DNA from: a virus
Lineage: Duplodnaviria > Caudoviricetes
Length of the DNA stretch: 56,682 nt
Virus record (IMG/VR): IMGVR_UViG_3300032086_002223
Coordinates: 1 to 56,682 of that record
Reading direction: 5' to 3' (one strand)
Positions 1 to 56,682 of the stretch are shown one piece after another; positions within the stretch are counted from its first letter, which is position 1, and each line of letters starts with the position of its first letter. The translations under genes and the position numbers were made by a program. Below the pieces are notes generated by a model that was not told the origin of the DNA, made no database searches, and saw only the letters and a program-made list of their open reading frames with translations.

Positions 1-15
1 TTGATTTAATTGAAA

Positions 16-501
16 TTAATGTATAGTTTTTTTGGACAAATCTTCGACACCGAAATCATCGAACTCTTCATCCATTAAGTCATCGTATTCACCATTAGCT
101 TGCATCTCTTCTATGAGTGATGACATACGTTCTTGTAGACTTCCTCTGTCAATAGGTTCCTTATCGATGATAGGAATGGTTTCGGTCTCTACCCAATTAC
201 TCCATCTCACACATGCTTGGTCATACATAGGGATGTATTGTTTTGCAAGTGATACTGTTGCCATGATGGTGTCTTTTTCAATTGATACGACTGGTTCATC
301 AGTCATAGGGATATAAGGATAAAATTGACATACCGTGTGACCAGCTTGAAACTTTGAAGGTATTAAAGAACAATGCATCGGTAAGGTCACGTCTACACTG
401 TCTCCCCTATCTACGGTCATACCCACTATTTCTAACCCGTTCTTAAGTTTTACAACTTGATATCTCTCGGGTGTTTTGATTAGGTCTTTAGGTGTTGTCA
501 T
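16..501 (-). CDS. Hypothetical protein downstream of uvsW
   Basis: 161-aa ORF whose start overlaps the uvsW stop; beta-rich N-half (VVKLKNGLEIVG), acidic tail ending KTIH. Confidence 0.8.
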   Translation of the reverse strand: MTTPKDLIKTPERYQVVKLKNGLEIVGMTVDRGDSVDVTLPMHCSLIPSKFQAGHTVCQFYPYIPMTDEPVVSIEKDTIMATVSLAKQYIPMYDQACVRWSNWVETETIPIIDKEPIDRGSLQERMSSLIEEMQANGEYDDLMDEEFDDFGVEDLSKKTIH

Positions 502-1898
502 TATTTTAGATTTATTGTATGCATGTTGTATACAAATTTCTCCTCGTTATAGATATTTATTCTTTCTTTTAAGTGATTGAGAGTATAATTCTCACATTGT
601 AAGTCATCTGCAATATCAAAGAGTTTCAAGTTTTTCTTATCATCTGATACTCTCAGACCACGTCCTATGGATTGTAAATTTCTAATTCTAGATTTGGTAG
701 GACTTGCAAATACAATATTATTTATCTTTTTAATATTGACCCCTGTAGAGAAAACACCATAAGATGCAAGTATAACACTGTCATTACTCTTCTCTACTTT
801 CTCTCTAACTAGTTCACGGTCTAGTGCATCTGTACCACCATAAACATAGTGTAAGTTCTTCACTCGTTTCTCTAACATAGGAAATAAAACTTGTCCGTGT
901 TTTTCTACATACTGAAATAACACTAGTGTGTTCCCCTTTAAACTGAACACTAGATTACATAAGAACTCATTTCTCTTCTTACTAGAAACAATGTAATCCA
1001 TTTCGTCTTGATACTTCATCTTCTTTTGTTTTGGATGTTTTAGTATCAGACAATCTATCTCTAGATTTGCAACGGTACCTTTCTGCATTAGTTCTTCGGT
1101 ACTGATAACCTTCTTAGCTTCACCGAACAACCCTTCTAGTTGTAACTTGTGAACCTCTGAACCATCAAGTGTACCTGTAGTCCCGAACCTGTACCTTACG
1201 TTTTTCATCTTCTCAAGGATACCCTTCAGAACATTTGCTTTAAACAAGTGAGCTTCATCACCAAACACTACATCAAATGTATTGTAATATTCTTTTGGTA
1301 ATCTACTCAATGACTGCCATGTAGTAATGGTTACATTCGATTCAAAAACATCTTGTCCACTATAGACCTTACAGATTTTTTCTTTGAATCCATAGTCTGC
1401 AAAATCTTTAGTCATCTGTTCTACTAGAGATGTTGTTGGTACTATGATTAGTGTTTTCTTTTGATACCATCTATGTAAGAGATAGATGATGAATGACTTA
1501 CCACTTGCAGTTGGAGATACAAGTAGTTTACGTTCTGAATTTATACAGTCTAGAACAGAATCGAATTGATAATCACGAGGATTAAAAGGAAGGTTAAGAG
1601 AACTGATGTGTTTATCAAGAACCTCCTTTGTCGTCTCCTCAGACTTTCGAATATCAGTTTTATAAGCATATCCTCTTTCCTCACAGAATAGTTCTAAGTA
1701 TTTATGAAGTCCTAGATAGAGTTTACCTGTCTTAATTGAAAATAAGTATACCTTCCCATCCCACCATTTATTTTTATATGAGGGCATGAACTTTGCATTG
1801 GGAACACTAAATGAAAAGAATTGATGTAGTTCTTTTGCAATGTGTGGTTCGCAAGAGACTTGGAGATATACTTCGTCTAGTTTTGCTGATATAACCAT
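501..1898 (-). CDS. uvsW: UvsW SF2 DNA helicase
   Basis: Q motif PRDYQ, Walker A SPTASGKS, DEAH, motif III TGT, motif VI QSIGRGLR; N-terminal WDGK typical of UvsW; downstream of uvsY. Confidence 0.95.
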   Translation of the reverse strand: MVISAKLDEVYLQVSCEPHIAKELHQFFSFSVPNAKFMPSYKNKWWDGKVYLFSIKTGKLYLGLHKYLELFCEERGYAYKTDIRKSEETTKEVLDKHISSLNLPFNPRDYQFDSVLDCINSERKLLVSPTASGKSFIIYLLHRWYQKKTLIIVPTTSLVEQMTKDFADYGFKEKICKVYSGQDVFESNVTITTWQSLSRLPKEYYNTFDVVFGDEAHLFKANVLKGILEKMKNVRYRFGTTGTLDGSEVHKLQLEGLFGEAKKVISTEELMQKGTVANLEIDCLILKHPKQKKMKYQDEMDYIVSSKKRNEFLCNLVFSLKGNTLVLFQYVEKHGQVLFPMLEKRVKNLHYVYGGTDALDRELVREKVEKSNDSVILASYGVFSTGVNIKKINNIVFASPTKSRIRNLQSIGRGLRVSDDKKNLKLFDIADDLQCENYTLNHLKERINIYNEEKFVYNMHTINLK

Positions 1899-1901
1899 GA
1901 A

Positions 1902-2576
1902 TTACACATATGGTTGACCACATGCCCACCCTACTAAAGACTTTCTTGTCCCCATGGTTACTGGTGTTACTTGATGATAAACGAATGACGGGAATACAAT
2001 CATAGTTCCAATTGCTTTTGCACTGAAGGGTGCAGAACATACCATCTTATGTACGTCAACTACCTTTTCTTTTGTTAACTGATTAAATTCATTTACAGGT
2101 TCCAACCATTGAAAATGACCACCGTTATACTCATCGGGGTCTGATAGTTGTATAGTGATAGAGAGTTTTCTTATAGTACCATCTTTGTTTTTAACACCAC
2201 CATGGTCTGTATGCCATGTATAGAATCCTGGCTTATGTCTGTCTGCAGTGTATTGTGTGTATTGATAGTTTTCGAAATAGTCTATACTGACATTCCAATC
2301 TGCATTTTGATTTGCAATCTGTAACCCATTAATAATTTTATCATTAATGTCTTTTGGTATAAAGTTATCTCTTTCAAACCATTTAACTTGTGATACTCTT
2401 AAATCTTCATTAAGACCATGACTATCTTCCACTTCCATTGGTGCATCGGGGTCATCCATATTACCACCAGTTCTTCCTTCATCCCATGGAATAACTTCTG
2501 CAGCTTTATGTATTCTTGCAACCTCATCGGGTGTCAAGTATTCATTTAAGATAATACAATTGTTTTCTAAAATCAT
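1902..2576 (-). CDS. 2OG-Fe(II) oxygenase (PKHD/prolyl-hydroxylase-like)
   Basis: WHTD, RKLSITIQLSDPDEYNGG, FPSFVYHQVTPV, RKSLV; start placed at the ATG at 2576 that overlaps the uvsY stop (TAATG) rather than at 2603. Confidence 0.9.
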   Translation of the reverse strand: MILENNCIILNEYLTPDEVARIHKAAEVIPWDEGRTGGNMDDPDAPMEVEDSHGLNEDLRVSQVKWFERDNFIPKDINDKIINGLQIANQNADWNVSIDYFENYQYTQYTADRHKPGFYTWHTDHGGVKNKDGTIRKLSITIQLSDPDEYNGGHFQWLEPVNEFNQLTKEKVVDVHKMVCSAPFSAKAIGTMIVFPSFVYHQVTPVTMGTRKSLVGWACGQPYV

Positions 2577-3019
2577 TATTGTCCTGCCATAAATTTTCTC
2601 CAATCAATCGTGTTCTTGATTGTTTGGTGTCTCCAAGTTATGTTTTCCATACACTTCTGTAAGAACTGTATACAGACATTTAGATATTCAATCTTACCAT
2701 TTAAGTTTTGAATATCGTCATCTGCATTGAAGTAGTAGTTGTAATCTGACTTCATTACTTTAAGACCATCGAATGGGTCATCTTCCCATCCTAACTTGTT
2801 AATTTCTTCTTGTGAAAGTTTACCACTATACCATAACCATTTTAGTTTGGTAATCTTGGATAATTCTAATTGAAGTTTTTTGAGTGTAACTAATTTGTCT
2901 GATAGAAGACTTGAGTATTTTGCATGGAGTTTGGGAACTTCAAGAGATGATTTATCTAATTCGATGTCATCAATTTGAGTATCTTTACTCCATTCTTCTT
3001 TTAGTTGTTCTAAATTCAT
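2576..3019 (-). CDS. uvsY: UvsY recombination mediator
   Basis: 147 aa, helical; DTQID..PKLHAKY, WYSGK and C-terminal IKNTIDWRKFMAG match T4-like UvsY; between gp3 and uvsW. Confidence 0.9.
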   Translation of the reverse strand: MNLEQLKEEWSKDTQIDDIELDKSSLEVPKLHAKYSSLLSDKLVTLKKLQLELSKITKLKWLWYSGKLSQEEINKLGWEDDPFDGLKVMKSDYNYYFNADDDIQNLNGKIEYLNVCIQFLQKCMENITWRHQTIKNTIDWRKFMAGQ

Positions 3020-3025
3020 AATATA

Positions 3026-3054
3026 ATTATACCTTAAAAGGTGTGTTTTGTAAA
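3026..3054 (-). promoter_or_regulatory. Sigma70-type promoter for uvsY-oxygenase-uvsW
   Basis: Minus strand TTTACA-N17-TATAAT; -10 box ends 6 nt before the uvsY ATG. Confidence 0.7.
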
Positions 3055-3056
3055 GG

Positions 3057-3064
3057 TATTTAGG
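3057..3064 (-). promoter_or_regulatory. Variant T4 late promoter (CCTAAATA)
   Basis: TAAATA core at the end of gp3, upstream of uvsY. Confidence 0.45.
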
Positions 3065-3587
3065 ACTTTGTTTCTATAGTATATCTACCTATCCTAAAGG
3101 TTACATCACATATTACAGCTTCACCATCTGCACCCGATTGAAATTCTACACCACTTAGAGATGTGGGAAATATGTCATGAAATCTGATAAACTTATTTGC
3201 GATATTCTTGTTTGTATTTACAACTAGTGTTGCATCTGATATTTCAGATAAGAAGTCGTTTGAAGTGTAACGATTTAGTTTATCAGTTTCTGCTGATTTA
3301 GCAGGGTCATAATTTGCTGGGTCTAGTGGGACGATTGATGTCATCCAATTGTACATCTCAGTAAAGTTAGCCATATCCTCATCAACTAAAAACTGAACTT
3401 GAAGTGTTTCAAATTCTAGTTTATCGCCAGGAAAAAAAGCATCCAAACCTACACCAGCTGCCTGTATTGTTTCAGTGAATGACAAGCCAGGTAATTGTAC
3501 AGTCCTACAGAAGTATTCCACGTTTGGAATTCTGTCGATTAGAAATCGAAAGTTATTTCGATTAAGAACTGATGTGTTTATTGTCAT
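3060..3587 (-). CDS. gp3: Tail completion/tube terminator protein gp3
   Basis: NFRFLIDRIPNVEYFC..V.LPG, PGDKLEFETL.V.FLVDEDMANF.E.YNWM, FPTSLS; position between gp23 and uvsY. Confidence 0.9.
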   Translation of the reverse strand: MTINTSVLNRNNFRFLIDRIPNVEYFCRTVQLPGLSFTETIQAAGVGLDAFFPGDKLEFETLQVQFLVDEDMANFTEMYNWMTSIVPLDPANYDPAKSAETDKLNRYTSNDFLSEISDATLVVNTNKNIANKFIRFHDIFPTSLSGVEFQSGADGEAVICDVTFRIGRYTIETKS

Positions 3588-3798
3588 CTAATTTAATTAC
3601 CCTATTGTTTTTTACAGTGTCATGGTAGTCGTTGTCTCTGTATGTACGGTCTACTATGGACTCACACAAATACCCGTCTTGGACATAAAGTGTTTTCATC
3701 TGTCTAGATAGAACGTCTTTAGTTTCTACACCATTAGGGAATGCATATCTTTCGAATGGCCCCTCACTAATAGTTACTTGTTTTTCGTATTTGTCCAT
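3562..3798 (-). CDS. Hypothetical protein
   Basis: 78-aa ORF directly behind a late promoter, overlapping the gp3 start. Confidence 0.75.
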   Translation of the reverse strand: MDKYEKQVTISEGPFERYAFPNGVETKDVLSRQMKTLYVQDGYLCESIVDRTYRDNDYHDTVKNNRVIKLDDNKHISS

Positions 3799-3803
3799 AG
3801 TAG

Positions 3804-3811
3804 TATTTATG
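3804..3811 (-). promoter_or_regulatory. T4 late promoter (CATAAATA)
   Basis: One mismatch from TATAAATA, intergenic, 5 nt before the ATG. Confidence 0.65.
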
Positions 3812-4030
3812 TTATTTCTCAGTCACAAATTCATTCAGTTGTCTTGCAACTCTAATAACCTCTTCACCAGTGATTTCTCTTAGTGGTAAAGGTTTCTTAT
3901 CATTTGGGAATGAATCGTTGTGTGCATAGATAGCGTCAACTTCCCTCTGATAATTAGAGGTCAAAAGACCTTCTGCTTGTGATAATAAGTCGGCTCTGAT
4001 TTCGAACCCTGATTTTCCTGAATTACTCAT
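3812..4030 (-). CDS. Small hypothetical protein
   Basis: 72 aa, FEIR..LL.QA and A.QLNEFV helices; strong RBS AGGAGA preceded by an (AC)n tract. Confidence 0.8.
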   Translation of the reverse strand: MSNSGKSGFEIRADLLSQAEGLLTSNYQREVDAIYAHNDSFPNDKKPLPLREITGEEVIRVARQLNEFVTEK

Positions 4031-4059
4031 TTTTTCTCCTGTGTGTGTATGTGTAATAA

Positions 4060-4077
4060 GACCCCCCGAAGGGGGTC
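4060..4077 (-). terminator. GC-rich C(UUCG)G hairpin (weak terminator or RNA element)
   Basis: GACCCCC-TTCG-GGGGGTC perfect 7-bp stem followed by TTATT. Confidence 0.6.
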
Positions 4078-4162
4078 ACCTTTGACAGTGCCATGTATAC
4101 CTGACCTGCCTCGCCATCGAATCACATTCGTCTCCTAGAGATATATCTTCAATGACTACTTA

Positions 4163-4170
4163 TATTTAGT
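4163..4170 (-). promoter_or_regulatory. Variant T4 late promoter (ACTAAATA)
   Basis: TAAATA core immediately after the gp23 terminator. Confidence 0.6.
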
Positions 4171-4172
4171 GC

Positions 4173-4200
4173 AAAAAAAAGGACTCCGAAGAGTCCTTTT
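4173..4200 (-). terminator. Rho-independent terminator of gp23
   Basis: GGACTC-TTCG-GAGTCC followed by T8; UUCG loop typical of T4-like phages. Confidence 0.9.
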
Positions 4201-4219
4201 TAAAAGTTAAAACTTTTAA

Positions 4220-5530
4220 TTATAGAATATTGCTTACAGCCATTTTTCTATAGTAGAAGTTAGAACCATTTGATGCAAGTCCACTTGCTGGTGCATTACC
4301 AACGAATGGGTTTGAAATCATTCCATATCTAGTTTTGAAACCGATTTTTGGTTGGAATGTGTTCTCACCAACTGCACGTACCATTTGCAATGGAACGTAT
4401 GGGCAATAGAACATACCTGCGTCGTATGGGTTTGAACCTCTGTAACCAACTGTTAGGTAGTTAACAGATGCATAAGGGTCAATATAGACCTTTACTCTTC
4501 CGTTAAGAACACCAGCAAATGTATTACCTGTGTCGTCTACGTTTAAGTTAGTTGCTAAAGCTGGTGCATAATCTAATACTCCTGCCATTGAAAGAGCAGA
4601 TGCTACGTCTGAAGAACATAGGATAAAGTTACCTTTACCTCTTCTTGATTCTTTAGCTATACTGTTTGATTCTCTTTCGATTTGGAATAATAGACCTTTG
4701 AACTTCTCAACTGACCATCTACCGTTAGCATCAACGTCTAGGTTGAATGTGCCGGGTGATGCAGTGTCTGCTGCTCCAGTTTTTGCTTGAAGGTTAACAC
4801 TTCTTACAACTTCTCTATTTATTTCTGCTAAAATTTCTGATGAAAGAATGTTAGCAAGTTCTGACTCAGCGTCAAGACCATGAATTGCTTTAAGGTCTTG
4901 TGCTAATTCTAATGTGTATTCAGCTTTAAGTGCTCTTGACTTAGCAGTTACAGTTGCTTTCTCAATTGTGAAAGACATTTCTGCAAAACTATTATTTGAT
5001 GCGTCACCCAATGCTTCAGCAGTTGCTGTAGACATACCTGAACCAGTTGTTGATTCGTATGATGGTGATGATGTATCAAATGGGTCACCGATAGCTGCTT
5101 GCTGTGCGCCTGCTGCTGTCGATTGTGCTGCACTTGAATATGATGAAACGGGTTCGTTGATTCCTAATGCTTCTGATTTACCCTCTCTACCCGCTGACGG
5201 ATAGTCGTTATATCTTGCTTTCATAGCGAAGATAAGACCTGTAGGGCCAGTCATTGGTTGAACACCGCAAATGTCGTAAGCTACGAGATTTGGCATTGCT
5301 CTTCTAACCAATGAAATAAGGATTGGTTCCCAGTTGCTAATTGCACTTGAACCAGTTGCATTCAATGGAGCTGCTTCCGATAGGGTTGCTCTATCTTCGT
5401 TTAATGCATTCTCTTGGTTCTCCAAGATAACAGCTGTGACTGCTCTCTTGTAGTTGTCCTCGATTTTTGGTAAATCGGAATGCTCTAAGATAGGTTCCCA
5501 TTTCTTTTGTAAATCTTCTGATAAGAACAT
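4220..5530 (-). CDS. gp23: Major capsid protein gp23
   Basis: LISLVRRAMPNLVAYDICGVQPMTGPTGLIFAM, SRALKAEYTLELAQDLKAIHGLDAE, FQPKIGFKTRYG. Confidence 0.98.
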   Translation of the reverse strand: MFLSEDLQKKWEPILEHSDLPKIEDNYKRAVTAVILENQENALNEDRATLSEAAPLNATGSSAISNWEPILISLVRRAMPNLVAYDICGVQPMTGPTGLIFAMKARYNDYPSAGREGKSEALGINEPVSSYSSAAQSTAAGAQQAAIGDPFDTSSPSYESTTGSGMSTATAEALGDASNNSFAEMSFTIEKATVTAKSRALKAEYTLELAQDLKAIHGLDAESELANILSSEILAEINREVVRSVNLQAKTGAADTASPGTFNLDVDANGRWSVEKFKGLLFQIERESNSIAKESRRGKGNFILCSSDVASALSMAGVLDYAPALATNLNVDDTGNTFAGVLNGRVKVYIDPYASVNYLTVGYRGSNPYDAGMFYCPYVPLQMVRAVGENTFQPKIGFKTRYGMISNPFVGNAPASGLASNGSNFYYRKMAVSNIL

Positions 5531-5547
5531 TTTTTTTCTCCTTGAAA

Positions 5548-6924
5548 TTAACCTAGTGGTTTTAGTTTACTTAATGCGCTAGCATACCTAGACATGGATG
5601 GGTCAAGTACTGGTTCTGAAGATTCCTCTTCAAGAGTACCAATCCCTTCTATTTCTAGGGTTTCTTCTGAAATACTTTCTTTTTCAGATGCTGGGAAGTA
5701 TGCTTCTTTGAGTTCGTTAACTTTATCACTAAAGTCTTCGATATCTTTGAAGTCTACTCCTTCACATAATGAAGAAAGTTTTTCTGATTGTGAATCAGAT
5801 AGACTATCACTAGCTTCTCTGATTACGTTTGCTCGTTTTAATGAATCCATCTCTTCAGTCATTTCCATATTCTTGGAAACTTCTGCATCGAGTTTTAGTT
5901 CCATGTCATCGAGTTTGTTTGCAAGTTCGTCAATAACGTTGTACTTATCTTCAGGTACGTCAACATAATGTTCAGTGAACAATGTTTTCAGACCGTCTAT
6001 AAAGTTCTCAGTCATTTCAGACCTTAAACCACGTTCAATTGCAAGTTCGTTTTCTTTTGCCCACTCTTCAGCGACATATGAAAGGTACTTATCAACTGCT
6101 TCTGTCAAATCAGATTTGACGGAATCAACTGTGGTTTTCAACTCGTTCTCGTATTGAGATTTGAGTTGTTCATTGATTTCTGCTGCTTTTGAATTAATTG
6201 CAGCTTTGAAAATTGTTTTAGCTTTTTCTGTATTCTCTTCAGAAAGGTCAAGTGATTCAGATATTGCAGCTAAGTCTTCGTCAACTTCGATGTCAACAAG
6301 AGATGATTCAACTTCGACTTCTTCTTTCTTAGTTGACTCTTTTTTGTTTTCATCTTCGTCTTCGTCTTCTTCCTCTTCTTCGTGTGAATCTTCAACGAAT
6401 AGAGTATTGAATGACTCTTCTACATCGTCTTCGTCTTTCTTCTTCATCATTTCAACGAATGCTCTAGCAATTTCTGCTTTAGTAGAATCTTCAGATATTT
6501 CAACTTCTTCTTCCATATCTTTAGATGACTTCATATACATTGCCATGAGTTTTTCTTTGTCCATGTCTTTCATTGCTGAAACCATAGACTTAATCATTTC
6601 CATTTTTGAAGGTTTTGACTCTTCAGAATCTTCTTCTTCTTTTACTTTCTTTAAGTTTGGTTGTTTTTCGGCAGGTGCTTCACCTTTTTGTTGTGGGTCT
6701 CCTGAGATTTCCTTTGACCCAGCTTCTGCACCTTTAACGGATTTAACAGCTTTGTCAACAGGATTTTCTTCAGGCTTCACAATTTCGCCCTTACCTGAAC
6801 CAATTTCAGCAGCGTCTGATGAACCTTGTTTGACAGGTTTTGCATCACCCTTCTCGGCTTTCGCCACAGGTGCAGAACTGTCTTTTTTCATCTCTTCTGC
6901 TATCATTTTTTCTAAGTTAGACAT
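5548..6924 (-). CDS. gp22: Prohead core scaffold protein gp22
   Basis: Highly acidic; KAKTIF.AA, VDKYLSYVAEEW..ENELAIERGL, LKEAYF, M.RY..AL; between gp21 and gp23. Confidence 0.9.
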   Translation of the reverse strand: MSNLEKMIAEEMKKDSSAPVAKAEKGDAKPVKQGSSDAAEIGSGKGEIVKPEENPVDKAVKSVKGAEAGSKEISGDPQQKGEAPAEKQPNLKKVKEEEDSEESKPSKMEMIKSMVSAMKDMDKEKLMAMYMKSSKDMEEEVEISEDSTKAEIARAFVEMMKKKDEDDVEESFNTLFVEDSHEEEEEDEDEDENKKESTKKEEVEVESSLVDIEVDEDLAAISESLDLSEENTEKAKTIFKAAINSKAAEINEQLKSQYENELKTTVDSVKSDLTEAVDKYLSYVAEEWAKENELAIERGLRSEMTENFIDGLKTLFTEHYVDVPEDKYNVIDELANKLDDMELKLDAEVSKNMEMTEEMDSLKRANVIREASDSLSDSQSEKLSSLCEGVDFKDIEDFSDKVNELKEAYFPASEKESISEETLEIEGIGTLEEESSEPVLDPSMSRYASALSKLKPLG

Positions 6925-6953
6925 AATTTCTCCTGTTATGGTCTGTTTAGTTG

Positions 6954-6961
6954 TATTTATA
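6954..6961 (-). promoter_or_regulatory. T4 late promoter (TATAAATA)
   Basis: Exact consensus upstream of gp22. Confidence 0.85.
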
Positions 6962-6963
6962 TC

Positions 6964-7611
6964 TTATAAACTTTCAACAAACTTTTTCCATAAATTTAAC
7001 TTTGTTTCCTCTAATTTATTCAGTTTGGCAGATAAAAGTTGGTCTCTCATCTTCTCTGCTTCCACTGCTTTTAGTACACCGTTTTCGAAAATCCATTCAA
7101 CACCTTCCATGATTCCTTCGACAAATGCCTCGGGAGCGGATGGGTCGGCAACAATATCTCCTGCCGTTGCTAATTGAAAATCATCTTTAACGTATTGAGC
7201 TCCATTCCTTTGTTCTAGTGAACCTAGACCTCTAGATGAAACACCAAGTTTCGCACCGTCATCAATGAGGTTTCTGACGATTTGACCGTTTGGTGTAGAT
7301 AAAACTTTTGCACGTCCTACGTAATTGTTACCATCTTCTTCCAATGATTGAATTAAGTGGGACACCTTGTCCAAATTGATTGTTGGGCCATCGGGATGAC
7401 CTAACTCTCCGAATGCACGTGATTTCTGTACGAACTCTCTATTGTAACGTGCTACTTCTTCTTGTATTATTTTTTTGGGATATACTCTCCCATTTCTGTT
7501 CTTTATCTCTGATTGAATAAAAATCCCTTCAATGAAGTAATCTTTACTCCCATCTTCTTTCGATTCAGTGATAGGTGTAATTATATCGTTAAACTCTGAA
7601 ATTAATTTCAT
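6964..7611 (-). CDS. gp21: Prohead protease gp21
   Basis: IEGIFIQSEIKNRNGRVYP, GELGHP, LGVSSRGLGSL, DIVADPSAP. Confidence 0.97.
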   Translation of the reverse strand: MKLISEFNDIITPITESKEDGSKDYFIEGIFIQSEIKNRNGRVYPKKIIQEEVARYNREFVQKSRAFGELGHPDGPTINLDKVSHLIQSLEEDGNNYVGRAKVLSTPNGQIVRNLIDDGAKLGVSSRGLGSLEQRNGAQYVKDDFQLATAGDIVADPSAPEAFVEGIMEGVEWIFENGVLKAVEAEKMRDQLLSAKLNKLEETKLNLWKKFVESL

Positions 7612-7885
7612 TGAAAATCTCCTCTATTTCTACTCCCTCAAAGTTCATTTGTTTGAACAGTTTAGACATATCTTTTACTGACTTCTCTGCTTCCTTCATG
7701 TTCCTATAAGGGCCTGTTTCGTTATCGTTGATGTATGCATATACTTCACGACCTTTTTGTGAGTAAGTGACATCATAGTTTTTACCACCTACTCTCATTC
7801 TCTCAACTTTAATTTCTGAGTGTCCAGTAGGCAACTTCATTTTTGCCTCATGTAAATCTCTAGTTAATTGAGAAAATGTTTTCAT
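7589..7885 (-). CDS. Small protein at the gp68 (prohead core) position
   Basis: 98 aa, MKTFSQL..EA start typical of head-packaged T4-like proteins; synteny only. Confidence 0.65.
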   Translation of the reverse strand: MKTFSQLTRDLHEAKMKLPTGHSEIKVERMRVGGKNYDVTYSQKGREVYAYINDNETGPYRNMKEAEKSVKDMSKLFKQMNFEGVEIEEIFNEINFRV

Positions 7886-8064
7886 TATTCTTCTTTTTCC
7901 AGTGGAGTTTCTTCTACCTCTGATGCATTCATCCAGTCCATAGACTGTTCAACTCTCTTCATGTCAACTACTTCTGCAGCTTTCTGATTGAGTGTTTGCA
8001 TGATTTGGTCTTTTGCATCATTTAATTCACCACGTTCAATACTATTTACAATTTCTTTACTCAT
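7885..8064 (-). CDS. Small acidic protein at the gp67 (prohead core) position; absent from the ORF track
   Basis: 59 aa MSKEIVNSIERGELNDAKDQIMQTLNQKAAEVVDMKRVEQSMDWMNASEVEETPLEKEE; TAATG-coupled to both neighbours. Confidence 0.8.
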   Translation of the reverse strand: MSKEIVNSIERGELNDAKDQIMQTLNQKAAEVVDMKRVEQSMDWMNASEVEETPLEKEE

Positions 8065-9587
8065 TAAAACTCCTCGTCATCTCCATAGAGACCTTCTTCT
8101 TTTTCTTTTTTAATCTGTATGTCCATCTTTTCGACATCATCTTCAGATTGCATAAGAATGTTTTTTCTTACATATTCGATTGAGAAATACTTACCTACGT
8201 ATTCTGATACGTTTGACATTGTATCCATTCTCTCTCTCATGATTTCTGCATCCTTCAACTCTGTAAAGTGATTGTCTGATGCAAAATCATACTTAATAAA
8301 ATCTGCAAAACCGTCAAACTCTTCGGGTTTTACAACGTTCTTGAGTATTAACTGAGTTCTTAAGATATCAGTAAACACTCTTGAAAACTTCATTTGAAGT
8401 CTGTTGGTGAACTTATTAAATTTAAGTTCATCCCTATTAATCTCTGATGCTCTTCCTAAAGAGAATCCAGCATCGGATTCTAATCTAGAGATAGGTACAC
8501 TTAAAGACTTGTATAACTTCTTCTTGAAGTATTCGACATCTTCAATCTCTGACAGATTTTGTCCGCCAGGCAGAGTTGTTATCTCTGTACCTCTACCACC
8601 TTCTCTACGTGGTAACCAGTAATCTTCCATCATCGACATATGTTTTCTGTCGTCTTTGATTTCCCCTGTAGCTGCATTATAAACAAGTTTATTTCTATAC
8701 TTGTTCATCACATCTGCAAGGTACTGTTCTGCCTTTGCTTTTGGAAGGTTACCTACATCAATGTAATAAATTCTTCTCTCAGGAGCTCTTGTGATTCTGT
8801 ATATAACAAGTGCATCCTCCATCATTGATAACTGATTTGCAGTCTTCAATGCCTTATGAAGATATCCTATTACTACATTCTTACTATAGTCTAATAGTCC
8901 CGATGTTGTATATGTTACAGCTTCGGGTGCAATCCTCATAGTTGTACCATCACTGGTACCTGTCTTGTTGAATCCTTTATCGTTGAACATAAAGAACTCT
9001 TCAACTTTCTTAATCTTTTCTATCTTGGTAGTTGCGTCTTTTTCTTTTTCAACGTTTCTGACTTTCTTAATCTTGAGAGGGTCAATGTTTCTCAAGTCCA
9101 CAATACCTTTCTTTACATTTTTTTTGTCCACGACTTTATGGAAGTAAATCCTTCCATCAACGTACCATTTTCTGAATAATTCATGAGAGTTCTGAGGGAA
9201 CTTCATTAGGTGGAGAAGATAATCAAACTCTTCTTGAATCTTTGACTTTATGTTTGCAGTCAACTTTACTCTACTCAAGTCGAGAGATACTATATTATCC
9301 TTGACATCAGAAGTGATACACTCGTTGACAATGTCTTCAATAGCAGAGTCACATTCGGGTATCAATGATATTTCACGATACCTTCTAATGAGTTCAACCT
9401 CATTTTTGATACCACCTTCCATGTCAACATATGCACCATAAGCTGCACCTGAGACATACCCTGCTTGTTGTTGAATAACGGGGGTTCCGTCATCCTCAAC
9501 TGGTGGTACGAATGAAGGGGCCGAGACTTTCTCTTTCCCTTGTTGTGTTTCTGTTTTACGAGTTATCTCGAATCCAAATAGTTCCAT
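8064..9587 (-). CDS. gp20: Portal protein gp20
   Basis: FRKWYVDGRIYFHK, EDALVIYRITRAPERRIYYIDVGNLPKAKAEQY, EDYWLPRREGGRGTEITTLPGG. Confidence 0.98.
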   Translation of the reverse strand: MELFGFEITRKTETQQGKEKVSAPSFVPPVEDDGTPVIQQQAGYVSGAAYGAYVDMEGGIKNEVELIRRYREISLIPECDSAIEDIVNECITSDVKDNIVSLDLSRVKLTANIKSKIQEEFDYLLHLMKFPQNSHELFRKWYVDGRIYFHKVVDKKNVKKGIVDLRNIDPLKIKKVRNVEKEKDATTKIEKIKKVEEFFMFNDKGFNKTGTSDGTTMRIAPEAVTYTTSGLLDYSKNVVIGYLHKALKTANQLSMMEDALVIYRITRAPERRIYYIDVGNLPKAKAEQYLADVMNKYRNKLVYNAATGEIKDDRKHMSMMEDYWLPRREGGRGTEITTLPGGQNLSEIEDVEYFKKKLYKSLSVPISRLESDAGFSLGRASEINRDELKFNKFTNRLQMKFSRVFTDILRTQLILKNVVKPEEFDGFADFIKYDFASDNHFTELKDAEIMRERMDTMSNVSEYVGKYFSIEYVRKNILMQSEDDVEKMDIQIKKEKEEGLYGDDEEF

Positions 9588-9595
9588 AATATATG

Positions 9596-9603
9596 TATTT
9601 ATA
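9596..9603 (-). promoter_or_regulatory. T4 late promoter (TATAAATA)
   Basis: Exact consensus 8 nt before the gp20 ATG. Confidence 0.85.
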
Positions 9604-9644
9604 CTCCCCTAAACATGTGTCTAGGAGAGTATAATCCTTCTAAT

Positions 9645-10142
9645 TTAAACGACTCTCTGCCAGTGTGAATATGAGAATGTGACATCAAATGTCTCCAACT
9701 GGTCGGTTGTATCGTAATCTAATGCGATTTCACCAATATTGTTAGGGAACATGTTGAAGAACTCATATCTTGCCAACACAGTATCGTCTTTGTTTAATTG
9801 TTCAACGAAAGCCCTATCCAATAGATAGTCTAGTGATGTTAAACCTTCTCCTGAATCTAGTTCTTGGATATCTCTCTGCCATGCTTCAAGAGCTGTTCTT
9901 GCAGAGAATTCTACATCATTGATGATTGAAACAGTCCAATCTTCAAATGTTCTATCACCTGCGATTTTAAGTTTTGAACCTCGAAAGTTCACTTCAAATG
10001 CTGGGATAGTTGATGCTGGAATCTGAGCTGCCTTACAAAGGAACTCAATCTTTCCACCTGACCTAGGTAGGAAAACCTTAAATCTATTTGCTCTTGGGCC
10101 TCCACCGAGTAATTGTGCTTTAAAACTGTCTATACTTGCCAT
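9645..10142 (-). CDS. gp19: Tail tube protein gp19
   Basis: GG.RANRF.V, FLCKAAQIP, KIAGDRTFEDWTV, F.VTFSY..W. Confidence 0.95.
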   Translation of the reverse strand: MASIDSFKAQLLGGGPRANRFKVFLPRSGGKIEFLCKAAQIPASTIPAFEVNFRGSKLKIAGDRTFEDWTVSIINDVEFSARTALEAWQRDIQELDSGEGLTSLDYLLDRAFVEQLNKDDTVLARYEFFNMFPNNIGEIALDYDTTDQLETFDVTFSYSHWQRVV

Positions 10143-10152
10143 TGTTTACTCC

Positions 10153-12153
10153 TTAGATTGCACCATAAAGTTCTTCAAACTCAACACCAGTCCTTGCGGC
10201 AACGAAGTTAAGTGTGATGAAATTAATAGATTTAGCTGGTTTAATGAAGATAGATGCGACAAATTCATTTCTATCTATCACCGAATCAGTATTGTTTGAC
10301 TCATCACATACTACTGAGAAGTCGTAAATACCTTTTCTATTTTTAACATCTCTCAAGAAAGGTTCAATTGCACTTCTAAATTGTGCTCTTGTGAATCCGT
10401 CATTGAATTCAAAGAGTCTTCCTTTAGCTGCTGCTGAAATTGCTTTCTCTAAGACGATGAATAGTCTTCTTACGTTAATTCTATCGAATGCTGATGGTTG
10501 TGTAAGTCCTGTTTTATCTCCAAACAACACAGTTCCTTGGCCAGGGAATGTTACCACTGGGTTAACTCTTGCTCTATACAAGTCATCTCTTGATGCCTTC
10601 TTAGGATTAAATGCAAGTTTAGTTACTCCAAGATATTGTCCTCTGTTGAAACCTGCTGGTGAGAACCATGGGTCATTCAATAAGTCTGACCTTGCCATAA
10701 TTCCACCTGTGTGTCCGTTAGCAGGAACATAAACGTATCTATCATTATACTTATCATAGACATATAACCAACCTGAGTCAAAGACACAGAATGAAGAACT
10801 TGATGCAGTATTAACGTCCGCTAGTACGTTTGACAATTGGGTCGCTTCTGATGAAACGTTAACAACTGATGCTCTTCTTGGTGATGCTAATAATAAACAA
10901 TCTTTACGTTTTTCACATACCAGTATACCCTGATTTACGATTGTTGTCCAATCTGCAAGGGTATCTTGTTCTACTCCACTTCCGTTATCAGTTCTTGTGG
11001 AACCTACGATAAGGAATGAAATGTTTGATGTTTCTCCATCTTCGAAATGGTCTTGCCATGCACCATACTTTTGTCCTGCTGTAGGAATTCTTCCATCAGA
11101 ACCACCACTTAATGATGTTTTCTGAGGTAAGTCGGGTGTTAGGTTTAACGAACCTAGTGATGAAGATGTGTATAGTGTACTACTACTTGCCAAAATTGCT
11201 GCCAAGTGTGAAGTAACATATACCCATTCTGATTCTCTTTCTATTACATCTCTGTAAAAGTTTGAATCTCCGTTTAAATTTTTTGCGTCTGAAGCTAGAG
11301 AGACAAAACCGTAACTCTCAAGAACTGTATTCTTTGTTCCTGAAATGCTTCCGTCTTCGTCCACTACCACTATATGGATTTCATCATTAGATGAACCATT
11401 AGCTTCTGCTAGTGCAGATGTGCTAGGTGCTTTTTCAAAGTATGATTGCCATTCCCACTTACGAGTAATACTTACTGCAGAACTGGTTCCATCAACTGCA
11501 GATGTTAAACCTGTTCCAGCTGGTTGATTCAGTGCCTCAATTGTTAAAGAAGTAGCTGCTACTGCAGTTACTTTATACTCTTGAGAGTGGTTTGCAAATA
11601 CTACAACGTCACCTACTACAAATAGAGATGATGCTGTTGCGACACCAGTAATAGAAGTTGCGTTAAGAGCGTTAGATGCAGTTGTACTACCTGCTGAAGC
11701 TTCTTGCCATGCATTTGAAGATGCACAAACATGAACACTTACTGAGTTACCCAAGGCACCTGCGTATTTAGCAGTGTATGCCCCAACACTTCCTGAATTA
11801 CTTAAACCTCTGTAAGATTCAATATATTCAGCACTGTTCTTAATTATTTGAGAAGCAGTACCTGAAGCGTTTGCGTTTGCAAGGTTAGTTGAGTTAACTC
11901 TAACTACTCTTAAAGATGAACCATATCTTAGGAAACCCTCTGCAGTAAAGAAATCTTCTGCACCAGCATTTGTGTTAGCTGGTGAATGAAAATACTCTAC
12001 TAATTCCTGTTGTCCTGATACAGTTACAACTTCGTTAACTGGGCCCCATGAAAAAGTTCCAGCAAATGCACCACTTGTCCCTGCGACAGCAGGCACTACA
12101 TTTGTAAGGTCAACTTCTTTAACCTGTACGCCTGGTGATACTTGAAATGCCAT
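10153..12153 (-). CDS. gp18: Tail sheath protein gp18
   Basis: MAFQVSPGVQVKEVDLT, PWFSPAGFNRG, SAFDRINVRRLF, IKPAKSINFITLNFVA. Confidence 0.98.
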   Translation of the reverse strand: MAFQVSPGVQVKEVDLTNVVPAVAGTSGAFAGTFSWGPVNEVVTVSGQQELVEYFHSPANTNAGAEDFFTAEGFLRYGSSLRVVRVNSTNLANANASGTASQIIKNSAEYIESYRGLSNSGSVGAYTAKYAGALGNSVSVHVCASSNAWQEASAGSTTASNALNATSITGVATASSLFVVGDVVVFANHSQEYKVTAVAATSLTIEALNQPAGTGLTSAVDGTSSAVSITRKWEWQSYFEKAPSTSALAEANGSSNDEIHIVVVDEDGSISGTKNTVLESYGFVSLASDAKNLNGDSNFYRDVIERESEWVYVTSHLAAILASSSTLYTSSSLGSLNLTPDLPQKTSLSGGSDGRIPTAGQKYGAWQDHFEDGETSNISFLIVGSTRTDNGSGVEQDTLADWTTIVNQGILVCEKRKDCLLLASPRRASVVNVSSEATQLSNVLADVNTASSSSFCVFDSGWLYVYDKYNDRYVYVPANGHTGGIMARSDLLNDPWFSPAGFNRGQYLGVTKLAFNPKKASRDDLYRARVNPVVTFPGQGTVLFGDKTGLTQPSAFDRINVRRLFIVLEKAISAAAKGRLFEFNDGFTRAQFRSAIEPFLRDVKNRKGIYDFSVVCDESNNTDSVIDRNEFVASIFIKPAKSINFITLNFVAARTGVEFEELYGAI

Positions 12154-12193
12154 ATTTTTCTCCTTTTTGCGACCTTAGTCAATTCTTTAATTG

Positions 12194-12201
12194 TATTTAT
12201 A
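12194..12201 (-). promoter_or_regulatory. T4 late promoter (TATAAATA)
   Basis: Exact consensus upstream of gp18. Confidence 0.85.
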
Positions 12202-12212
12202 TTTTTTCAAAC

Positions 12213-13802
12213 TTAGTCGTTGTCTTGTAAAAACCATCGGTCTCCACTCGTATCTACAAACGAGTGAGAGTCCTCATTTTGTTGACCAAAAACTCCTACT
12301 GGTAGGACATCATCATATATCTCTTGTTGTTGTCCTGAGTATAATAAGTCTTTGACCTTATTGTTTGTGAGATGTTCAAAGTATTCTGTTGTTAGAAACC
12401 AACTAAACACCACACAATTCATTACCAAGTCATCATGATAACCCCTATCTGCTTCAAAGGACATCCCTTTATTCACATAGGTTAAGAGTTCTTTAATCAA
12501 CTCTCTATCACAAATTTTCAATTTATTTTCTTCTAATACCTCTTTTAATGTAGAGGTTCCTATTCTTTTAATCTTTCGGGTCATTGTTACCCCGATGTCT
12601 TCTAGTCTTAAGCCACCCTGTACAAATACATTATCATATTCTAAATCGTAATGCATTTGTTGTGCAACTACAGACCCTTCTGCATTATTTTCTATAATCA
12701 CTAGTGCAGTGTTGTATTGTGTACAATACTTTGCAATTACATCGGGATACAGTAATGGAGATATCATATTGTCTCTATACACTGCTACCTGTTCAAAAGG
12801 TTCTGTGGATACATCAAAAATTGTAAAGGTTGAATAGTCAAAACCTCTACCTTTCGATACGTCTACAGTACATATATAGTGATGTTTCTCTTTTGGTTTT
12901 TTATATACACTAAACCCTTCCTTGTGCCATATCGGATTTGATGCACGAAATCCTAATAGTGTATCAGATGCAATAAGTGTATTACCTGTTCCTAAGAAAC
13001 TATTACCATACTCTTGTTGGAACTGTAACTCAGAAGTGTTTGCAATAGTTTGTTTCTTCCATTCTTCATCACGGCCAGGCACGTCAAACCAGTTAATAAG
13101 AAATGATTTGTATTCTGAATCACCTACAGTTGCACTTTCATATATTTTATGAAACATATTACCTACACCGTTTGCAGTAGAAGTAATAATTACCTTTGAA
13201 TCTTTACCTGAGGTAACCACAGGATATGTTGCAGTATAAAACTCTTCTGCATTTTCAACGAATGCAAACTCATCAAGATACAACATATTAATCGAAAGTC
13301 CACGAATTGAAGATGATGATGTTGCAGCTGCAACCAATTTACTATCATTACCAAATTCTATATTACCTTTGTTTAGAATCTTCACCCCTGGCTGTAAAAA
13401 GAAAGGAACGGATTCTAACATAGTGGTTATCCTTGCAACCATCTCTCTTGCAATTGCACCTTTGTTTGCAAGAACAGCTACCGTAACTTCGGGTGTAAAC
13501 AATAGATACCACAGTAGATATGCACAAGATGTAATGGACTTACCACTCTGTCTCGATGCAAGTACTATACTGAATCTGTTGTTGTCATAATGTTTAATTA
13601 AATCTTCTTGATATCCACGCAACTCAAAAGGAACCATACCCTCATCGAGTGATATGATTTGAGTGTATGATTCAATAAAATAACAAGGGTCTTGTTGACA
13701 CTTTAAATATTCATCAAGTTCTTCTTTGGTATACCCAGTCTCAACGTTTGCACGTTTGATTTGAGTGTTACCTAGATAACCTTCATTTTTAGGATTTACC
13801 AT
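12213..13802 (-). CDS. gp17: Terminase large subunit gp17
   Basis: RQSGKS Walker A, LYLDEFAF Walker B, ITSTANG, nuclease DVSKG.G.DYS and HDDLVM; uninterrupted. Confidence 0.98.
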   Translation of the reverse strand: MVNPKNEGYLGNTQIKRANVETGYTKEELDEYLKCQQDPCYFIESYTQIISLDEGMVPFELRGYQEDLIKHYDNNRFSIVLASRQSGKSITSCAYLLWYLLFTPEVTVAVLANKGAIAREMVARITTMLESVPFFLQPGVKILNKGNIEFGNDSKLVAAATSSSSIRGLSINMLYLDEFAFVENAEEFYTATYPVVTSGKDSKVIITSTANGVGNMFHKIYESATVGDSEYKSFLINWFDVPGRDEEWKKQTIANTSELQFQQEYGNSFLGTGNTLIASDTLLGFRASNPIWHKEGFSVYKKPKEKHHYICTVDVSKGRGFDYSTFTIFDVSTEPFEQVAVYRDNMISPLLYPDVIAKYCTQYNTALVIIENNAEGSVVAQQMHYDLEYDNVFVQGGLRLEDIGVTMTRKIKRIGTSTLKEVLEENKLKICDRELIKELLTYVNKGMSFEADRGYHDDLVMNCVVFSWFLTTEYFEHLTNNKVKDLLYSGQQQEIYDDVLPVGVFGQQNEDSHSFVDTSGDRWFLQDND

Positions 13803-14205
13803 GCTTGTTTTTCTTCAAATATTTTTGTAAGTCTGATGTTGACCCAACGTACAAATGATTATGTATGTCACCCTCTTTTGGTGTTTCTTCTTTCTTTATG
13901 TTTTTCATTTTGACCTGAAGGTCTAAAAGTTTTTCTGCAATCTCTGAGGTGGTCTTAAGTATCTGACCTGCCACTTCATATGCACGAGGGTTTTCCATTT
14001 CTTTAGATAGCTCTAGGATACCGTCTAAGGCATCCTGACCACGTTCTACTAAGTCGTATAGGTTTTCCCTTGCGTATCGGTAATCGGTCTCTAGAGACTC
14101 TCTAGAGAGGTCTGTACGGACTTTAGGAACTTTCTTCAAGTCCTTTTTCATGTCCGTGTTAATATCTAATACTTGGTTTAATTTATCGTCAACATTGTCT
14201 GTCAT
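13789..14205 (-). CDS. gp16: Terminase small subunit gp16
   Basis: DYRYARENLY, PRAYEV.GQ, YVGSTSDLQK; directly upstream of gp17. Confidence 0.93.
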   Translation of the reverse strand: MTDNVDDKLNQVLDINTDMKKDLKKVPKVRTDLSRESLETDYRYARENLYDLVERGQDALDGILELSKEMENPRAYEVAGQILKTTSEIAEKLLDLQVKMKNIKKEETPKEGDIHNHLYVGSTSDLQKYLKKNKHGKS

Positions 14206-14214
14206 AATTTTTCA

Positions 14215-15240
14215 CTAGTCTGTGGAACTTCCATCATAACCCTCATCAAAGAATGATACATCCTCTGATATTACATAACTATCTTCTGCAGATGCACTTC
14301 CTGTGAAGTATACTTTCTGACCTTGTCTAAGTGTTACATTACTAGACACAACAACTGATAGTCTATCACTTGCAATTGAAGATACTGTTGGGTCGGGATT
14401 TGTGGTCGAACCTTCCATGGTATCATTTACAGATACATTACTATCTATTGCAGTTGAGAAAGTTACGGTAGTGTTATTAGACACTGCACTTGCAACTTTT
14501 CCCTCAAATGCTGGTTCGTAAAACTTTACATCCTTCACGATACCTGAGGTAGATAATTCTGATGATGTAAATCCATGTCTTCCATCATTAATAAAAGTCT
14601 TTTCTCTAACCTTCGTAATAACCTTACCTGTGTATACTGGGCCAAAGAAATAAGTTTTCATTGTAAATTCAAGAGTAAAGTTAATTACCCTCTTGTCTTC
14701 AAACGACCCTTCAAATTGGTCGTCCATATTTACACCTGTTAAAATGATTGGTACGTCTCTTACTTCTGACATGTCATCAATCATTTTCATTGCAACCGTA
14801 TATTCGGGTTGGAAATACGGTAATATTTGTTCTACTATCTGTAAACCATCTGTCATGTTCTTTGCATAGATGGATAGTGTAAAGTTTATATCATAAGGTG
14901 TGGGTTGATATTGAAACTTTCTACTGACATTATCTGTCTCCATTGTAGTTTTAGTAGAACGTATAAGTTTGTTTTGCTGTCTGTTTTGGTCATATGTAAA
15001 CCCACTGATTTCAAATCCCATTCTTGGAAGTGATATTGCACTTCTCAAGTTGTCATTCAAATCGGGTTCTTCTTTTAATCTCTGTAAGAACTTTTGTCTT
15101 TGACCATACGATAAGGGAACTTTAATACTATTCACAACTGTTCCATCTGATTTTTTCTGTTTAACTGTGATGTTATTAAACATAGTACCAAATACAGATA
15201 CTGAACGTCTTATTGTTTCATTGTAAAAATATGTAAACAT
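14215..15240 (-). CDS. gp15: Tail sheath stabilizer/terminator gp15 with C-terminal insertion
   Basis: YFYNETIRR, KVPLSYG, LPRMGFE, QIVEQILPYFQP. Confidence 0.93.
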   Translation of the reverse strand: MFTYFYNETIRRSVSVFGTMFNNITVKQKKSDGTVVNSIKVPLSYGQRQKFLQRLKEEPDLNDNLRSAISLPRMGFEISGFTYDQNRQQNKLIRSTKTTMETDNVSRKFQYQPTPYDINFTLSIYAKNMTDGLQIVEQILPYFQPEYTVAMKMIDDMSEVRDVPIILTGVNMDDQFEGSFEDKRVINFTLEFTMKTYFFGPVYTGKVITKVREKTFINDGRHGFTSSELSTSGIVKDVKFYEPAFEGKVASAVSNNTTVTFSTAIDSNVSVNDTMEGSTTNPDPTVSSIASDRLSVVVSSNVTLRQGQKVYFTGSASAEDSYVISEDVSFFDEGYDGSSTD

Positions 15241-15242
15241 GA

Positions 15243-16112
15243 TTAACTGTTGTTTCCTATCTCACCAAATGGGTTTGTTTCACTGAAGTCTATGTAGTTA
15301 TCAGCTGCATCTTCAAATTCTTTGTTTTGTGCATTCGGGTCATTTGGCATATCTAGTGCATCGGTTATTGTTGCAATCTGTCTAGTTGCACCTGATACTG
15401 CACCCACCAATCTATCACCCACTGCAAGTGGTGTACTGTTGTGTATGATTGTAAGTGTTCTATCAGACTGTTTATAGGTAGACACTTCACCCACTACACT
15501 ATCACCAATTTTAATGTCTTCGTTCTGTGTGTATGCACCCGAGTCTCCTGACCCAGCAGTCATAGTTGCACTTATAGTGTATGTTCTTTCTGCTTCAACC
15601 AAGTCTGCATTAGTACCAGTGTCGAAGTCTTCTCCTCTGTATTCAAACAATTCACATCTACACTTGAATACAAAGAGTTTACCGACTTGATAGAATGGGT
15701 CTTCATGTTCAACAAACTTAATCTCAAAAAGAGAACCACTGAGAGGGAAGTATATTACGTCACCTTCGTTTGGTCTGAATGATGAAGTTAGATTATTATC
15801 TAGAGATACAAATCTTTCCCACGTTCTGAGTGCAATAACAAAGGTAGCTTGGTCTCTTATCTCTACACCAAACTTAGAATATAAGTCTCCTTCTCCTTCA
15901 AACCCTTCTACATTTTCTAGATATGCTTCAATCTCATATGCATCTCCAAATTTTGATGCAACATCTTCTCCTAAAATGGTGTCTTCTTCTATTATCTCCC
16001 TAGGAAGATAGTAGACATTGTGTCCATACATTCTAAGTGACTCAACAACTAAGTCCTCATACAGGTGTTGTTCAGACGATACTGCATGATTGAAAAATAC
16101 ATTTGTTGGCAT
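15243..16112 (-). CDS. gp14: Neck protein gp14
   Basis: E.LRMYG..VYYLPR, SKFGVEIRD, RPNEGDVIYFP, FEIKFVEHEDPFYQ, DFSETNPFG. Confidence 0.95.
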   Translation of the reverse strand: MPTNVFFNHAVSSEQHLYEDLVVESLRMYGHNVYYLPREIIEEDTILGEDVASKFGDAYEIEAYLENVEGFEGEGDLYSKFGVEIRDQATFVIALRTWERFVSLDNNLTSSFRPNEGDVIYFPLSGSLFEIKFVEHEDPFYQVGKLFVFKCRCELFEYRGEDFDTGTNADLVEAERTYTISATMTAGSGDSGAYTQNEDIKIGDSVVGEVSTYKQSDRTLTIIHNSTPLAVGDRLVGAVSGATRQIATITDALDMPNDPNAQNKEFEDAADNYIDFSETNPFGEIGNNS

Positions 16113-16114
16113 AA

Positions 16115-16930
16115 TTAACCTATCATATCTATAGGAGGTAATTCATAATTCAGTCTTGACTCTTCTTCTAGTCTTCGAATCTCCTCCTGTGCTTGTGTCA
16201 TTATTTCATTTCCATTTAACTCAACTCCGCCAGGCAATTGCATCCCACCGAACTTGGAAAGGTTTGAACCCCATTGATACTTAACTAATGCAGTTGCATA
16301 TCTCTTTAACCACATGTCATTGTATATGTCTGTATAAGTTGTGGGGTCTAGTTTTCTAAAACACTCAATCAAGATATACTCACCAGCATTGATAGATTCT
16401 TTATCCATGTCTAGGTATAACCTGTTAGTAACCTGTTTATATCTTATAGGAACTTCACCCACTAACATGTGGTCTAACAGACTGATATGCTGTTGCACTT
16501 GTTCATAGTACAATATACTTGTAGATGTTAAATCCCAAAGGTCATTCAATCTTAATTGATATCTAACGTCAAACATATTCATATTATGTTTGTCATTGAA
16601 AGGAAATAATCGTACTACTGATAATACTGATTCGGGTAATACTATGTATGATTGTTCTTCTAAGAATGTTTGACTCTGATATGCATCATTAGAACTATTA
16701 ACACCAGTGTGTGTTTCGTTAGTCTTCATAGCGTCAATCTGACTTTGAGTCAATTGATGTTTTAGATATGTACGAATAGAACCATCGTAATGGTATTCGT
16801 TATAGTATTGTAAGGCTTCGTCTATTCTATCATCGACTTGGTCGTCATCCACATTGATTTCAATCACTGGAGCACCAAGACTTCTTAGAATGTATTCTTT
16901 AAATGATGCCTTTGAGTTTGGTATTGCCAT
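16115..16930 (-). CDS. gp13: Neck protein gp13
   Basis: LRSLGAPVIEINVDDDQ, WLKRYATALVKYQWG.NL.KF, LPGGV.LNG. Confidence 0.95.
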   Translation of the reverse strand: MAIPNSKASFKEYILRSLGAPVIEINVDDDQVDDRIDEALQYYNEYHYDGSIRTYLKHQLTQSQIDAMKTNETHTGVNSSNDAYQSQTFLEEQSYIVLPESVLSVVRLFPFNDKHNMNMFDVRYQLRLNDLWDLTSTSILYYEQVQQHISLLDHMLVGEVPIRYKQVTNRLYLDMDKESINAGEYILIECFRKLDPTTYTDIYNDMWLKRYATALVKYQWGSNLSKFGGMQLPGGVELNGNEIMTQAQEEIRRLEEESRLNYELPPIDMIG

Positions 16931-16963
16931 AGTACTGTTTCCATTTTTTTAAATGTTCAATAC

Positions 16964-16971
16964 TATTTATA
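16964..16971 (-). promoter_or_regulatory. T4 late promoter (TATAAATA)
   Basis: Exact consensus upstream of gp13. Confidence 0.85.
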
Positions 16972-16975
16972 ACAA

Positions 16976-17242
16976 TTATTCTTGGAAAAAAGTACGAGAT
17001 TGGAGTCTGTCGAGTTTTTCATCGATTCTTTCGATAGATATCATCAATCTATCCATAGCTTGTTGGAATTCATCCTTAGAAACGTATTCTTTTGCTATCT
17101 CTTCTCTTGTTTTGTTTAGTAGTATGTCGATTCTTTTCTGTTCATTTAAAGCACTACGCACAAAAAAACCCACTGGTAGTAAGACCAGTGTTAAAAAGAG
17201 GTTCCATATAAGATGGGGGTCGATGAATATTCCTTGTTCCAT
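16976..17242 (-). CDS. Small single-TM coiled-coil protein
   Basis: 88 aa; hydrophobic LIWNLFLTLVLLPVGFFV, then REEIAKEYVSK...RIDEKLDRL. Confidence 0.75.
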   Translation of the reverse strand: MEQGIFIDPHLIWNLFLTLVLLPVGFFVRSALNEQKRIDILLNKTREEIAKEYVSKDEFQQAMDRLMISIERIDEKLDRLQSRTFFQE

Positions 17243-17247
17243 ACGAT

Positions 17248-17255
17248 TATTTAGG
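17248..17255 (-). promoter_or_regulatory. Variant T4 late promoter (CCTAAATA)
   Basis: TAAATA core 5 nt before the ATG of the 88-aa gene. Confidence 0.5.
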
Positions 17256-18003
17256 TAATCGTATCGTCCTCAAGGGGTTCCAATGGAGGCATATGACCAG
17301 TAATGTCTTGATAGTTTAGGGGATATCCATCTTGGTCTAAATCAAATACCCATGGATAATATCTATTGGTTAATGACTCACCAATCTTTATTTGATTATT
17401 CATTTGATAATTGATATTGAAAGATATACTGTATCTTTCTTTTTGTGTCATGTTGGGTTCTACCATGTGCATTAACCCACTAGGGAACAACATTAATTTA
17501 CCAGTAATGGGTTGTTTATGAGATGACATTTGTATCATAGGTGATGGTGGCATGTCGTGTACTACCTTTTCGTCTGTGTCTATGAAATCAATATCTCCCT
17601 CGTCTCCATCTGCATGAATATAGAATACACCACTATACCAACAACCATTATGTAAGTGAGGTGAGTTCCAACACATATGTCCATTAATATTTGCCCAAGA
17701 GTTTCCAATCTGTACAGACACATCACCATTATTGAATCCATAAAAAGGTAAGACTTCATCATCAAACATACGTGTGATTCTGTTCATTAATTTTTGAAAT
17801 CTAGGATTTGATTCACATCCATCATTAGATTGCCATCCATTTCTATTAGATACCATTCTACCCTCATCCCTAGCTCTCATACCATCCATTTCATCTTTCA
17901 ATGATTGTAGGTATTCATATGATACACCCTGTCTCTCATGCAAGTTTTCATCTGTTAGTTGTCTATGAAAAACATAGTTTGGGAATAATAATTCTACTGC
18001 CAT
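17251..18003 (-). CDS. 2OG-Fe(II) oxygenase, HxH type (TIGR02466-like)
   Basis: SN.NGWQS, WANIN, PHLH..W.SGVFYI, LMLFPSGLMHMVEPN, RYSISFN. Confidence 0.88.
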   Translation of the reverse strand: MAVELLFPNYVFHRQLTDENLHERQGVSYEYLQSLKDEMDGMRARDEGRMVSNRNGWQSNDGCESNPRFQKLMNRITRMFDDEVLPFYGFNNGDVSVQIGNSWANINGHMCWNSPHLHNGCWYSGVFYIHADGDEGDIDFIDTDEKVVHDMPPSPMIQMSSHKQPITGKLMLFPSGLMHMVEPNMTQKERYSISFNINYQMNNQIKIGESLTNRYYPWVFDLDQDGYPLNYQDITGHMPPLEPLEDDTIT

Positions 18004-18006
18004 AAT

Positions 18007-18882
18007 CTAATCCTTAATTTTTTCTCGAAGAGGTTTCATCTTTAAAGTTTGTTTCACTATTTTCTCTTCTTCCTCTTCATTTATATTCAGTAACTGGAAT
18101 GGGTCGTGAAATTCTCTTTCAAAGAGGGGTGCCTTTGGAGTCCATGGTTTTTCTACTTCTCCACCACCCTTTTTAAATAGGGTTTCATTTCCTTCTTTTA
18201 CATATTTGTGATAGAGAAATGGATTGTGTTCTTTTTGATATTGTTCGGTTTTAATCAAATCGATAGATGCACTCCATGTCTCTCTTCTGTATGGAAGTAT
18301 ATGCACTATTGGTGTCCCAGCAGGAATGACAAACTCCTTTCTTGTCTTGGGATAGAGAATGACTAAACCGTTTAAATCTCCACCTGTATATTTATCAGTG
18401 TCCATTACACCTTGCCAAGCTTGAAAGAATCTATTTTGAAATAGAAATGGGTCTAGGTATAAACATGAATACCCTAATGGTGTTGTTATACTCCATGGAA
18501 TTCTAATTTTAACTGCATTATTATCTTTTAAATCTTCTTCGACATCTGCCTTTGCATATTCAAAGGTGGGGAATTGACTTCTAGGATGACCATCAGTTTC
18601 ATAATTAGGATTGTGGGGACACTTTGCAAATTGTCCTAACTCATATCTAGGTGAACCATCCAAACTATCTTTCGGATATTCTATTTTTATATCTTCAACA
18701 CATACAATGTAATAACCAGTACCCAACACGTCCATCATAGAAGGACACATCTTAATGTTATCTCTTCCGTCTTGCATAACCTTCATCTGTTTCCACCAGT
18801 TTGGGTGTATGTGTTTTGCAACTACGGGACGATATTCTTTAAATGCTTTTTCGTTGGTGGTATTAAATTCTATCGTTGGCAT
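18007..18882 (-). CDS. Conserved phage protein often found with 2OG oxygenases (DUF6065-like)
   Basis: IKMCP...D....GY, PWSITTP.GYSCLY..P, GVMDTD.Y, IPAGTPIVHILPYRRE; family named from recall. Confidence 0.65.
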   Translation of the reverse strand: MPTIEFNTTNEKAFKEYRPVVAKHIHPNWWKQMKVMQDGRDNIKMCPSMMDVLGTGYYIVCVEDIKIEYPKDSLDGSPRYELGQFAKCPHNPNYETDGHPRSQFPTFEYAKADVEEDLKDNNAVKIRIPWSITTPLGYSCLYLDPFLFQNRFFQAWQGVMDTDKYTGGDLNGLVILYPKTRKEFVIPAGTPIVHILPYRRETWSASIDLIKTEQYQKEHNPFLYHKYVKEGNETLFKKGGGEVEKPWTPKAPLFEREFHDPFQLLNINEEEEEKIVKQTLKMKPLREKIKD

Positions 18883-19552
18883 AATAATCTAGTTCATTCT
18901 CTAGTCTACATGCATCACCCCTTATAACTAAGGATTGTCTACATGCATATTCACATTTTTCATTTGGAGCATCTGCATTGTGTGGTATACTCCCATCAAA
19001 CATTAATAGTCTGTTTGGTTTATAATCTACTTGAGCAATTTGATGTTCTAAAAACTCTTCTTTAAAACCATCTATTTTTTTTGCTTCTTCGTTATAAAAT
19101 CTTAGTGGCCCACCCCAATCGTCTTCCCAGTATTCGGTGTTATACCATAAGAAAGATATATTAGTTTTATTATCGGGGGAACTATCTTCATGTATTGTTC
19201 CTTGAAGACCATAGGTCTGTCCATTCATACCTGCGTATTGAAAATTTTCCCACCTAAATCCAAATTCTGTTTGAAGTTTCCAATCTAGATATCTAATTAG
19301 ATAAGTATCTTGCATATGATAGGTGTGGTCTCTAATCTTTTTATCCTTACCCTCATAGAACGTTGCACCCCAAAATAGATGACGTATCTTACCATTTCTA
19401 TTTACTTGATTATTCTGAGCCCATATAGTTCTTGAGGTGAGTCTCCTCATATTATACATGATTTCATAGGTTGCCCAGTTATCTAAGACGTAAATTTTAT
19501 CTAAAGGAAAACTTTGTATCTTAAAGGGTTTATCGAGATATACAACTTCCAT
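18863..19552 (-). CDS. 2OG-Fe(II) oxygenase, prolyl-4-hydroxylase-like
   Basis: NGQT, H-E-D, W..DWGG.L.F, YKPNRLLMFDGSIPH, R.SL. Confidence 0.85.
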   Translation of the reverse strand: MEVVYLDKPFKIQSFPLDKIYVLDNWATYEIMYNMRRLTSRTIWAQNNQVNRNGKIRHLFWGATFYEGKDKKIRDHTYHMQDTYLIRYLDWKLQTEFGFRWENFQYAGMNGQTYGLQGTIHEDSSPDNKTNISFLWYNTEYWEDDWGGPLRFYNEEAKKIDGFKEEFLEHQIAQVDYKPNRLLMFDGSIPHNADAPNEKCEYACRQSLVIRGDACRLENELDYYANDRI

Positions 19553-19555
19553 ACA

Positions 19556-20122
19556 TTACTGCTGACCTTGAAATTGCTGTACTGGAGGTAATTGTAATAG
19601 GTCGTCACAATAATCATCAAAGTCTTTGAGTTGGTCTTCTCTAGTCCTAGTGATTGTACCTACCACTTGTTCTAAGACACTATACGAACTATCTGCAAAT
19701 TCTAATACTCTTCTTGCATCTGACCTGTAAGGATGGTTTGAATCTTCTCTACCGATGTATGTAGCTTCATAAAGATTTTCAATTCTCATCTCGATACATA
19801 GTTGATAGATGTTCTTTGCAACCACTTCATACAAATCATCGATGTATTGGTTGTTTAAATTTGTTCCATCGGGTGCTTCTGCATCATCAATAAACTTCTC
19901 GATATTATCTCTATCTGAGTCTGTTAATGGATGTTTTTCGGATGCATCCCAGTTGGTTGGATTTACTTCTAAGATTTTGAATTCTTCTTGGTCGTATACG
20001 AGTCCTTCGTATTCAAAACCTAATTCGGGTTTGTCTACATTTTGATAAACAATTCTTAACCCAGTTTCTTTGATAATAACTAACGTATTAGTTGCATCAT
20101 ATATTAAAGCTCTATTTGCCAT
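19556..20122 (-). CDS. Hypothetical acidic protein (possible fibre chaperone)
   Basis: 188 aa overlapping the upstream stop; no catalytic motif recognised. Confidence 0.75.
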   Translation of the reverse strand: MANRALIYDATNTLVIIKETGLRIVYQNVDKPELGFEYEGLVYDQEEFKILEVNPTNWDASEKHPLTDSDRDNIEKFIDDAEAPDGTNLNNQYIDDLYEVVAKNIYQLCIEMRIENLYEATYIGREDSNHPYRSDARRVLEFADSSYSVLEQVVGTITRTREDQLKDFDDYCDDLLQLPPVQQFQGQQ

Positions 20123-21566
20123 TTTCTTTCACCTTTTTGTTTTCAATCTCTAAGAGATTTTTATAATAATTATATCTACCAATTTGTTGAACACTATCAT
20201 TAAAGTTTTCAATCCATGGCCCACCGTTTGTGTAATGAATCATTCTATGTTTCTTTACATTGTATGGTTCTTCTGAATAACCTTCAGTCCAACAACAATC
20301 ATCTTGAAGTTTTACCACGTTATCTGTCCATTTAAATTGATGTAGATATTGACCCGATTCTGTGTTTACAACTTCGGGTGTTAGTTTTCTACAATCCTTA
20401 TGACCATTGTTAAATATCATAAGACTTGACCATAGTTTTTTAGGATACCATACATTCTTTTCACCACCTAATTTTTCTGTAATACCTTTATCAGAAAAAT
20501 CATGATGGAAACATGCAACGGAATCAGTATGTCCTAGTGAATAGAATAAGTGTAACATATCTTCTGTGAAGATAAAGTCATCATCCACAAACATACTGAC
20601 ACCTTGATATTTCTCTAAGTATGGTATTAAGAATCTACTGTAAGTAAACTCTGTTGATTGGTTTGCGTAATCTCTAGTATACTCGGGAATCTTAGAAACG
20701 TCAAGTTTTTTAATCTTAACAAATGCATTCCATGGTACACTAGACAAGTCTCCCATTTTGTTGTTGTATCTTTCGATAGAATGTTGTATACTTTTTATAC
20801 AAACATCTGAGACTTCACCGTGTCTACTATCGTATCCTACGTATATAGTTGGAGTCTCTCCATTAAATAATGTATAGTGTAAGTAGTCGTTTGCTTCGGT
20901 ATAGTCACCTCTCATATCTCTGTTTTGATGAGCTTCAATAATACCTTGATTCCAACAATAGGATACATGATTCATATCGGGATAGAGATTATTTTTAAAT
21001 GTGTGAACTATCCACTCAGAGAATGATAGAGGTTTATGGTCATAACATACATCATATGCATCCCATACTAAACATTCAGTTTCCCATCTTTGTAAATATT
21101 TGATTGCAGAATATCTTCCAGTGCCGGGGTGGACAAAGTATCTAATCTCATCTGCATCTGCAGTAGGAGGCCAATACAACACACCTTGTGGCCCGTATTC
21201 AATTCCTTTGTTTCTGATATCTTGAACTAAGAAGTGTAATTTAGTTGCATGGTAGAGACGAGAAGAGTTCTCATCACCATTTATTCTTTCAAAGTCTTCT
21301 GCATCTACAGCTGCATCACCAACTTGTAATGCACGAAAGAAATCTCTAATTTTATGAGAAGAATCTTCTTGATAACTGACACCATACTTCTTGTGTAAGT
21401 CACCCAATGATACTATTTTGGGTTTGTATATACGTGTGATTTCATCAAACTTTTCTTTGATTTTAATCATCACTTCTTTCTTAGGTTTTGTTTTATTCAA
21501 CCCACCAAGATGGTCGTTGAAAGAACTTTTCACACTCACTGGGTCGGGTAAATCAATGTACTTCAT
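20112..21566 (-). CDS. Fusion of a ParB/Srx-like N-domain and a GT-A glycosyltransferase
   Basis: C-half IYVGYDSR, STEFTYSRFLIPYL, FVDDDF (DxD), YPKKLWSS, LHQF.W, IHYT.GGPW; N-half LVQDIRNKGI..P..YFVHPGTGRYSA. Confidence 0.8.
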   Translation of the reverse strand: MKYIDLPDPVSVKSSFNDHLGGLNKTKPKKEVMIKIKEKFDEITRIYKPKIVSLGDLHKKYGVSYQEDSSHKIRDFFRALQVGDAAVDAEDFERINGDENSSRLYHATKLHFLVQDIRNKGIEYGPQGVLYWPPTADADEIRYFVHPGTGRYSAIKYLQRWETECLVWDAYDVCYDHKPLSFSEWIVHTFKNNLYPDMNHVSYCWNQGIIEAHQNRDMRGDYTEANDYLHYTLFNGETPTIYVGYDSRHGEVSDVCIKSIQHSIERYNNKMGDLSSVPWNAFVKIKKLDVSKIPEYTRDYANQSTEFTYSRFLIPYLEKYQGVSMFVDDDFIFTEDMLHLFYSLGHTDSVACFHHDFSDKGITEKLGGEKNVWYPKKLWSSLMIFNNGHKDCRKLTPEVVNTESGQYLHQFKWTDNVVKLQDDCCWTEGYSEEPYNVKKHRMIHYTNGGPWIENFNDSVQQIGRYNYYKNLLEIENKKVKENGK

Positions 21567-21574
21567 AATACTCC

Positions 21575-21603
21575 ATTATAACATCTACTCATGTTTTAGT
21601 CAA
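21575..21603 (-). promoter_or_regulatory. Sigma70-type promoter of the enzyme cassette
   Basis: TTGACT-N17-TATAAT, one mismatch from consensus. Confidence 0.8.
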
Positions 21604-21606
21604 TAA

Positions 21607-21614
21607 TATTTAGT
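21607..21614 (-). promoter_or_regulatory. Variant T4 late promoter (ACTAAATA)
   Basis: TAAATA core just upstream of the sigma70 -35 box. Confidence 0.55.
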
Positions 21615-21622
21615 CCTTTTTT

Positions 21623-24600
21623 TTAAGACGATATTGGAGATGCAGGCCATGTAGTTGTTCCATCCCATTTCTGAACCGTATTTCTATACGGTTGCTGATA
21701 TGCATATGGTTGTATACCTACTGCAACTTTTTGACGTGTTGTCTGTGCTGGTCTCTGTCTTGAAACTCTCTGCAATACCTGTACTCTAGTTGGTCTCTGT
21801 CTTGAAACTCTTTGTAGTACCTGTGTTCTAGCAGGTCTCTGTCTAGTTACATTTTGAAGAACTTGTACTCTAGCAGGTCTTTGTCTAGTTTCAATGTTAT
21901 TGTACTGATACCCCTGTTGTACTGGTCTTCTTCTTGATTCAATGTTATTGTACTGATAACCTTGCTGTACAGGACGTTGTCTACTCTCAGTATTATTGTA
22001 CTGATAACCTTGTTGCACTGGTCTTTGTCTATTTACAATATTGTTATATTGATAACCTTGTTGCACTGGTCTTTGTCTTGTAACAACATTATTATATTGA
22101 TAAGTTTGCTGAGTAGGTCTTCTTCTTGTTTCTTGAATATTTACCTGTACTCTTGCTGGTCTCTGTCTTGAAACTCTTTGCAGTACCTGAACTCTAGCTG
22201 GTCTTCTTCTAGTTTCAACATTGTTGTATTGATAATTCTGTTGAACAGGTCTTTGTCTTGTATCAACATTATTATATTGGTAACCTTGTTGTACAGGTCT
22301 TTGTCTAGACTCAACGTTGTTATATTGATAACTTTGTTGTACAGGTCTTCTTCTAGGTGAAGGTTGGTTTACCTGAACCCTAGCTGGTCTTTGTCTAGAC
22401 TCAACGTTGTTATATTGATAACTTTGTTGTACAGGTCTTCTTCTAGATTCCTGATTGTTATATTGATAACTTTGTTGTACTGGTCTTCTTCTAGACTCTA
22501 CATTATTGTACTGATAAGACTGTTGTACTGGTCTTCTTCTTGTTTCTTGAATATTTACCTGTACTCTTGCTGGTCTTTGTCTAGACACACGTTGCAACTG
22601 TTGTACTCTTGTTGGTCTACGTCTTGATACACGTTGCAGAACTTGAGTTCTTGCTGGTCTCTGTCTTGACACCCTCTGTAATTGTTGTACTCTAACTGGT
22701 CTACGTCTTGGTACCTGATTATGATACTGGTATGCCTGTTGTACAGGTCTTCTTCTTGGTACCTGATTATGATACGTATAAGTTTGTTGAGTAGAAGTTT
22801 GTACCCTATTATGATAAGTGTATGCCTGTTGTACTGGTCTTCTTCTAGGTACCCTATTATGATACTGATACGATTGTTGTACTGGTCTTCTTCTAGGTAC
22901 CCTATTATGATACTGATACGATTGTTGTACAGGTCTACGTCTAGGTACTCTATTATGGTAGGTATAAGCTTGTTGTACAGGTCTTCTTCTTGGTACCCTA
23001 TTATGGTAGGTATAAGCTTGTTGTACAGGTCTACGTCTTGGTACCTGATTATGGTAGGTATAAGTTTGTTGTGAACTTACCTGTACCCTGTTGTGATACT
23101 GATACGATTGTTGTACTGGTCTTCTTCTAGGTTCCTGATTATTATACTGGTAACTTTGTTGTACTGGTCTACGTCTAGGTACCCTATTATGATAGGTGTA
23201 CGGTTGTTGTGTAGGTCTTCTTCTAGGAACTCTATTATGATAAGTGTAAGGTTGTGGTTGTTGAGCAGGTTGTTGCATCTCATTCATCTGACCTTGTGGC
23301 CAGCTGACACCAGCAGTTGCAGCGAATGTTACTTGGTGAACTATTGACCTATCTCTACTTCTTGTAAATACATCACCTTTGTCTCTGACAAATAGTGGGA
23401 ATCCACCACCACCACCACCGCCAGGTGATTGTGACTGCATCTGACCTTGATGCTTCCAAGCAAATGTTGCAGTTTGACCACTCATAATCTTTGCACCAAA
23501 CTGTGAATAATATGGTGCTTGTCCTGCAAAAGGTATTGAGCCTTGTCTTTGTGGGTTAGGAATGTTTTGAACACTTGTCTGTGCAGAGTTAAAATCTGCA
23601 CCAAATTCAAAGTTTACACCCTCAAATCTTAAGGAACCCTGCCACTGTCTCTGTCCAGCAAACGGACTTCTATAATGATAACTATTAACACTTGTTGTTT
23701 GGTTCTGTGGGCCATTACCTACGTAATATGGTGCTTGTGTTCCTGAGAACTGAGCCTGTGGCCCTCTAAACATCATGTTTCCTCTAAAGGAATCTCTTTC
23801 ATGACCTTTACCATCGGGTCTAGCTGGGAAACTGTACTGACTAGCAGTTGAAATACGAGAATCACTCATGGGGAAACCAAAAAACTCGAAAGAAGGTAAT
23901 AATACAGTCCTTTGTCCATAAGGTGTCTCAACCTTAATACCAGCCATGTCACCACCTCCACCGTAAATATTTGCATAGTGGATGTAAGCAGTGTGTGCGT
24001 TGTTTCTTACTGTTACCTGTCTTGTTCTAGTTGTAGGTTGGTTCAACTGATACGATTGTTGTACTGGTCTTCTTCTAGGTTCCTGATTGTTATACTGGTA
24101 AGACTGTTGGACTGGTCTACGTCTTGGTACCCTATTGTGATAGGTGTACGGTTGTTGGACTGGTCTTCTTCTTGGTACCCTCTGTAATTGTTGTACTCTA
24201 ACTGGTCTTCTTCTAGATTCCTGATTGTTATATTGATAACTTTGTTGTACAGGTCTTCTTCTAGGTTCCTGATTGTTATATTGATAACTTTGTTGTACAG
24301 GTCTTCTTCTAGGTTCCTGATTGTTATATTGATAACTTTGTTGTACAGGTCTTCTTCTAGGTTCAGTGTTATTATATTGATAACTTTGTTGTACTGGTCT
24401 TCTTCTAGGGCCAGTGTCATTATATTGATAACTTTGTTGTACTGGTCTTCTTCTAGGTGAAGGTTGGTTTACCTGAACTCTAGTTGGTCTTTGTCTAGAT
24501 TCAGTGTTATTATATTGATAACTTTGTTGTACTGGTCTTTGTCTAGATTCAGTGTTATTATATTGATAACTTTGTTGTGTACTTGCCTGTACCCTGTTGT

Positions 24601-25744
24601 GATACTGATAAGATTGTTGTACACTAGTTTGTACCCTGTTATGATACTGATAAGCTTGTTGAGTAGAAGCTTGAACTCTATTATGATATTGATAAGTCTG
24701 TTGAGTTGATGCTTGTCCTCTGTTATGATAAGTATATCCTTGTTGTACTGGTCTCTGTCTTGTTACCCTATTATGGTACTGATATGCCTGTTGTACTGGT
24801 CTACGTCTTGGTATCCTATGATGGTAGGTATAAGCTTGTTGTACAGGTCTACGTCTAGGTACTCTATTGTGGTACGTATATGTTTGTTGTGTACTTGTTT
24901 GTATCCTATTATGATAAGTGTATGCCTGTTGTACAGGTCTACGTCTTGGTACTCTATGGTGGTACGTATATGTTTGTTGTACTGGACGTTGTCTACCTAC
25001 CCTGTTATGGTACTGATACGATTGTTGTACAGGTCTACGTCTAGGTACTCTATTGTGATAAGTGTACGTTTGTTGAGTAGAAGTTTGTACCCTATTATGG
25101 TACTGATACGTTTGTTGTGTAGAAGCCTGACCCCTATTATGGTAAGTGTACCCCTGTTGTACTACACGTTGTCTATTAACCCTGTTATGATACTGGTATG
25201 ATTGTTGTACTGGTCTCTGTCTTGGTACCCTATTGTGATAGACATAAGTCTGTTGTACTGGTCTCTGTCTTGGTACCCTATTGTGATAGGTGTATCCTTG
25301 TTGTACTGGTCTCTGTCTTGTTACCCTATTATGGTAACTATAAGTTTGTTGGACTGGTCTACGTCTCTGTACCCTGTTATGGTACGTATAGTTTTGTTGA
25401 GTATTCTGTTGAACACGATTGTGATAAGTGTAATCTTGTTGAACACTCGTTTGAACACGATTGTGATACTGATACGTTTGTTGTGTAGATGCTTGTACTC
25501 TGTTATGATATTGATACGACTGTTGCACAGTGAATTGGTAAGGTTGTTGGAAGTTATAAGGTCTTGTTCCAACTGCTGGTCTAGTAGCAATTACTTGGGC
25601 TGGCATCTGTCCTGATGCCTTTATCCATCCAGTAGGTGTCTTTGTATAGACAGAATCAACTGCCGACCATTCTGTTGGGGATGTCTTTACCCAACTACCT
25701 GTTGTATTTACCCACCCCGTAGGGTTCTTAATTCGTTGTGCCAT
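21623..25744 (-). CDS. Giant mirror-repeat protein (1373 aa), putative hairpin stalk adhesin
   Basis: Two arms of 14/16-aa R/Q/Y/H repeats flanking a non-repetitive domain of about 259 aa; N-terminal W-x-K-T..W motifs; follows a fibre gene. Confidence 0.9.
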   Translation of the reverse strand: MAQRIKNPTGWVNTTGSWVKTSPTEWSAVDSVYTKTPTGWIKASGQMPAQVIATRPAVGTRPYNFQQPYQFTVQQSYQYHNRVQASTQQTYQYHNRVQTSVQQDYTYHNRVQQNTQQNYTYHNRVQRRRPVQQTYSYHNRVTRQRPVQQGYTYHNRVPRQRPVQQTYVYHNRVPRQRPVQQSYQYHNRVNRQRVVQQGYTYHNRGQASTQQTYQYHNRVQTSTQQTYTYHNRVPRRRPVQQSYQYHNRVGRQRPVQQTYTYHHRVPRRRPVQQAYTYHNRIQTSTQQTYTYHNRVPRRRPVQQAYTYHHRIPRRRPVQQAYQYHNRVTRQRPVQQGYTYHNRGQASTQQTYQYHNRVQASTQQAYQYHNRVQTSVQQSYQYHNRVQASTQQSYQYNNTESRQRPVQQSYQYNNTESRQRPTRVQVNQPSPRRRPVQQSYQYNDTGPRRRPVQQSYQYNNTEPRRRPVQQSYQYNNQEPRRRPVQQSYQYNNQEPRRRPVQQSYQYNNQESRRRPVRVQQLQRVPRRRPVQQPYTYHNRVPRRRPVQQSYQYNNQEPRRRPVQQSYQLNQPTTRTRQVTVRNNAHTAYIHYANIYGGGGDMAGIKVETPYGQRTVLLPSFEFFGFPMSDSRISTASQYSFPARPDGKGHERDSFRGNMMFRGPQAQFSGTQAPYYVGNGPQNQTTSVNSYHYRSPFAGQRQWQGSLRFEGVNFEFGADFNSAQTSVQNIPNPQRQGSIPFAGQAPYYSQFGAKIMSGQTATFAWKHQGQMQSQSPGGGGGGGFPLFVRDKGDVFTRSRDRSIVHQVTFAATAGVSWPQGQMNEMQQPAQQPQPYTYHNRVPRRRPTQQPYTYHNRVPRRRPVQQSYQYNNQEPRRRPVQQSYQYHNRVQVSSQQTYTYHNQVPRRRPVQQAYTYHNRVPRRRPVQQAYTYHNRVPRRRPVQQSYQYHNRVPRRRPVQQSYQYHNRVPRRRPVQQAYTYHNRVQTSTQQTYTYHNQVPRRRPVQQAYQYHNQVPRRRPVRVQQLQRVSRQRPARTQVLQRVSRRRPTRVQQLQRVSRQRPARVQVNIQETRRRPVQQSYQYNNVESRRRPVQQSYQYNNQESRRRPVQQSYQYNNVESRQRPARVQVNQPSPRRRPVQQSYQYNNVESRQRPVQQGYQYNNVDTRQRPVQQNYQYNNVETRRRPARVQVLQRVSRQRPARVQVNIQETRRRPTQQTYQYNNVVTRQRPVQQGYQYNNIVNRQRPVQQGYQYNNTESRQRPVQQGYQYNNIESRRRPVQQGYQYNNIETRQRPARVQVLQNVTRQRPARTQVLQRVSRQRPTRVQVLQRVSRQRPAQTTRQKVAVGIQPYAYQQPYRNTVQKWDGTTTWPASPISS
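21746..23254 (-). repeat. C-terminal repeat arm (42/48-nt coding units)
   Basis: 32 full units (20 long, 10 RxRP-only, 2 YxY-only) plus partial end units. Confidence 0.95.
24032..25525 (-). repeat. N-terminal repeat arm (42/48-nt coding units)
   Basis: 32 full units (20 long, 10 YxY-only, 2 RxRP-only) plus a partial first unit. Confidence 0.95.
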
Positions 25745-25757
25745 ATTATATTAACTC

Positions 25758-28061
25758 TTAAGAGTAAGTTATCCATACATCTCCAACTTGCCCAGCACCT
25801 GATGTGGGGGCAGAAGAATGTATGAAAGTGTTTCGAAATGCTCCGTCTGAAGCACCAATGGTTGTAAAACCTGTAGTACCTTTACCAGTAACTGATAATG
25901 CATCCCCGATAGTTACATCATCGGGTAGACCTATTGTTACTGTTGCATTTTCACTACCTGAACCTGAGACTGTAATCTCATTTGCAGTTCCTGATATTCC
26001 TGATACGTAATTTCCTGTTGTGTCTGTTGCTAATGCAACTGAGTTTGCTTGTATAGTTGTGCTTATGGATATACCTGCTGAACCGTCAAAGTTTGCAGTA
26101 CCAACAACATCTCCTGAAAGTGCTATTGCTCTTGTCGTTGCTAATTTAGTAGCTGTAGATGCGTTACCTGTTACATCACCAGTGACATCACCATAAAGTC
26201 TTCCTGCTTGTATGTTTGCATTAGTGAGTGTTAATGCACCAGTAGATGCACCTGTTGCCGTTGTGGTTGCAAATCTAACTCTATCTGAACTTTCATCCCA
26301 ACCTACGAAAACATTATCACCAGTAGAACCTCTTTCAAGAATAAGACCTAAGTCATTAGAGTTTGCACCCGTGTTACCTGAACCAAGTTCAATCAATGCA
26401 TCTTCGATTGTTGTATTTGTTGCACTGTTTGTTACTGTAGAACCATTGACTGTTAGGTCACCAGTGACTACTACGTCACCACTTGCATTTACGTTTGCGA
26501 ATGTTACATTACTGTTTGTTGCAACTGCCTGACCGATACTAAATGCACCACCTGAATATGATACACCAGTTCCAGCACTTAGATGAGCTCTAACTTCTGA
26601 TGCACTTGGGCCTGTATATGTGATAACACCAGTAGATGAATTGTATGCAAGTGAACCATCTCCACCTGAATCTGTTACTGATATAGCTCCTCTTGCATCT
26701 GAATCTGCATACATTGTAGGTTCTGAGTATGAGATTACACCTGATGTTGAGTTATATGCTAAATCACCACTTACTGAAATTGAACTTCTTGCATTTGCAG
26801 TTGTGAATTTAGTTACACTAAATGCACCTGTTGATGAGTTATAAGATAGGTCACCAGCTGCAGATAATAAACCTCTTACTTCTGCGTCTGTTCTTTCTGT
26901 AAATGAGAATGCACCAGTTGAACTATTATATGATAAATCACCACTTGCAGATACTAATCCTCTGATACTTGCATCTGATAAACCAGCAAGTGTAAGTGTT
27001 CCAGCTGCATCGTCATATGTTGATGTGATGTTTGTTCCACCAATTATCAATCCATTTACGATGTCTTCTATTTCTTCTTCAGTTTTTCCTGAAGAGTTGA
27101 TTGTAAGTGTTCCGTTTGCATCGTCATATGATGTTGTTATGTTAGTACCAGCAGTGACTAATGCATTTACTCTGTCGTCTACTCTTTCGTTTGTGAAAAA
27201 TAGATTTCCATTTTCTGATAAATCACCTGTGTCTAAAGTAACTGAACCACCAAGGGATACGGTGTTTGAGTTAATTGATAATGAACTGTTAGAAAGTTTT
27301 CCGTTAACAATAGAACCTGCTAACATATCATTTGTGATACCACCAGCTTTTACTTGAACTGTATCTGATGCAAGTTCTAAAGAACTGTCATCTACTTGAA
27401 CTGCAAGTGTTACTGCACCTGAAGTTCCACCACCAGTCAAACCATCTCCTGCTGTTACAGCTGTGATGTCTGCAGAGTTTGTGTTTGCAACTGTAAGTGT
27501 ATTAGCTACATCATCATATGTTAATGATACACCAGTTCCTGCTGTAAGTAATCCATTTACTCTATCGTCTACTCTTTCGTTTGTAAAATAAAGGTTTGTT
27601 GACCCTTCTGTAATCTCGTCTGTATTATCTTTACCCGCTACTTGAGAATCTACATATGCTTTAATCGATTGTTGTGTTGCAGCGTGAGTTGCAGAGTTTG
27701 AAGCCATGTTGTCTTCATCTTTGAAATCGATTGCGATGTCGTCTGCATTTACAGTGATACCTGTACCAGCACCAACATTAAGTGTTGCATCACCTGAAGT
27801 TGCAGTACCTGTTAAACCAGCACCAGCGTTAACTCCAGTGATATCACCGACATTACCTGTAATTGTTAGTTGGTTAGCTGCATCATCATATGATAATGAG
27901 ATACCTGAACCTGCTTGTAAAAGACTTGCAACTCTATCGTCCACACTTTCATTAAGTGCAGTTGCAGAAATGGAACCTACATATGTTCCGTCTGATTGGA
28001 TGACCTCTGTTCCACTAACTGATAGTCCATTCTTGACATTAAAATTCTTTTCACCTGCCAT
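25758..28061 (-). CDS. Tail fibre protein (767 aa)
   Basis: G/S/T-rich; repeats AG.GI...YDD..NTLTI, EGSTNLYFTNERV, SYNSSTG; ends AP..GDVW. Confidence 0.85.
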   Translation of the reverse strand: MAGEKNFNVKNGLSVSGTEVIQSDGTYVGSISATALNESVDDRVASLLQAGSGISLSYDDAANQLTITGNVGDITGVNAGAGLTGTATSGDATLNVGAGTGITVNADDIAIDFKDEDNMASNSATHAATQQSIKAYVDSQVAGKDNTDEITEGSTNLYFTNERVDDRVNGLLTAGTGVSLTYDDVANTLTVANTNSADITAVTAGDGLTGGGTSGAVTLAVQVDDSSLELASDTVQVKAGGITNDMLAGSIVNGKLSNSSLSINSNTVSLGGSVTLDTGDLSENGNLFFTNERVDDRVNALVTAGTNITTSYDDANGTLTINSSGKTEEEIEDIVNGLIIGGTNITSTYDDAAGTLTLAGLSDASIRGLVSASGDLSYNSSTGAFSFTERTDAEVRGLLSAAGDLSYNSSTGAFSVTKFTTANARSSISVSGDLAYNSTSGVISYSEPTMYADSDARGAISVTDSGGDGSLAYNSSTGVITYTGPSASEVRAHLSAGTGVSYSGGAFSIGQAVATNSNVTFANVNASGDVVVTGDLTVNGSTVTNSATNTTIEDALIELGSGNTGANSNDLGLILERGSTGDNVFVGWDESSDRVRFATTTATGASTGALTLTNANIQAGRLYGDVTGDVTGNASTATKLATTRAIALSGDVVGTANFDGSAGISISTTIQANSVALATDTTGNYVSGISGTANEITVSGSGSENATVTIGLPDDVTIGDALSVTGKGTTGFTTIGASDGAFRNTFIHSSAPTSGAGQVGDVWITYS

Positions 28062-28396
28062 TAGAATGTACCTCCATCAACTGTTGGTAATGATAGTTCA
28101 CCGTTTGAACTATTATAAGATAAGTTTGTTTCACCCGATGCTAAAGATATAGAACCTCTAGCTCTTGCGTCTGTGAAGTAAAGGTTTGATGACCCTTCTG
28201 ATAAATCGTCTGTGTCTTTAGATGCAAATGAAGTATTAAACTGTGACCCCGTAAAGTACAGGTTTGTTGACCCCTGTGCAAGATTATCGGTAGTCAAAGT
28301 TGACACTGCAGCTGCAACAACTTTACCACTAGAACTGATTACTTCAGAAGAACCAACGGTCAAACCATAATCGATTGTAAAGTTTGCTGTTGCCAT
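28061..28396 (-). CDS. Small fibre-type structural protein
   Basis: 111 aa; two GS.NLYFT repeats, C-terminal DGGTF. Confidence 0.8.
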   Translation of the reverse strand: MATANFTIDYGLTVGSSEVISSSGKVVAAAVSTLTTDNLAQGSTNLYFTGSQFNTSFASKDTDDLSEGSSNLYFTDARARGSISLASGETNLSYNSSNGELSLPTVDGGTF

Positions 28397-28421
28397 TAAA
28401 AATCCCCTGTTTGTATGATGG

Positions 28422-28429
28422 TATTTAGG
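28422..28429 (-). promoter_or_regulatory. Variant late promoter (CCTAAATA) inside an RBS-sequestering hairpin
   Basis: AATCCCCT-AAATACCATCATACAAAC-AGGGGATT upstream of the ATG at 28396. Confidence 0.6.
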
Positions 28430-28451
28430 GGATTAACATCCCCAAACTCAT

Positions 28452-29198
28452 CTACACTGTTAATAAATTTCTACTTATTTTAAATACTGTTGAACTCGAA
28501 GACGAAGGTGTGACTTTTAACCTGACATCACCTGAATTTGTATCTACTGATGTTGTAAATAACTCTCCATTTGTGTGTACACTTCCATACACTTCATGTG
28601 TTGCACTTGATGAATTATGTATTACCATAATTTCACATGCATGAAAATTTGTTCCTTGTGATGCCTGTACGTGATACTTTCCACTTCTATATGATAGTGA
28701 TGGGAAACTATCTAGTACTACCTCGTCTGTTGCAGTAGTAGTCAATGTATTGTTTGCATCCATCCTTAAGTTCTGTAAGTTTAGAGGCCCTACTGCAGTT
28801 AATGTACCTGTTGATTCTAAATCACCCACTTTTAGGTCTGCATATGACCATCCAGTTCCTTCGGTATTAACGGTTGTTGTCGGTTCTATTTCTAGACCAT
28901 CAAATAATTTCCATGTAGAATCTGTTGCATCTCTAAACAAACCTGAGAATTCACTTGCACCACCATCTGATAAACCGTCATTATAGTTACCATACATTCC
29001 AAAATCAATCAAATCGTCTACTGTATTTGCATTAGCAAGTTCAAACATAGATGTATCAACCGATTTAGTAACCGAATCTATGGTTGTTGTTGTTCCTAAT
29101 ACTGTCAAACCACCTGATATAGAAACATCTCCAGTAACTTCTAAGTCACCTATTATTTCTTCACCGTAGTCTGCTAAAAATTTCTTTTTTATACCCAT
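28452..29198 (-). CDS. Fibre-associated structural protein
   Basis: GDL.V.G..V.GTTTT repeats, GLFRDATD; C-terminal Y-R-S..Y..Q..H..E..H..YG..VRL.VTP domain. Confidence 0.8.
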   Translation of the reverse strand: MGIKKKFLADYGEEIIGDLEVTGDVSISGGLTVLGTTTTIDSVTKSVDTSMFELANANTVDDLIDFGMYGNYNDGLSDGGASEFSGLFRDATDSTWKLFDGLEIEPTTTVNTEGTGWSYADLKVGDLESTGTLTAVGPLNLQNLRMDANNTLTTTATDEVVLDSFPSLSYRSGKYHVQASQGTNFHACEIMVIHNSSSATHEVYGSVHTNGELFTTSVDTNSGDVRLKVTPSSSSSTVFKISRNLLTV

Positions 29199-29229
29199 TT
29201 AATATAATCCATAATTTTGAATCTAATAC

Positions 29230-29237
29230 TATTTATG
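29230..29237 (-). promoter_or_regulatory. T4 late promoter (CATAAATA)
   Basis: One mismatch from consensus, just after a terminator. Confidence 0.65.
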
Positions 29238-29251
29238 CATTTTGTAAGGGT

Positions 29252-29281
29252 AAAAAAAAGGGGAACCGAAGTTCCCCTTTT
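29252..29281 (-). terminator. Rho-independent terminator
   Basis: GGGGAAC-TTCG-GTTCCCC followed by a long T run. Confidence 0.9.
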
Positions 29282-29298
29282 CTCGTTCTATGAACTGT

Positions 29299-29709
29299 TT
29301 ACGCGTCTACTACTGTTCTGTCAAATTTAATCAATGTGCTAGCATTTGATGCTGGGGTTACACGTAATCTTACGTCACTCCCTGAAATATCTGCATCGAA
29401 TGTTGCCAAAGATGTTGACTTCAATGTACCGTACTGAGTTAAAGTAACTGTAGTACCATCATGTACTAACATAACTTCTGTAGAATGGTAATCCGTACCT
29501 TTAGACATTACTACAATATATCTTGCAGCCCTATATGTATTTTTAGCAAAGGTATCTAATGAGAATATATCTGTAGATGTTCTAGTAGATGTATTCCTCT
29601 TAGTATTTTTGGTTTCAACTGCTTTTGCTGTAACAATTTTATCATTGTCCACATCGAATTGAATCCCACGGATTAGTTCAGCTAGTTTAAATGCATTTGA
29701 TTTTGCCAT
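29299..29709 (-). CDS. Structural protein, paralogous to the C-terminal domain of both neighbours
   Basis: LDTF..YRAARY..H.TEV.LVHDG..QYG..DVRLRVTP. Confidence 0.8.
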   Translation of the reverse strand: MAKSNAFKLAELIRGIQFDVDNDKIVTAKAVETKNTKRNTSTRTSTDIFSLDTFAKNTYRAARYIVVMSKGTDYHSTEVMLVHDGTTVTLTQYGTLKSTSLATFDADISGSDVRLRVTPASNASTLIKFDRTVVDA

Positions 29710-29723
29710 GTTCTAATCCTCCC

Positions 29724-30548
29724 TTATGAATGTCTAATTTGGAACGTGTCTATTGTGGTATTAGTGTTAGCAGGAGTTACGAGTAATCTCATATTTCCTG
29801 AACTAACATCTGCACTCAATGTAAACAAAGAGTTACCTGTATGGACATCACCAAACTGTGAATAATATGCGTTAGTACCATCATTTGCAATGATAACATC
29901 ACAAGAGTGTGTTCCTGCTGAAGCATGTTGTGCTGTCACAAAGAACCTTATACTCTTAATTGATGTTGCGACCTGTTGTAAAACTTGGTCGGCTGTCGTT
30001 GCAGAGAACGATGATTCCGTTCTGTTACCTTCAACTAAGTCACTGGTATTGGAGATATTATTAATTACTAATGTATCTCCATTTACTGCGTTTTCTGTTA
30101 AAGTGATAGTGGATGAGTTAGTAGTTGTATAGTCTGTACCACCCCCAATCAACTTAACACCGTTTAAGTATACGTTTTCACCACCTGATGTATATGATAA
30201 TGAATTACCATTGTCATCATTTCCAGTAAATACTGTTTGGTTTCCTGTTACACTATATGTGAACGTGGAATACACATTACCTGCGTTAGCAAATGATAGT
30301 GTTCCACTCCCATCGGTTTTAAGTACTTGGTTTGCCGAACCATCACTGGTTGGAAAAGAGTAAGCATCATTGATTGTCAAACTTGTTGGGTTTGAACCTA
30401 ATTCGACTACAGCTGCAGAACCGTCATTTTTCTCAGTGTAAAACCTACCGTGATAGGTATTTACTGCCAGTTCCCCTAGTGATAAATCACCAGTGCTAGG
30501 AACAGCATTCTGAGTAGATGAACGTTTAAACTGTATTACTGTTGCCAT
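29724..30548 (-). CDS. Fibre-type structural protein
   Basis: N-terminal IQFKRS..P..L..GELAVN; P..DG..NQVL.TDGSG.LSF; VYLNG module; shared C-terminal domain. Confidence 0.8.
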   Translation of the reverse strand: MATVIQFKRSSTQNAVPSTGDLSLGELAVNTYHGRFYTEKNDGSAAVVELGSNPTSLTINDAYSFPTSDGSANQVLKTDGSGTLSFANAGNVYSTFTYSVTGNQTVFTGNDDNGNSLSYTSGGENVYLNGVKLIGGGTDYTTTNSSTITLTENAVNGDTLVINNISNTSDLVEGNRTESSFSATTADQVLQQVATSIKSIRFFVTAQHASAGTHSCDVIIANDGTNAYYSQFGDVHTGNSLFTLSADVSSGNMRLLVTPANTNTTIDTFQIRHS

Positions 30549-30575
30549 GCTTCCTCCAGTTGTTAACTACTACTA

Positions 30576-32177
30576 TTAAAATGTTCCACCGTCAATTGCA
30601 GTAACGGTTACGGCACCACTTGACACAGTGAAGTTAGCACTAGAGAAAGATGCAACACCCTTATTAGAGGAAGTAGCGTCTTCAACTGCTAGTGTAATTG
30701 CACCAGCACCATTAGTGATTGTCATTGCTTCACCAGCTGTCAATGTAGCTGCATCAAATACTCCACCTGAAGTGTCACCAATTAAGATTTGACCATCGGT
30801 TGGAGCTGAACCAGCATATGAATCGATTGAACCACTCAATGATAGAGCTGCACCTTCGACATTACCGAATGCAACGTTACCTAATGTACCTGAGAATACT
30901 GAACTTGTGTCTGTTGCGTCTGCAATAAACTTAAATTTAGCATCTGTATCGTCCATACCAAAGAAACCAACTTTAGCACCACTTGAGTTGTACTTAAATT
31001 TGATACCTCTGTCTAGGTTGTCGTCTGCAGAATCATCACCGATTTCAAATACTGGGTCGGCAACTGATACTGTTGATGAGTTTACAGTTGTTGTTGTACC
31101 ATTAACTGACAAGTTACCTGTTACTGTAAGGTTACCTGAAGTTGTTAATGTTGCAGTTGTGATGTCGTCTGAAATTAAGTTACCACCAACTGTTAAGTTG
31201 TTTCCGACAGTTACGTTATTAGGTAGACCAACTGTAATAGTTTGTCCACTTGCTGAAGTTTCAATTTCATTTGCAGTACCTTGTACTGTAAGTGATTGTG
31301 AATCTAAATCGACTGCACCTGTTCCACTGTCACCTGCTACGTCTAAGTCTTGTGCTGTTACGTTAGTATCAACATAATCTTTAACTGCTGCTGAAGTAGG
31401 AATAGTTGTGTCGTTGTCGTTTGAACCGATACCTTCTGATTCGATTACAACCGCTGCAGCTGCTAATTTACCAAATGTTATTTGTCCATTTGCAATGTGA
31501 GCTGTGTCGATTGAACCATCTACTAGATGTTCTGAATCAATAGAATCGTCTGCGATTTTAGCACCGTTAACTGCGTCTGCAGCTATCATGCCATTTTCAA
31601 CTACACCTGAACCGATTGTCATTGCACCATTAGATGCAAGTGTTACGTCACCTGAAACTGCTACGTTATCAAATGAGTCTGAACCGTCATGGACAAGAAT
31701 GTGTCCTGATGCTGGTGCTGAAATATCTGTATCAGATGCACCTGCGATTGATGAAGTTGTTGATACGAAAGACAATGCTCCTGAACCATCGGTTCCAAGT
31801 ACTTGTCCGTTTGAACCATCTGAAGATGGTAATGTTAATGTAAGGTTTGAAGCTACTGAATCGGGTGCTTTCAATGCAACGAAATTTGTTCCGTTGTCTG
31901 AATCTTCTCTCAACTTGATAGATGCACCTGCTGTTGCACCGTTACCAACTATGAAGTCTGAAGGTGTTGGGGTTGAACCCACCAACATATCCGTGTAGTA
32001 CTTACCACCAATTTCGTGGACGACTGCTTGGGTACCATCATGTGACTCAATGAAGAGAGTAGCATTTGCACCAGACCCTGCTCTATCCTGAACGTAGGCT
32101 AATTCACTTTCTGCTAAATCAGAAATTGCGGGATTAGCACTTCCAGTAGACCTTTTAATCTGAATTACTGTTGCCAT
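30576..32177 (-). CDS. Tail fibre protein (533 aa)
   Basis: N-terminal IQIKRS..ELAY, G/S/T/D-rich beta repeats, DRGI.F, C-terminal IDGGTF. Confidence 0.85.
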   Translation of the reverse strand: MATVIQIKRSTGSANPAISDLAESELAYVQDRAGSGANATLFIESHDGTQAVVHEIGGKYYTDMLVGSTPTPSDFIVGNGATAGASIKLREDSDNGTNFVALKAPDSVASNLTLTLPSSDGSNGQVLGTDGSGALSFVSTTSSIAGASDTDISAPASGHILVHDGSDSFDNVAVSGDVTLASNGAMTIGSGVVENGMIAADAVNGAKIADDSIDSEHLVDGSIDTAHIANGQITFGKLAAAAVVIESEGIGSNDNDTTIPTSAAVKDYVDTNVTAQDLDVAGDSGTGAVDLDSQSLTVQGTANEIETSASGQTITVGLPNNVTVGNNLTVGGNLISDDITTATLTTSGNLTVTGNLSVNGTTTTVNSSTVSVADPVFEIGDDSADDNLDRGIKFKYNSSGAKVGFFGMDDTDAKFKFIADATDTSSVFSGTLGNVAFGNVEGAALSLSGSIDSYAGSAPTDGQILIGDTSGGVFDAATLTAGEAMTITNGAGAITLAVEDATSSNKGVASFSSANFTVSSGAVTVTAIDGGTF

Positions 32178-32313
32178 TTTTTTCTCCTGAAAAAATTATT
32201 ATAGTTTTAAAATTTACGTAAATTCTAGTTAACTAGAATATGATTATCATTATATTGCAGTCCACTCACTATGTGGGTCGTGTCTCACTGTCTGACACCT
32301 TGATTTGTGTTAG

Positions 32314-32321
32314 TATTTATA
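32314..32321 (-). promoter_or_regulatory. T4 late promoter (TATAAATA)
   Basis: Exact consensus, 136 nt upstream of the next ATG. Confidence 0.85.
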
Positions 32322-32324
32322 ATA

Positions 32325-32576
32325 CTAGAATGTTCCACCATCAATAATTGTGGTAGTTTCCCATTTGTCTGTTGAGGCATTATATGAAAGTATACCTTGG
32401 TCTACTTCAGTTGCACTTACATCTGCAATATCACTAATTGAATTGATGTTACCTGTTCCTCCAGTCGTGGAGTCTCCGATTGCAACTTGTTTTGCCTTAA
32501 TGCCTGTTGATTGTAGTAGTCTTGATTTTAATGTCACGTTACTTGCGTTCCCTGATATCTTTGCTTTTATAGCCAT
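32325..32576 (-). CDS. Small fibre-type protein
   Basis: 83 aa; I.DI.DV..G.L.YN...KW repeat, C-terminal IDGGTF. Confidence 0.8.
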   Translation of the reverse strand: MAIKAKISGNASNVTLKSRLLQSTGIKAKQVAIGDSTTGGTGNINSISDIADVSATEVDQGILSYNASTDKWETTTIIDGGTF

Positions 32577-32590
32577 TTAATGAACCCTTC

Positions 32591-32923
32591 CTATCTTGTT
32601 ACGCCGGGTGTTATTATTGCTTGTCCCTCGATAACTCGGGTCTTTACACCTGAACTATCTGTTATTATTAAATCATATACATACCTACCAGCTTTTAGAC
32701 CTGTGGTTTGTGTATCTGTTAAAGTAAGTGTTACCTTACCAGTTGATGGAGTTATAGATGTACTAAACGTTTCTGCAATGGTTGTGGAACCATATGTTTT
32801 TCTTATTTGTGCAGCTGCAGAATATCCATTCAAGTCTATGATATTATCACTAGTATCAGTGACATCGATAGTAACTTCGTAATCGGTGCCTTGGTCTATA
32901 AATATGTTTGCTATGATTGCCAT
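32591..32923 (-). CDS. Ig-like virion adaptor protein
   Basis: IDQG.D, DL.GY.A.AQIRK, L.L...QT..L.AGRYVYD, RVIEG...TPGVTR. Confidence 0.8.
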   Translation of the reverse strand: MAIIANIFIDQGTDYEVTIDVTDTSDNIIDLNGYSAAAQIRKTYGSTTIAETFSTSITPSTGKVTLTLTDTQTTGLKAGRYVYDLIITDSSGVKTRVIEGQAIITPGVTR

Positions 32924-32928
32924 ATAAC

Positions 32929-32936
32929 TATTTATA
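32929..32936 (-). promoter_or_regulatory. T4 late promoter (TATAAATA)
   Basis: Exact consensus 5 nt before the ATG. Confidence 0.85.
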
Positions 32937-32941
32937 CAACT

Positions 32942-35179
32942 TTAAGTGTTCGGGTCTGTCAATTGTGAAGTTGGTACACTTTGGTGAGTCTTTTTCAATG
33001 TACCACTGTCATTTATATAGACTTCATCCATTTTTCTTAATGTACCAGCATCGTTAATCCATATCTGTTTGATTTTTGCAAGAGGCCCGATTGTTCTTGT
33101 TGATGGGAACGGTTGTCGTACTGGTCTACGTCTTGGTATCTGATTATGATAGTTATAAGTCTGTTGCACAGGTCTACGTCTAGGTACCCTATTGTGATAC
33201 GAATAAGTTTGTTGTAAATTTTTCTGTCTTGATACTCTATTGTGATATGTGTAATCTTGTTGCACACTTCTTTGTCTATCTACTCTATTGTGGTATTGAT
33301 ACGACTGTTGCACACTACGTTGTCTTGATGACCTTTGTAATACCTGAACCCTAGCTGGTTTTTGTCTAGTTTCTTGTGCATTTATTGGTACTCTAACAGG
33401 TCTTCTCTTTGACTCACTATTGTTATACTGGTATGTTTGTTGTACTGGTCTTTGTTTAGTTATAACCTGATTCACCTGAACTCTTGTTGGTCTTTGTCTT
33501 GTTACGGCTTCATTTACTTGAACTCTAGCAGGTCTTTGTCTTGACACACGTTGTAATACCTGAACCCTAGCTGGTTTTTGTCTTGATACTACTTCATTAA
33601 CCTGTACTCTTACTGGTCTTCTTCTATCTTCATCTACGTTTCTCTGAGTTCTTACAGGTCTACGTCTTGGTACCTGATTATGATACGAATAAGTTTGTTG
33701 AGTAGTCACCTGTTTTTCATTTAGAGTTCCACTTGGGAATGCCGGTGTTGGTGTTGATGATGCAGCCAAAGTAACACCTGAGACAAATGTCTCTTGTCTT
33801 GCATATCCTCTAGGTCTTATCCTTACAAAATAACCATCATTATCTCTCAATCGAAGAGGCACCTGGCCACCTGGCGTTGGTGCCGCTTGAACCTGTGATG
33901 TAAAGTCTCCTACATTTTCCCATGCAAGTTTAATTTGTTGACCACTATTAAGTTTAATAGCATACTGAGAAGCATTTGGATGTTGTGAAAGAAACTCAAC
34001 TCCCTGAGTACCTTGTCCTTGAGGGTGTCCTTGTCTTTGTGGATTAGGTACACTTTGGTTTTGAGGTGCTGGTGAAGCTGGACTAAAGTCAGCTGCAAAG
34101 ATTGTATTTTCTCCAACATACCTTAATCTAGAATTCCATTGTCTTTGTACTTGACCGCTGGGGAATTGAACACCTGAGTAATTCCAAGTATTAGCAACAG
34201 CAGGTGCTACAGTATTTTGCATCCCAGTTCCAGTATAGTAAGGAGCTGCTGTTTGTGTGAATGAAGCAGTTGGCCCCCTGAAGAACATTGCACCCCTGAA
34301 CGAATCACCTTCATGAAAATTTCCTGACCTTGTACCTGTTGGTGTAGGAAAAGGATATTGTTGAGGTATACCATTTATTTGTTGTTGCATTGGAAAACCC
34401 ATAAACTCGAAAGAAGGTATGGTGCCTGTTACTTGACCATATGGTGTCTCCATCTTAATAGCCGCAGCATCACCCCCACCACCATATACACGCATATAAT
34501 GAATGTAATTTGAGTGTGCTTGTGACTGAACGGGTCTCTGTCTATTCTCAGTATTGTTATACTGGTACGACTGTTGAGTATTCTCTTGTGTTCTATTATG
34601 ATACACATACACCTGTTGAGTATTCTGTTGAACACGATTGTGATAAGTGTAATCTTGTTGAGTAGATGTCTGTACTCTGTTATGATACTGGTATGTTTGT
34701 TGAGTATTCTGTTGAACACGATTATGATAAGTGTAATCTTGTTGAACACTCGTTGGAACACGATTGTGATACTGATAATCTTGTTGTACAGGTCTCTGTC
34801 TAGCTACTCTATTATGATAAGTGTATGTTTGTTGAGTATTTTGTTGTACTCTATTATGGTAAGTATATGGTTGTTGAGTATTTTGTTGTACCCTGTTATG
34901 ATACTGATATGATTGTCTAGCAGGTCTCTGTCTTGTTACAACATTATTGTACTGATAGGTTTGTCTAGTAGGTCTCTGTCTTGTTACAGCATTATTGTAC
35001 TGATAGGTTTGTCTAGTAGGTCTCTGTCTAGATTCTACGTTGTTATACTGATAACTTTGTTGAACAGGTCTTTGTTTGTTTTCTTGATTGTTGTACTGAT
35101 ATGACTGTTGAACAGGTCTTCTATCATTGAAGGGTTGTTGAAAACTAGTCCCTGTATTGATATATGTTTCATTTGACAT
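32942..35179 (-). CDS. Second mirror-repeat protein (745 aa), paralogue of 21623-25744
   Basis: Same repeat alphabet in two arms; homologous central domain; C-terminal IWIND.G...VYIND.G motif. Confidence 0.9.
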   Translation of the reverse strand: MSNETYINTGTSFQQPFNDRRPVQQSYQYNNQENKQRPVQQSYQYNNVESRQRPTRQTYQYNNAVTRQRPTRQTYQYNNVVTRQRPARQSYQYHNRVQQNTQQPYTYHNRVQQNTQQTYTYHNRVARQRPVQQDYQYHNRVPTSVQQDYTYHNRVQQNTQQTYQYHNRVQTSTQQDYTYHNRVQQNTQQVYVYHNRTQENTQQSYQYNNTENRQRPVQSQAHSNYIHYMRVYGGGGDAAAIKMETPYGQVTGTIPSFEFMGFPMQQQINGIPQQYPFPTPTGTRSGNFHEGDSFRGAMFFRGPTASFTQTAAPYYTGTGMQNTVAPAVANTWNYSGVQFPSGQVQRQWNSRLRYVGENTIFAADFSPASPAPQNQSVPNPQRQGHPQGQGTQGVEFLSQHPNASQYAIKLNSGQQIKLAWENVGDFTSQVQAAPTPGGQVPLRLRDNDGYFVRIRPRGYARQETFVSGVTLAASSTPTPAFPSGTLNEKQVTTQQTYSYHNQVPRRRPVRTQRNVDEDRRRPVRVQVNEVVSRQKPARVQVLQRVSRQRPARVQVNEAVTRQRPTRVQVNQVITKQRPVQQTYQYNNSESKRRPVRVPINAQETRQKPARVQVLQRSSRQRSVQQSYQYHNRVDRQRSVQQDYTYHNRVSRQKNLQQTYSYHNRVPRRRPVQQTYNYHNQIPRRRPVRQPFPSTRTIGPLAKIKQIWINDAGTLRKMDEVYINDSGTLKKTHQSVPTSQLTDPNT
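33107..33712 (-). repeat. C-terminal repeat arm of the 745-aa protein
   Basis: 5 RxRP-only, 1 long, 2 RxRP-only, 4 long units plus end units. Confidence 0.9.
34529..35128 (-). repeat. N-terminal repeat arm of the 745-aa protein
   Basis: 5 long, 2 YxY-only, 1 long, 5 YxY-only units plus a partial unit. Confidence 0.9.
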
Positions 35180-35202
35180 TTAATTTTCACCTCTTAGTCC
35201 CA

Positions 35203-37929
35203 TTATACCACATACCACAAATGTCCATTGTTTGTACCTGAAACACTTGAGGGAGCTGTTGAAACTACTTCATAATCTGATTCGACAAAGTCTGAATCTA
35301 TCTTAACACCTTTCCTTGTATTTATAGAGAGAACACCACTACTATGTGTAAGACCATTACCTGCTACTGAAGACTTAAGTCTTATCTCACCACCATCACC
35401 AGCTGCATGGAACTCTAATCCACCACTTACATTTAAGTCTGCAGAAATTTTACCTGTTGATGAATTGTAGTCAATACCTGGCCCACCTGACAAAGCTCCT
35501 CTTGCATTTGTATCACTATATTGTGCAGCTGCAGAGAAAGAAAGTGTATTTGCAGTATCATCGTAAGTTACAGTGATATTACTGTGAGTTCCACTAGTAA
35601 TCATTCCAGCTGCAGCGTCTTGAGCTCTTTCAGTTGTAAAGTACTGTGTACCACTTGTACCAGTTGCAGAGGGGTCTTCTGTCAAGTTACTTGTATTAGC
35701 TGCTGCTATTCTAGCATCTGCTCTTGCATTTGTAAAGTAAAGGTTTGTCCCTTCTGATAAATTTGTTGTTGAGAAACCACTCAATGATACAGATGCATTT
35801 AACTTATCATTATCATCATCGTGAGTAAATGAGATACCACTATGTGTCCCACCAGTAATTAGTGTTGCAGTCGTATCTCTAATATATTCGGGGTCGACTG
35901 CAAATTCTAATGTACCTTCATTGTTGTTATCATCATTATATGTTGTAGATATACCTGTATGTGAACCATTTGAATTTACTATTAAATTTGCAACAGCATC
36001 TCTTGCTCTTTCAGGAGTGAAGTATAAGTTTGTTGAACCTTCTGCAAAACTGTCGGTGTTTTCTCCAAGCGTATGAGGTGCAAAACGATTATTAACCCCA
36101 TCCCATGTGAGTGCTTGTCCAGCTGCAATACCTGAGATAGTTACATCTGACAAATCACCAATACTTGCAGCTCCTATTCTTGCATCAGCTCTTGCATTTG
36201 TAAAATATAAGTTAGACCCCTCAGTAATATCACCTGAGTCTCCACTCATCTCACTGAGTTCGTCTTGTAAATCTAATTGTCCATCAACATATGTTTTGAC
36301 TGCTAACTGTGAAGGAATTAAAGTGTCTGATGCACTTGCAAAAGTATTGTCTGTATCAATAGCTGCTTGTACTCTTGCATCTGCTCTTGCATTTGTATAA
36401 TATAAGTTTGCAGGGTTTTCATCGATGTGAGAAGTATTTAATTCTATGTTTGCACTTCCATCAAAAGATACACCTGATATATTTCTTGCAGTTTCTAATA
36501 CTGTTGCACTTGCAGCGTTACCACTTGTGTCTTGATTACCTGTTTGGTTAACGCCAGGCAAATTGATATTTGCACTTCCGTTGAAGGATACACCACCTAT
36601 TGTTCTTGCAGTCTCTAAAGTTGTTGCTGTACTTGCATTACCAACTAGATTACCTGTTGTAGTATCAATATATGCGTTTGCAAATCTAACACCATTTGAA
36701 CCTAAGTCTCTTGCACTATCTCCATCGGGAATAATATCACTATCAAGGACACCAGTAAATGTAACTGTGTCTGCACTTGTATTACCTAAGTTTACGTTAC
36801 CATCAAGATTGGTTTGTCCATCTACTGTTAGAGTTGAATTAAAATCTACGTTTCCATGTACTTCTAGTGTAGTTGAAATGTCAACACTTCCATCTTGGTT
36901 CAACGTACCTACGTTGTGTATACCATCGGTTGTTGTAGAACCATCAACATCTAGATTACCCTTAATGTAAGTGTTACCTGTTGCAGATGCAACTGTAAAC
37001 TTATCAGTATTGACATCAAAGTCACCACCAATGTGTCCTGTTCCTGATGCATCTAAATTACCGTTTAGGTCTAGATTACCATCTATTGTTGTTCCGTCTA
37101 ATGTAGTTGCACCATCTACGTTTAGGGTTCCATCGATGTCTGCATTACCGTTTGCATTGATGTTACCAGCAGATGTAATAGATACACCTGTTGAACCGAA
37201 TCCACCACCGACATCTAGATTACCTACGTTGAAATCACCACTGAAGTCTCCTGTGACACCCCCTGTGATGTTTCCTGAACTAATTGATAGTGTGTTGTCT
37301 GTAAGTGTAGGTGCAGATAGTGTATGACCTGTATCGAGGTCTACATCACCATTGATGAATGTTTTACCTTCTATCTGAACTACGTAACCTGATTGTAATG
37401 TTGTGACAATTGAAGCAATGTCACCGTTAATAATAACACCACTATCGTTGTTATTATAAATTGTGTTCTCTAGTGTTTCAGTCCAAAATGTTTGTACTGC
37501 AGTTTGTCCTGCTACATCAAGGAATGAACCTGTAAATGCAACCACTCTGATAACATCACCAGCTGTTGCACCTGATGTAAGTGTAACCCTAGTGTGATTA
37601 CCGTTTGCATTTACATTTGATATTGTGAAATCTGTTGAGAGTTGTTGTAAGTCACCGTTTTTAAATACGAGGAATCTGTGGTCTCTAAACTCTAATATGT
37701 TTTGGTCGGGTGAACTGTCTGCACCATCGAATACTGTTTGACCACTAGTTGCAGTATAAATGAATCCTTGAAAAAAGAATTCTCTATCTCTCAAATCATT
37801 TACTGCATCAACAAGAGTAGTTTTATCCTGAGTACGTAAGCCACCAATATCCCCAACATCTGATGCTAGTTCGTTATATGACTGTCTCCACTCTTCTAGT
37901 GTAGTATGTTGACTAACTGTTTTGGCCAT
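35203..37929 (-). CDS. Long fibre protein (908 aa)
   Basis: N-terminal T.EEWR...NEL coiled anchor, G.L.VDG repeats, L.TAR.I.GVSF.GSANI twice, several NLYFT.ARA repeats; ends AP..G.LW. Confidence 0.85.
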   Translation of the reverse strand: MAKTVSQHTTLEEWRQSYNELASDVGDIGGLRTQDKTTLVDAVNDLRDREFFFQGFIYTATSGQTVFDGADSSPDQNILEFRDHRFLVFKNGDLQQLSTDFTISNVNANGNHTRVTLTSGATAGDVIRVVAFTGSFLDVAGQTAVQTFWTETLENTIYNNNDSGVIINGDIASIVTTLQSGYVVQIEGKTFINGDVDLDTGHTLSAPTLTDNTLSISSGNITGGVTGDFSGDFNVGNLDVGGGFGSTGVSITSAGNINANGNADIDGTLNVDGATTLDGTTIDGNLDLNGNLDASGTGHIGGDFDVNTDKFTVASATGNTYIKGNLDVDGSTTTDGIHNVGTLNQDGSVDISTTLEVHGNVDFNSTLTVDGQTNLDGNVNLGNTSADTVTFTGVLDSDIIPDGDSARDLGSNGVRFANAYIDTTTGNLVGNASTATTLETARTIGGVSFNGSANINLPGVNQTGNQDTSGNAASATVLETARNISGVSFDGSANIELNTSHIDENPANLYYTNARADARVQAAIDTDNTFASASDTLIPSQLAVKTYVDGQLDLQDELSEMSGDSGDITEGSNLYFTNARADARIGAASIGDLSDVTISGIAAGQALTWDGVNNRFAPHTLGENTDSFAEGSTNLYFTPERARDAVANLIVNSNGSHTGISTTYNDDNNNEGTLEFAVDPEYIRDTTATLITGGTHSGISFTHDDDNDKLNASVSLSGFSTTNLSEGTNLYFTNARADARIAAANTSNLTEDPSATGTSGTQYFTTERAQDAAAGMITSGTHSNITVTYDDTANTLSFSAAAQYSDTNARGALSGGPGIDYNSSTGKISADLNVSGGLEFHAAGDGGEIRLKSSVAGNGLTHSSGVLSINTRKGVKIDSDFVESDYEVVSTAPSSVSGTNNGHLWYVV

Positions 37930-38125
37930 TTGTTAAATTCCTCAGAATATTCTTTATTTCTTTCATCTCTTCTCTTAGAGTATTTATTTCATTTATTTGT
38001 TTTTGAAACACTGTTTTTCTCTTCTTATAGATTGCAAGTGTCTCACTATCATTGTTGATGATAGCACCTGATTCCTCATCTCTATAGAGATGTTGTTCTC
38101 CTTGTACTCTTGCCAATTCTTTCAT
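37913..38125 (-). CDS. Small coiled-coil hypothetical protein
   Basis: 70 aa; V.G...L.RD..SGAIIN then coiled coil; overlaps both neighbours. Confidence 0.8.
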   Translation of the reverse strand: MKELARVQGEQHLYRDEESGAIINNDSETLAIYKKRKTVFQKQINEINTLREEMKEIKNILRNLTNGQNS

Positions 38126-41100
38126 TATGTTGCTAACGCTATTGCTCTAAGGTTAGATACTAATGGAACTACAGAAGTATTATGTGATTGTCCTACAATC
38201 TTAATTGCAAAAGAAGAAAACTCGGGTAAGTCTTCTACACTATATTCATATTCTTTAAAGTTCTTACCGTCTTTTTCTACAGTTGTATTTGGTGAACCAT
38301 TAGTGTTAAAGAAGTTATAACCTACATCATCAAAAGGTGTAGATTCATCATTCAATAGAATCTTGTACATAACTTTTATGTCTGTACTTAATGGACTAAA
38401 TCCATCTAAGATAACCCTAATAGAAGATGCTGGTTGTTTCAAGTTAACTCTCTTAGTTACATATGTCATTGCATTCAATTCACCCTCTGCATTTTGCGTT
38501 GGGATGATTGTTTGTGCATTAAGTGAATCCAAACCATTAATTCTGTTTGCATTACAAATAACACCCATTGAAGATATATCAACTACTGGTGATACGTTTT
38601 CATTCAAAGTAATAAATGATATTTGTGTTTTAAATGACCTTGCACCTGACAATGATGCCTGACTTGTTTCATTTATTCTTGATGCAACAATACTTGGTGC
38701 GTCTAAGAATACATTATCATTCAATGTAACATACTGAGAAGAATTTCTCATTGTGTAAGGTGTTCCCTTCACAAAACCTTCGGGTGATTTCATTGAACAC
38801 AATTGTAAGTTACAAGTTAATCTTGTATCTCTCAATGTTAATGATGGAATCATTGTATGAATTGAATCAAAGTAATAGTTTCTTGTAGCTACAACTGCTG
38901 TTCCACCACCGATAGATGACTCTACAGTTGCTGTTGCTGTGTCAAAATCAGTTGTAGTCCAATCGATTGGAAGTTCATAACTATCAAGTTTTGGACTTGC
39001 AATTGCACTATGTGTTTTGTTTAATAATGATACAGGTACACCACCAAGTGTATCATCAACTGCATCAATATTAACTTGAATACTGTTAGTTGAACTACCT
39101 AAGTTTGTAATTGTTAATGTATCTGAAATAGAATAATTACTACCACAGTTCTGTATCTTAATATCTGATATTGCACCACTAGATACTGTGACAAAAAGTG
39201 TTACACCTGTACCACTTCCACTCGATGTAGTTTGAACGTCTTGATATGCACCATCTGCTGGTAGTGAACCTGATAATAGTGTTGCACTTCCTTCCCCGAT
39301 GTTTGTTACACCGTTTTCTCTATCACCCTGTATACCTGAAATGGTTACATTTGATGATACATCATACATTCCGTGTGTATAATGATACACTTTTACAGTA
39401 CTTTGACCTTGTGTTGTTTGAATCGGATTAACTTGTAATGTATCTGTTGCTAAATCACCGTTCTCAAATATAATGTTTGAAGTTTTTGATGTATCAAACT
39501 TTGCAGTTTTCATATGGAACTTAAGGTCTTGTGTTTGTTCTGCAGTCCATGTTGATGCATTTTGTGATTTAAACAATGAACCTGCGTACGGTTGTCCTGA
39601 TATCAATTGACCAGTTTTAATGTCTGCTTCACCCATTGTTGAAATGAATGTTTCATATTTGTTAGAGTTTGATAATACTACAAAACAGTATTCCTGTCCT
39701 TCTTCAACATACACTGGTGAGTTGAATGTAAATGTTGTTGCAGTTGAACCATCCTCAGAAATGTTTATCTCTGAAGGATTCTTAGTTACTTCTGAATATG
39801 GAAGAACTATCTGGCCAGGGTAACCATTTACCATGTTTCTAATTTCAACTGTTACAGGTAAACTTTCATCTTTAGTATTGAAGAATAAATCGATTGATGT
39901 TATAAACATACCACCACGACTCTCTACTAAGAAAGATTCTGCTAATGGGTCTTGCCATCCTCTAAACTCCCACACATCGGGTATCGCTCTTATTTCATTT
40001 GGAATGATTGGTTCATTTGGGTCAGGCGTCACTATAGGTGGTGGTGGAGGTAATGGGTCTGTATTGTCGGGTGGTAGTGGTGGGTCTACTGGTGGTACCA
40101 CTGGTGGTTCTGGCAATGGAGGTGCTGTCAAATCGACTGCAGTTCTGTTAAAGAACTCACCTGACCTTTCAATACTTCTACCTGATGTTAGATTTTCTCT
40201 AATAACTCTACCGTTCTTTGTAGATATAATTTCTGTTTGTGATGATTGCAATAATCCCTGTGCCTGATATACATTACTTGCATATGAAGGTGGGTTAGAA
40301 AGATTACTTTCACTTGCAGTTATCTTAACTTCTCTTTGTCCTGTTGGGAATCTTTGTGCATCGTTGTTTGGTATATCGAAATATGCACGAAGTCTTCCGT
40401 TTCTGTTTGATTTAACTGTGGTTCCTTTTGCAGTTGCACCACCGTCTCCGAATGCTGAACTGAAAGGTGTAATGTGTGCATTGACATTAATACCATCAAA
40501 GAACACATAGTGTTTTCTATTTGGTTGTAAGTTTTGTGCATCAAGTTCTATTCTTCTAGAACGGATGAAAGGAACAATACTTATACTTACAATTCTGTCT
40601 CTTCTGTCTTCTACGAAATCTTCAACTACTGTAGTCTTAACACCATTTCTAGTTTGTGTCTCGGGTGTTTCTGTAATAACTCTTGTAACCTCTTCGCCAG
40701 GCACCCATTCACCACCTTGTGCTGGGTCTCCTGACCATGCACCTGGCCTTGATGAAACAACTTCTTCATTAACTGCATTAGGTTCACCTACCCAAGTTGT
40801 TTGCCATGCATTCCATACAGTTCCTAGAGAGTTTGCATTCTCAGCTAATACTGCATCAAAGTTACCTTCTCTATTGATTCTAACTTCGGGTAATCTTTCA
40901 GAGTCATTCCATACATCTGAATTTGGTGATAGTGTAAGATTACCAATGAATGCAAAAACGTTGTATGGGTTAACATTAATTGTTCTAGATGCTTTGTCTT
41001 GGTTTACATATGTCTTTTCAGTAAATGGTAATGTAAGTAAGTTACCAGTCTTTGCATAACTTGAACTACTGTTGGTATTTAAAGCTAAATCAAAGAATGA

Positions 41101-44100
41101 AGTGTAAACCTGAGGTCTTAGTGTACCCAGTTTAGTATCAACTGCAACACCATAATCGGGATGTGAAACATCACCGATACCATGACCTTTAAATGAATCA
41201 ACAACAAATCCTGATTTATATCTATCGAATCCATCTGCATCTTGGATTTGCATATTCTGTGTATCTCTTTCTAATAGAGATAGTGTTGTAAGTCTTTCTA
41301 AGTTTGCAACTCTATTTTGTATCCTACCGATATCCTTCATGGTATATCGTCTATGGTCGATACTCTTAATTTTTATTTTCTTTACATTTGCAGTGAAAGG
41401 TGGAATAAACAATTCAAACATTTCGATTGCATCGTCCATTACCTTTGGTTTAGTTGGTGATAAAGCTGGTACTCCACTGTTTACTTGGAAGTTACCTGCT
41501 TTGTGTAAGAATACTTTATCAATTCTAGGTACATAGAAAGTAATGTCACCTTGAATTGAACTATTTGTTACTGGTACATCTAATGCAGATGCAGTAAACT
41601 CTGTACTCTCATATTTAAATGGAGCTGCAGTAATACCTGTACTATTATTACTGATATCTACAAGACTTGCACTTGTTGGGTCGATGTCTTGTGTTGAGAA
41701 ACTTGATAGACCGATTAACTGGTCTGCAACTGGTCTAAAATCAACTGCATCCGATAATTCAAATTGTCCATCGGGTTCTAATCCACCCAAGTCTACTTTG
41801 TTTGGTACGTACTTTGGAATGTCTTGATATGAAATTTGGTTATCATAAGATGATACATCAAAGAAGTTACCAGCACTATGTGTAAAGTAATCAAACACAA
41901 TTAGTATTGCATTGTTTGGTGCTGGTTCACCTGGCTTTAACTGTATTTTTGCATAGTCATAGAAACCATCTCTCTGACCATCGTCAAAGAAGTATCTGTT
42001 CTTAATGTCTTTACTACCTGCTGATACATTTGATAATGTTCCTGTTGCAGTAGATGTTTCTCCTACTACAGATTCTGATGCACTGAATCTTTTACTTGAC
42101 AAGTAATAGAAGTATGATGTATTATCATCACCTGCGTAGTTAATGATTTTTGCTCTTGCACCTGATGTCTGTCCTTTAATGACTTCTTTATCTACAAAAG
42201 GTATTCCAGCATTTAATTGGTCGATAGTTGCACTAGGTGGTAAAGGATTACTTCCTGCCTCTGCCTCATATATTCCTCTGATTTTAAATACGTCTGCAAG
42301 ACCTAATGATATTTCTTTGTCATCGTATCCAGTTCCATAAAAACCATTATTTGAAGATTTGGTACCGACTTTTAACATCTTACCTTCTCTTAGTGTTTTA
42401 TTTCTTTGTACTGGAGAACCGATGTTTACTGTATATGATATCTTTATAATTGCACCATTGTTTGCAGTGTTGAGATTACCAAATGATAATGTGGTACTAT
42501 CTCCTGACAAACTGGTGAAGAAATCTCTTGGGTCTAATACGTCACCGTTTAGAAGTGTAGGTGAACCTGATGCCTGTTCAATAACTGCCATCTCAACAAA
42601 TGAGTTTACATTCGATGCAGTGATAGCTGGGAATGTATTTCCTGAACCTGACGATATAGTGAATGCTTGACTAGCTACCTCTACTGTTGTCTGTCTTCTT
42701 ACCTGACAACTATCGGGTGTAAATGATTTTACAAAATCTCTACTGAATGCAAAGATATTTGCAGTTTGGTTTTGGTCGTATAGTTTAACTCTTCTTCTTG
42801 ATACATTACCCTGATAACTATCACCAGCACCTATATTACTTGTAAGTGTTAATGATGTTGCAGTTCCAACTGCTGATACAGTGTATTCGTCACCATCAAT
42901 TGGGTTGACAATGATGTCTCCCTCTTTAAGTTCTTCTTGGAATCTTGTTCCAAAACCTACTACTGATGCACTACCAGCTGTAAGTGATACTGTTCCTGAT
43001 AAAACTTTTTCTGCATCAACTATTACATCACCAGTAAACTTTTCTCTACTTGCATTACTAGGTGTTTGTGATACACCTCTTATTCTATCAATGTTGTAAT
43101 TTCTAACAGATGAAATACCATTGGTGTATGTTGTTGAAGTAGTACCTGTACTCTTAATACTGTTACCTACTACGAATGAACCCTGAACATCGTGAACCAA
43201 AATAAAGTCATTTGTATAGTCAACATCTGCAACAATACCGTGAGCTCCTGTTACTTGGTCATCTACTCTATCACCTACATTAATTGGAGTTACGTTTTGT
43301 AAATTAGTGATTCCAATTTTGGTAAACATCTTAATGTCGAACAAATATAATGCATGTCTAGATAATGGGTCTAGTACACCATCAGAGTTTGTATCAACAC
43401 TTTCTAATTCATCAAAGTTTCTTACTCTTGCAAAACCGATTTGACCACTTGATGGTTCAGTGCCTGGCGTAGCAATAGTACTATCATATAATTTGATTAA
43501 CTGGTTTGGTTTTAATGTGTCTTCTCCACCCTCATTACCAAACTCGGGTACTGAGTGAACACTTCCTAATTTAATATAATTACCAAGTCTTGCAGAAGTC
43601 GATGTTCCTGACAATGATGCAACGGTTCTTGCTTTAGGTATTGATATAGGTGTTGTACCTATCTTATCAATTTCATGTCCTCTGACATATGCCTTGCCTG
43701 GCGAAACTTGTAATACGAACTTACCAATATCTCCACCCTGTGAAGTAGTGTAGTATCCTTGATTATCGTTTTGTTGTAAGTGTTCTCTAACAGCTGGTAT
43801 AAACTGTCTAACAGTAAAGTCACCTGATTGGTCGTATGTTCTTCTTGCAAGTGCATTTTCAAAATTACTGTAGTTTGCAGAAGATACTTTTAGTTCTGTT
43901 GTACCATTTACCACTCTGTACAATTCAATGAAGTTAGTGTCATCGGTTGCAGTAACTAACTTTTTGACGAATGTTGTTTGGATTTTAAATCTATCTGCGC
44001 CAGGTGCGTTTTCGTTTGTTGTTCCCTGTGCATTGTCTAATAGTGAACTGTCATCTGCAGAAGATATCAATTGTTCTGAGATATCTAAACCAATTCTATA

Positions 44101-44757
44101 TGATGGTTGTCCTGAATACTTTTCTAAAATTAATTGTGCAGCGTCAACCTTTACAAAGAAACCTCTTAGGTATACTACACCTTCTGTGATACTTGCAATA
44201 GATGAACGACCAACTGGAAGTTTATCAGTTGTCTGAACTTTAAATTGATTGTTATTACTTGCAGAAGTTGGGTTACCATTTTCATCGATACTTACTTCTT
44301 CTAGTTCTTCATCTGCATCAAAGTAAAATGAGTTAGATGAATCTGTTCCACCTGCTAAATATTTTACAATAAGAGTTGTTGGGTCATCAGATGTTTCTGC
44401 AGCTGTTAGATATACTCTTGCAACTGCACCTGAAGTTTTACCCTGAATGTATTTGTCTTTAAATGATGCTAGATATGTGGAAACTGAACTGTCCCCACTA
44501 CTATTTGGATTGACATTATTAACCTTTACATAACCGTAATCATATACTACGTCTGTTTGAGCTCCATCTACAAGAGACCCTTCCTCAAACACATGTCCAG
44601 CAAATCTTTCGACTTGATTCTGTAATATGGATTGAGACTGAGTTAATTCTCTTGCTTGTAATGGTCTCCCAGCACGAAATAGTACTTTATGAAACTTCTT
44701 GTCTTCAGAAAAATCATCGTGATACGGGGTTACATTAAGGTCTGTCTTTTCTGTCAT
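38125..44757 (-). CDS. Very large virion structural protein (DUF4815-like)
   Basis: 2210 aa; LNVTPYHDDF, VLFR.G..LQARELTQ.QSILQNQ, APGADR, LARRT.D.SG.F, RYTMKDIG, R.KSGFVVD.F, DPLA.SF. Confidence 0.88.
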   Translation of the reverse strand: MTEKTDLNVTPYHDDFSEDKKFHKVLFRAGRPLQARELTQSQSILQNQVERFAGHVFEEGSLVDGAQTDVVYDYGYVKVNNVNPNSSGDSSVSTYLASFKDKYIQGKTSGAVARVYLTAAETSDDPTTLIVKYLAGGTDSSNSFYFDADEELEEVSIDENGNPTSASNNNQFKVQTTDKLPVGRSSIASITEGVVYLRGFFVKVDAAQLILEKYSGQPSYRIGLDISEQLISSADDSSLLDNAQGTTNENAPGADRFKIQTTFVKKLVTATDDTNFIELYRVVNGTTELKVSSANYSNFENALARRTYDQSGDFTVRQFIPAVREHLQQNDNQGYYTTSQGGDIGKFVLQVSPGKAYVRGHEIDKIGTTPISIPKARTVASLSGTSTSARLGNYIKLGSVHSVPEFGNEGGEDTLKPNQLIKLYDSTIATPGTEPSSGQIGFARVRNFDELESVDTNSDGVLDPLSRHALYLFDIKMFTKIGITNLQNVTPINVGDRVDDQVTGAHGIVADVDYTNDFILVHDVQGSFVVGNSIKSTGTTSTTYTNGISSVRNYNIDRIRGVSQTPSNASREKFTGDVIVDAEKVLSGTVSLTAGSASVVGFGTRFQEELKEGDIIVNPIDGDEYTVSAVGTATSLTLTSNIGAGDSYQGNVSRRRVKLYDQNQTANIFAFSRDFVKSFTPDSCQVRRQTTVEVASQAFTISSGSGNTFPAITASNVNSFVEMAVIEQASGSPTLLNGDVLDPRDFFTSLSGDSTTLSFGNLNTANNGAIIKISYTVNIGSPVQRNKTLREGKMLKVGTKSSNNGFYGTGYDDKEISLGLADVFKIRGIYEAEAGSNPLPPSATIDQLNAGIPFVDKEVIKGQTSGARAKIINYAGDDNTSYFYYLSSKRFSASESVVGETSTATGTLSNVSAGSKDIKNRYFFDDGQRDGFYDYAKIQLKPGEPAPNNAILIVFDYFTHSAGNFFDVSSYDNQISYQDIPKYVPNKVDLGGLEPDGQFELSDAVDFRPVADQLIGLSSFSTQDIDPTSASLVDISNNSTGITAAPFKYESTEFTASALDVPVTNSSIQGDITFYVPRIDKVFLHKAGNFQVNSGVPALSPTKPKVMDDAIEMFELFIPPFTANVKKIKIKSIDHRRYTMKDIGRIQNRVANLERLTTLSLLERDTQNMQIQDADGFDRYKSGFVVDSFKGHGIGDVSHPDYGVAVDTKLGTLRPQVYTSFFDLALNTNSSSSYAKTGNLLTLPFTEKTYVNQDKASRTINVNPYNVFAFIGNLTLSPNSDVWNDSERLPEVRINREGNFDAVLAENANSLGTVWNAWQTTWVGEPNAVNEEVVSSRPGAWSGDPAQGGEWVPGEEVTRVITETPETQTRNGVKTTVVEDFVEDRRDRIVSISIVPFIRSRRIELDAQNLQPNRKHYVFFDGINVNAHITPFSSAFGDGGATAKGTTVKSNRNGRLRAYFDIPNNDAQRFPTGQREVKITASESNLSNPPSYASNVYQAQGLLQSSQTEIISTKNGRVIRENLTSGRSIERSGEFFNRTAVDLTAPPLPEPPVVPPVDPPLPPDNTDPLPPPPPIVTPDPNEPIIPNEIRAIPDVWEFRGWQDPLAESFLVESRGGMFITSIDLFFNTKDESLPVTVEIRNMVNGYPGQIVLPYSEVTKNPSEINISEDGSTATTFTFNSPVYVEEGQEYCFVVLSNSNKYETFISTMGEADIKTGQLISGQPYAGSLFKSQNASTWTAEQTQDLKFHMKTAKFDTSKTSNIIFENGDLATDTLQVNPIQTTQGQSTVKVYHYTHGMYDVSSNVTISGIQGDRENGVTNIGEGSATLLSGSLPADGAYQDVQTTSSGSGTGVTLFVTVSSGAISDIKIQNCGSNYSISDTLTITNLGSSTNSIQVNIDAVDDTLGGVPVSLLNKTHSAIASPKLDSYELPIDWTTTDFDTATATVESSIGGGTAVVATRNYYFDSIHTMIPSLTLRDTRLTCNLQLCSMKSPEGFVKGTPYTMRNSSQYVTLNDNVFLDAPSIVASRINETSQASLSGARSFKTQISFITLNENVSPVVDISSMGVICNANRINGLDSLNAQTIIPTQNAEGELNAMTYVTKRVNLKQPASSIRVILDGFSPLSTDIKVMYKILLNDESTPFDDVGYNFFNTNGSPNTTVEKDGKNFKEYEYSVEDLPEFSSFAIKIVGQSHNTSVVPLVSNLRAIALAT

Positions 44758-44798
44758 AAATTTTTACCAATATTTTAGTTTAAGTTCTAAGAACTTGA

Positions 44799-46253
44799 TT
44801 ACATCTCAATAATGAGTTTAATATCTTCTATTTGGTCTGCCGCTCTTGAAACTGCACCCCTGTTTTCGATGTATGTAATATTTCCTGAATGTCTTTCAAC
44901 TTCGGGGAAGTTACTATCAACTGCACTTACTGTACCAATTGTACTTGCACCAACAAACACTGTATTAGAACTTGTGAATGCATGATATGTGTTATCACTA
45001 TTTGCAACCTTAAGATAAGATACAATTTTATTTGTAGTGTCGATTGATACTACTCTTCCGTTTGCAACACCAACACCATCTGATGATGCATTTCTAATGA
45101 TGTCATCAATTGCAAGACCTGATACACTTGATAGTGTCATCTTATCATATGCAGCTAGTGTCGCTGCAGATGCAACTGTTGTTGTTCCATCTTCGAATGG
45201 GTCTTTAACTAATCCGATTCTTCTGAAATCGTTATCGGTTGGGAAGTCACCTGAACCTTCTGCAAACTCTAATCTTGAGTTTACAATCACATAGTTACCA
45301 CCTAGTTCTGATACTGGGTCTGCACCATGACCATAAATTGGAGATATGATTGGTGTTAATGAACCACTTGTACCTGAACCGATACCTGAGATATCACTGA
45401 TATTAATTGATGCTCTTCTGTAACCACTTCCTTCGTTTGTTACTGTGACGTATGTGATTGCATTTGAAGCTACAACAACTGTACATGTACCACTTGTTCC
45501 ATCACCTTTGATAGGAACATTTGTGTAAGTACCGTTAGTGTAACCTGAACCACCGTTAGTGACTCTAACGTGTAGAACTTCACCATCGTCTGCATTGTTC
45601 TCAACATCCCATTGAGCAGAACCATCGTCACTGGCAGCGGAACCGAGTCCTGTCTCTCCGTTTACTTCTGTTTGAGCTCCCAATGTTTTCACTGGGATAA
45701 AATCGTTTGTTACAAATTTGATAACGTCTGATGCACTAATAGTGTACATGTATTTCCAAAGGTATCCTCTACCTGAACCAGCACCAGTATCTGATGTTGC
45801 CACTAGGTTATCGGGGTCAACACCTGTTGGTTTTACAGTTGATGCAACTGCAACACCTGAAGTGTTTCTTCCAGTTCTGATACACTTATACACGTTGTAT
45901 TCATCTGTGATAACATAGAATTTTGAATCATACAAACCTGTTGCACCTGAAGGAGCTGTGTTTGTTGATGAGTAATCGTGTGCATATTCGTCATAGATTG
46001 TTCCTGATGTCCAATCTCTTCTTGCAAGACCGTGTGATACGTCTGCAGTATTCACTTTCTTAAGTGAAACCATATCTTCATAAGCTTCAATCTCATCTCC
46101 AATCGCATTGATTGGGGTTTCTACAGTATCATCTGTTCCCCAAAGATAAGGTCGTCCTATAAAGAGGTATGTCGAGGAATTTGCTTCCCCAAAATCTTCT
46201 TTAAATTGTTTAGCATTATTAATCCTAAACTTTTCTGTAATTATAGCTGCCAT
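44799..46253 (-). CDS. gp8: Baseplate wedge protein gp8
   Basis: MAAIITEKFR, R.DW.SG..YD, FYV..DEYNVYKC, GY.WKYMY, GHG.DP..ELG, IENR...R..DQ.EDIK. Confidence 0.9.
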   Translation of the reverse strand: MAAIITEKFRINNAKQFKEDFGEANSSTYLFIGRPYLWGTDDTVETPINAIGDEIEAYEDMVSLKKVNTADVSHGLARRDWTSGTIYDEYAHDYSSTNTAPSGATGLYDSKFYVITDEYNVYKCIRTGRNTSGVAVASTVKPTGVDPDNLVATSDTGAGSGRGYLWKYMYTISASDVIKFVTNDFIPVKTLGAQTEVNGETGLGSAASDDGSAQWDVENNADDGEVLHVRVTNGGSGYTNGTYTNVPIKGDGTSGTCTVVVASNAITYVTVTNEGSGYRRASINISDISGIGSGTSGSLTPIISPIYGHGADPVSELGGNYVIVNSRLEFAEGSGDFPTDNDFRRIGLVKDPFEDGTTTVASAATLAAYDKMTLSSVSGLAIDDIIRNASSDGVGVANGRVVSIDTTNKIVSYLKVANSDNTYHAFTSSNTVFVGASTIGTVSAVDSNFPEVERHSGNITYIENRGAVSRAADQIEDIKLIIEM

Positions 46254-46280
46254 TTTTTATAATCTCCAATTAATATAAAC

Positions 46281-46288
46281 TATTTATA
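46281..46288 (-). promoter_or_regulatory. T4 late promoter (TATAAATA)
   Basis: Exact consensus upstream of gp8. Confidence 0.85.
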
Positions 46289-46291
46289 CAA

Positions 46292-49200
46292 TCAACCCGA
46301 GCTAACATAGGAAGAAAGTGTAATATTTGATTTTCTGTTTGCTTTTTCTTCAAAATCGGGTACTAAGTAGGAAGAATAGTAACTATTTAAGTCTTGAATT
46401 CTCAATCCTTCGAGTTTACTTCTTTCATCCATCAATTTTCCACCCTCATTTTCTAATAATATTGCGTCATCATCACCGTGATGATGGATATAATATGCAA
46501 TGTCAAATGCTCTTTGATTTGATATTATATTTATACTTCGTAAAGTAGGCCCTAATCTTGCACTTGAAACTGTAGATGCAACACCCAAACTTCTTTCTGA
46601 CACAAAATATTCATCTCTAATTGTTATGGTTGCATCTTCTAATACCCATTTCTCATTACCGATGTTAACCCCATTAGTATTGGTTGTTGCAGTTTCAAAC
46701 AACAATGCATCTCCAGTATCTTGGTCATGTGATTGATTAGGATATGCCTGTTCATCATCTACATGGTCTTGTTGTGTTTCATTTGATGGTGGTTCTTGTA
46801 CCAAGAAGTTATCCACAGGTTCTTGAATCACTCTAGAACCATCTTCAAATATTAAGAACTCTTCTGCATATGAATCAAACTGAAGGACTTTACCTTTATC
46901 TGCTGGTCTAAAACTACCACCTGTTACTAGGTCTTCTCTTCTTTGATATTCGTTATTGTTAAAGTCTAGTGACAATGATGTTTTTGCAAGATTACCTGAT
47001 ACACCACCTTCTTGTCTCAATCCTACCTGTGAAACTGATGTTGCAAACGAATTGATAACAAATAAATTTAAGTGTCTTGCTCTGTGTGAACTATCACCTA
47101 TCTCTGTGAATGCACCTGATTTTGCACCTGCTGGATTTGATACACTAACAATGTCATACGTTGTTGGTTTAATTGCACCATTTGTTCTTGGGTCTGTTGT
47201 TGCAGTCGGTATACCTGCTTCATTTAATACTACTAATGCATCATTGAGTTCATCTTCTCTTGTCTCCATGATGACAAACACTTTATGTGTTGAGTTAATC
47301 TTAGCTTCTACTTCTAATACTCTAGAAACAAAACTGTCATCACTCTCAAGAATTTCTGTTCCAATAACATAACCCTGTCCAGTGACTTGGTCAATGATAC
47401 CTGTTACGTTTATATCGTTTCCACTATCATAAACAATACCGTTGATGTATCTTTCTGCTTTTAGTTTACCGTCTAATGTGTCTTCTAGTTCAATAGGATA
47501 ATAATTATTGACTGCATTATCATCTGATGTATTCCATGTCTCATCTTCCCATACTATGTCTACTGAATCTACTTTTGAACCAATGATGAGTGTAGGTATG
47601 AATGCTCTTGTTGTTTCAGTACTATCAAATGTTCTGTTATATACATCTGCAGTTGCATTAACGTTTGTTCTAATTGCAACCTCACCAAAGAATATGTGTC
47701 CAGCAGGGTGAATGAGGTTCTTAACAATAGACCTCCACTTGTTGATAGATTCACCTACTTTGATTACATATGAATGTGTTTGATAATACTTACTATCAAA
47801 GATGTTCATTGCAGATGCATCTAAGTAACCATAGTCGTTTGCAAAGTTTCCATCTTCTATTGCCTCACCAACAAAGTTACCCATTGCTCTAATAGGATTG
47901 AACTTTGCAACCTTAGAAGTTCCACCAGTAAATGTTAACCGTTCTCCTTCCTTAAAATAACCTGTGAGGTCTTTAAATTTTAATACACTAGTTGTTGTAT
48001 TGTAATCGATAACAGTACCTGTTGCACCTGAGGTACTACCTGTAATTGTTACTCCACGTGCAAGAACACTTGTTGGTGTAGTGACCAACATTGGGAAAGT
48101 ACTACTTGACTTTATCTTACCATGTGTGTTATACTTATTACCCACCTCTGTCATTCTTAGTGAACCAACTCCACCAATAGTTGTTGAGTATGCAAGAACT
48201 TTTGCGTTCGTTCCTGATGGTACGTTGTGTTGTTTTATTGTTCCAGTTGCAGAGGATTGTGAACCCGTAATGGTTTCATTAGTATTAAATGAACCTGAAT
48301 CATCGGGTCTTCTTTGTACTTCTAATCTGTTACTATCTGTATCGATATAGACAATCTTACCAGTTCCACCACCAGCACCAGTTATGGTTTCACCTACTTG
48401 GAATCCTGATAGGTGTGTTGCAGACATATAAATGTATCCGCCAGGTGCAGCTGTTGGTAATGAGTTGTATCCAGCACCTTTATTGAGTATAGTTACTTTT
48501 CTAATTCCTGTGGGTGCAGTTAGACCATCAACACTATCGTATGTTAGAGGTGTTCCGTCTTCTGCAAGAATACTATTAAACTGACCAAATATTTCTACAA
48601 AATCTCCACCGTTTAATGGAGTGGTAAATGTTATTGTATCGAGATTGTCATTTATAGTAAACCCATCTGTTTTGGTTACACCGTTTAAATCAACCCTTAC
48701 AGTGTTTTCATCAAATGCCATGACAAGATTATTATCATCTAATCCTGAGAATACTGATTGTCCACTTGTTGCAGTATACTCGAAGTGTCCGAAGTGTACA
48801 CCTGATTCAGATAACATGATGTCACCTACAGCTTCGATTCTACCTAATGCACCTGAACCACCAGTTCCTGCGTTATCAAATATAATCAAATCACCGTCTG
48901 CAAATCCACTACCTTGTTCGGATATGTAAACCTCTGTGACTGACCCTGATGTTAACCCATCAACCTGACCTGTTGCATCAGTGGCGTCATCCCCTTTTCC
49001 TGATTCAAAAACTATATTATCAGTTAAGGTGTACAGTGAACCAAGTGTTGCAGTGTCATCTTCGTTAATGAATCCTGTTCCATCCTCTAATAACAAATCA
49101 CCTGAGTTATCTTCTAAATTAAATGCGTTAGAATAACCTACACTTGTTGTTGCACCTGATATTACACCTCTAAGTATACCTGTTTGTATTTCTTTGGTTT

Positions 49201-50161
49201 GTCTGTTTTCAACTTCTATCGAACCATCTACTGTAAACTCACCGAAGTGAAAATCTGATATTTGTACTTTGTAGTTAATCTCAGAGTTGGGGTCAAAGAA
49301 TACACCTTCGATTACAGCTTCTGCAACCTTATTACCTAGTGAATCTTTTTGTACAATCCTACCATTTGATGGTGGTTGAAATCTAGGTTCATCCATACGA
49401 ACTTGTACAAAGTTCTTTTGTTTCCAACCTGAATCTGATACATGAAGTGTGTTATCAATAGGATACACAACTTCTGCATTTTCTTTGTAAAGGATTCTAA
49501 ACAAGAACTCTAGGGATTGTTTTGTACCCTTAGTCTTGTATAAATCCTTAATGTGTTTTATAATAAGTTTCTTATCTGCTTCAATCAAGAAATCAATTGA
49601 TGGCATGAAGTCCTTTTGGAAATATGCAAGAAACTCTTCTGTTGTTCTGTCGATATCAGAATAATCTAATAACTTGTTATTTGCAAGTATAGAATTCTGT
49701 CTATGTGTTTTTACTTTACCAGTTTGATTACTGGTTCTACCGAGGACTTGTTCACCCTCTTTGAAATTGTAATCAGTAATCATGTCTAGATACATGACTT
49801 TATCGTTGATTACTTTTATCTTTGCTAATGCACCTGATGTCTTACCAAAAATATACTCACCAACTTGAAAAGGTTGAGTAGAAGATAAGTCGAGATTAGC
49901 ACCGTCCCATATAGTGAACTTATTGTTCACCATAGGGGTTGGTTTAGCAGTTTCAGTTTCTTGAACGATACTTCCACTACCATCTTCTAACCCTAAGGTT
50001 TGAAGTTCACCTTGAGAATCTAGAGTCAGAATGTCCGACTCTAGAAAGTCAAAGTATGCATCTAAGAAGGCAACAAATTCGGGGGATTCCTCCCTTAGGT
50101 AATCGGGTAAAAGATTTACTAATCTATCCGATAAATTGTGTACCGTCTTATATGTTTTCAT
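46292..50161 (-). CDS. gp7: Baseplate wedge protein, gp7-like
   Basis: LP.Y.RE..P.FV.FL.AY..FLE, IKDLY..KGT..S..FLFR.LY, DS.YYQ.HSYVIK, HPAG..FGEV; between gp6 and gp8. Confidence 0.8.
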   Translation of the reverse strand: MKTYKTVHNLSDRLVNLLPDYLREESPEFVAFLDAYFDFLESDILTLDSQGELQTLGLEDGSGSIVQETETAKPTPMVNNKFTIWDGANLDLSSTQPFQVGEYIFGKTSGALAKIKVINDKVMYLDMITDYNFKEGEQVLGRTSNQTGKVKTHRQNSILANNKLLDYSDIDRTTEEFLAYFQKDFMPSIDFLIEADKKLIIKHIKDLYKTKGTKQSLEFLFRILYKENAEVVYPIDNTLHVSDSGWKQKNFVQVRMDEPRFQPPSNGRIVQKDSLGNKVAEAVIEGVFFDPNSEINYKVQISDFHFGEFTVDGSIEVENRQTKEIQTGILRGVISGATTSVGYSNAFNLEDNSGDLLLEDGTGFINEDDTATLGSLYTLTDNIVFESGKGDDATDATGQVDGLTSGSVTEVYISEQGSGFADGDLIIFDNAGTGGSGALGRIEAVGDIMLSESGVHFGHFEYTATSGQSVFSGLDDNNLVMAFDENTVRVDLNGVTKTDGFTINDNLDTITFTTPLNGGDFVEIFGQFNSILAEDGTPLTYDSVDGLTAPTGIRKVTILNKGAGYNSLPTAAPGGYIYMSATHLSGFQVGETITGAGGGTGKIVYIDTDSNRLEVQRRPDDSGSFNTNETITGSQSSATGTIKQHNVPSGTNAKVLAYSTTIGGVGSLRMTEVGNKYNTHGKIKSSSTFPMLVTTPTSVLARGVTITGSTSGATGTVIDYNTTTSVLKFKDLTGYFKEGERLTFTGGTSKVAKFNPIRAMGNFVGEAIEDGNFANDYGYLDASAMNIFDSKYYQTHSYVIKVGESINKWRSIVKNLIHPAGHIFFGEVAIRTNVNATADVYNRTFDSTETTRAFIPTLIIGSKVDSVDIVWEDETWNTSDDNAVNNYYPIELEDTLDGKLKAERYINGIVYDSGNDINVTGIIDQVTGQGYVIGTEILESDDSFVSRVLEVEAKINSTHKVFVIMETREDELNDALVVLNEAGIPTATTDPRTNGAIKPTTYDIVSVSNPAGAKSGAFTEIGDSSHRARHLNLFVINSFATSVSQVGLRQEGGVSGNLAKTSLSLDFNNNEYQRREDLVTGGSFRPADKGKVLQFDSYAEEFLIFEDGSRVIQEPVDNFLVQEPPSNETQQDHVDDEQAYPNQSHDQDTGDALLFETATTNTNGVNIGNEKWVLEDATITIRDEYFVSERSLGVASTVSSARLGPTLRSINIISNQRAFDIAYYIHHHGDDDAILLENEGGKLMDERSKLEGLRIQDLNSYYSSYLVPDFEEKANRKSNITLSSYVSSG

Positions 50162-50177
50162 TAATAGTTACCTATTA

Positions 50178-50663
50178 TTATACTACTGTTGCACCGTTTG
50201 ATTCAGCAATTGAATACCATGCAGAACCGTCCCAAAAACAAATAACTGCTTCACCCTTACTGTCTAAGACAATTTGGTTTGAAGATGCTGAGGATGAACC
50301 CCAACTTGTTACTGTGATGTTTGCGTCTGCAGCTGCATCGCCTGGGTCTGTTGTCATGATAATAATTTTTAACTGACCGACATGGTTACCATTATCCAAT
50401 GTGTATGCAATGTCACTGTTAGAACCTGAGATATCAATCTTAGTTACTAGTGTGTCATTACTACCCAAATTAGTTTGTGCAGTTGTTTCTGTTTCAATAG
50501 AATCACAAGCTAAAGTACTTGGGATGTTTTGGAACAAAGTTGCCAGTGACATTTTTTTGTTTACTGGTGTACCGCCGGGGTTATCTACAATGTGCAATAA
50601 GTCATCCGTACCAACTTCTGTTGATGCTATGGATGACAATGCTGTTATCTTTTTATCTGCCAT
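50178..50663 (-). CDS. Virion structural protein
   Basis: 161 aa; MADKKITAL, D.L.IVD..NKK, L.NG..GQLK.I, ..W.GS.W; RBS AGGAGA. Confidence 0.8.
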   Translation of the reverse strand: MADKKITALSSIASTEVGTDDLLHIVDNPGGTPVNKKMSLATLFQNIPSTLACDSIETETTAQTNLGSNDTLVTKIDISGSNSDIAYTLDNGNHVGQLKIIIMTTDPGDAAADANITVTSWGSSSASSNQIVLDSKGEAVICFWDGSAWYSIAESNGATVV

Positions 50664-50734
50664 TTTTTTCTCCTAAAAATATAATCCGAGTTAACGGGAA
50701 ACTACTCGCGGGACTCGCGTCACGTTTTTCATCA

Positions 50735-52606
50735 TTATGAGTATGTTGGGGTTGAGTTAAATCCAACTCCAGCACTCGATTCACCACTTGCGATGGTGTC
50801 TGCCTCACCTTTAACCGTTACGTTACTCAACTTGATGTCAATTAATTGACCTCTAGAAGAGACGATGTCATTACTGACTGGTGTCACGGTGAAAGCTATG
50901 GTAGAATCAGCATTACTTGTATCAGTAATATTAATTCCATCAATCTTTATTTCTCCAGTACCATAGTTTACAGTTCCTGCTTCTGAGTCTACATAAACTC
51001 TGTTTGCACCTGACTGATAGTAACGTCTTATTTTACCTAAACCGTCATCATCAAAGAACTGTGTATTTACACTATCTCCTGAAACTTTAAAACCTGTTGA
51101 TTGTAATATACCACCACCTGATGCATTGTGTCCATCATGTGGGTGATATAGTCCATTACCAAAAGTTATAGTATAACCTAATGATTTATTTTTGGTAATA
51201 ATTTGTTCGTATTTTAATTTGACTCTTGATATACTTGAGAGTATAGAAGAGTTTGCATTATCTATTGCACTAGAAAACTTAGAATATCTAAAGATAGAAT
51301 CAAATCCATTTAGGAAATTACTATCATAATTATCGATTGCAGTTTCTACTGCACTTTCTAGTTCACCTAAACTAACTGTTGCTTCTCTTGGATTGTATTT
51401 GAAAACAACATTAAGTATAATGTCAATTACTTTTGCATCTACTATGACTGGTCTTACAGTTAATATGTTAAGGTCTCTTAATTTTGCAACCACGTCTGCC
51501 TTCTCAGCTGTTGAAAGGTAATTACTGTTAACTGGTTTTAATGATAAGAATATCTTACCATACTCGGGTGGATTGTTATCTTCCCCACCCCATATTGCAA
51601 TTGCATCTGCATTCGGATAGAACTCTGACACTTTAGATTTGTAGTCATCAAGTGTTACCAGTCTGTTCTGTGATGCATAAGATTTAGATGCTTTGAATTT
51701 TATTGATTCAATAGATTCTTTTTCTGCACCACCATAAGCAGGTGTAACATTTTGTATTGATGCATCTGAGAAACCATTGATGTTATCTACTAGTGCAAAG
51801 TTCAAAGCACCATTTGCATGTACCACATCTGTTACAAGATATGTGACCTGAATGATATCACCATCAAAAGGTTTTGCACCTAGTGTATCATCTCCGAAAT
51901 AAAATTCTGTGTATCCATCTTCATTTTCTTGAGTGAAGTAAACCTTTGCAGTTGTTGTAATTGATGATACGTTTTCTGCTTTAGTGTAAGATGATGTCTT
52001 ACCATCACTAATCAATTTTACACCTAAGGTCGTAACATCACTTCTTAAATTTGATAATACAAACTTAGGATTTTTTTCTGTGGAGTCGTATACAAATGTA
52101 TCGGTTACATAGACACCTTGTTTTACATTAACACTTGGATAAACAAAAGTGGTACCATTCTGAGTAGGAGTTACAGATGCTGTTGCAACAAACTCATAGG
52201 TTGTTCCGTTATAAACAGTAGAGAATCTTTGTCCTCTAGGTAATGTCATAACTGCAGATGATGGAATAGTTCCATCTGCATTCCTGACTCCTACCAAATT
52301 AATATCAAAAACTGATGTTGCACTTGATACACTTGAAGGTGTAAATCCTAAATCTTTTGCACGTGATACTACGTTCTTTCTGATTTGTGCAGAATCTAAA
52401 AACATCTCACTAGCTGCAAGGTTAGTATTGAATGCAGAGATGTGAGATGAATATGCAAGAAGGTCAATTAGTGTTGCAAGGTTAGAACCTTCGAAGTTAT
52501 AATCCTTGAATGCATCTTGTCCTTTTAGGAAGTTTTTGAGGTTACTCGATATATCATCGAATCCTATGTCTGTAACGTTGAGTGTTGAACTTTTTACTTT
52601 TGCCAT
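50735..52606 (-). CDS. gp6: Baseplate wedge protein gp6
   Basis: F.DYNFEGS.L..LIDLLAY, EMFLDSA..R..VVS.AK.LG, QNRLVT..DY, WGGEDN.PP.YG, GTVNY.TG. Confidence 0.95.
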   Translation of the reverse strand: MAKVKSSTLNVTDIGFDDISSNLKNFLKGQDAFKDYNFEGSNLATLIDLLAYSSHISAFNTNLAASEMFLDSAQIRKNVVSRAKDLGFTPSSVSSATSVFDINLVGVRNADGTIPSSAVMTLPRGQRFSTVYNGTTYEFVATASVTPTQNGTTFVYPSVNVKQGVYVTDTFVYDSTEKNPKFVLSNLRSDVTTLGVKLISDGKTSSYTKAENVSSITTTAKVYFTQENEDGYTEFYFGDDTLGAKPFDGDIIQVTYLVTDVVHANGALNFALVDNINGFSDASIQNVTPAYGGAEKESIESIKFKASKSYASQNRLVTLDDYKSKVSEFYPNADAIAIWGGEDNNPPEYGKIFLSLKPVNSNYLSTAEKADVVAKLRDLNILTVRPVIVDAKVIDIILNVVFKYNPREATVSLGELESAVETAIDNYDSNFLNGFDSIFRYSKFSSAIDNANSSILSSISRVKLKYEQIITKNKSLGYTITFGNGLYHPHDGHNASGGGILQSTGFKVSGDSVNTQFFDDDGLGKIRRYYQSGANRVYVDSEAGTVNYGTGEIKIDGINITDTSNADSTIAFTVTPVSNDIVSSRGQLIDIKLSNVTVKGEADTIASGESSAGVGFNSTPTYS

Positions 52607-53031
52607 TATCTTACCCTACTTAAAGTAACTGTTAATTGTTGTTTATCTAAATTAGTCTGTCTAATTCTGTACGATATCTTTACGTCTACTTCTCCTCTAC
52701 CAGTTACTTCTCCGAACTTAACTTCTACTCCTGTAACTCTTGGTTCAAAATCTAAAATAGTTTTTTTAATATCTTCTGCATACTTGTAATGATATCTAGG
52801 GTTATCTAATTCAAATAACATCTCCCTAATATTACTACCAAATCCTGGCTTGAATGGTCTCTCATAATAGTTAGTCATCATGATATTACGTACAGCTCTC
52901 TTGACTGCATCGGTATCATACTTTAATGATATGTCACCAGTAACTGGATGTGGTCTGAAAAATAAATCTAAGTCTGCGTAGACTTTTTCTGATACTGTTT
53001 TCCCACTTGAGTTGATTTCTTTGTATGCCAT
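52606..53031 (-). CDS. gp25: Baseplate wedge protein gp25
   Basis: Y.DLDL.F..HPVT.D, AVKRAVRN...T...ERPF.P.FGS, FEPRV. Confidence 0.93.
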   Translation of the reverse strand: MAYKEINSSGKTVSEKVYADLDLFFRPHPVTGDISLKYDTDAVKRAVRNIMMTNYYERPFKPGFGSNIREMLFELDNPRYHYKYAEDIKKTILDFEPRVTGVEVKFGEVTGRGEVDVKISYRIRQTNLDKQQLTVTLSRVR

Positions 53032-53036
53032 CTAAC

Positions 53037-53044
53037 TATTTATA
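53037..53044 (-). promoter_or_regulatory. T4 late promoter (TATAAATA)
   Basis: Exact consensus 5 nt before the gp25 ATG. Confidence 0.85.
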
Positions 53045-53046
53045 CA

Positions 53047-54540
53047 CTAAACTTTGATTATTGAAATACTACTTCCTAAAACAGGGGCAGTATTGAAAAT
53101 AACATTACTTGAACTGATAGTATATGAACCTGTAAGAGGAAGAACACTCTGTTCTTCTCCATCAACAAAGACCTTTACTGTACCAACACCACTTGGTATT
53201 GAGAATATAGTAGTATTTCCGTCTGCAGTAAAACTTGAAACACCCTCATTACTTCCAGCATCATTGAAACTTATGAATCTTTGTATTAGTTTTCCATCTA
53301 CAACTGTATCTTGATTTTGTTTCTTAGTCTCTGAATCAATCTGTTGTACTCTTTGTGAATTATCATTATTAGGTGTAACTTGTTGTACACTCATTACACC
53401 TTTAATACCAACGATGGTCGGAATTGCAGGTGGGAATCCTATTAGTTTTAGAAAATCACAAAATGTAAGTGTTAGTATTTCAAATATTTTTCCTAGACCA
53501 ATTGCACTGAAAAACTTCTTAACAATCTTAACCCAATCAAACAACAACTTCTTCTGCCAGTTTTGACAAAAGTCTTGGAATGCAATTTTGATTTCCATAA
53601 TCTTTTGTTCTAATGATTCTACAGTTGTTTTAATCTTACCACCGATGATGGATAGTATATTAAACCCAAACACCGATAGTTTGTTCAATGCTTCATCTAT
53701 CTTCTCACCAATCTCTCTTAGTTCTTTCATGATAGCTTCTTTTGCAAGTGCAGTAAGATTACCCAAACTTAATTTCTCCAGTAATTCCTTTCGTTTCTTC
53801 ATAAACTTTTCAATAGCTAAATCTACTAATGCACCGATGTCGGGTATGGTGAATAGTTTTATAAGAGACGGTAGACCTAATGCATCCCATATCTCTTCAA
53901 ACTTATCAATCAACTTTCCAAAAACTTTAAACAGTGCATTGTTTAGAAAACCCTGTATCTCTGTTTTGATATACTGCCAAGTCATCTTTGCTTTCCACTC
54001 ATCACAAAGAACACCGAACTCTGCTTTCCATGCTCTTAACTTTTCGGGTATTAGGTTATAGAAGAAATCAATCTTTGCAAGTATCTTAGCTCTAATCTCT
54101 GACTGATATGTGGGGTCAAAGATTCTAACAATGTCAATTGCAAGTCCACCAAATTTGAAAATCAAATCTATTGGTATCAACTTCATTATAATTTCTGCAA
54201 CCTTTCTAGGTATGTAAATGTGAAACTCTTGAATCAATTCAGTGATTGCATCGTTAATCTCTTTCTGCCATTCACGTATCTTACCTTTAAAATCCCAATA
54301 AGGACTCAACAAGTTTTGTAACTTCTTAATAAAGTCTTCTATAGTCTTTATAAGTTCCCGTATCTCTTTACGTAAGTCTTCTGTAAGTTCATCTGCCATA
54401 GTAACAAGTGCAACTCTAAGTTGACTTGGTATTTGTGCAAGTTGATTAAGTGCATTGACTAAGTCTTCCTTAGTTGGTAAGGAAAATATCGTGTCGGGTG
54501 AACATCCAAAAGATGTTGGAACTTGTACTGTGAATGCCAT
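53047..54540 (-). CDS. Hypothetical amphipathic helical protein with a C-terminal beta module
   Basis: 497 aa, TAATG-coupled to gp5; K/I/L/F-rich helices. Confidence 0.85.
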   Translation of the reverse strand: MAFTVQVPTSFGCSPDTIFSLPTKEDLVNALNQLAQIPSQLRVALVTMADELTEDLRKEIRELIKTIEDFIKKLQNLLSPYWDFKGKIREWQKEINDAITELIQEFHIYIPRKVAEIIMKLIPIDLIFKFGGLAIDIVRIFDPTYQSEIRAKILAKIDFFYNLIPEKLRAWKAEFGVLCDEWKAKMTWQYIKTEIQGFLNNALFKVFGKLIDKFEEIWDALGLPSLIKLFTIPDIGALVDLAIEKFMKKRKELLEKLSLGNLTALAKEAIMKELREIGEKIDEALNKLSVFGFNILSIIGGKIKTTVESLEQKIMEIKIAFQDFCQNWQKKLLFDWVKIVKKFFSAIGLGKIFEILTLTFCDFLKLIGFPPAIPTIVGIKGVMSVQQVTPNNDNSQRVQQIDSETKKQNQDTVVDGKLIQRFISFNDAGSNEGVSSFTADGNTTIFSIPSGVGTVKVFVDGEEQSVLPLTGSYTISSSNVIFNTAPVLGSSISIIKV

Positions 54541-55559
54541 TATGAATTAAGTTTAAGTATGTTTCCGTAAAGACTGATAGTAGGTGCAGTGACTGACAAG
54601 TCTTTGATTGATGTAATATCAGTTTTACCTGTTACATCAATTTGTGCATCACCACCAACGTCTAATTTTGCATCACCTAAAATCTTGACATTTACTTTAC
54701 CACCGATGTACACTTCGTCATCTTTACAGACAACTGTGTATCTATCGTTTACAATTCTAGTTACCTCAGACCCATCATGATGAATCTCATGGAATGTTCC
54801 TGACCTGTGTTGAACTGCAATTCTTTCGTGGTTAAGTGTATCATCTACTTCTAGTAAATGACCTGATTCTGTGAATGTTGTTTTATTGTATGGATACTTA
54901 GGTTCTCTTTTTACACCTATATCTGTGTCTTTGAAATTGTCTAGAGATATTTCTCTATCTTTATAGTTTGGTTTTTCACCTGTATGGTATTTACCTAAAT
55001 CACTCTCACCTCTCTCTAGTGGATAATATGGTAAATCGGATTTAGTTACTTTGTCATTGGTAATCTTACTACCTTTACCTTTGTAATCTATTTCGATTTT
55101 GGATGGTAACTTAGGTGACTCTTCGATTGATACGTCTAGTCCAAATCCTCTTTGTGATGCATGTTTAGGATTCTCTCCATCGGGTGTATTTTTATAATCT
55201 GATTTAGATAACAATCTAGGGTCATTAAACCCGTCTGTTGTTTTAGGTCTATATTTTTGTTTGTCATCTTCTCTAGAATATTGTGATGAGATACCAGCAA
55301 CAACACCTGTGATGACTGGGTCTTGCATAGCTTTGTCTCTGAAGAACCCCACTACATTTGTACCCTCAGTCAAACCGTGTTGTGTACCAAAACCTGAATG
55401 ACCTGTAGATGTAGTTGGAAGGATAACCTGACACCATGGTAAGTCGGGTGTTGATATCATTTGTTTATCATGAGTGTGATACCCATGAATACGAACACGA
55501 ACCCTTCCTATCTTTAGAGGGTCATGTCTGTCTTCAACTACTCCGTAAAAATTTATCAT
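54540..55559 (-). CDS. gp5: Baseplate hub/spike gp5 without a lysozyme domain
   Basis: OB-fold GVVEDR.DPL..GRVRVR..G.H, DLPW, V.GFF.D; YPYN...TESGH..E.DDT...ERI...HRSGTF; short beta-helix tail. Confidence 0.92.
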   Translation of the reverse strand: MINFYGVVEDRHDPLKIGRVRVRIHGYHTHDKQMISTPDLPWCQVILPTTSTGHSGFGTQHGLTEGTNVVGFFRDKAMQDPVITGVVAGISSQYSREDDKQKYRPKTTDGFNDPRLLSKSDYKNTPDGENPKHASQRGFGLDVSIEESPKLPSKIEIDYKGKGSKITNDKVTKSDLPYYPLERGESDLGKYHTGEKPNYKDREISLDNFKDTDIGVKREPKYPYNKTTFTESGHLLEVDDTLNHERIAVQHRSGTFHEIHHDGSEVTRIVNDRYTVVCKDDEVYIGGKVNVKILGDAKLDVGGDAQIDVTGKTDITSIKDLSVTAPTISLYGNILKLNS

Positions 55560-56682
55560 GTTCTTTCACCTTTTTGTGGTGTATCATCAACTCTAACTCT
55601 TTCAATTGGTTTTGCAAATGATTCTTTTACACACTCTAGTATTAACTTAGCAGAATCTTTATTACCTATCTCTAGTGTCATGTCTGTAATCAGATACCTA
55701 TCATCTGTCTTCTCATCTTTTGGCATCATACCATCATCGTGAGGAACCTCTGCAGCTGGAATATCTAATTCTACAACTGTACCCACTGATACGTCTGACC
55801 TTGCAGACACCTCAACCACAACAATATTCTGTTGTAACTGTTCTAACATTGCTTGTCTCTGTAAACAACTGTTTTCATTGTTGTCTGAATTATATGAGAC
55901 AAAGACTTCCTTATCGTCTATTTTTTTTCTATTATCATATGCATGAGGCATTACATAATCATATTTTACTACTGAATTATATGATTCATTTAAACCATCC
56001 TCTTCTCCAAGTGTAACAACTTCGGGTGATACATCTTGGTCTTGTATCATTTTTCCTCTTAATAGTTTCTCAGGCCCTGATTTAATCATAGGGTATCCTG
56101 ATAAATGGTCTTTCATTGTTTCATTGAAGTGTTTACTTAAATCAAAGACACTACTCTTTACTGTTTTGTTTACTGGATTGAATGTTTTTAAAGTAGATGC
56201 AAAACCACCATTTTGTAAACCTCTTAGAGTATTAAAATGTGAAGGTCTATGATACCTAAGTATTTGAGTATTCAAACCGACTTGTTGGTCTTCTCTAGAT
56301 AACTCTCTATTGTCAACTGAAGACCTATCTCTATATGTAAATTTTACAGGTGCATTTAACTTTATCATTTCATGTAAAGGCATAAATCTCATTCCACCTG
56401 TGAGTGTAGAAAATAAAAAGAATGAGTTTTTATATGCAATTTTTCTATCTGATGTGTCTGCATTATCTTTACAAAACTCTAGTACACTATTAACATTCCA
56501 ATTGGGACTAATGAACTGAACATTCTTTGGTTCTGAATCAACAAACAAATCTAGGTCGTCTCTTTTTGCACCCAACTCATCAATCAAAACATTTGCAAGT
56601 ACACTGGTCATTGACCCCCTATACACTTTAGAAACTCTTTTCTTTAAACCAGTCATCAACATAGGGTCACATATATGTAATG
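55556..56682 (-). CDS. Baseplate hub-like protein (5' end outside the window)
   Basis: Frame open to the window edge; PNW, F.F......F, VG..V.L.IP, RYLI; directly upstream of gp5. Confidence 0.65.
   Translation of the reverse strand, partial: LHICDPMLMTGLKKRVSKVYRGSMTSVLANVLIDELGAKRDDLDLFVDSEPKNVQFISPNWNVNSVLEFCKDNADTSDRKIAYKNSFFLFSTLTGGMRFMPLHEMIKLNAPVKFTYRDRSSVDNRELSREDQQVGLNTQILRYHRPSHFNTLRGLQNGGFASTLKTFNPVNKTVKSSVFDLSKHFNETMKDHLSGYPMIKSGPEKLLRGKMIQDQDVSPEVVTLGEEDGLNESYNSVVKYDYVMPHAYDNRKKIDDKEVFVSYNSDNNENSCLQRQAMLEQLQQNIVVVEVSARSDVSVGTVVELDIPAAEVPHDDGMMPKDEKTDDRYLITDMTLEIGNKDSAKLILECVKESFAKPIERVRVDDTPQKGERT

What the first reader, a model, noticed from the sequence alone, without database searches (positions are those of the whole stretch)
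21623..25744. Protein palindrome: mirror-complementary repeat arms imply a giant self-pairing hairpin
Seen: both arms use three units, L (16 aa, xRxRPV-QQxYxY-tail), S (14 aa, QxST-QQxYxY-tail, no RxRP) and R (14 aa, xRxRPx-RVQV-tail, no YxY). The N-arm read forward is S3 L5 S2 L3 S1 L3 S4 L1 R1 L5 R1 L3. The C-arm read backward is R3 L5 R2 L3 R1 L3 R4 L1 S1 L5 S1 L3. Every S faces an R and every L faces an L; both arms are 488 residues. In an antiparallel register each YxY lies opposite an RxRP. Inference: the chain runs out and back as one long beta-hairpin zipped by Arg-Tyr cation-pi pairs, with the central domain at the tip, and the aperiodic unit order acts as a register barcode. About 490 residues at roughly 0.33 nm gives an upper estimate near 160 nm. 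Out-and-back chains are known in the T4 gp37 needle, but I know of no described fibre with this complementary code.
Basis: partly seen in the sequence, partly recalled or inferred. Interest (0 to 1): 0.96.

Follow-up and report, generated by a model that had tools for sequence, protein, structure and literature searches.

The report
Phage fibre protein with mirror-complementary arms
A marine phage gene encodes a long protein whose two repeat arms are exact reverse complements of each other, unit by unit, as if the chain were built to zip up against itself like a DNA hairpin.

Summary
ORF 21623..25744 (-), 1373 aa, has two 33-unit arms of 504 aa around a 252-aa head. The N-arm read forward equals the C-arm read backward with unit types swapped, 33 of 33; 0 of 200000 shuffles reach this. 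A third layer also pairs: the middle tetrad HNRV always faces a non-H tetrad (33 of 33).

The rule holds in relatives with other unit orders. These are two long orthologues, a 745-aa paralogue in the same window (32942..35179, 13 of 13) and five short-form relatives. In all, 167 aligned rungs match, none mismatches, and 10 units are unpaired. No DNA inverted repeat explains it. The arms are under strong purifying selection, dN/dS 0.06-0.11.

The gene lies in the tail-fibre region of a T4-like marine myophage. Both termini are conserved and the centre is variable.

Best reading: the arms pair antiparallel in residue register, most simply as a fold-back with the head at the tip. This is inferred, not shown. 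Structure prediction gave no usable model, both arms are very basic, and some relatives have arms unequal by 1-5 units. I found no described equivalent.

The parts
21623..25744 (-). Long mirror-arm protein gene, 1373 aa plus stop
   Evidence: ORF list. Orthologues of 1379 and 1382 aa lie in L001 and L002/L003. Arms have dN/dS 0.06-0.11.
25526..25744 (-). N-terminal region, aa 1-73. It ends in the cap AVGTRPYNFQQPYQFTV, which resembles the C-terminal cap.
   Evidence: 92-97% identical to the orthologues, the best-conserved part. Cap strings printed.
24014..25525 (-). N-arm, aa 74-577: 33 units, 504 aa, S3 L5 S2 L3 S1 L3 S4 L2 R1 L5 R1 L3
   Evidence: Script parse.
23258..24013 (-). Central head, aa 578-829, non-repetitive and Gly/Gln/Ser-rich
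   Evidence: 75-83% identical to the orthologues. Eight relatives in the representative library. No Pfam, PHROG or PDB sequence match.
21746..23257 (-). C-arm, aa 830-1333: 33 units, 504 aa, L3 S1 L5 S1 L2 R4 L3 R1 L3 R2 L5 R3. It is the reverse complement of the N-arm.
   Evidence: Script parse.
21626..21745 (-). C-terminal region, aa 1334-1373, with the cap AVGIQPYAYQQPYRNTV
   Evidence: 87.5% identical to the orthologues.
32942..35179 (-). Short paralogue, 745 aa (P0018). N-arm aa 24-217 (nt 34529-35110), head aa 218-493 (nt 33701-34528), C-arm aa 494-687 (nt 33119-33700), C-terminal IWINDAGTLRK-repeat domain (nt 32945-33118).
   Evidence: Found by searching the window's own record and translated. 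The arms are 13 + 13 units and 194/194 aa, mirror-complementary at 13 of 13.
25758..28061 (-). Fibre-like gene of 767 aa directly upstream of the long form. It is context and a possible partner.
   Evidence: phrog_697 structural protein, 1.8e-39, and phrog_7389 tail fiber, 1e-08. Same gene order in L001 and L002.
35203..37929 (-). Tail-fibre-like gene of 908 aa directly upstream of the short form (context)
   Evidence: Several PHROG tail-fiber families, best 7.2e-40. Same gene order in L013.

Best explanation
This is a virion fibre protein from the host-recognition gene cluster of a marine T4-like myophage. Its two repeat arms bind each other antiparallel, unit against unit and residue in register. 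The chain therefore runs out, forms the variable central head at the far tip, and runs back, leaving both conserved termini together at the virion end.

Each unit has three slots. The first is QQxYxY (6 residues) or RVQV (4). The second is a tetrad, either HN[RQ]V or a non-H tetrad. The third is xRxRPx (6 residues) or QxST (4). In the paired state 6 faces 6, 4 faces 4, and an H tetrad faces a non-H tetrad. A two-residue loss on one strand is thus always matched by a two-residue loss opposite it.

The aperiodic order of units fixes a single register and differs between the two paralogues.

Shown: the complementarity, its conservation, purifying selection on the arms, and the genomic context. 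Inferred: physical pairing, the intra-chain fold-back, the extended beta-like conformation, and the virion location.
For: 1. Mirror complement at 33 of 33 units on three independent layers: slot A against slot B, slot B against slot A, and the middle tetrad. None of 200000 shuffles reaches it.

2. The rule holds where the pattern differs.
- L001 and L002 differ from the window in the unit type of 7 of the 12 head-proximal rungs, and both arms change together.
- The paralogue P0018 is 13 of 13. Its orthologue in L013 is 13 of 13 with rung 8 changed from S:R to H:N on both arms.
- P0022 has its own order and still mirrors: 11 matches and 2 gaps.
- P0010, parsed by eye from the cuts, reads R5, 44 aa irregular, LN4, R on one arm against S, LH4, 44 aa irregular, S5 on the other. 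That is the rule with the opposite polarity.
- Over the 9 parsed proteins, 167 rungs match, 0 mismatch and 10 units are unpaired.

3. It is not a DNA or RNA palindrome: there are 0 inverted repeats of 18 nt or more in the gene.

4. The arms are constrained. dN/dS is 0.06-0.11 at dS 0.5-1.1, and identical peptide units differ at up to 11 of 42 nt.

5. Signs of an extended strand. All 66 units have even length, 14 or 16. Conservation alternates in the three Y-type unit classes, with mean entropy 0.43-0.64 bits at even positions against 0.98-1.25 at odd positions. Residue couplings between facing units lie on the anti-diagonal, though they rest on few rare rungs.

6. Topology. Both termini are the best-conserved parts and the head the least. 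In the short form the N-terminus is 100% identical, the C-terminus 88-100% and the head 47-93%. In the long form divergence is symmetric about the head.

7. Context. The gene lies between baseplate or fibre genes and neck genes of a T4-like structural module. The major capsid protein is 65% identical to those of Pelagibacter and Methylophilales myophages. Passages of PMC7029224 describe a hypervariable host recognition cluster at this position in pelagimyophages.

8. The two paralogues do not cross-match; the best is 7 of 13.
Against: - No structure supports the model. No fold, oligomeric state or contact has been shown.
- Both arms are strongly basic, net +76 and +92, with whole-protein pI 11.5. 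Two such strands should repel each other unless Tyr-Arg contacts, counter-ions, a polyanion or modification compensate.
- Arms are unequal by whole units in P0020 (1 unit), P0019 (2), P0022 (2) and P0003 (5), and in 3 of 8 members of the P0010 cluster (1). Either mismatch is tolerated or these are assembly errors. I could not tell which.
- Most compensated differences between orthologues lie next to the head. One exchange of a contiguous central cassette could have produced them, so they count as few independent events.
- Fine residue-level couplings are weak and partly reflect zones along the arm.
- R-type units show no even/odd alternation in conservation.
- Virion location is inferred from gene neighbourhood only.
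Confidence: 0.5

Rival explanations
1. The arms pair antiparallel but between chains. The N-arm of one chain zips to the C-arm of another, giving a rod about two arm-lengths long with the heads side by side in the middle and one N- and one C-terminus at each end. A higher-order lattice is also possible.
For: This predicts exactly the same unit-to-unit pairing, unit i with unit 34-i. All the complementarity data fit it equally well.
Against: It places the variable head at mid-rod and the conserved termini at both ends. That is hard to reconcile with a host-recognition fibre attached at one end. Pairing within one chain is kinetically favoured because the arms are tethered.
Confidence: 0.2
2. 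The arms do not bind each other. Each binds a third, symmetric or polyanionic partner such as nucleic acid, a cell-surface polymer or another fibre protein, and the mirror order reflects that partner. Alternatively the arms are disordered Arg/Tyr-rich sticky regions.
For: The arms carry a very high positive charge, net +182 for the protein with pI 11.5. Arg plus Tyr is the composition of many nucleic-acid-binding and condensate-forming regions (my own knowledge).
Against: A symmetric partner would select identical units in mirror order, not complementary ones; mirror without swap gives only 21 of 33. The matched two-residue length changes on facing slots, and the 0 mismatches in 167 rungs, are not expected. 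Disordered linkers rarely show dN/dS of 0.06-0.11 with unit-exact conservation.
Confidence: 0.12
3. The mirror pattern is a by-product of how the repeats arose, by duplication, gene conversion or assembly artefact, and has no structural meaning.
For: Tandem repeats evolve by unit duplication and are hard to assemble. Short contigs of public runs break inside the arms.
Against: No DNA-level inverted repeat exists. The antisense of the arm DNA encodes unrelated peptides. No known mutational process reverses unit order and swaps unit type. A misassembly would break a mirror, not create one. Six different unit orders all obey the rule.
Confidence: 0.03

Closest known systems
Needle (D10/D11) of the phage T4 long tail fibre protein gp37
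   Same: This is a fibre protein of a T4-like phage in which the chain goes out to a distal receptor-binding tip and comes back. The passage read in PMC6957217 states that domain D10 is made of residues 811-881 and 1010-1026.
   Different: - The gp37 needle is short. It is held by seven irons bound to histidines of the three chains; that these are His-x-His motifs is my recollection.
- The arms here have 0 HxH motifs and no sequence match to any PDB chain at E up to 1.
- Nearly the whole protein here is out-and-back: 2 x 504 aa of 1373.
- Here the two legs are built from an aperiodic, unit-by-unit complementary repeat code. I know of no such code in gp37; that is from memory.
SMC / Rad50 / MukB fold-back arms
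   Same: These have a central domain at the tip, two long arms of equal length from the N- and C-halves pairing antiparallel within one chain, and both termini brought together. The passage read in PMC5346154 says the protein folds back from the hinge to form 50 nm antiparallel coiled coils.
   Different: - The SMC arms are alpha-helical heptad coiled coils with ABC ATPase halves at the termini.
- The arms here are 8-9% proline with 14- and 16-residue units of even length, and no ATPase or any other Pfam domain.
- This is an analogy of architecture only, not homology.
Annotated phage tail-fibre families (PHROGs, Pfam)
   Same: Gene position among tail-fibre and baseplate genes, large size, repeats, and a variable putative receptor-binding part.
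   Different: - No PHROG family matches at E up to 0.001. The only Pfam hit is far below threshold: Fibrinogen_BP, 18 bits against a cut-off of 50.
- tblastn of either paralogue finds nothing in 50,697 GenBank phage records.
- The variable part is in the middle of the chain, not at the C-terminus.

Membership tests
T4 gp37-type fold-back needle | N-proximal and C-proximal segments of one chain form one rod with the tip domain between them | tested here: inconclusive
   The sequence mirror complement and the pattern of conserved termini with a variable centre fit. No structural model was obtained.
T4 gp37-type fold-back needle | Histidine motifs along the needle that bind iron (HxH; the motif itself is recalled, the irons and histidines are in the passages) | tested here: not met
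   0 HxH motifs in all four arms of the two paralogues.
T4 gp37-type fold-back needle | Sequence similarity to gp37 or the gp12 collar | tested here: not met
   phmmer of the whole protein against all PDB chain sequences gives 0 hits at E up to 1. The head-centred A2 profile (5 sequences, 470 profile positions) gives only a chance-level hit, E 0.78.
Known phage tail-fibre protein families (PHROGs v4, Pfam-A) | A profile match above threshold | tested here: not met
   The long form has no PHROG match, and its only Pfam hit is 18.2 bits against a cut-off of 50. P0018 and P0010 have no Pfam match. P0018 as window:32942-35179 has only a weak PHROG of unknown function, 9.7e-06.
SMC/Rad50-type fold-back coiled coil | Alpha-helical heptad arms and ABC ATPase halves at the termini | tested here: not met
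   The long-form arms hold 38 and 46 prolines in 504 aa each. Units are 14 or 16 residues. There is no Pfam domain.
Virion structural protein of a T4-like myophage | Presence in purified virions | not testable with these tools
   Only the gene neighbourhood supports this: the structural module on the same strand.

The most novel reading that the evidence does not exclude
Phages have evolved a peptide pairing code that works like base pairing. It uses three complementary element pairs: QQxYxY with xRxRPx, RVQV with QxST, and HNRV with NNxE-type tetrads. Written in aperiodic order along two arms, these elements program one chain to zip into a unique register over more than 30 rungs, up to about 170 nm if fully extended. 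Paralogues in the same virus carry different 'barcodes' and so do not mis-pair. New fibre tips would be acquired by swapping the central cassette, which carries its own matched rungs.
Probability: 0.4. Interest if true: 0.95.

Novelty: categorically new. Interest (0 to 1): 0.9.

Why it matters
If the arms really pair as the sequence implies, this would be a natural, addressable and register-specific protein zipper. It is built from simple 14- and 16-residue units with a readable complementarity rule. That is a design principle known for nucleic acids and, in a looser form, for coiled coils, but not for extended repeat proteins.

It would also define a new architecture for phage host-recognition fibres, with the tip in the middle of the gene and both termini at the virion. 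That changes how receptor-binding modules should be sought and how their exchange by recombination should be read.

The family so far appears only in uncultured marine T4-like phages. The gene is present almost unchanged in 17 DNA runs from 5 seawater or marine studies, so it is not a rarity of one sample.

The claim is directly testable with recombinant protein.

Tried and rejected
**Structure prediction**
- AlphaFold2 on aa 390-1017 (12 units per arm plus head, 6-row alignment A3) gave mean pLDDT 29.6 and pTM 0.22.
- AlphaFold2 on aa 530-877 (3 units per arm plus head, 9-row alignment A7) gave mean pLDDT 29.4 and pTM 0.18.
- In both, every residue is below pLDDT 50. The models say nothing either way, so no fold search was run on them.

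**Complex prediction**
- N-arm aa 74-223 against C-arm aa 1184-1333 returned 'no answer', score 0.00. This is no evidence for or against binding.

**Head domain**
- There is no useful match by PDB sequence profile; the one hit has E 0.78.
- The ESM Atlas gave a best feature score of 0.78, below a usable level.
- The word-index search with the head at lengths of 755-2403 aa found nothing.

**More homologues**
- The scan of metagenome contigs and a second scan of viral contigs with alignment A2 only re-found the contigs of L001 and L002.
- The C-terminal domain scan added only two unrelated viral contigs, L020 and L021.

**Same domain at opposite termini?**
- BLASTP of the long form's N-terminus against P0010 is not significant; the best E is 0.07 and lies in the repeats.
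- Against the WxNDAGTWRK-repeat ORF of L020 the long N-terminus scores E 0.03. The short form's C-terminus scores E 3e-11.
- I therefore do not claim that the two termini carry the same domain.

**Residue-level covariation**
- Mutual information is higher at the true pairing than at a one-unit shift for most of the pairs I listed. Sample sizes differ, and one control shift scored higher for positions (9,9) and (5,9). I treat this as suggestive only.

**Reads**
- Logan contigs of 4 runs from 4 studies were laid on the gene. No piece spans it, and the contigs break inside both arms. The many 'joints' are ambiguous repeat paths.
- This can neither verify the unit order nor tell real unit indels from assembly collapse.
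- Three RNA runs hold 8-28% of the sampled words.

**Rows left out of the count**
- L003, whose unit pattern is identical to L002's.
- P0002, P0007 and P0021, which are truncated.
- P0010 and its 7 cluster members, which have irregular 44-aa stretches and were parsed by eye.

**Literature**
Six searches found nothing on these repeats or on mirror-complementary arms. I read only passages of PMC7029224, PMC6957217 and PMC5346154. Supplements were closed and were not needed.

**Rejected ideas**
- DNA or RNA palindrome.
- Collagen-like or Gly-dependent repeats: the arms have 0-7 Gly each.


Full report
**1. What is there**

The window is a 56.7-kb linear viral record, estimated 31% complete. All its large genes lie on the - strand and form a T4-like structural module. 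In order these are a gp5-like hub, gp6-like and other wedge proteins, a 2210-aa DUF4815 protein, several tail-fibre-like proteins, neck proteins, large terminase, sheath, portal, scaffold and major capsid protein.

The capsid protein is 63-65% identical to those of Pelagibacter phages Mosig and HTVC008M and of Methylophilales phage Melnitz. Passages of PMC7029224 describe, in pelagimyophages, a hypervariable 'host recognition cluster' with tail fibres and glycosyltransferases between the VrlC gene and neck gene gp14. The finding lies in the corresponding stretch.

The ORF 21623..25744 (-) encodes 1373 aa.

**2. The observation**

A script cut the protein into units that start at QQxYxY or RVQV.
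- N-arm, aa 74-577: S3 L5 S2 L3 S1 L3 S4 L2 R1 L5 R1 L3.
- C-arm, aa 830-1333: L3 S1 L5 S1 L2 R4 L3 R1 L3 R2 L5 R3.
- Each arm has 33 units and 504 aa.

The C-arm reversed, with S and R swapped, equals the N-arm at 33 of 33 units. None of 200000 shuffles reaches this; the best is 28.

Each unit has three slots.
- Slot A is QQxYxY (6 residues) or RVQV (4).
- The middle slot is a tetrad.
- Slot B is xRxRPx (6 residues) or QxST (4).

In the mirror pairing, slot A of one arm always faces the matching slot B of the other: 6 with 6 and 4 with 4, at 33 of 33 rungs in both directions. The middle tetrad is H-type (HN[RQ]V and similar) on exactly one side of every rung, 33 of 33.

So there are four unit types, LH, LN, S and R, with LH pairing LN and S pairing R. 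None is self-complementary. With these four letters a shift of one unit gives 20 of 32 matches, larger shifts give 8-13, and the parallel order gives 3 of 33.

**3. Not a nucleic-acid effect, and not drift**

The gene has no inverted DNA repeat of 18 nt or more. The + strand ORFs inside it encode unrelated Leu/Ser/Ile-rich peptides.

Between the window and its two orthologues the distal arms have dN 0.05-0.08 and dS 0.54-1.12, so dN/dS is 0.06-0.11. Units with identical peptides differ at up to 11 of 42 nt. The exact arm sequence is therefore under strong purifying selection.

**4. Relatives**

The family is rare. No GenBank phage record matches either paralogue.

Long orthologues lie in viral contigs L001 (1379 aa) and L002/L003 (1382 aa). 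Both have 33 + 33 units and arms of 508/508 aa. The 21 distal rungs keep the window's pattern. In the 12 head-proximal rungs the unit type differs at 7 rungs, and the facing unit changes with it every time. They also carry an odd rung in which QS/ARYSY faces RSxY.., again 16 residues against 16.

Searching the window's own record revealed a paralogue at 32942..35179 (-), 745 aa, P0018. It has 13 + 13 units, arms of 194/194 aa, and is mirror-complementary at 13 of 13. Before I saw it, I had read from the N-arm of its relative P0003 what a full complementary C-arm should look like. P0018 has exactly that C-arm.

The other short forms are as follows.

| Protein | Matches | Gaps | Note |
|---|---|---|---|
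| L013 ORF | 13 | 0 | rung 8 changed from S:R to H:N on both arms |
| P0020 | 12 | 1 | |
| P0019 | 11 | 2 | |
| P0022 | 11 | 2 | own order, NNRNHSHSHSSSN |
| P0003 | 8 | 5 | |

P0010 (807 aa, 35% identical) was parsed by eye from the cuts. It reads R5, 44 irregular residues, LN4, R, S, then the head, then S, LH4, 44 irregular residues, S5. This is the same rule with R units now in the N-arm.

Three of the 8 members of its 90% cluster lack one of two identical tandem S units in the C-arm, with no change in the N-arm.

In total, over the 9 script-parsed proteins, 167 rungs match, 0 mismatch and 10 units are unpaired. Six different unit orders obey the rule.

**5. What the pairing looks like**

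All 66 units of the long form have even length. So do the irregular stretches of P0010.

Conservation alternates along the Y-type units. Even positions (Q2, Y4, Y6, N8, V/E10, R12, R14, V16) have mean entropy 0.43-0.64 bits, against 0.98-1.25 bits at odd positions. R units show no such alternation. The two prolines of an L unit, at positions 11 and 15, share one parity.

This is what a long extended strand with one conserved face would give. That reading is an inference.

Where S replaces L, slot B loses two residues and its two Arg positions become small residues. The facing R unit loses two residues and its two Tyr positions become Val. So large-large becomes small-small and the register is kept.

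Mutual information between facing units lies on the anti-diagonal: H-unit columns 11-16 couple with n-unit columns 1-6, and column 1 couples with columns 13 and 15. It rests on few rare rungs and only partly survives shift controls.

If fully extended at about 0.33-0.34 nm per residue (my own figure), the arms would span up to about 170 nm in the long form and 65 nm in the short form. These are upper bounds.

**6. Topology and role**

In both paralogues the termini are the most conserved parts and the centre the least.
- Long form: N-terminus 92-97%, distal arms 89-93%, proximal arms about 70% between the window and either orthologue, head 75-83%. The fall is symmetric on both sides of the head.
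- Short form: N-terminus 100%, C-terminus 88-100%, head 47-93%.

Ordinary tail fibres have a conserved N-terminus and a variable C-terminal tip. Here the variable 'tip' is in the middle of the chain, as a fold-back predicts.

The N- and C-terminal caps of the long form are near-repeats of each other: AVGTRPYNFQQPYQFTV and AVGIQPYAYQQPYRNTV.

Each paralogue is directly preceded by a fibre-like gene. This order is kept in L001, L002 and L013.

The two paralogues do not complement each other; the best match is 7 of 13.

**7. What speaks against the model, or is open**

- The arms are very basic, net +76 and +92, with pI 11.5.
- Unequal arms exist.
- Most compensated differences lie next to the head. 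Exchange of one contiguous central cassette could have produced them, so they are few independent events, although each cassette must itself have evolved under the rule.
- Nothing distinguishes intra-chain from inter-chain antiparallel pairing.
- The oligomeric state, the fold and the virion location are all unknown.
- Structure and complex predictions gave no usable answer; see Tried and rejected.

**8. Comparison with what is known**

The nearest functional analogue is the gp37 needle of T4, where the chain goes out and back: D10 is made of residues 811-881 and 1010-1026 (passages of PMC6957217). The arms here have no HxH motif, no sequence relation to any solved structure, and a repeat code that gp37, to my knowledge, lacks.

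The nearest architectural analogue is the SMC fold-back (passages of PMC5346154). That one is alpha-helical and unrelated.

Six literature searches found no description of these repeats or of mirror-complementary arms.

**9. Verdict**

| Reading | My estimate |
|---|---|
| The arms pair antiparallel (intra- or inter-chain) | about 0.7 |
| The pairing is an intra-chain fold-back | about 0.5 |
| A beta-hairpin zipped by Arg-Tyr contacts | lower, untested |

I rate the architecture as categorically new and the interest as high.

Noticed in passing
window 17251-21566 (-): Directly downstream of the long form lie a 484-aa protein (phrog_28018, no Pfam match, contains a DDD motif), an acidic 188-aa ORF, and two 2OG-Fe(II) oxygenases (18863-19552, PF13640; 17251-18003, PF13759). 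They could modify or chaperone a Pro/Arg-rich fibre. This is speculation and was not tested. The 484-aa gene follows the long form in L001, L002 and L017 as well.
   Followed up: partly
window 25758-28061 and 35203-37929 (-): Each mirror-arm gene is immediately preceded by a tail-fibre-like gene with a phrog_697 match (767 aa and 908 aa). The order is kept in related contigs. They may be the proximal halves of two-part fibres.
   Followed up: partly
window 38125-44757 (-): A 2210-aa ORF has a DUF4815 domain (1.5e-65). It probably corresponds to the large structural protein that bounds the host recognition cluster described for pelagimyophages.
   Followed up: no
window 22682-23074, 24713-25201, 25202-25615 (+): Open frames of 130-162 aa lie antisense to the repeat arms and encode Leu/Ser/Ile/Trp-rich peptides. 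They are by-products of the repeated codons, not genes.
   Followed up: partly
L020:4013-4480 (+): In an unrelated high-GC viral contig, a 155-aa ORF right after a 1082-aa fibre-like gene starts with three WxNDAGTWRK repeats. These match the C-terminal domain of the short form (E 3e-11). This small repeat seems to be a widespread fibre-associated module.
   Followed up: partly
P0010 cluster (P0012, P0013, P0017) and P0019, P0020, P0022, P0003: Whole-unit indels occur in one arm only, on different SNP backgrounds. They are either real slippage or recombination variants, or collapse of tandem repeats in short-read assemblies.
   Followed up: partly
window 21623-25744: The gene is held almost unchanged (88-92% of sampled words) by 17 DNA runs from 5 seawater or marine metagenome studies dated 2020-2025. 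Three RNA runs hold 8-28% of the words.
   Followed up: partly

What the first reader, a model, noticed from the sequence alone, without database searches (positions are those of the whole stretch)
21746..25525. Second code layer: exactly one His-bearing partner at every paired junction
Seen: each unit ends in a 4-aa tail that is either His-type (HNRV, HNQV, HHRI) or non-His (NNxE, NQPS, LQRV, NIQE). Pairing tails in mirror order gives 33 pairs, all with one His-type and one non-His tail. His sits on the N-arm for pairs 1-21, on the C-arm for 22-30, flips back at 31 (HNRV opposite NNQE) and returns to the C-arm for 32-33. The 745-aa paralogue obeys the same rule in 13 of 13 pairs. HNRV often faces NNxE (possible R-E salt bridge). 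Inference: a periodic His site every 14-16 residues; in a trimer three His could form metal sites, by analogy with the His-ligated iron in the T4 gp37 needle.
Basis: partly seen in the sequence, partly recalled or inferred. Interest (0 to 1): 0.85.

Follow-up and report, generated by a model that had tools for sequence, protein, structure and literature searches.

The report
Fold-back phage fibre with pairing code
A giant tail-fibre-like protein of a marine phage appears to fold back on itself so that 33 repeats of its first half each pair with a complementary repeat of its second half, a self-checking pairing code in which histidine marks one partner; a metal-binding role for that histidine remains unproven.

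Summary
A script recount gives 33 of 33 mirror-order pairs with exactly one His-type unit in the 1373-aa protein (21623-25744, minus strand). The 745-aa paralogue gives 13 of 13.

- **Compensated change:** two orthologues (L011, L012) carry a different inner pattern and still score 33 of 33. Six pairs changed in both partners and none in one only.
- **Distant homologue:** a 35%-identical protein (P0010) obeys the rule with another arrangement.
- **Length code:** a 2-residue length code agrees in 64 of 64 and 24 of 24 comparisons.
- **Distant relatives:** some are split into two genes. They show the same mirror matching with other repeat classes and almost no His.

Best reading: a fold-back, antiparallel fibre in which every rung pairs two complementary unit classes, which fixes partner and register. 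His is this lineage's mark of one class.

The T4 gp37 analogy holds for topology only:

- there is no HxH motif;
- an Arg-rich face flanks the His (inference);
- His-free relatives exist.

These argue against gp37-type metal sites, though single-His triads are not excluded. Structure prediction gave nothing usable.

The parts
21623..25744 (-). Gene for the 1373-aa repeat protein (P0001). It is very basic: pI 11.5, with 209 Arg, 254 Gln, 124 Tyr and no Cys.
   Evidence: no Pfam family above its cut-off, no PHROG and no NCBIfam
25526..25744 (-). N-terminal 73 residues that precede the repeat arms
24032..25525 (-). N-arm, residues 74-571: 33 units with tails H21 n9 H1 n2
23258..24031 (-). Central non-repeat domain, residues 572-829. 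It is predicted to be all-beta, and I propose it as the distal tip.
   Evidence: The window's own 745-aa paralogue P0002 (query residues 202-509) matches this part at 50% identity. AlphaFold2 gave mean pLDDT 53 and pTM 0.55. No convincing fold match.
21764..23257 (-). C-arm, residues 830-1327: 33 units with tails H2 n1 H9 n21, the exact mirror complement of the N-arm
21623..21763 (-). C-terminal 46 residues after the arms, plus the stop codon
32942..35179 (-). Gene for the 745-aa paralogue (P0002). N-arm residues 24-211 (34547-35110), central domain 212-493 (33701-34546), C-arm 494-681 (33137-33700), conserved C-terminal module 682-745.
   Evidence: phrog_13729 matches residues 702-734 only

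Best explanation
Both proteins are fold-back fibre proteins of the tail-fibre module of a marine T4-like myophage.

**Proposed architecture**
- The N-arm runs out to a beta-rich central domain, which is the likely distal, receptor-binding tip.
- The C-arm runs back antiparallel to the N-arm in exact register. In the 1373-aa protein, residue x lies level with residue 1401-x.
- Both chain ends therefore lie at the proximal end.

**The rungs**
- Every rung is heterotypic. It pairs one unit of the class that here carries His (QQxYxYHNRV-like) with one unit of the other class (QQSYQYNNxE-like, or the short RVQVLQRV-like core).
- A short 8-aa core is always matched by a 4-aa linker after its partner, so both arms keep equal contour length.

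**What the two layers do**
- Together they act as a partner-and-register code. Like units cannot pair, slipped registers mismatch, and any change in one arm must be compensated in the other.
- His is the lineage-specific mark of one class. It most likely acts as a packing or hydrogen-bonding residue in an asymmetric contact. It is probably not a gp37-type iron ligand.

**Shown versus inferred**
- Shown: the complementarity, its statistics, the compensated changes and the same principle in distant and split relatives.
- Inferred: physical contact between the arms, trimeric state, tip function and the chemical role of His.
For: **1. Perfect mirror complementarity**
- 33 of 33 (P0001), 13 of 13 (P0002), 13 of 13 (L009), 33 of 33 (L011) and 33 of 33 (L012).

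**2. Compensated change**
- P0001 against L011 or L012: the His/non-His type changed in both partners at 6 pairs (N-arm units 24, 25, 27, 28, 29, 31), in one partner only at 0, and was unchanged at 27.
- Length elements changed on both sides at 2 places and on one side only at 0.
- P0002 against L009: 1 length change on both sides and 0 on one side.
- This happened although the flanking genes are 92-98% identical.

**3. Length code**
- A short core corresponds to a short linker after its partner in 64 of 64 comparisons (P0001, L011, L012 each) and 24 of 24 (P0002, L009).
- Short cores never carry His (0 of 12 in P0001).
- Short linkers never follow a non-His unit (0 of 12 in P0001).

**4. Distant homologue**
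- P0010 is 35% identical and has a different arrangement. With a single position sum of 765, 13 of 13 windows have one His-bearing tail.

**5. Relatives with other repeat chemistry, split into two adjacent ORFs**
- The first ORF carries the N-arm and a globular domain. The second carries the C-arm and the conserved C-terminal module.
- Unit boundaries of the two ORFs coincide under one position sum:

| Locus | Coinciding boundaries | Next-best sum |
|---|---|---|
| L022 | 15 | 10 |
| L023 | 14 | 9 |
| L027 | 17 | 10 |
| L028 | 15 | 10 |
| L020 | 16 | 7 |

- The two unit classes in those loci (PYPYIANA-like and PFTY-like) are complementary in 12 of 14, 11 of 13, 12 of 16 and 12 of 14 segments. 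In L027 and L028 this includes reciprocal flips.

**6. Single-chain distant members**
- Significant mirror boundaries appear in L018 (13; shuffles reach it 0 of 2000), P0037 (0 of 2000), L024 and P0028 (2 and 1 of 2000) and L031 (17 of 2000).

**7. Context**
- Both genes lie among fibre and baseplate genes.
- The family gene always follows the homologue of the 908-aa fibre protein and precedes the homologue of the 533-aa protein.
- The central domain is the most variable part apart from the remodelled inner arms: 74-83% identity, against 90-92% for the outer arms.

**8. Independent assemblies**
- L009 equals L036, L011 equals L034 and L012 equals L035, letter for letter.
Against: - **No structure supports the model.** AlphaFold2 of the whole paralogue gave mean pLDDT 27.8.
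- **Oligomeric state and arm contact are inferred from sequence only.**
- **Four homologues have unequal arm counts:** P0004 has 11 N-arm units against 13 C-arm units, P0005 12 against 13, P0007 13 against 11, and P0006 13 against 7 parsed.
  - They fit only with whole-unit gaps: 11, 12 and 11 complementary pairs, 0 same-type pairs and 2, 1 and 2 unpaired units in an alignment fitted to the code.
  - P0006 was not scored.
  - Whether these are collapsed repeat assemblies or real overhangs is unknown.
- **One irregular rung in P0010.** The His-type C-arm core 653-662 is out of phase and faces N-arm 103-112, which contains the His of N-arm unit 97-106.
- **Limits of the P0010 test.** I chose the unit list and fitted the sum from the outer five pairs.
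- **The A/F class rules are crude patterns of my own.**
  - L022 and L023 each contain one same-class segment, with His on both sides.
  - L020 was mostly unclassified (11 of 15 segments).
- **Five family members show no significant mirror signal.** These are the four short members L014, L019, L026 and L030, and P0020.
- **The order of repeats in the window has no independent confirmation.** The laid contigs break into short pieces inside the arms.
- **A net charge near +180 per chain is unusual for a fibre** and is not explained by the model.
Confidence: 0.65

Rival explanations
1. Metal-site reading. The fibre is a trimer. At every rung the three symmetry-related His point to the axis and bind a metal ion, giving 33 sites in the long protein and 13 in the short one. 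'Exactly one His partner' then means that one arm supplies the ligands and the other makes room, as in the T4 gp37 needle.
For: - Strict periodicity, with exactly one His-bearing arm per rung.
- All arm His sit at one core position.
- In gp37, seven HxH motifs are shared between the outgoing strand (3) and the returning strand (4), for seven irons. Each site there therefore uses one pass only (PMC6957217 and PMC12609058, passages read).
- Three-His sites on a threefold axis exist elsewhere in proteins (recalled, not checked here).
Against: - 0 HxH in either protein. The phage axial iron sites described in the passages I read use two His per chain.
- Arg follows the His at +2 in 101 of 125 His-type cores. 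In a beta strand this is the same face, and charged residues pointing at a metal-filled core are unlikely. This is inference.
- The partner residue level with the His under the deduced register is Tyr or Val, not Gly or another small residue as beside gp37 His929. This is also inference.
- The residue at the same core position in the partner unit varies: Asn in 80 of 80 long non-His cores, and Leu (27) or Asn (18) in the 45 short cores.
- Distant relatives keep the mirror matching with His in neither partner in 13 of 14, 12 of 13, 16 of 16, 14 of 14 and 12 of 15 segments.
Confidence: 0.2
2. Intermolecular antiparallel pairing without fold-back. The N-arm of one chain pairs with the C-arm of another chain lying head to tail, giving a long symmetric rod with the central domains in the middle.
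For: The mirror relation (x level with 1401-x) maps the central domain onto itself. Sequence complementarity alone therefore cannot tell intramolecular from intermolecular pairing.
Against: - In the split relatives, the N-arm plus globular domain is one polypeptide and the C-arm plus C-terminal module is another. This gives a one-armed rod with the globular domain at one end, as in a hairpin.
- A tail fibre needs two different ends (inference).
- Known fold-back tips such as gp37 are intramolecular (PMC12609058, passages).
Confidence: 0.1
3. Chance, an assembly artefact of a repetitive gene, or a by-product of DNA-level repeat structure, with no structural meaning.
For: - The gene is highly repetitive.
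- The window is a metagenome-derived contig.
- Logan contigs do not span the arms.
- Some homologues have unequal arms.
Against: - Label shuffles reach the observed count in 0 of 100,000 trials for each of the three long proteins.
- Five coinciding boundaries in L011 and L012 are about 1 in 402,752 under random placement.
- There are six two-sided changes and no one-sided change between close relatives.
- There are no DNA inverted repeats.
- Identical sequences were recovered from separate collections.
- A misassembly would break the code, not create it (inference).
Confidence: 0.03

Closest known systems
Receptor-binding tip (collar-needle-head) of T4 gp37 and the similar tips of phage Bas63 fibres
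   Same: - It is a tail-fibre protein whose chain runs out to a distal head domain and doubles back, so outgoing and returning strands lie side by side (PMC12609058, passages).
- His recurs along the needle, and each metal site takes its His from only one of the two passes.
   Different: - There is no sequence similarity: no Protein Data Bank hit at E up to 1.
- There is no HxH motif.
- Here the fold-back would involve about 500 residues per arm in 33 regular rungs, against about 60-70 residues and seven sites in gp37.
- The arms carry basic xRxRPx linkers, and two complementary unit classes are absent from gp37.
- No trimer, barrel or metal has been shown here.
Iron-loaded spikes and stems of phages: HxH at the apex of a triple beta-helix in P2, phi92 and T4, and the His42-x7-His50 site of phage phi11 RBP
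   Same: His residues of three chains meet on a threefold axis and bind a structural metal (PMC4901313, passages).
   Different: Those sites use six His, two per chain, and occur singly or a few times. Here there is one His per chain per rung, repeated 13 or 33 times, and metal binding is untested.
   Same: They are viral fibres built from repeats of about 15-16 residues that contain a Pro or Gly turn.
   Different: Those chains run parallel in one direction. They offer no reason for mirror-order complementarity between the two halves of a chain, and no two-class pairing is known to me.

Membership tests
T4 gp37-type receptor-binding tip (needle) | The chain doubles back at a distal head domain, so N-side and C-side segments run antiparallel | tested here: met
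   Met at sequence level only. Mirror complementarity is 33 of 33 and 13 of 13, with compensated changes and a constant position sum. No structure is available.
T4 gp37-type receptor-binding tip (needle) | Di-histidine HxH motifs along the needle | tested here: not met
   0 HxH in P0001 and P0002. T4 gp37 has seven in residues 883-998.
T4 gp37-type receptor-binding tip (needle) | Detectable sequence similarity to solved tips | tested here: not met
   phmmer of P0002 against all Protein Data Bank chains gave 0 hits at E up to 1. There is no Pfam family above its cut-off and no NCBIfam family; the only PHROG match is the C-terminal module of P0002 (phrog_13729, residues 702-734).
T4 gp37-type receptor-binding tip (needle) | Trimer forming a six-stranded barrel with axial iron | not testable with these tools
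   This needs a structure and metal analysis. The monomer fold had mean pLDDT 27.8.
Fold of the central (tip) domain: any solved fold | Structural match of the predicted central domain | tested here: inconclusive
   The model has pLDDT 53. Foldseek against PDB gave a best E of 5.4e-3 with TM 0.26 or less. BFVD gave a best E of 3.1e-2. VIA-align gave a best Z of 4.6.
Marine T4-like myophage structural module | Neighbouring portal, sheath, terminase, baseplate wedge and fibre genes | tested here: met
   phrog_213 portal 4.8e-207, phrog_23 sheath 2e-123, phrog_219 baseplate wedge 8.7e-157, and tail-fibre PHROGs for the 908-aa neighbour. The portal is 57.5% identical to that of Methylophilales phage Melnitz.

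The most novel reading that the evidence does not exclude
Every rung holds a metal ion bound by three symmetry-related His on the axis of a trimer. The 1373-aa protein would then be a rod roughly 100 nm long carrying 33 evenly spaced metal sites. That would be a far longer linear metal array than the seven irons of the gp37 needle, built by an ocean phage where iron and zinc are scarce. The two-class code would decide which arm supplies the ligands at each level.
Probability: 0.15. Interest if true: 0.85.

Novelty: new variant of a known kind. Interest (0 to 1): 0.68.

Why it matters
- **A residue-level model for an unannotated family.** It gives a concrete, testable structural model for a fibre family of marine T4-like myophages. 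These are relatives of phages of OM43 and SAR11 by portal similarity. The window's stretch occurs in 20 runs of 7 studies.
- **A natural design principle.** Two complementary repeat classes plus a length code fix the partner and register of a very long beta fibre. This is of interest for fibre folding and for protein design.
- **Annotation of split genes.** It explains why some relatives carry the fibre as two adjacent genes, and predicts that their products pair.
- **A checksum for assemblies.** The code serves as an internal check on repeat assemblies. Homologues with unequal arms (P0004, P0005, P0006, P0007) are flagged either as collapsed assemblies or as real overhangs.
- **The tip as a host-range module.** The variable central domain at the predicted tip is a candidate host-range determinant.

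Tried and rejected
**Structure prediction**
- AlphaFold2 of the whole 745-aa paralogue with a 7-row alignment gave mean pLDDT 27.8, which is unusable.
- Complex prediction was run with three copies of P0002 82-159, three copies of 546-623 and four zinc ions. The verdict was 'no answer', score 0.00, and the controls were not run. I draw nothing from it either way.
- AlphaFold2 of the central domain with 13 rows gave pLDDT 53. Searches with that model found no convincing match:
  - Foldseek against PDB;
  - BFVD;
  - VIA-align wide, best Z 4.6.
- The ESM Atlas holds the P0002 sequence but no model and gave no usable hit.

**Sequence searches**
- The cultured-phage collection gave no tblastn match for P0002, for the L024 family member or for the 60-aa C-terminal module. 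The low-complexity filter was on.
- megablast of window 19000-22000 also gave none.
- The 1.84-billion-protein representative search gave 48 hits at E up to 0.001. Many of these match only the conserved C-terminal end, residues about 616-745. Of the six hits I fetched, P0014 and P0042 were unrelated repeat proteins.
- A search with P0001 540-880 found only P0010.
- The metagenome scan returned only sequences that I already had.

**Reads**
- The laid Logan contigs cover every bin and report no indels, but they are broken into short pieces inside the arms.
- They therefore neither confirm nor refute the order of units. The joints listed there lie in repeats.

**Ideas rejected**
- A DNA palindrome as the cause: 0 inverted repeats.
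- An R-E salt bridge as the basis of the rule: it occurs in 16 of 33 pairs, and the deduced register does not put the tails opposite each other.
- Residue-level covariation analysis across pairs: I did not run it, because block structure and repeat duplication would confound it.

**Literature**
- Searches for the strings YHNRV, PYIANA and PRRRPV found one unrelated paper.
- Searches found no description of this family.
- I read passages only of PMC6957217, PMC12609058 and PMC4901313.
- Supplements were closed and not consulted. They could hold gp37 details that I did not see.

**Neighbour**
- The 484-aa neighbour has no Protein Data Bank, Pfam or NCBIfam match.

Full report
**What is there**

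The window is a 56.7-kb viral contig, about 31% complete. It comes from a marine T4-like myophage.
- Portal, sheath, terminase and baseplate-wedge genes match PHROGs strongly.
- The portal is 57.5% identical to that of Methylophilales phage Melnitz and 55.4% to that of Pelagibacter phage Mosig.
- The finding lies in a 1373-aa gene on the minus strand, 21623-25744 (P0001), among fibre-like genes.
- A 745-aa paralogue (P0002, 32942-35179) lies 7 kb upstream, directly after a 908-aa protein with tail-fibre PHROG hits.
- Neither protein has a Pfam family above its cut-off or an NCBIfam family. The only PHROG match is to the C-terminal module of P0002.
- P0002, the one I searched, has no relative among solved structures.

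**Anatomy**

Each protein has an N-arm of repeats, a central non-repeat domain of about 260-280 aa, and a C-arm of repeats. The two central domains are 50% identical. A tiling parser splits the arms into units:
- a core of 10 aa (QQxYxY plus a 4-aa tail) or of 8 aa (RVQV plus a tail);
- followed by a linker of 6 aa (xRxRPx) or 4 aa (QAST-like).

P0001 has 33 units in each arm and P0002 has 13 in each.

**Recount of the observation**
- P0001 tails are H21 n9 H1 n2 in the N-arm and H2 n1 H9 n21 in the C-arm.
- Read in mirror order, 33 of 33 pairs hold exactly one His-type tail. P0002 gives 13 of 13.
- Controls for P0001:
  - parallel order gives 11 of 33;
  - a one-unit shift gives 29 of 32;
  - label shuffles reach the observed value in 0 of 100,000 trials (80 of 100,000 for P0002).
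- All arm His are at core position 7 (33) or 8 (2).
- No DNA inverted repeat underlies the pattern.

**A companion length code**
- Every 8-aa core is always non-His. It faces a His unit that is followed by a 4-aa linker, and the reverse also holds.
- Agreement is 64 of 64 comparisons in each long protein and 24 of 24 in each short one.
- As a result, the start of an N-arm core plus the end of its partner's core is constant: 1401 in P0001 and 705 in P0002 (from the coordinates).
- The two arms therefore keep the same contour distance from the centre, residue by residue.

**Homologues**

The family is rare. I found 7 relatives of P0002 among 5.8 billion proteins and 48 hits at E up to 0.001 among 1.84 billion representatives. 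Many of these cover only the conserved C-terminal end.

Results that support the rule:
- IMG/VR gave orthologues. L009 (746 aa) scores 13 of 13. L011 (1379 aa) and L012 (1382 aa) each score 33 of 33.
- L011 and L012 have a different inner pattern: N H21 n2 H2 n1 H3 n4 and C H4 n3 H1 n2 H2 n21.
- Against P0001, six pairs changed type in both partners and none in one partner only. Two length elements changed on both sides and none on one side.
- The neighbouring genes are nevertheless 92-98% identical.
- The remodelled inner arms are 66-69% identical and the outer arms 90-92%.
- The 35%-identical P0010 has yet another arrangement, with five short non-His units at its N-end facing five His units with short linkers at its C-end. 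It gives 13 of 13 windows with one His-bearing tail under a single sum of 765.
- L009, L011 and L012 were recovered letter for letter from a second collection.

Results against the rule, or limiting it:
- P0010 has one out-of-phase His core (653-662) that overlaps a His-bearing N-arm segment.
- P0004, P0005 and P0007 have unequal arm counts. They fit only with whole-unit gaps: 11, 12 and 11 complementary pairs, 0 same-type pairs and 2, 1 and 2 unpaired units, in an alignment fitted to the code.
- P0006 has 13 N-arm units against 7 parsed C-arm units and was not scored.
- The fragment P0009 has a C-arm that complements the N-arm of the related P0007 exactly. This hints that P0007's own C-arm is collapsed, but it does not prove it.
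- The fragments P0008, P0009 and P0011 were left out of the pair counts.

**The wider family generalises the principle and removes the His**

More distant members share the N-terminal and C-terminal modules but carry other repeats.
- In L022 and L023, in L027 and L028, and in L020, the gene is split.
  - The first ORF holds the N-module, the N-arm and a globular domain.
  - The second ORF holds the C-arm and the C-module.
  - In L022 the second ORF starts at the stop of the first. In L027 an 83-aa ORF lies between them.
- Under one position sum, 15, 14, 17, 15 and 16 unit boundaries of the two ORFs coincide. The next-best sums reach 10, 9, 10, 10 and 7.
- PYPYIANA-like units face PFTY-like units in 12 of 14, 11 of 13, 12 of 16 and 12 of 14 segments. 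This uses my own crude class rules; L020 was mostly unclassified. L027 and L028 show reciprocal flips.
- His is absent from both partners in 13 of 14, 12 of 13, 16 of 16, 14 of 14 and 12 of 15 segments. L022 and L023 each have one segment with His on both sides.
- Single-chain distant members with a middle domain also show significant mirror boundaries:
  - L018 and P0037: shuffles reach the value in 0 of 2000 trials;
  - L024 and P0028: 2 and 1 of 2000;
  - L031: 17 of 2000.
- L029 (153 of 2000) and P0024 (79 of 2000) are marginal.
- The short members L014, L019, L026 and L030, and P0020, show none.

**Interpretation**

The simplest account is a fold-back fibre. Both termini sit at the proximal end, the arms are antiparallel, and the variable central domain forms the distal tip.
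- Each rung pairs two complementary unit classes.
- The class pattern and the length code together fix partner and register, and they force compensated evolution.
- The split forms favour a hairpin over a head-to-tail arrangement of whole chains.
- The topology is that of the T4 gp37 tip, where the chain doubles back at the head (PMC12609058, passages).
- Arm length is inference only. If extended, 500 residues per arm could span on the order of 100 nm or more.

**The metal idea**

In its favour:
- one arm supplies the His at each level;
- gp37 works that way, with HxH at 883, 915 and 929 outgoing and at 966, 980, 989 and 998 returning, for seven irons.

Against it:
- there is no HxH;
- the known phage axial iron sites that I read about use two His per chain;
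- Arg sits at +2 in 101 of 125 His-type cores;
- under the deduced register the residue level with the His is Tyr or Val, not a small residue (inference);
- the fold-back principle works without His in relatives.

I put single-His triad metal sites at about 0.2. The R-E salt-bridge suggestion is weak: it occurs in 16 of 33 pairs, and the tails of a pair lie at opposite ends of the paired cores.

**Structure prediction failed**
- The whole paralogue gave pLDDT 27.8.
- The central domain gave pLDDT 53. It is all-beta and has no convincing match.

**Occurrence**
- The stretch 21000-26500 is held at 0.89 or more of its sampled words by 20 runs of 7 studies. The records label them seawater, marine or biofilm metagenomes.
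- The laid contigs cover all bins but break up inside the arms.

**Verdict**
- It is best read as one lineage's version of a general two-class pairing code in a new family of fold-back phage fibres.
- The metal interpretation is possible but currently disfavoured.
- I found no description of the family in print.

Noticed in passing
L022:6001-7937, L023:6001-7940, L027:6001-8014, L028:6001-8011, L020:6001-7879: In these relatives the fibre gene is split into two adjacent ORFs: N-arm plus globular domain, then C-arm plus conserved C-terminal module. In L022 the second ORF starts at the stop codon of the first. In L027 an 83-aa ORF lies between them. The globular domains differ from the window's central domain.
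   Followed up: partly
window 18863-19552 (-) and 20112-21566 (-): Directly downstream of the 1373-aa gene lie a 484-aa protein with a DDD/DxD-like motif (phrog_28018 only) and a 229-aa 2OG-Fe(II) oxygenase (PF13640, 30.8 bits against a cut-off of 27). Both are 92-98% identical in L011 and L012. They might modify the Pro-, Arg- and Asn-rich arms; this is untested.
   Followed up: partly
window 21623-25744 (-): The protein is extremely basic: pI 11.5, with 209 Arg and 11 Lys against 38 acidic residues, and no Cys. This is unusual for a fibre. It suggests binding to a polyanionic surface, or Arg-Tyr stacking between linkers and cores. It remains unexplained.
   Followed up: no
window 22682-23074 (+), 24713-25201 (+), 25202-25615 (+): Long open frames on the opposite strand inside the gene translate to monotonous Leu/Ile/Ser/Tyr repeats. 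They are by-products of the repeat and are unlikely to be genes.
   Followed up: no
P0022 (594 aa): An unrelated protein carries about 20 tandem units of about 14 aa that alternate between YH and YN versions of an FSY(H/N)xR motif. By eye I saw no mirror complementarity around its PPP turn.
   Followed up: partly
L014, L019, L026, L030 (259-372 aa family members): These short members lack the conserved N-terminal module and a middle domain, and they show no significant mirror boundary signal. They may be C-arm-only partners of an upstream ORF.
   Followed up: no
window 25758-28061 (-) and 35203-37929 (-): The 767-aa and 908-aa neighbours share recurring NLYFTN(E/A)R-like motifs and hit phrog_697 and tail-fibre PHROGs. 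Across the wider family, the pairing-code gene always follows the homologue of the 908-aa protein and precedes the homologue of the 533-aa protein.
   Followed up: partly
window 21000-26500: The stretch is held nearly whole (0.89-0.94 of sampled words) by 20 public runs from 7 studies dated 2018-2025. This phage or close kin is therefore widespread.
   Followed up: partly

What the first reader, a model, noticed from the sequence alone, without database searches (positions are those of the whole stretch)
32942..35179. Shorter paralogue independently obeys the mirror code with a different barcode
Seen: N-arm L5 S2 L1 S5; C-arm read backward (partial L) L4 R2 L1 R5. The end pieces also match in kind (FQQPFNDRRPV versus RRRPVRQPF; NRQRPV versus QQTYSY). 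Arms are about 200 aa against about 490 aa in the larger protein, and the unit order differs, so symmetry was kept through separate expansions. Inference: the phage displays related heads on stalks of two lengths, and different barcodes could prevent cross-pairing between paralogues.
Basis: partly seen in the sequence, partly recalled or inferred. Interest (0 to 1): 0.85.

Follow-up and report, generated by a model that had tools for sequence, protein, structure and literature searches.

The report
Fold-back phage fibre with mirrored arms
A marine phage fibre protein has two repeat arms that match unit for unit when one is read backwards, which suggests they zip together into a stalk that holds a variable head at its tip.

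Summary
The ORF 32942-35179 (-) encodes 745 aa: a 23-aa cap, a 194-aa N-arm, a 276-aa head, a 194-aa C-arm and a 58-aa tail. Each arm has 13 units of 16 or 14 aa.

The units fall into four types (h, n, s, r). Read forward, the N-arm is complementary to the C-arm read backward (h:n, s:r) at 13 of 13 positions. The 1373-aa paralogue gives 33 of 33. Relatives with other unit orders also obey the rule, with compensating changes in both arms.

A test that needs no unit parsing agrees. One ungapped antiparallel register puts 292 of 297 arm tyrosines opposite Arg or Lys.

My best reading is a fold-back stalk closed by a Tyr:Arg zipper, with both termini at the base and the variable head at the tip. 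The genes lie in the host-recognition cluster of a T4-like marine myophage.

No structure supports this: both AlphaFold2 runs failed. In 4 of 10 full-length relatives one arm lacks whole units, and both arms are strongly basic.

The family has no Pfam or PDB relative. The fold-back principle is known from the T4 gp37 tip, AgI/II adhesins and SMC; the four-type code found here was not in the papers I searched.

The parts
32942..35179 (-). Whole gene of the shorter paralogue (745 aa plus stop)
35111..35179 (-). N-terminal cap, aa 1-23. It is identical in 5 of 5 small orthologues and continues the aromatic:Arg register (F17:R695, R21:F691).
34529..35110 (-). N-arm, aa 24-217: 13 units (n4 s2 h1 s5 n1), 194 aa, net charge +16
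33701..34528 (-). Head, aa 218-493: the most variable part (50-93% identity among small orthologues). No Pfam, PDB or ESM Atlas relative.
33119..33700 (-). C-arm, aa 494-687: 13 units (h1 r5 n1 r2 h4), 194 aa, net charge +35
32945..33118 (-). C-terminal tail, aa 688-745: 88-100% identical among small orthologues; aa 15-47 of it match phrog_13729 (unknown function). Proposed virion-attachment piece (inference).
21623..25744 (-). Larger paralogue, 1373 aa: N-arm aa 74-577 (nt 24014-25525), head aa 578-829 (nt 23258-24013), C-arm aa 830-1333 (nt 21746-23257). Each arm has 33 units and 504 aa.
32591..32923 (-). 110-aa gene directly downstream. It matches phrog_1084 (1.5e-28) and phrog_3304 'L-shaped tail fiber protein assembly' (3e-22), and weakly Pfam LtfC (below cut-off). 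The same position is kept in a related contig. Possible adaptor or assembly partner (inference).

Best explanation
The protein is a fold-back fibre of a T4-like marine myophage.

The chain runs out along the N-arm, forms the globular head, and returns along the C-arm. The two arms lie antiparallel and in register over all 194 residues (504 in the paralogue). Both termini therefore sit at the virion-proximal base, and the variable head, presumably the receptor binder, sits at the distal tip.

The register is held by a zipper. Every Tyr-x-Tyr of one arm faces an Arg-x-Arg of the other: unit positions 4 and 6 against 14 and 12.

Where one arm has a 14-aa unit that lacks the Arg tail (s), the other has a 14-aa unit that lacks the Tyr-x-Tyr start (r). 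The two 2-residue deletions then lie opposite each other. Long units come in two centre types, His-Asn-Arg-Val (h) and Asn-Asn-x-Glu (n), and these always face each other.

All unit lengths are even, and the facing pairs are of the i, i+2 kind. This points to an extended beta ribbon, perhaps bundled as a trimer as in other phage fibres. The irregular order of 14- and 16-aa units acts as a register lock.

What is shown: the complementarity, the equal arm lengths, the compensating changes and the genomic context. What is inferred: physical contact of the arms, beta structure, oligomer state, receptor binding by the head, and attachment through the conserved termini.
For: (1) Unit-type complementarity in the antiparallel sense. 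It is 13/13 in the small protein, 33/33 in the large one, 13/13 in L009, and 32/33 in L010 and in L012; in those two the odd pair is an aberrant 16-aa unit facing a degenerate n unit. None of 20000 shuffles reached the observed value in any of these. Parallel registers give 3-8 matches.

(2) Arm lengths are equal to the residue: 194/194, 504/504, 196/196, 508/508 and 508/508.

(3) Compensating changes.
- Window small against L009: N-arm unit 8 changes s to h, and its partner, C-arm unit 6, changes r to n. Both 2-residue gaps are visible in the alignment.
- Window large against L010: 7 N-arm units differ, and exactly their 7 partner units differ in the complementary way.
- The N-arm of P0015, with a quite different unit order, is matched 13/13 by the C-arm of its relative P0006, which is a fragment.

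(4) A divergent member, P0016 (arms 42-47% identical, head 26%), starts with r5 and ends with s5. It carries a 30-aa composite unit at mirrored places in both arms and is complementary at all 12 recognised positions.

(5) A test that needs no unit parsing. One ungapped antiparallel register puts 292 of 297 arm Tyr opposite Arg or Lys in four proteins. The next best register gives 49% and the best parallel register 38%. P0016 gives 32 of 37 at the same offset, against a best parallel value of 14 of 36. The same register continues into the caps.

(6) The types are complementary, not identical, at mirrored places. That argues for direct heterotypic contact rather than two arms lying on a symmetric third partner.

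(7) The gene has no DNA inverted repeat. The repeats have 42- and 48-nt periods and only 67-83% matches.

(8) Context. Both paralogues lie between a 2210-aa giant gene and the neck genes, among fibre genes. The pelagimyophage paper PMC7029224 calls the region between the VrlC gene and neck gene gp14 the host recognition cluster (passages read).

(9) The termini are the most conserved parts (88-100%) and the head the least (50-93%). This is the usual pattern for a fibre with a conserved attachment end and a variable receptor end. The larger terminal piece is C-terminal in the small protein (58 aa against a 23-aa N-cap) and N-terminal in the large one (73 aa against 40 aa). That is easy to understand if both termini meet at the base.
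Against: No structural evidence exists. AlphaFold2 on the full protein gave mean pLDDT 27, and on the head alone 35.

In 4 of 10 full-length relatives one arm lacks whole units: P0012 has 11 against 13, P0013 12 against 13, P0015 13 against 11, and P0004 13 against 8. The units that remain are all complementary (edit distance equals the difference in unit number). These may be collapsed repeats in short-read assemblies: Logan unitigs break inside the arms. I could not show that, so arm equality may not be obligatory.

Both arms are strongly basic (+16 and +35 in the small protein, +76 and +92 in the large one). Pairing them brings like charges together unless Arg:Tyr stacking, salt or a polyanion offsets this.

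The unit profiles were trained on the window's own two proteins, so the parse is partly circular for those two. The Tyr:Arg test does not depend on the parse.

The related proteins come from few lineages. The compensating changes near the head could have been imported together in one recombination event.
Confidence: 0.75

Rival explanations
1. The same antiparallel N-arm:C-arm pairing occurs, but between chains. The N-arm of one subunit zips to the C-arm of another, giving a domain-swapped dimer or trimer. The heads cluster together and one or several stalks radiate from them.
For: The complementarity data do not say whether the two paired arms belong to one chain. Phage fibres are usually oligomers (general knowledge).
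Against: A single hairpin is the simpler topology. The barcodes of the two paralogues do not match each other (best 7 of 13); that would matter more for pairing in trans, but it does not decide the question. Nothing here tests oligomer state.
Confidence: 0.15
2. The arms do not touch each other. Both lie on a third, elongated partner, either a polyanion such as nucleic acid or an acidic polysaccharide, or another virion protein. Equal unit lengths at mirrored places keep them in step along it.
For: The arms carry a very high positive charge.
Against: A symmetric partner predicts identical unit types at mirrored places. What is seen is complementary types and Tyr opposite Arg at 98% of positions. 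The genes lie among tail-fibre genes, not among DNA-handling genes.
Confidence: 0.05
3. The fibre is an ordinary parallel homotrimeric shaft built from about 15-aa repeats, like a triple beta-spiral. The N- and C-arms are two separate shaft segments on either side of a mid-fibre knob. The mirror pattern is a by-product of repeat history or of chance.
For: Repeats of 14-16 aa containing Pro recall the shaft repeats of adenovirus and reovirus fibres (recalled, not tested).
Against: The complementarity cannot be chance: none of 20000 shuffles reached it in any of five proteins. It is also maintained through compensating changes. No DNA palindrome could generate it. Parallel registers score no better than background.
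Confidence: 0.03
4. The arms are disordered low-complexity sequence, or the pattern is an assembly artefact.
For: The arms are rich in Gln, Asn, Tyr and Arg. AlphaFold2 gives no confident structure. Unitigs break in the arms.
Against: Misassembly or disorder would erase a 33-unit mirror rather than create one. The gene's sampled words recur in 20 runs from 7 studies. The pattern is found in separate contigs with different unit orders.
Confidence: 0.02

Closest known systems
[quoted passage not shown]
   Same: It is a phage fibre whose chain doubles back at a small distal head, so that outgoing and returning strands together build the needle (passage read in PMC12609058; iron sites in PMC6957217). 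Like our genes, it lies in a tail-fibre module of a T4-like phage.
   Different: Only the last part of gp37 folds back, whereas here almost the whole protein does. The gp37 needle is held by His-x-His iron sites; our arms contain no His-x-His at all (0 in four arms) and have Tyr-x-Tyr facing Arg-x-Arg instead. There is no sequence similarity to any PDB chain at E <= 1. gp37 has no four-type unit code.
Streptococcal antigen I/II adhesins (SpaP, BspA): A-region and P-region stalk carrying the V head
   Same: Repeat regions on either side of a variable head wind together into a long stalk that projects the head away from the anchor, with tyrosines of one arm locking into the other arm (passages read in review PMC7732690).
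   Different: That stalk is an alpha helix wound with a polyproline-II helix, on a bacterial cell-wall protein. Our arms are neither Ala-rich nor Pro-rich. There is no homology.
SMC and Rad50 arms (intramolecular antiparallel coiled coil)
   Same: N- and C-terminal arm halves fold back on each other. The termini meet at one end and a separate domain sits at the other. For SMC I saw only the search listing and abstract of PMC5526789; the antiparallel detail, and everything about Rad50, is recalled.
   Different: That is an alpha-helical coiled coil with heptads. Our units are 14 or 16 aa, with Pro in most units, and are rich in Gln, Tyr, Val and Thr. The function is unrelated.
Triple beta-spiral shafts of adenovirus fibre and reovirus sigma1
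   Same: A viral fibre shaft built from repeats of about 15 aa (recalled).
   Different: Those are parallel trimers with the head at the C-terminus, and they need no N/C mirror. No sequence match was found in Pfam or PDB.

Membership tests
T4 gp37-type receptor-binding tip | The chain doubles back at a distal head, so segments before and after the head run antiparallel | tested here: met
   Met at sequence level only: mirror complementarity 13/13 and 33/33, and Tyr opposite Arg or Lys at 292 of 297 positions. No structure.
T4 gp37-type receptor-binding tip | Repeated His-x-His motifs that bind iron along the needle | tested here: not met
   0 His-x-His in the four arms of the two window proteins
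T4 gp37-type receptor-binding tip | Sequence similarity to the solved tip or to a curated family | tested here: not met
   No PDB chain at E <= 1. No Pfam family for the 745-aa protein at E <= 0.01.
T4 gp37-type receptor-binding tip | Homotrimer forming a six-stranded needle | not testable with these tools
   A trimer of the full chain exceeds the size limit of the complex tool. The two-chain job gave no verdict.
Antigen I/II adhesins | Ala-rich helical repeats on one side of the head and Pro-rich repeats on the other | tested here: not met
   The arms are dominated by Gln, Arg, Tyr, Val and Asn. Ala is 3-12 residues per arm and Pro 4-9%.
SMC/Rad50-type antiparallel coiled coil | Heptad-based alpha-helical arms | tested here: not met
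   Unit periods are 14 and 16 aa, with Pro recurring along the arms. No helix appears in either model, but both models are of low confidence.
Phage tail fibre (general) | Encoded in the tail-fibre or host-recognition module, with conserved attachment end and variable distal domain | tested here: met
   The neighbours are fibre and baseplate genes. Termini are 88-100% identical and the head 50-93%. Presence in the virion was not tested.
Pfam YHYH domain (named among pelagimyophage structural proteins in PMC7029224) | Match to the curated profile | tested here: not met
   No Pfam hit for the 745-aa protein at E <= 0.01, although h and s units contain Tyr-x-Tyr-His

The most novel reading that the evidence does not exclude
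A protein counterpart of base pairing. Four repeat-unit types pair only as h:n and s:r through a Tyr:Arg cross-strand zipper, and their irregular order works as an address that sets the register of fold-back beta fibres up to about 150 nm long. Evolution changes fibre length and address only through compensating changes in both arms, as in RNA stems. If this holds, stalk length and pairing specificity could be read from sequence and perhaps designed.
Probability: 0.45. Interest if true: 0.9.

Novelty: new variant of a known kind. Interest (0 to 1): 0.85.

Why it matters
If the arms do pair as the sequence implies, this is a new way to build a long, rigid fibre from one chain. It also has a rule simple enough to read by eye: even-length units, Tyr-x-Tyr facing Arg-x-Arg, and a length barcode that locks the register.

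It would explain how two paralogues in one phage can present related heads at about 2.6-fold different reach. It would also give a rare case of covariation between distant protein segments that is visible at the level of whole repeat units.

On the practical side, it marks the head (aa 218-493) as the likely receptor binder in an uncultured group of marine myophages whose host is not known. It also offers a candidate scaffold for designed fibres of set length.

Tried and rejected
Structure prediction led nowhere.
- AlphaFold2 on the full 745-aa protein with a 9-row alignment gave mean pLDDT 27.3 and pTM 0.19.
- The head alone, with 14 rows, gave pLDDT 35.1.
- I ran no fold search, because models this poor give meaningless matches.
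- The complex job (N-arm aa 24-217 against C-arm aa 494-687) returned 'no answer'. The score was 0.00 in both runs and the controls were not folded. I count it neither for nor against.

Database searches for relatives of known function found nothing.
- ESM Atlas: no usable hit for the head.
- PDB sequence searches with the head profile and with the whole protein: 0 hits at E <= 1.
- tblastn of the protein against 50,697 phage records: no match.
- Genome-contig scan: 231 pattern matches, none a relative.
- The first viral-contig scan with the single head sequence: none.
- The search for homologous proteins with the large protein's head: none within 755-2403 aa.
- The metagenome scan returned only contigs that appear to be the same as those already held, plus one fragment. 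I judged this from matching identities and one equal contig length; I did not compare the sequences.

Two long proteins (P0009, P0010) match only head residues 28-58, many times over. Their own Pfam hits are scattered and mostly zero-stretch. I treat them as compositional matches.

Reads. The gene's sampled words occur in 20 of the 24 listed runs, from 7 studies of seawater, marine or biofilm metagenomes. Contigs of 4 runs cover all 30 bins. The listed exact pieces cover most of the gene, but they break into short pieces inside both arms. The listed joints involve repeats or the paralogue. This can neither confirm nor refute the number of units.

Mutual information among 56 h:n pairs is highest for h11:n3 (0.85) and h3:n11 (0.83). 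None of 5000 shuffles reached these values, and same-position pairs score lower (0.45 and 0.39). The reciprocity suits an antiparallel arrangement. The values are not corrected for shared ancestry of neighbouring units, and those positions are not directly opposite in the Tyr:Arg register, so I give this little weight.

I rejected a DNA palindrome as the source of the mirror: 0 inverted repeats in the gene.

I searched the literature by words only and found no description of this family. I did not search by sequence motif, so I cannot claim that it is not in print. Supplementary files of PMC7029224, which may list fibre genes of related phages, could not be seen.
Full report
What is there. The finding's coordinates are one ORF, 32942..35179 on the minus strand, 745 aa. 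All large ORFs of the 56.7-kb window are on that strand. The window is a virus record judged 31% complete.

The window encodes the following recognisable phage genes:
- a T4-type portal, sheath and large terminase;
- baseplate wedge proteins;
- neck proteins;
- a 2210-aa giant protein.

The closest cultured phages by portal protein are Methylophilales phage Melnitz (57.5% identity) and Pelagibacter phage Mosig (55.4%). This is therefore an uncultured marine T4-like myophage of unknown host.

The gene lies two genes downstream of the giant gene. The larger paralogue, 21623..25744 (1373 aa), lies further down, before the neck genes. A paper on pelagimyophages calls the region between the VrlC gene and neck gene gp14 the 'host recognition cluster' and places the tail fibres there (PMC7029224, passages read). 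I did not verify that the 2210-aa gene is VrlC. It matches phrog_358, of unknown function.

Anatomy. The protein has five parts:
- a 23-aa cap;
- an N-arm, aa 24-217;
- a head, aa 218-493;
- a C-arm, aa 494-687;
- a 58-aa tail.

Both arms are tandem units of 16 or 14 aa. I distinguish four types.
- h (16 aa): Tyr-x-Tyr at positions 4-6, His-Asn-Arg-Val at positions 7-10, and an Arg-rich tail ending in Pro-Val.
- n (16 aa): the same start, Asn-Asn-x-Glu at positions 7-10, and an Arg-x-Arg-Pro tail.
- s (14 aa): like h up to position 10, then a 4-residue polar tail without Arg.
- r (14 aa): a 4-residue Arg-Val-Gln-Val-like start in place of the 6-residue Tyr-x-Tyr start, then like n.

The N-arm reads n4 s2 h1 s5 n1. 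The C-arm reads h1 r5 n1 r2 h4.

The mirror. Read backward, the C-arm is the exact type-complement (h:n, s:r) of the N-arm at 13 of 13 positions, and both arms have exactly 194 aa. The large paralogue has 33 units and 504 aa in each arm and is complementary at 33 of 33, including places where r sits in the N-arm and s in the C-arm. None of 20000 shuffles of the unit order reached the observed values (maxima 11 and 21). Parallel registers give 7 and 3.

The mirror exists only at protein level. The gene has no inverted DNA repeat. The DNA repeats have periods of 42 and 48 nt and only 67-83% matches.

Relatives. The family is rare.
- 8 hits at E <= 0.001 among 1.84 billion representatives. Two of them are compositional matches.
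- 6 and 7 clusters in the 5.8-billion-protein set.
- Four IMG/VR contigs.
- None in 50,697 phage records and none in prokaryote genomes.
- No Pfam family for the 745-aa protein.

This gives ten distinct full-length proteins. Six have arms of equal length:

| Protein | Arm lengths (aa) | Complementary units |
|---|---|---|
| Window small | 194 / 194 | 13 of 13 |
| Window large | 504 / 504 | 33 of 33 |
| L009 | 196 / 196 | 13 of 13 |
| L010 | 508 / 508 | 32 of 33 |
| L012 | 508 / 508 | 32 of 33 |
| P0016 | 206 / 192 | 12 of 12 recognised |

For P0016 the C-arm reaches 206 aa if a degenerate 14-mer next to the head is counted.

The unit orders differ between these proteins, and the differences are compensated.
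- L009 differs from the window's small protein at N-arm unit 8 (s to h) and at its partner, C-arm unit 6 (r to n). Both 2-residue gaps can be seen in the alignment.
- L010 differs from the window's large protein at 7 N-arm units and at exactly their 7 partners.
- P0016 is much more distant (head 26% identical, arms 42-47%; hhalign of its head against the head profile gave E 0.2). It starts with r5, ends with s5, and carries a 30-aa composite unit at mirrored places in both arms.

Exceptions. In four proteins one arm lacks whole units: P0012 (11 against 13), P0013 (12 against 13), P0015 (13 against 11) and P0004 (13 against 8). All remaining units are complementary, because the edit distance equals the difference in unit number. 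The full 13-unit C-arm of fragment P0006, a relative of P0015, matches the N-arm of P0015 at 13 of 13.

These sequences come from metagenome assemblies, one of them a Logan assembly. Logan unitigs of this very gene break inside the arms. Repeat collapse is therefore plausible but not shown. I report these four proteins as real evidence against strict equality of the arms.

A test that needs no unit parsing. I aligned the whole N-arm, without gaps, against the reversed C-arm in four proteins. One register places 292 of 297 tyrosines opposite Arg or Lys. That register is residues n and c with n + c = 712 in the small protein and 1408 in the large one. The next best registers give 49% and the best parallel register 38%. 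P0016 gives 32 of 37 at the same offset, against a best parallel value of 14 of 36.

In unit terms, Tyr4 faces Arg14 and Tyr6 faces Arg12. This is an i, i+2 pattern on both strands, as expected for cross-strand neighbours on one face of an antiparallel beta ladder (inference).

The same register runs on into the caps. The pairs are F17:R695 and R21:F691 in the small protein, and R55:Y1353, R61:Y1347, Y69:K1339 and F71:R1337 in the large one.

The 2-residue deletions that turn h into s (in the tail) and n into r (in the start) lie opposite each other in this arrangement, whichever arm carries which. All unit lengths are even, so the in/out alternation of a beta strand is never broken.

Interpretation. 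The simplest account is a fold-back stalk. The N-arm runs out, the head sits at the tip, and the C-arm runs back. The arms are zipped by Tyr:Arg pairs, and the irregular 14/16 barcode fixes the register. A slip of one unit lowers the match to 8 of 12 in the small protein and 20 of 32 in the large one.

Three further points fit this reading.
- The termini are the most conserved parts (N-cap 100% in 5 of 5 small orthologues, C-tail 88-100%) and the head the least (50-93%). This is the usual pattern for a conserved virion-attachment end and a variable receptor-binding end.
- The larger terminal piece is C-terminal in the small protein and N-terminal in the large one. That is natural if both termini meet at the base.
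- In the large protein, the piece before the N-arm (aa 42-73) and the piece after the C-arm (aa 1326-1357) are 50% identical direct repeats.

At about 2.8-3.3 Å per residue (my estimate for an extended or gently coiled ribbon, not measured), the stalks would be about 55-65 nm and 140-170 nm long, a ratio of 2.6.

Oligomer state, beta structure, receptor binding and virion location are all inferred. Against the model stands the strong positive charge of both arms (+51 and +168 per chain), which needs Tyr:Arg stacking, salt or a counter-ion to be tolerable. There is also no confident predicted structure.

Comparison with known systems. The nearest working analogue in phages is the tip of T4 gp37. 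[quoted passage not shown] Our arms have no His-x-His and no sequence similarity to any solved chain. The protein therefore works like that tip but is not a member of the family.

Streptococcal antigen I/II adhesins build a stalk of more than 50 nm from repeat regions on either side of a variable head (PMC7732690, passages read). That stalk is an alpha helix wound with a polyproline-II helix.

SMC arms are antiparallel coiled coils. For these I saw only the listing and abstract of PMC5526789; the remaining detail is recalled.

As far as I know, and this is partly recall, none of these has a four-type complementary unit code. My word searches turned up no description of this family. I did not search by motif.

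Verdict. I rate this a new variant of a known architectural principle, carried by a protein family with no known relatives, and of high interest because the rule can be read from sequence and tested directly.

Noticed in passing
window 32591-32923 (-); also L018 5260-5592: A 110-aa gene lies directly after the small paralogue. It matches phrog_1084 and phrog_3304 ('L-shaped tail fiber protein assembly') and, weakly, Pfam LtfC. An ORF of the same length holds the same position in a related contig; I did not compare its sequence. It may be an adaptor or chaperone for the fold-back fibre.
   Followed up: partly
window 29724-30548 (-), 30576-32177 (-), 32325-32576 (-): The 274-aa and 533-aa fibre-like proteins share nearly the same first ten residues. 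The 83-aa and 533-aa proteins share the same last six residues. This looks like a set of modular fibre pieces with common joining ends.
   Followed up: no
window 21623-25744 (-), aa 42-73 and aa 1326-1357: In the large paralogue, the pieces just outside the two arms are 50% identical direct repeats (E 1e-6). The base of the stalk therefore has similar caps on both chain ends.
   Followed up: partly
window 38125-44757 (-): A 2210-aa protein matches phrog_358 (unknown function) over about 1400 residues. It sits where pelagimyophage papers place VrlC, and it has a Pro-rich linker around aa 1500. I did not verify that it is VrlC.
   Followed up: no
window 17251-18003 (-) and 18863-19552 (-): A 2OG-Fe(II) oxygenase-like gene and an endonuclease V-like gene sit between the fibre genes and the neck genes, inside the presumed host-recognition cluster.
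   Followed up: no
P0016 (807 aa): This distant member has the same caps and arm rule, but its head is 26% identical and only marginally alignable (hhalign E 0.2). The arms and termini seem to be a conserved chassis onto which different heads are mounted.
   Followed up: partly
L023 / L026 (IMG/VR contig of 9279 nt, match at its first 400 bases): A further, truncated family member lies at a contig end. Only part of a C-arm is present, so the mirror rule could not be tested on it.
   Followed up: no
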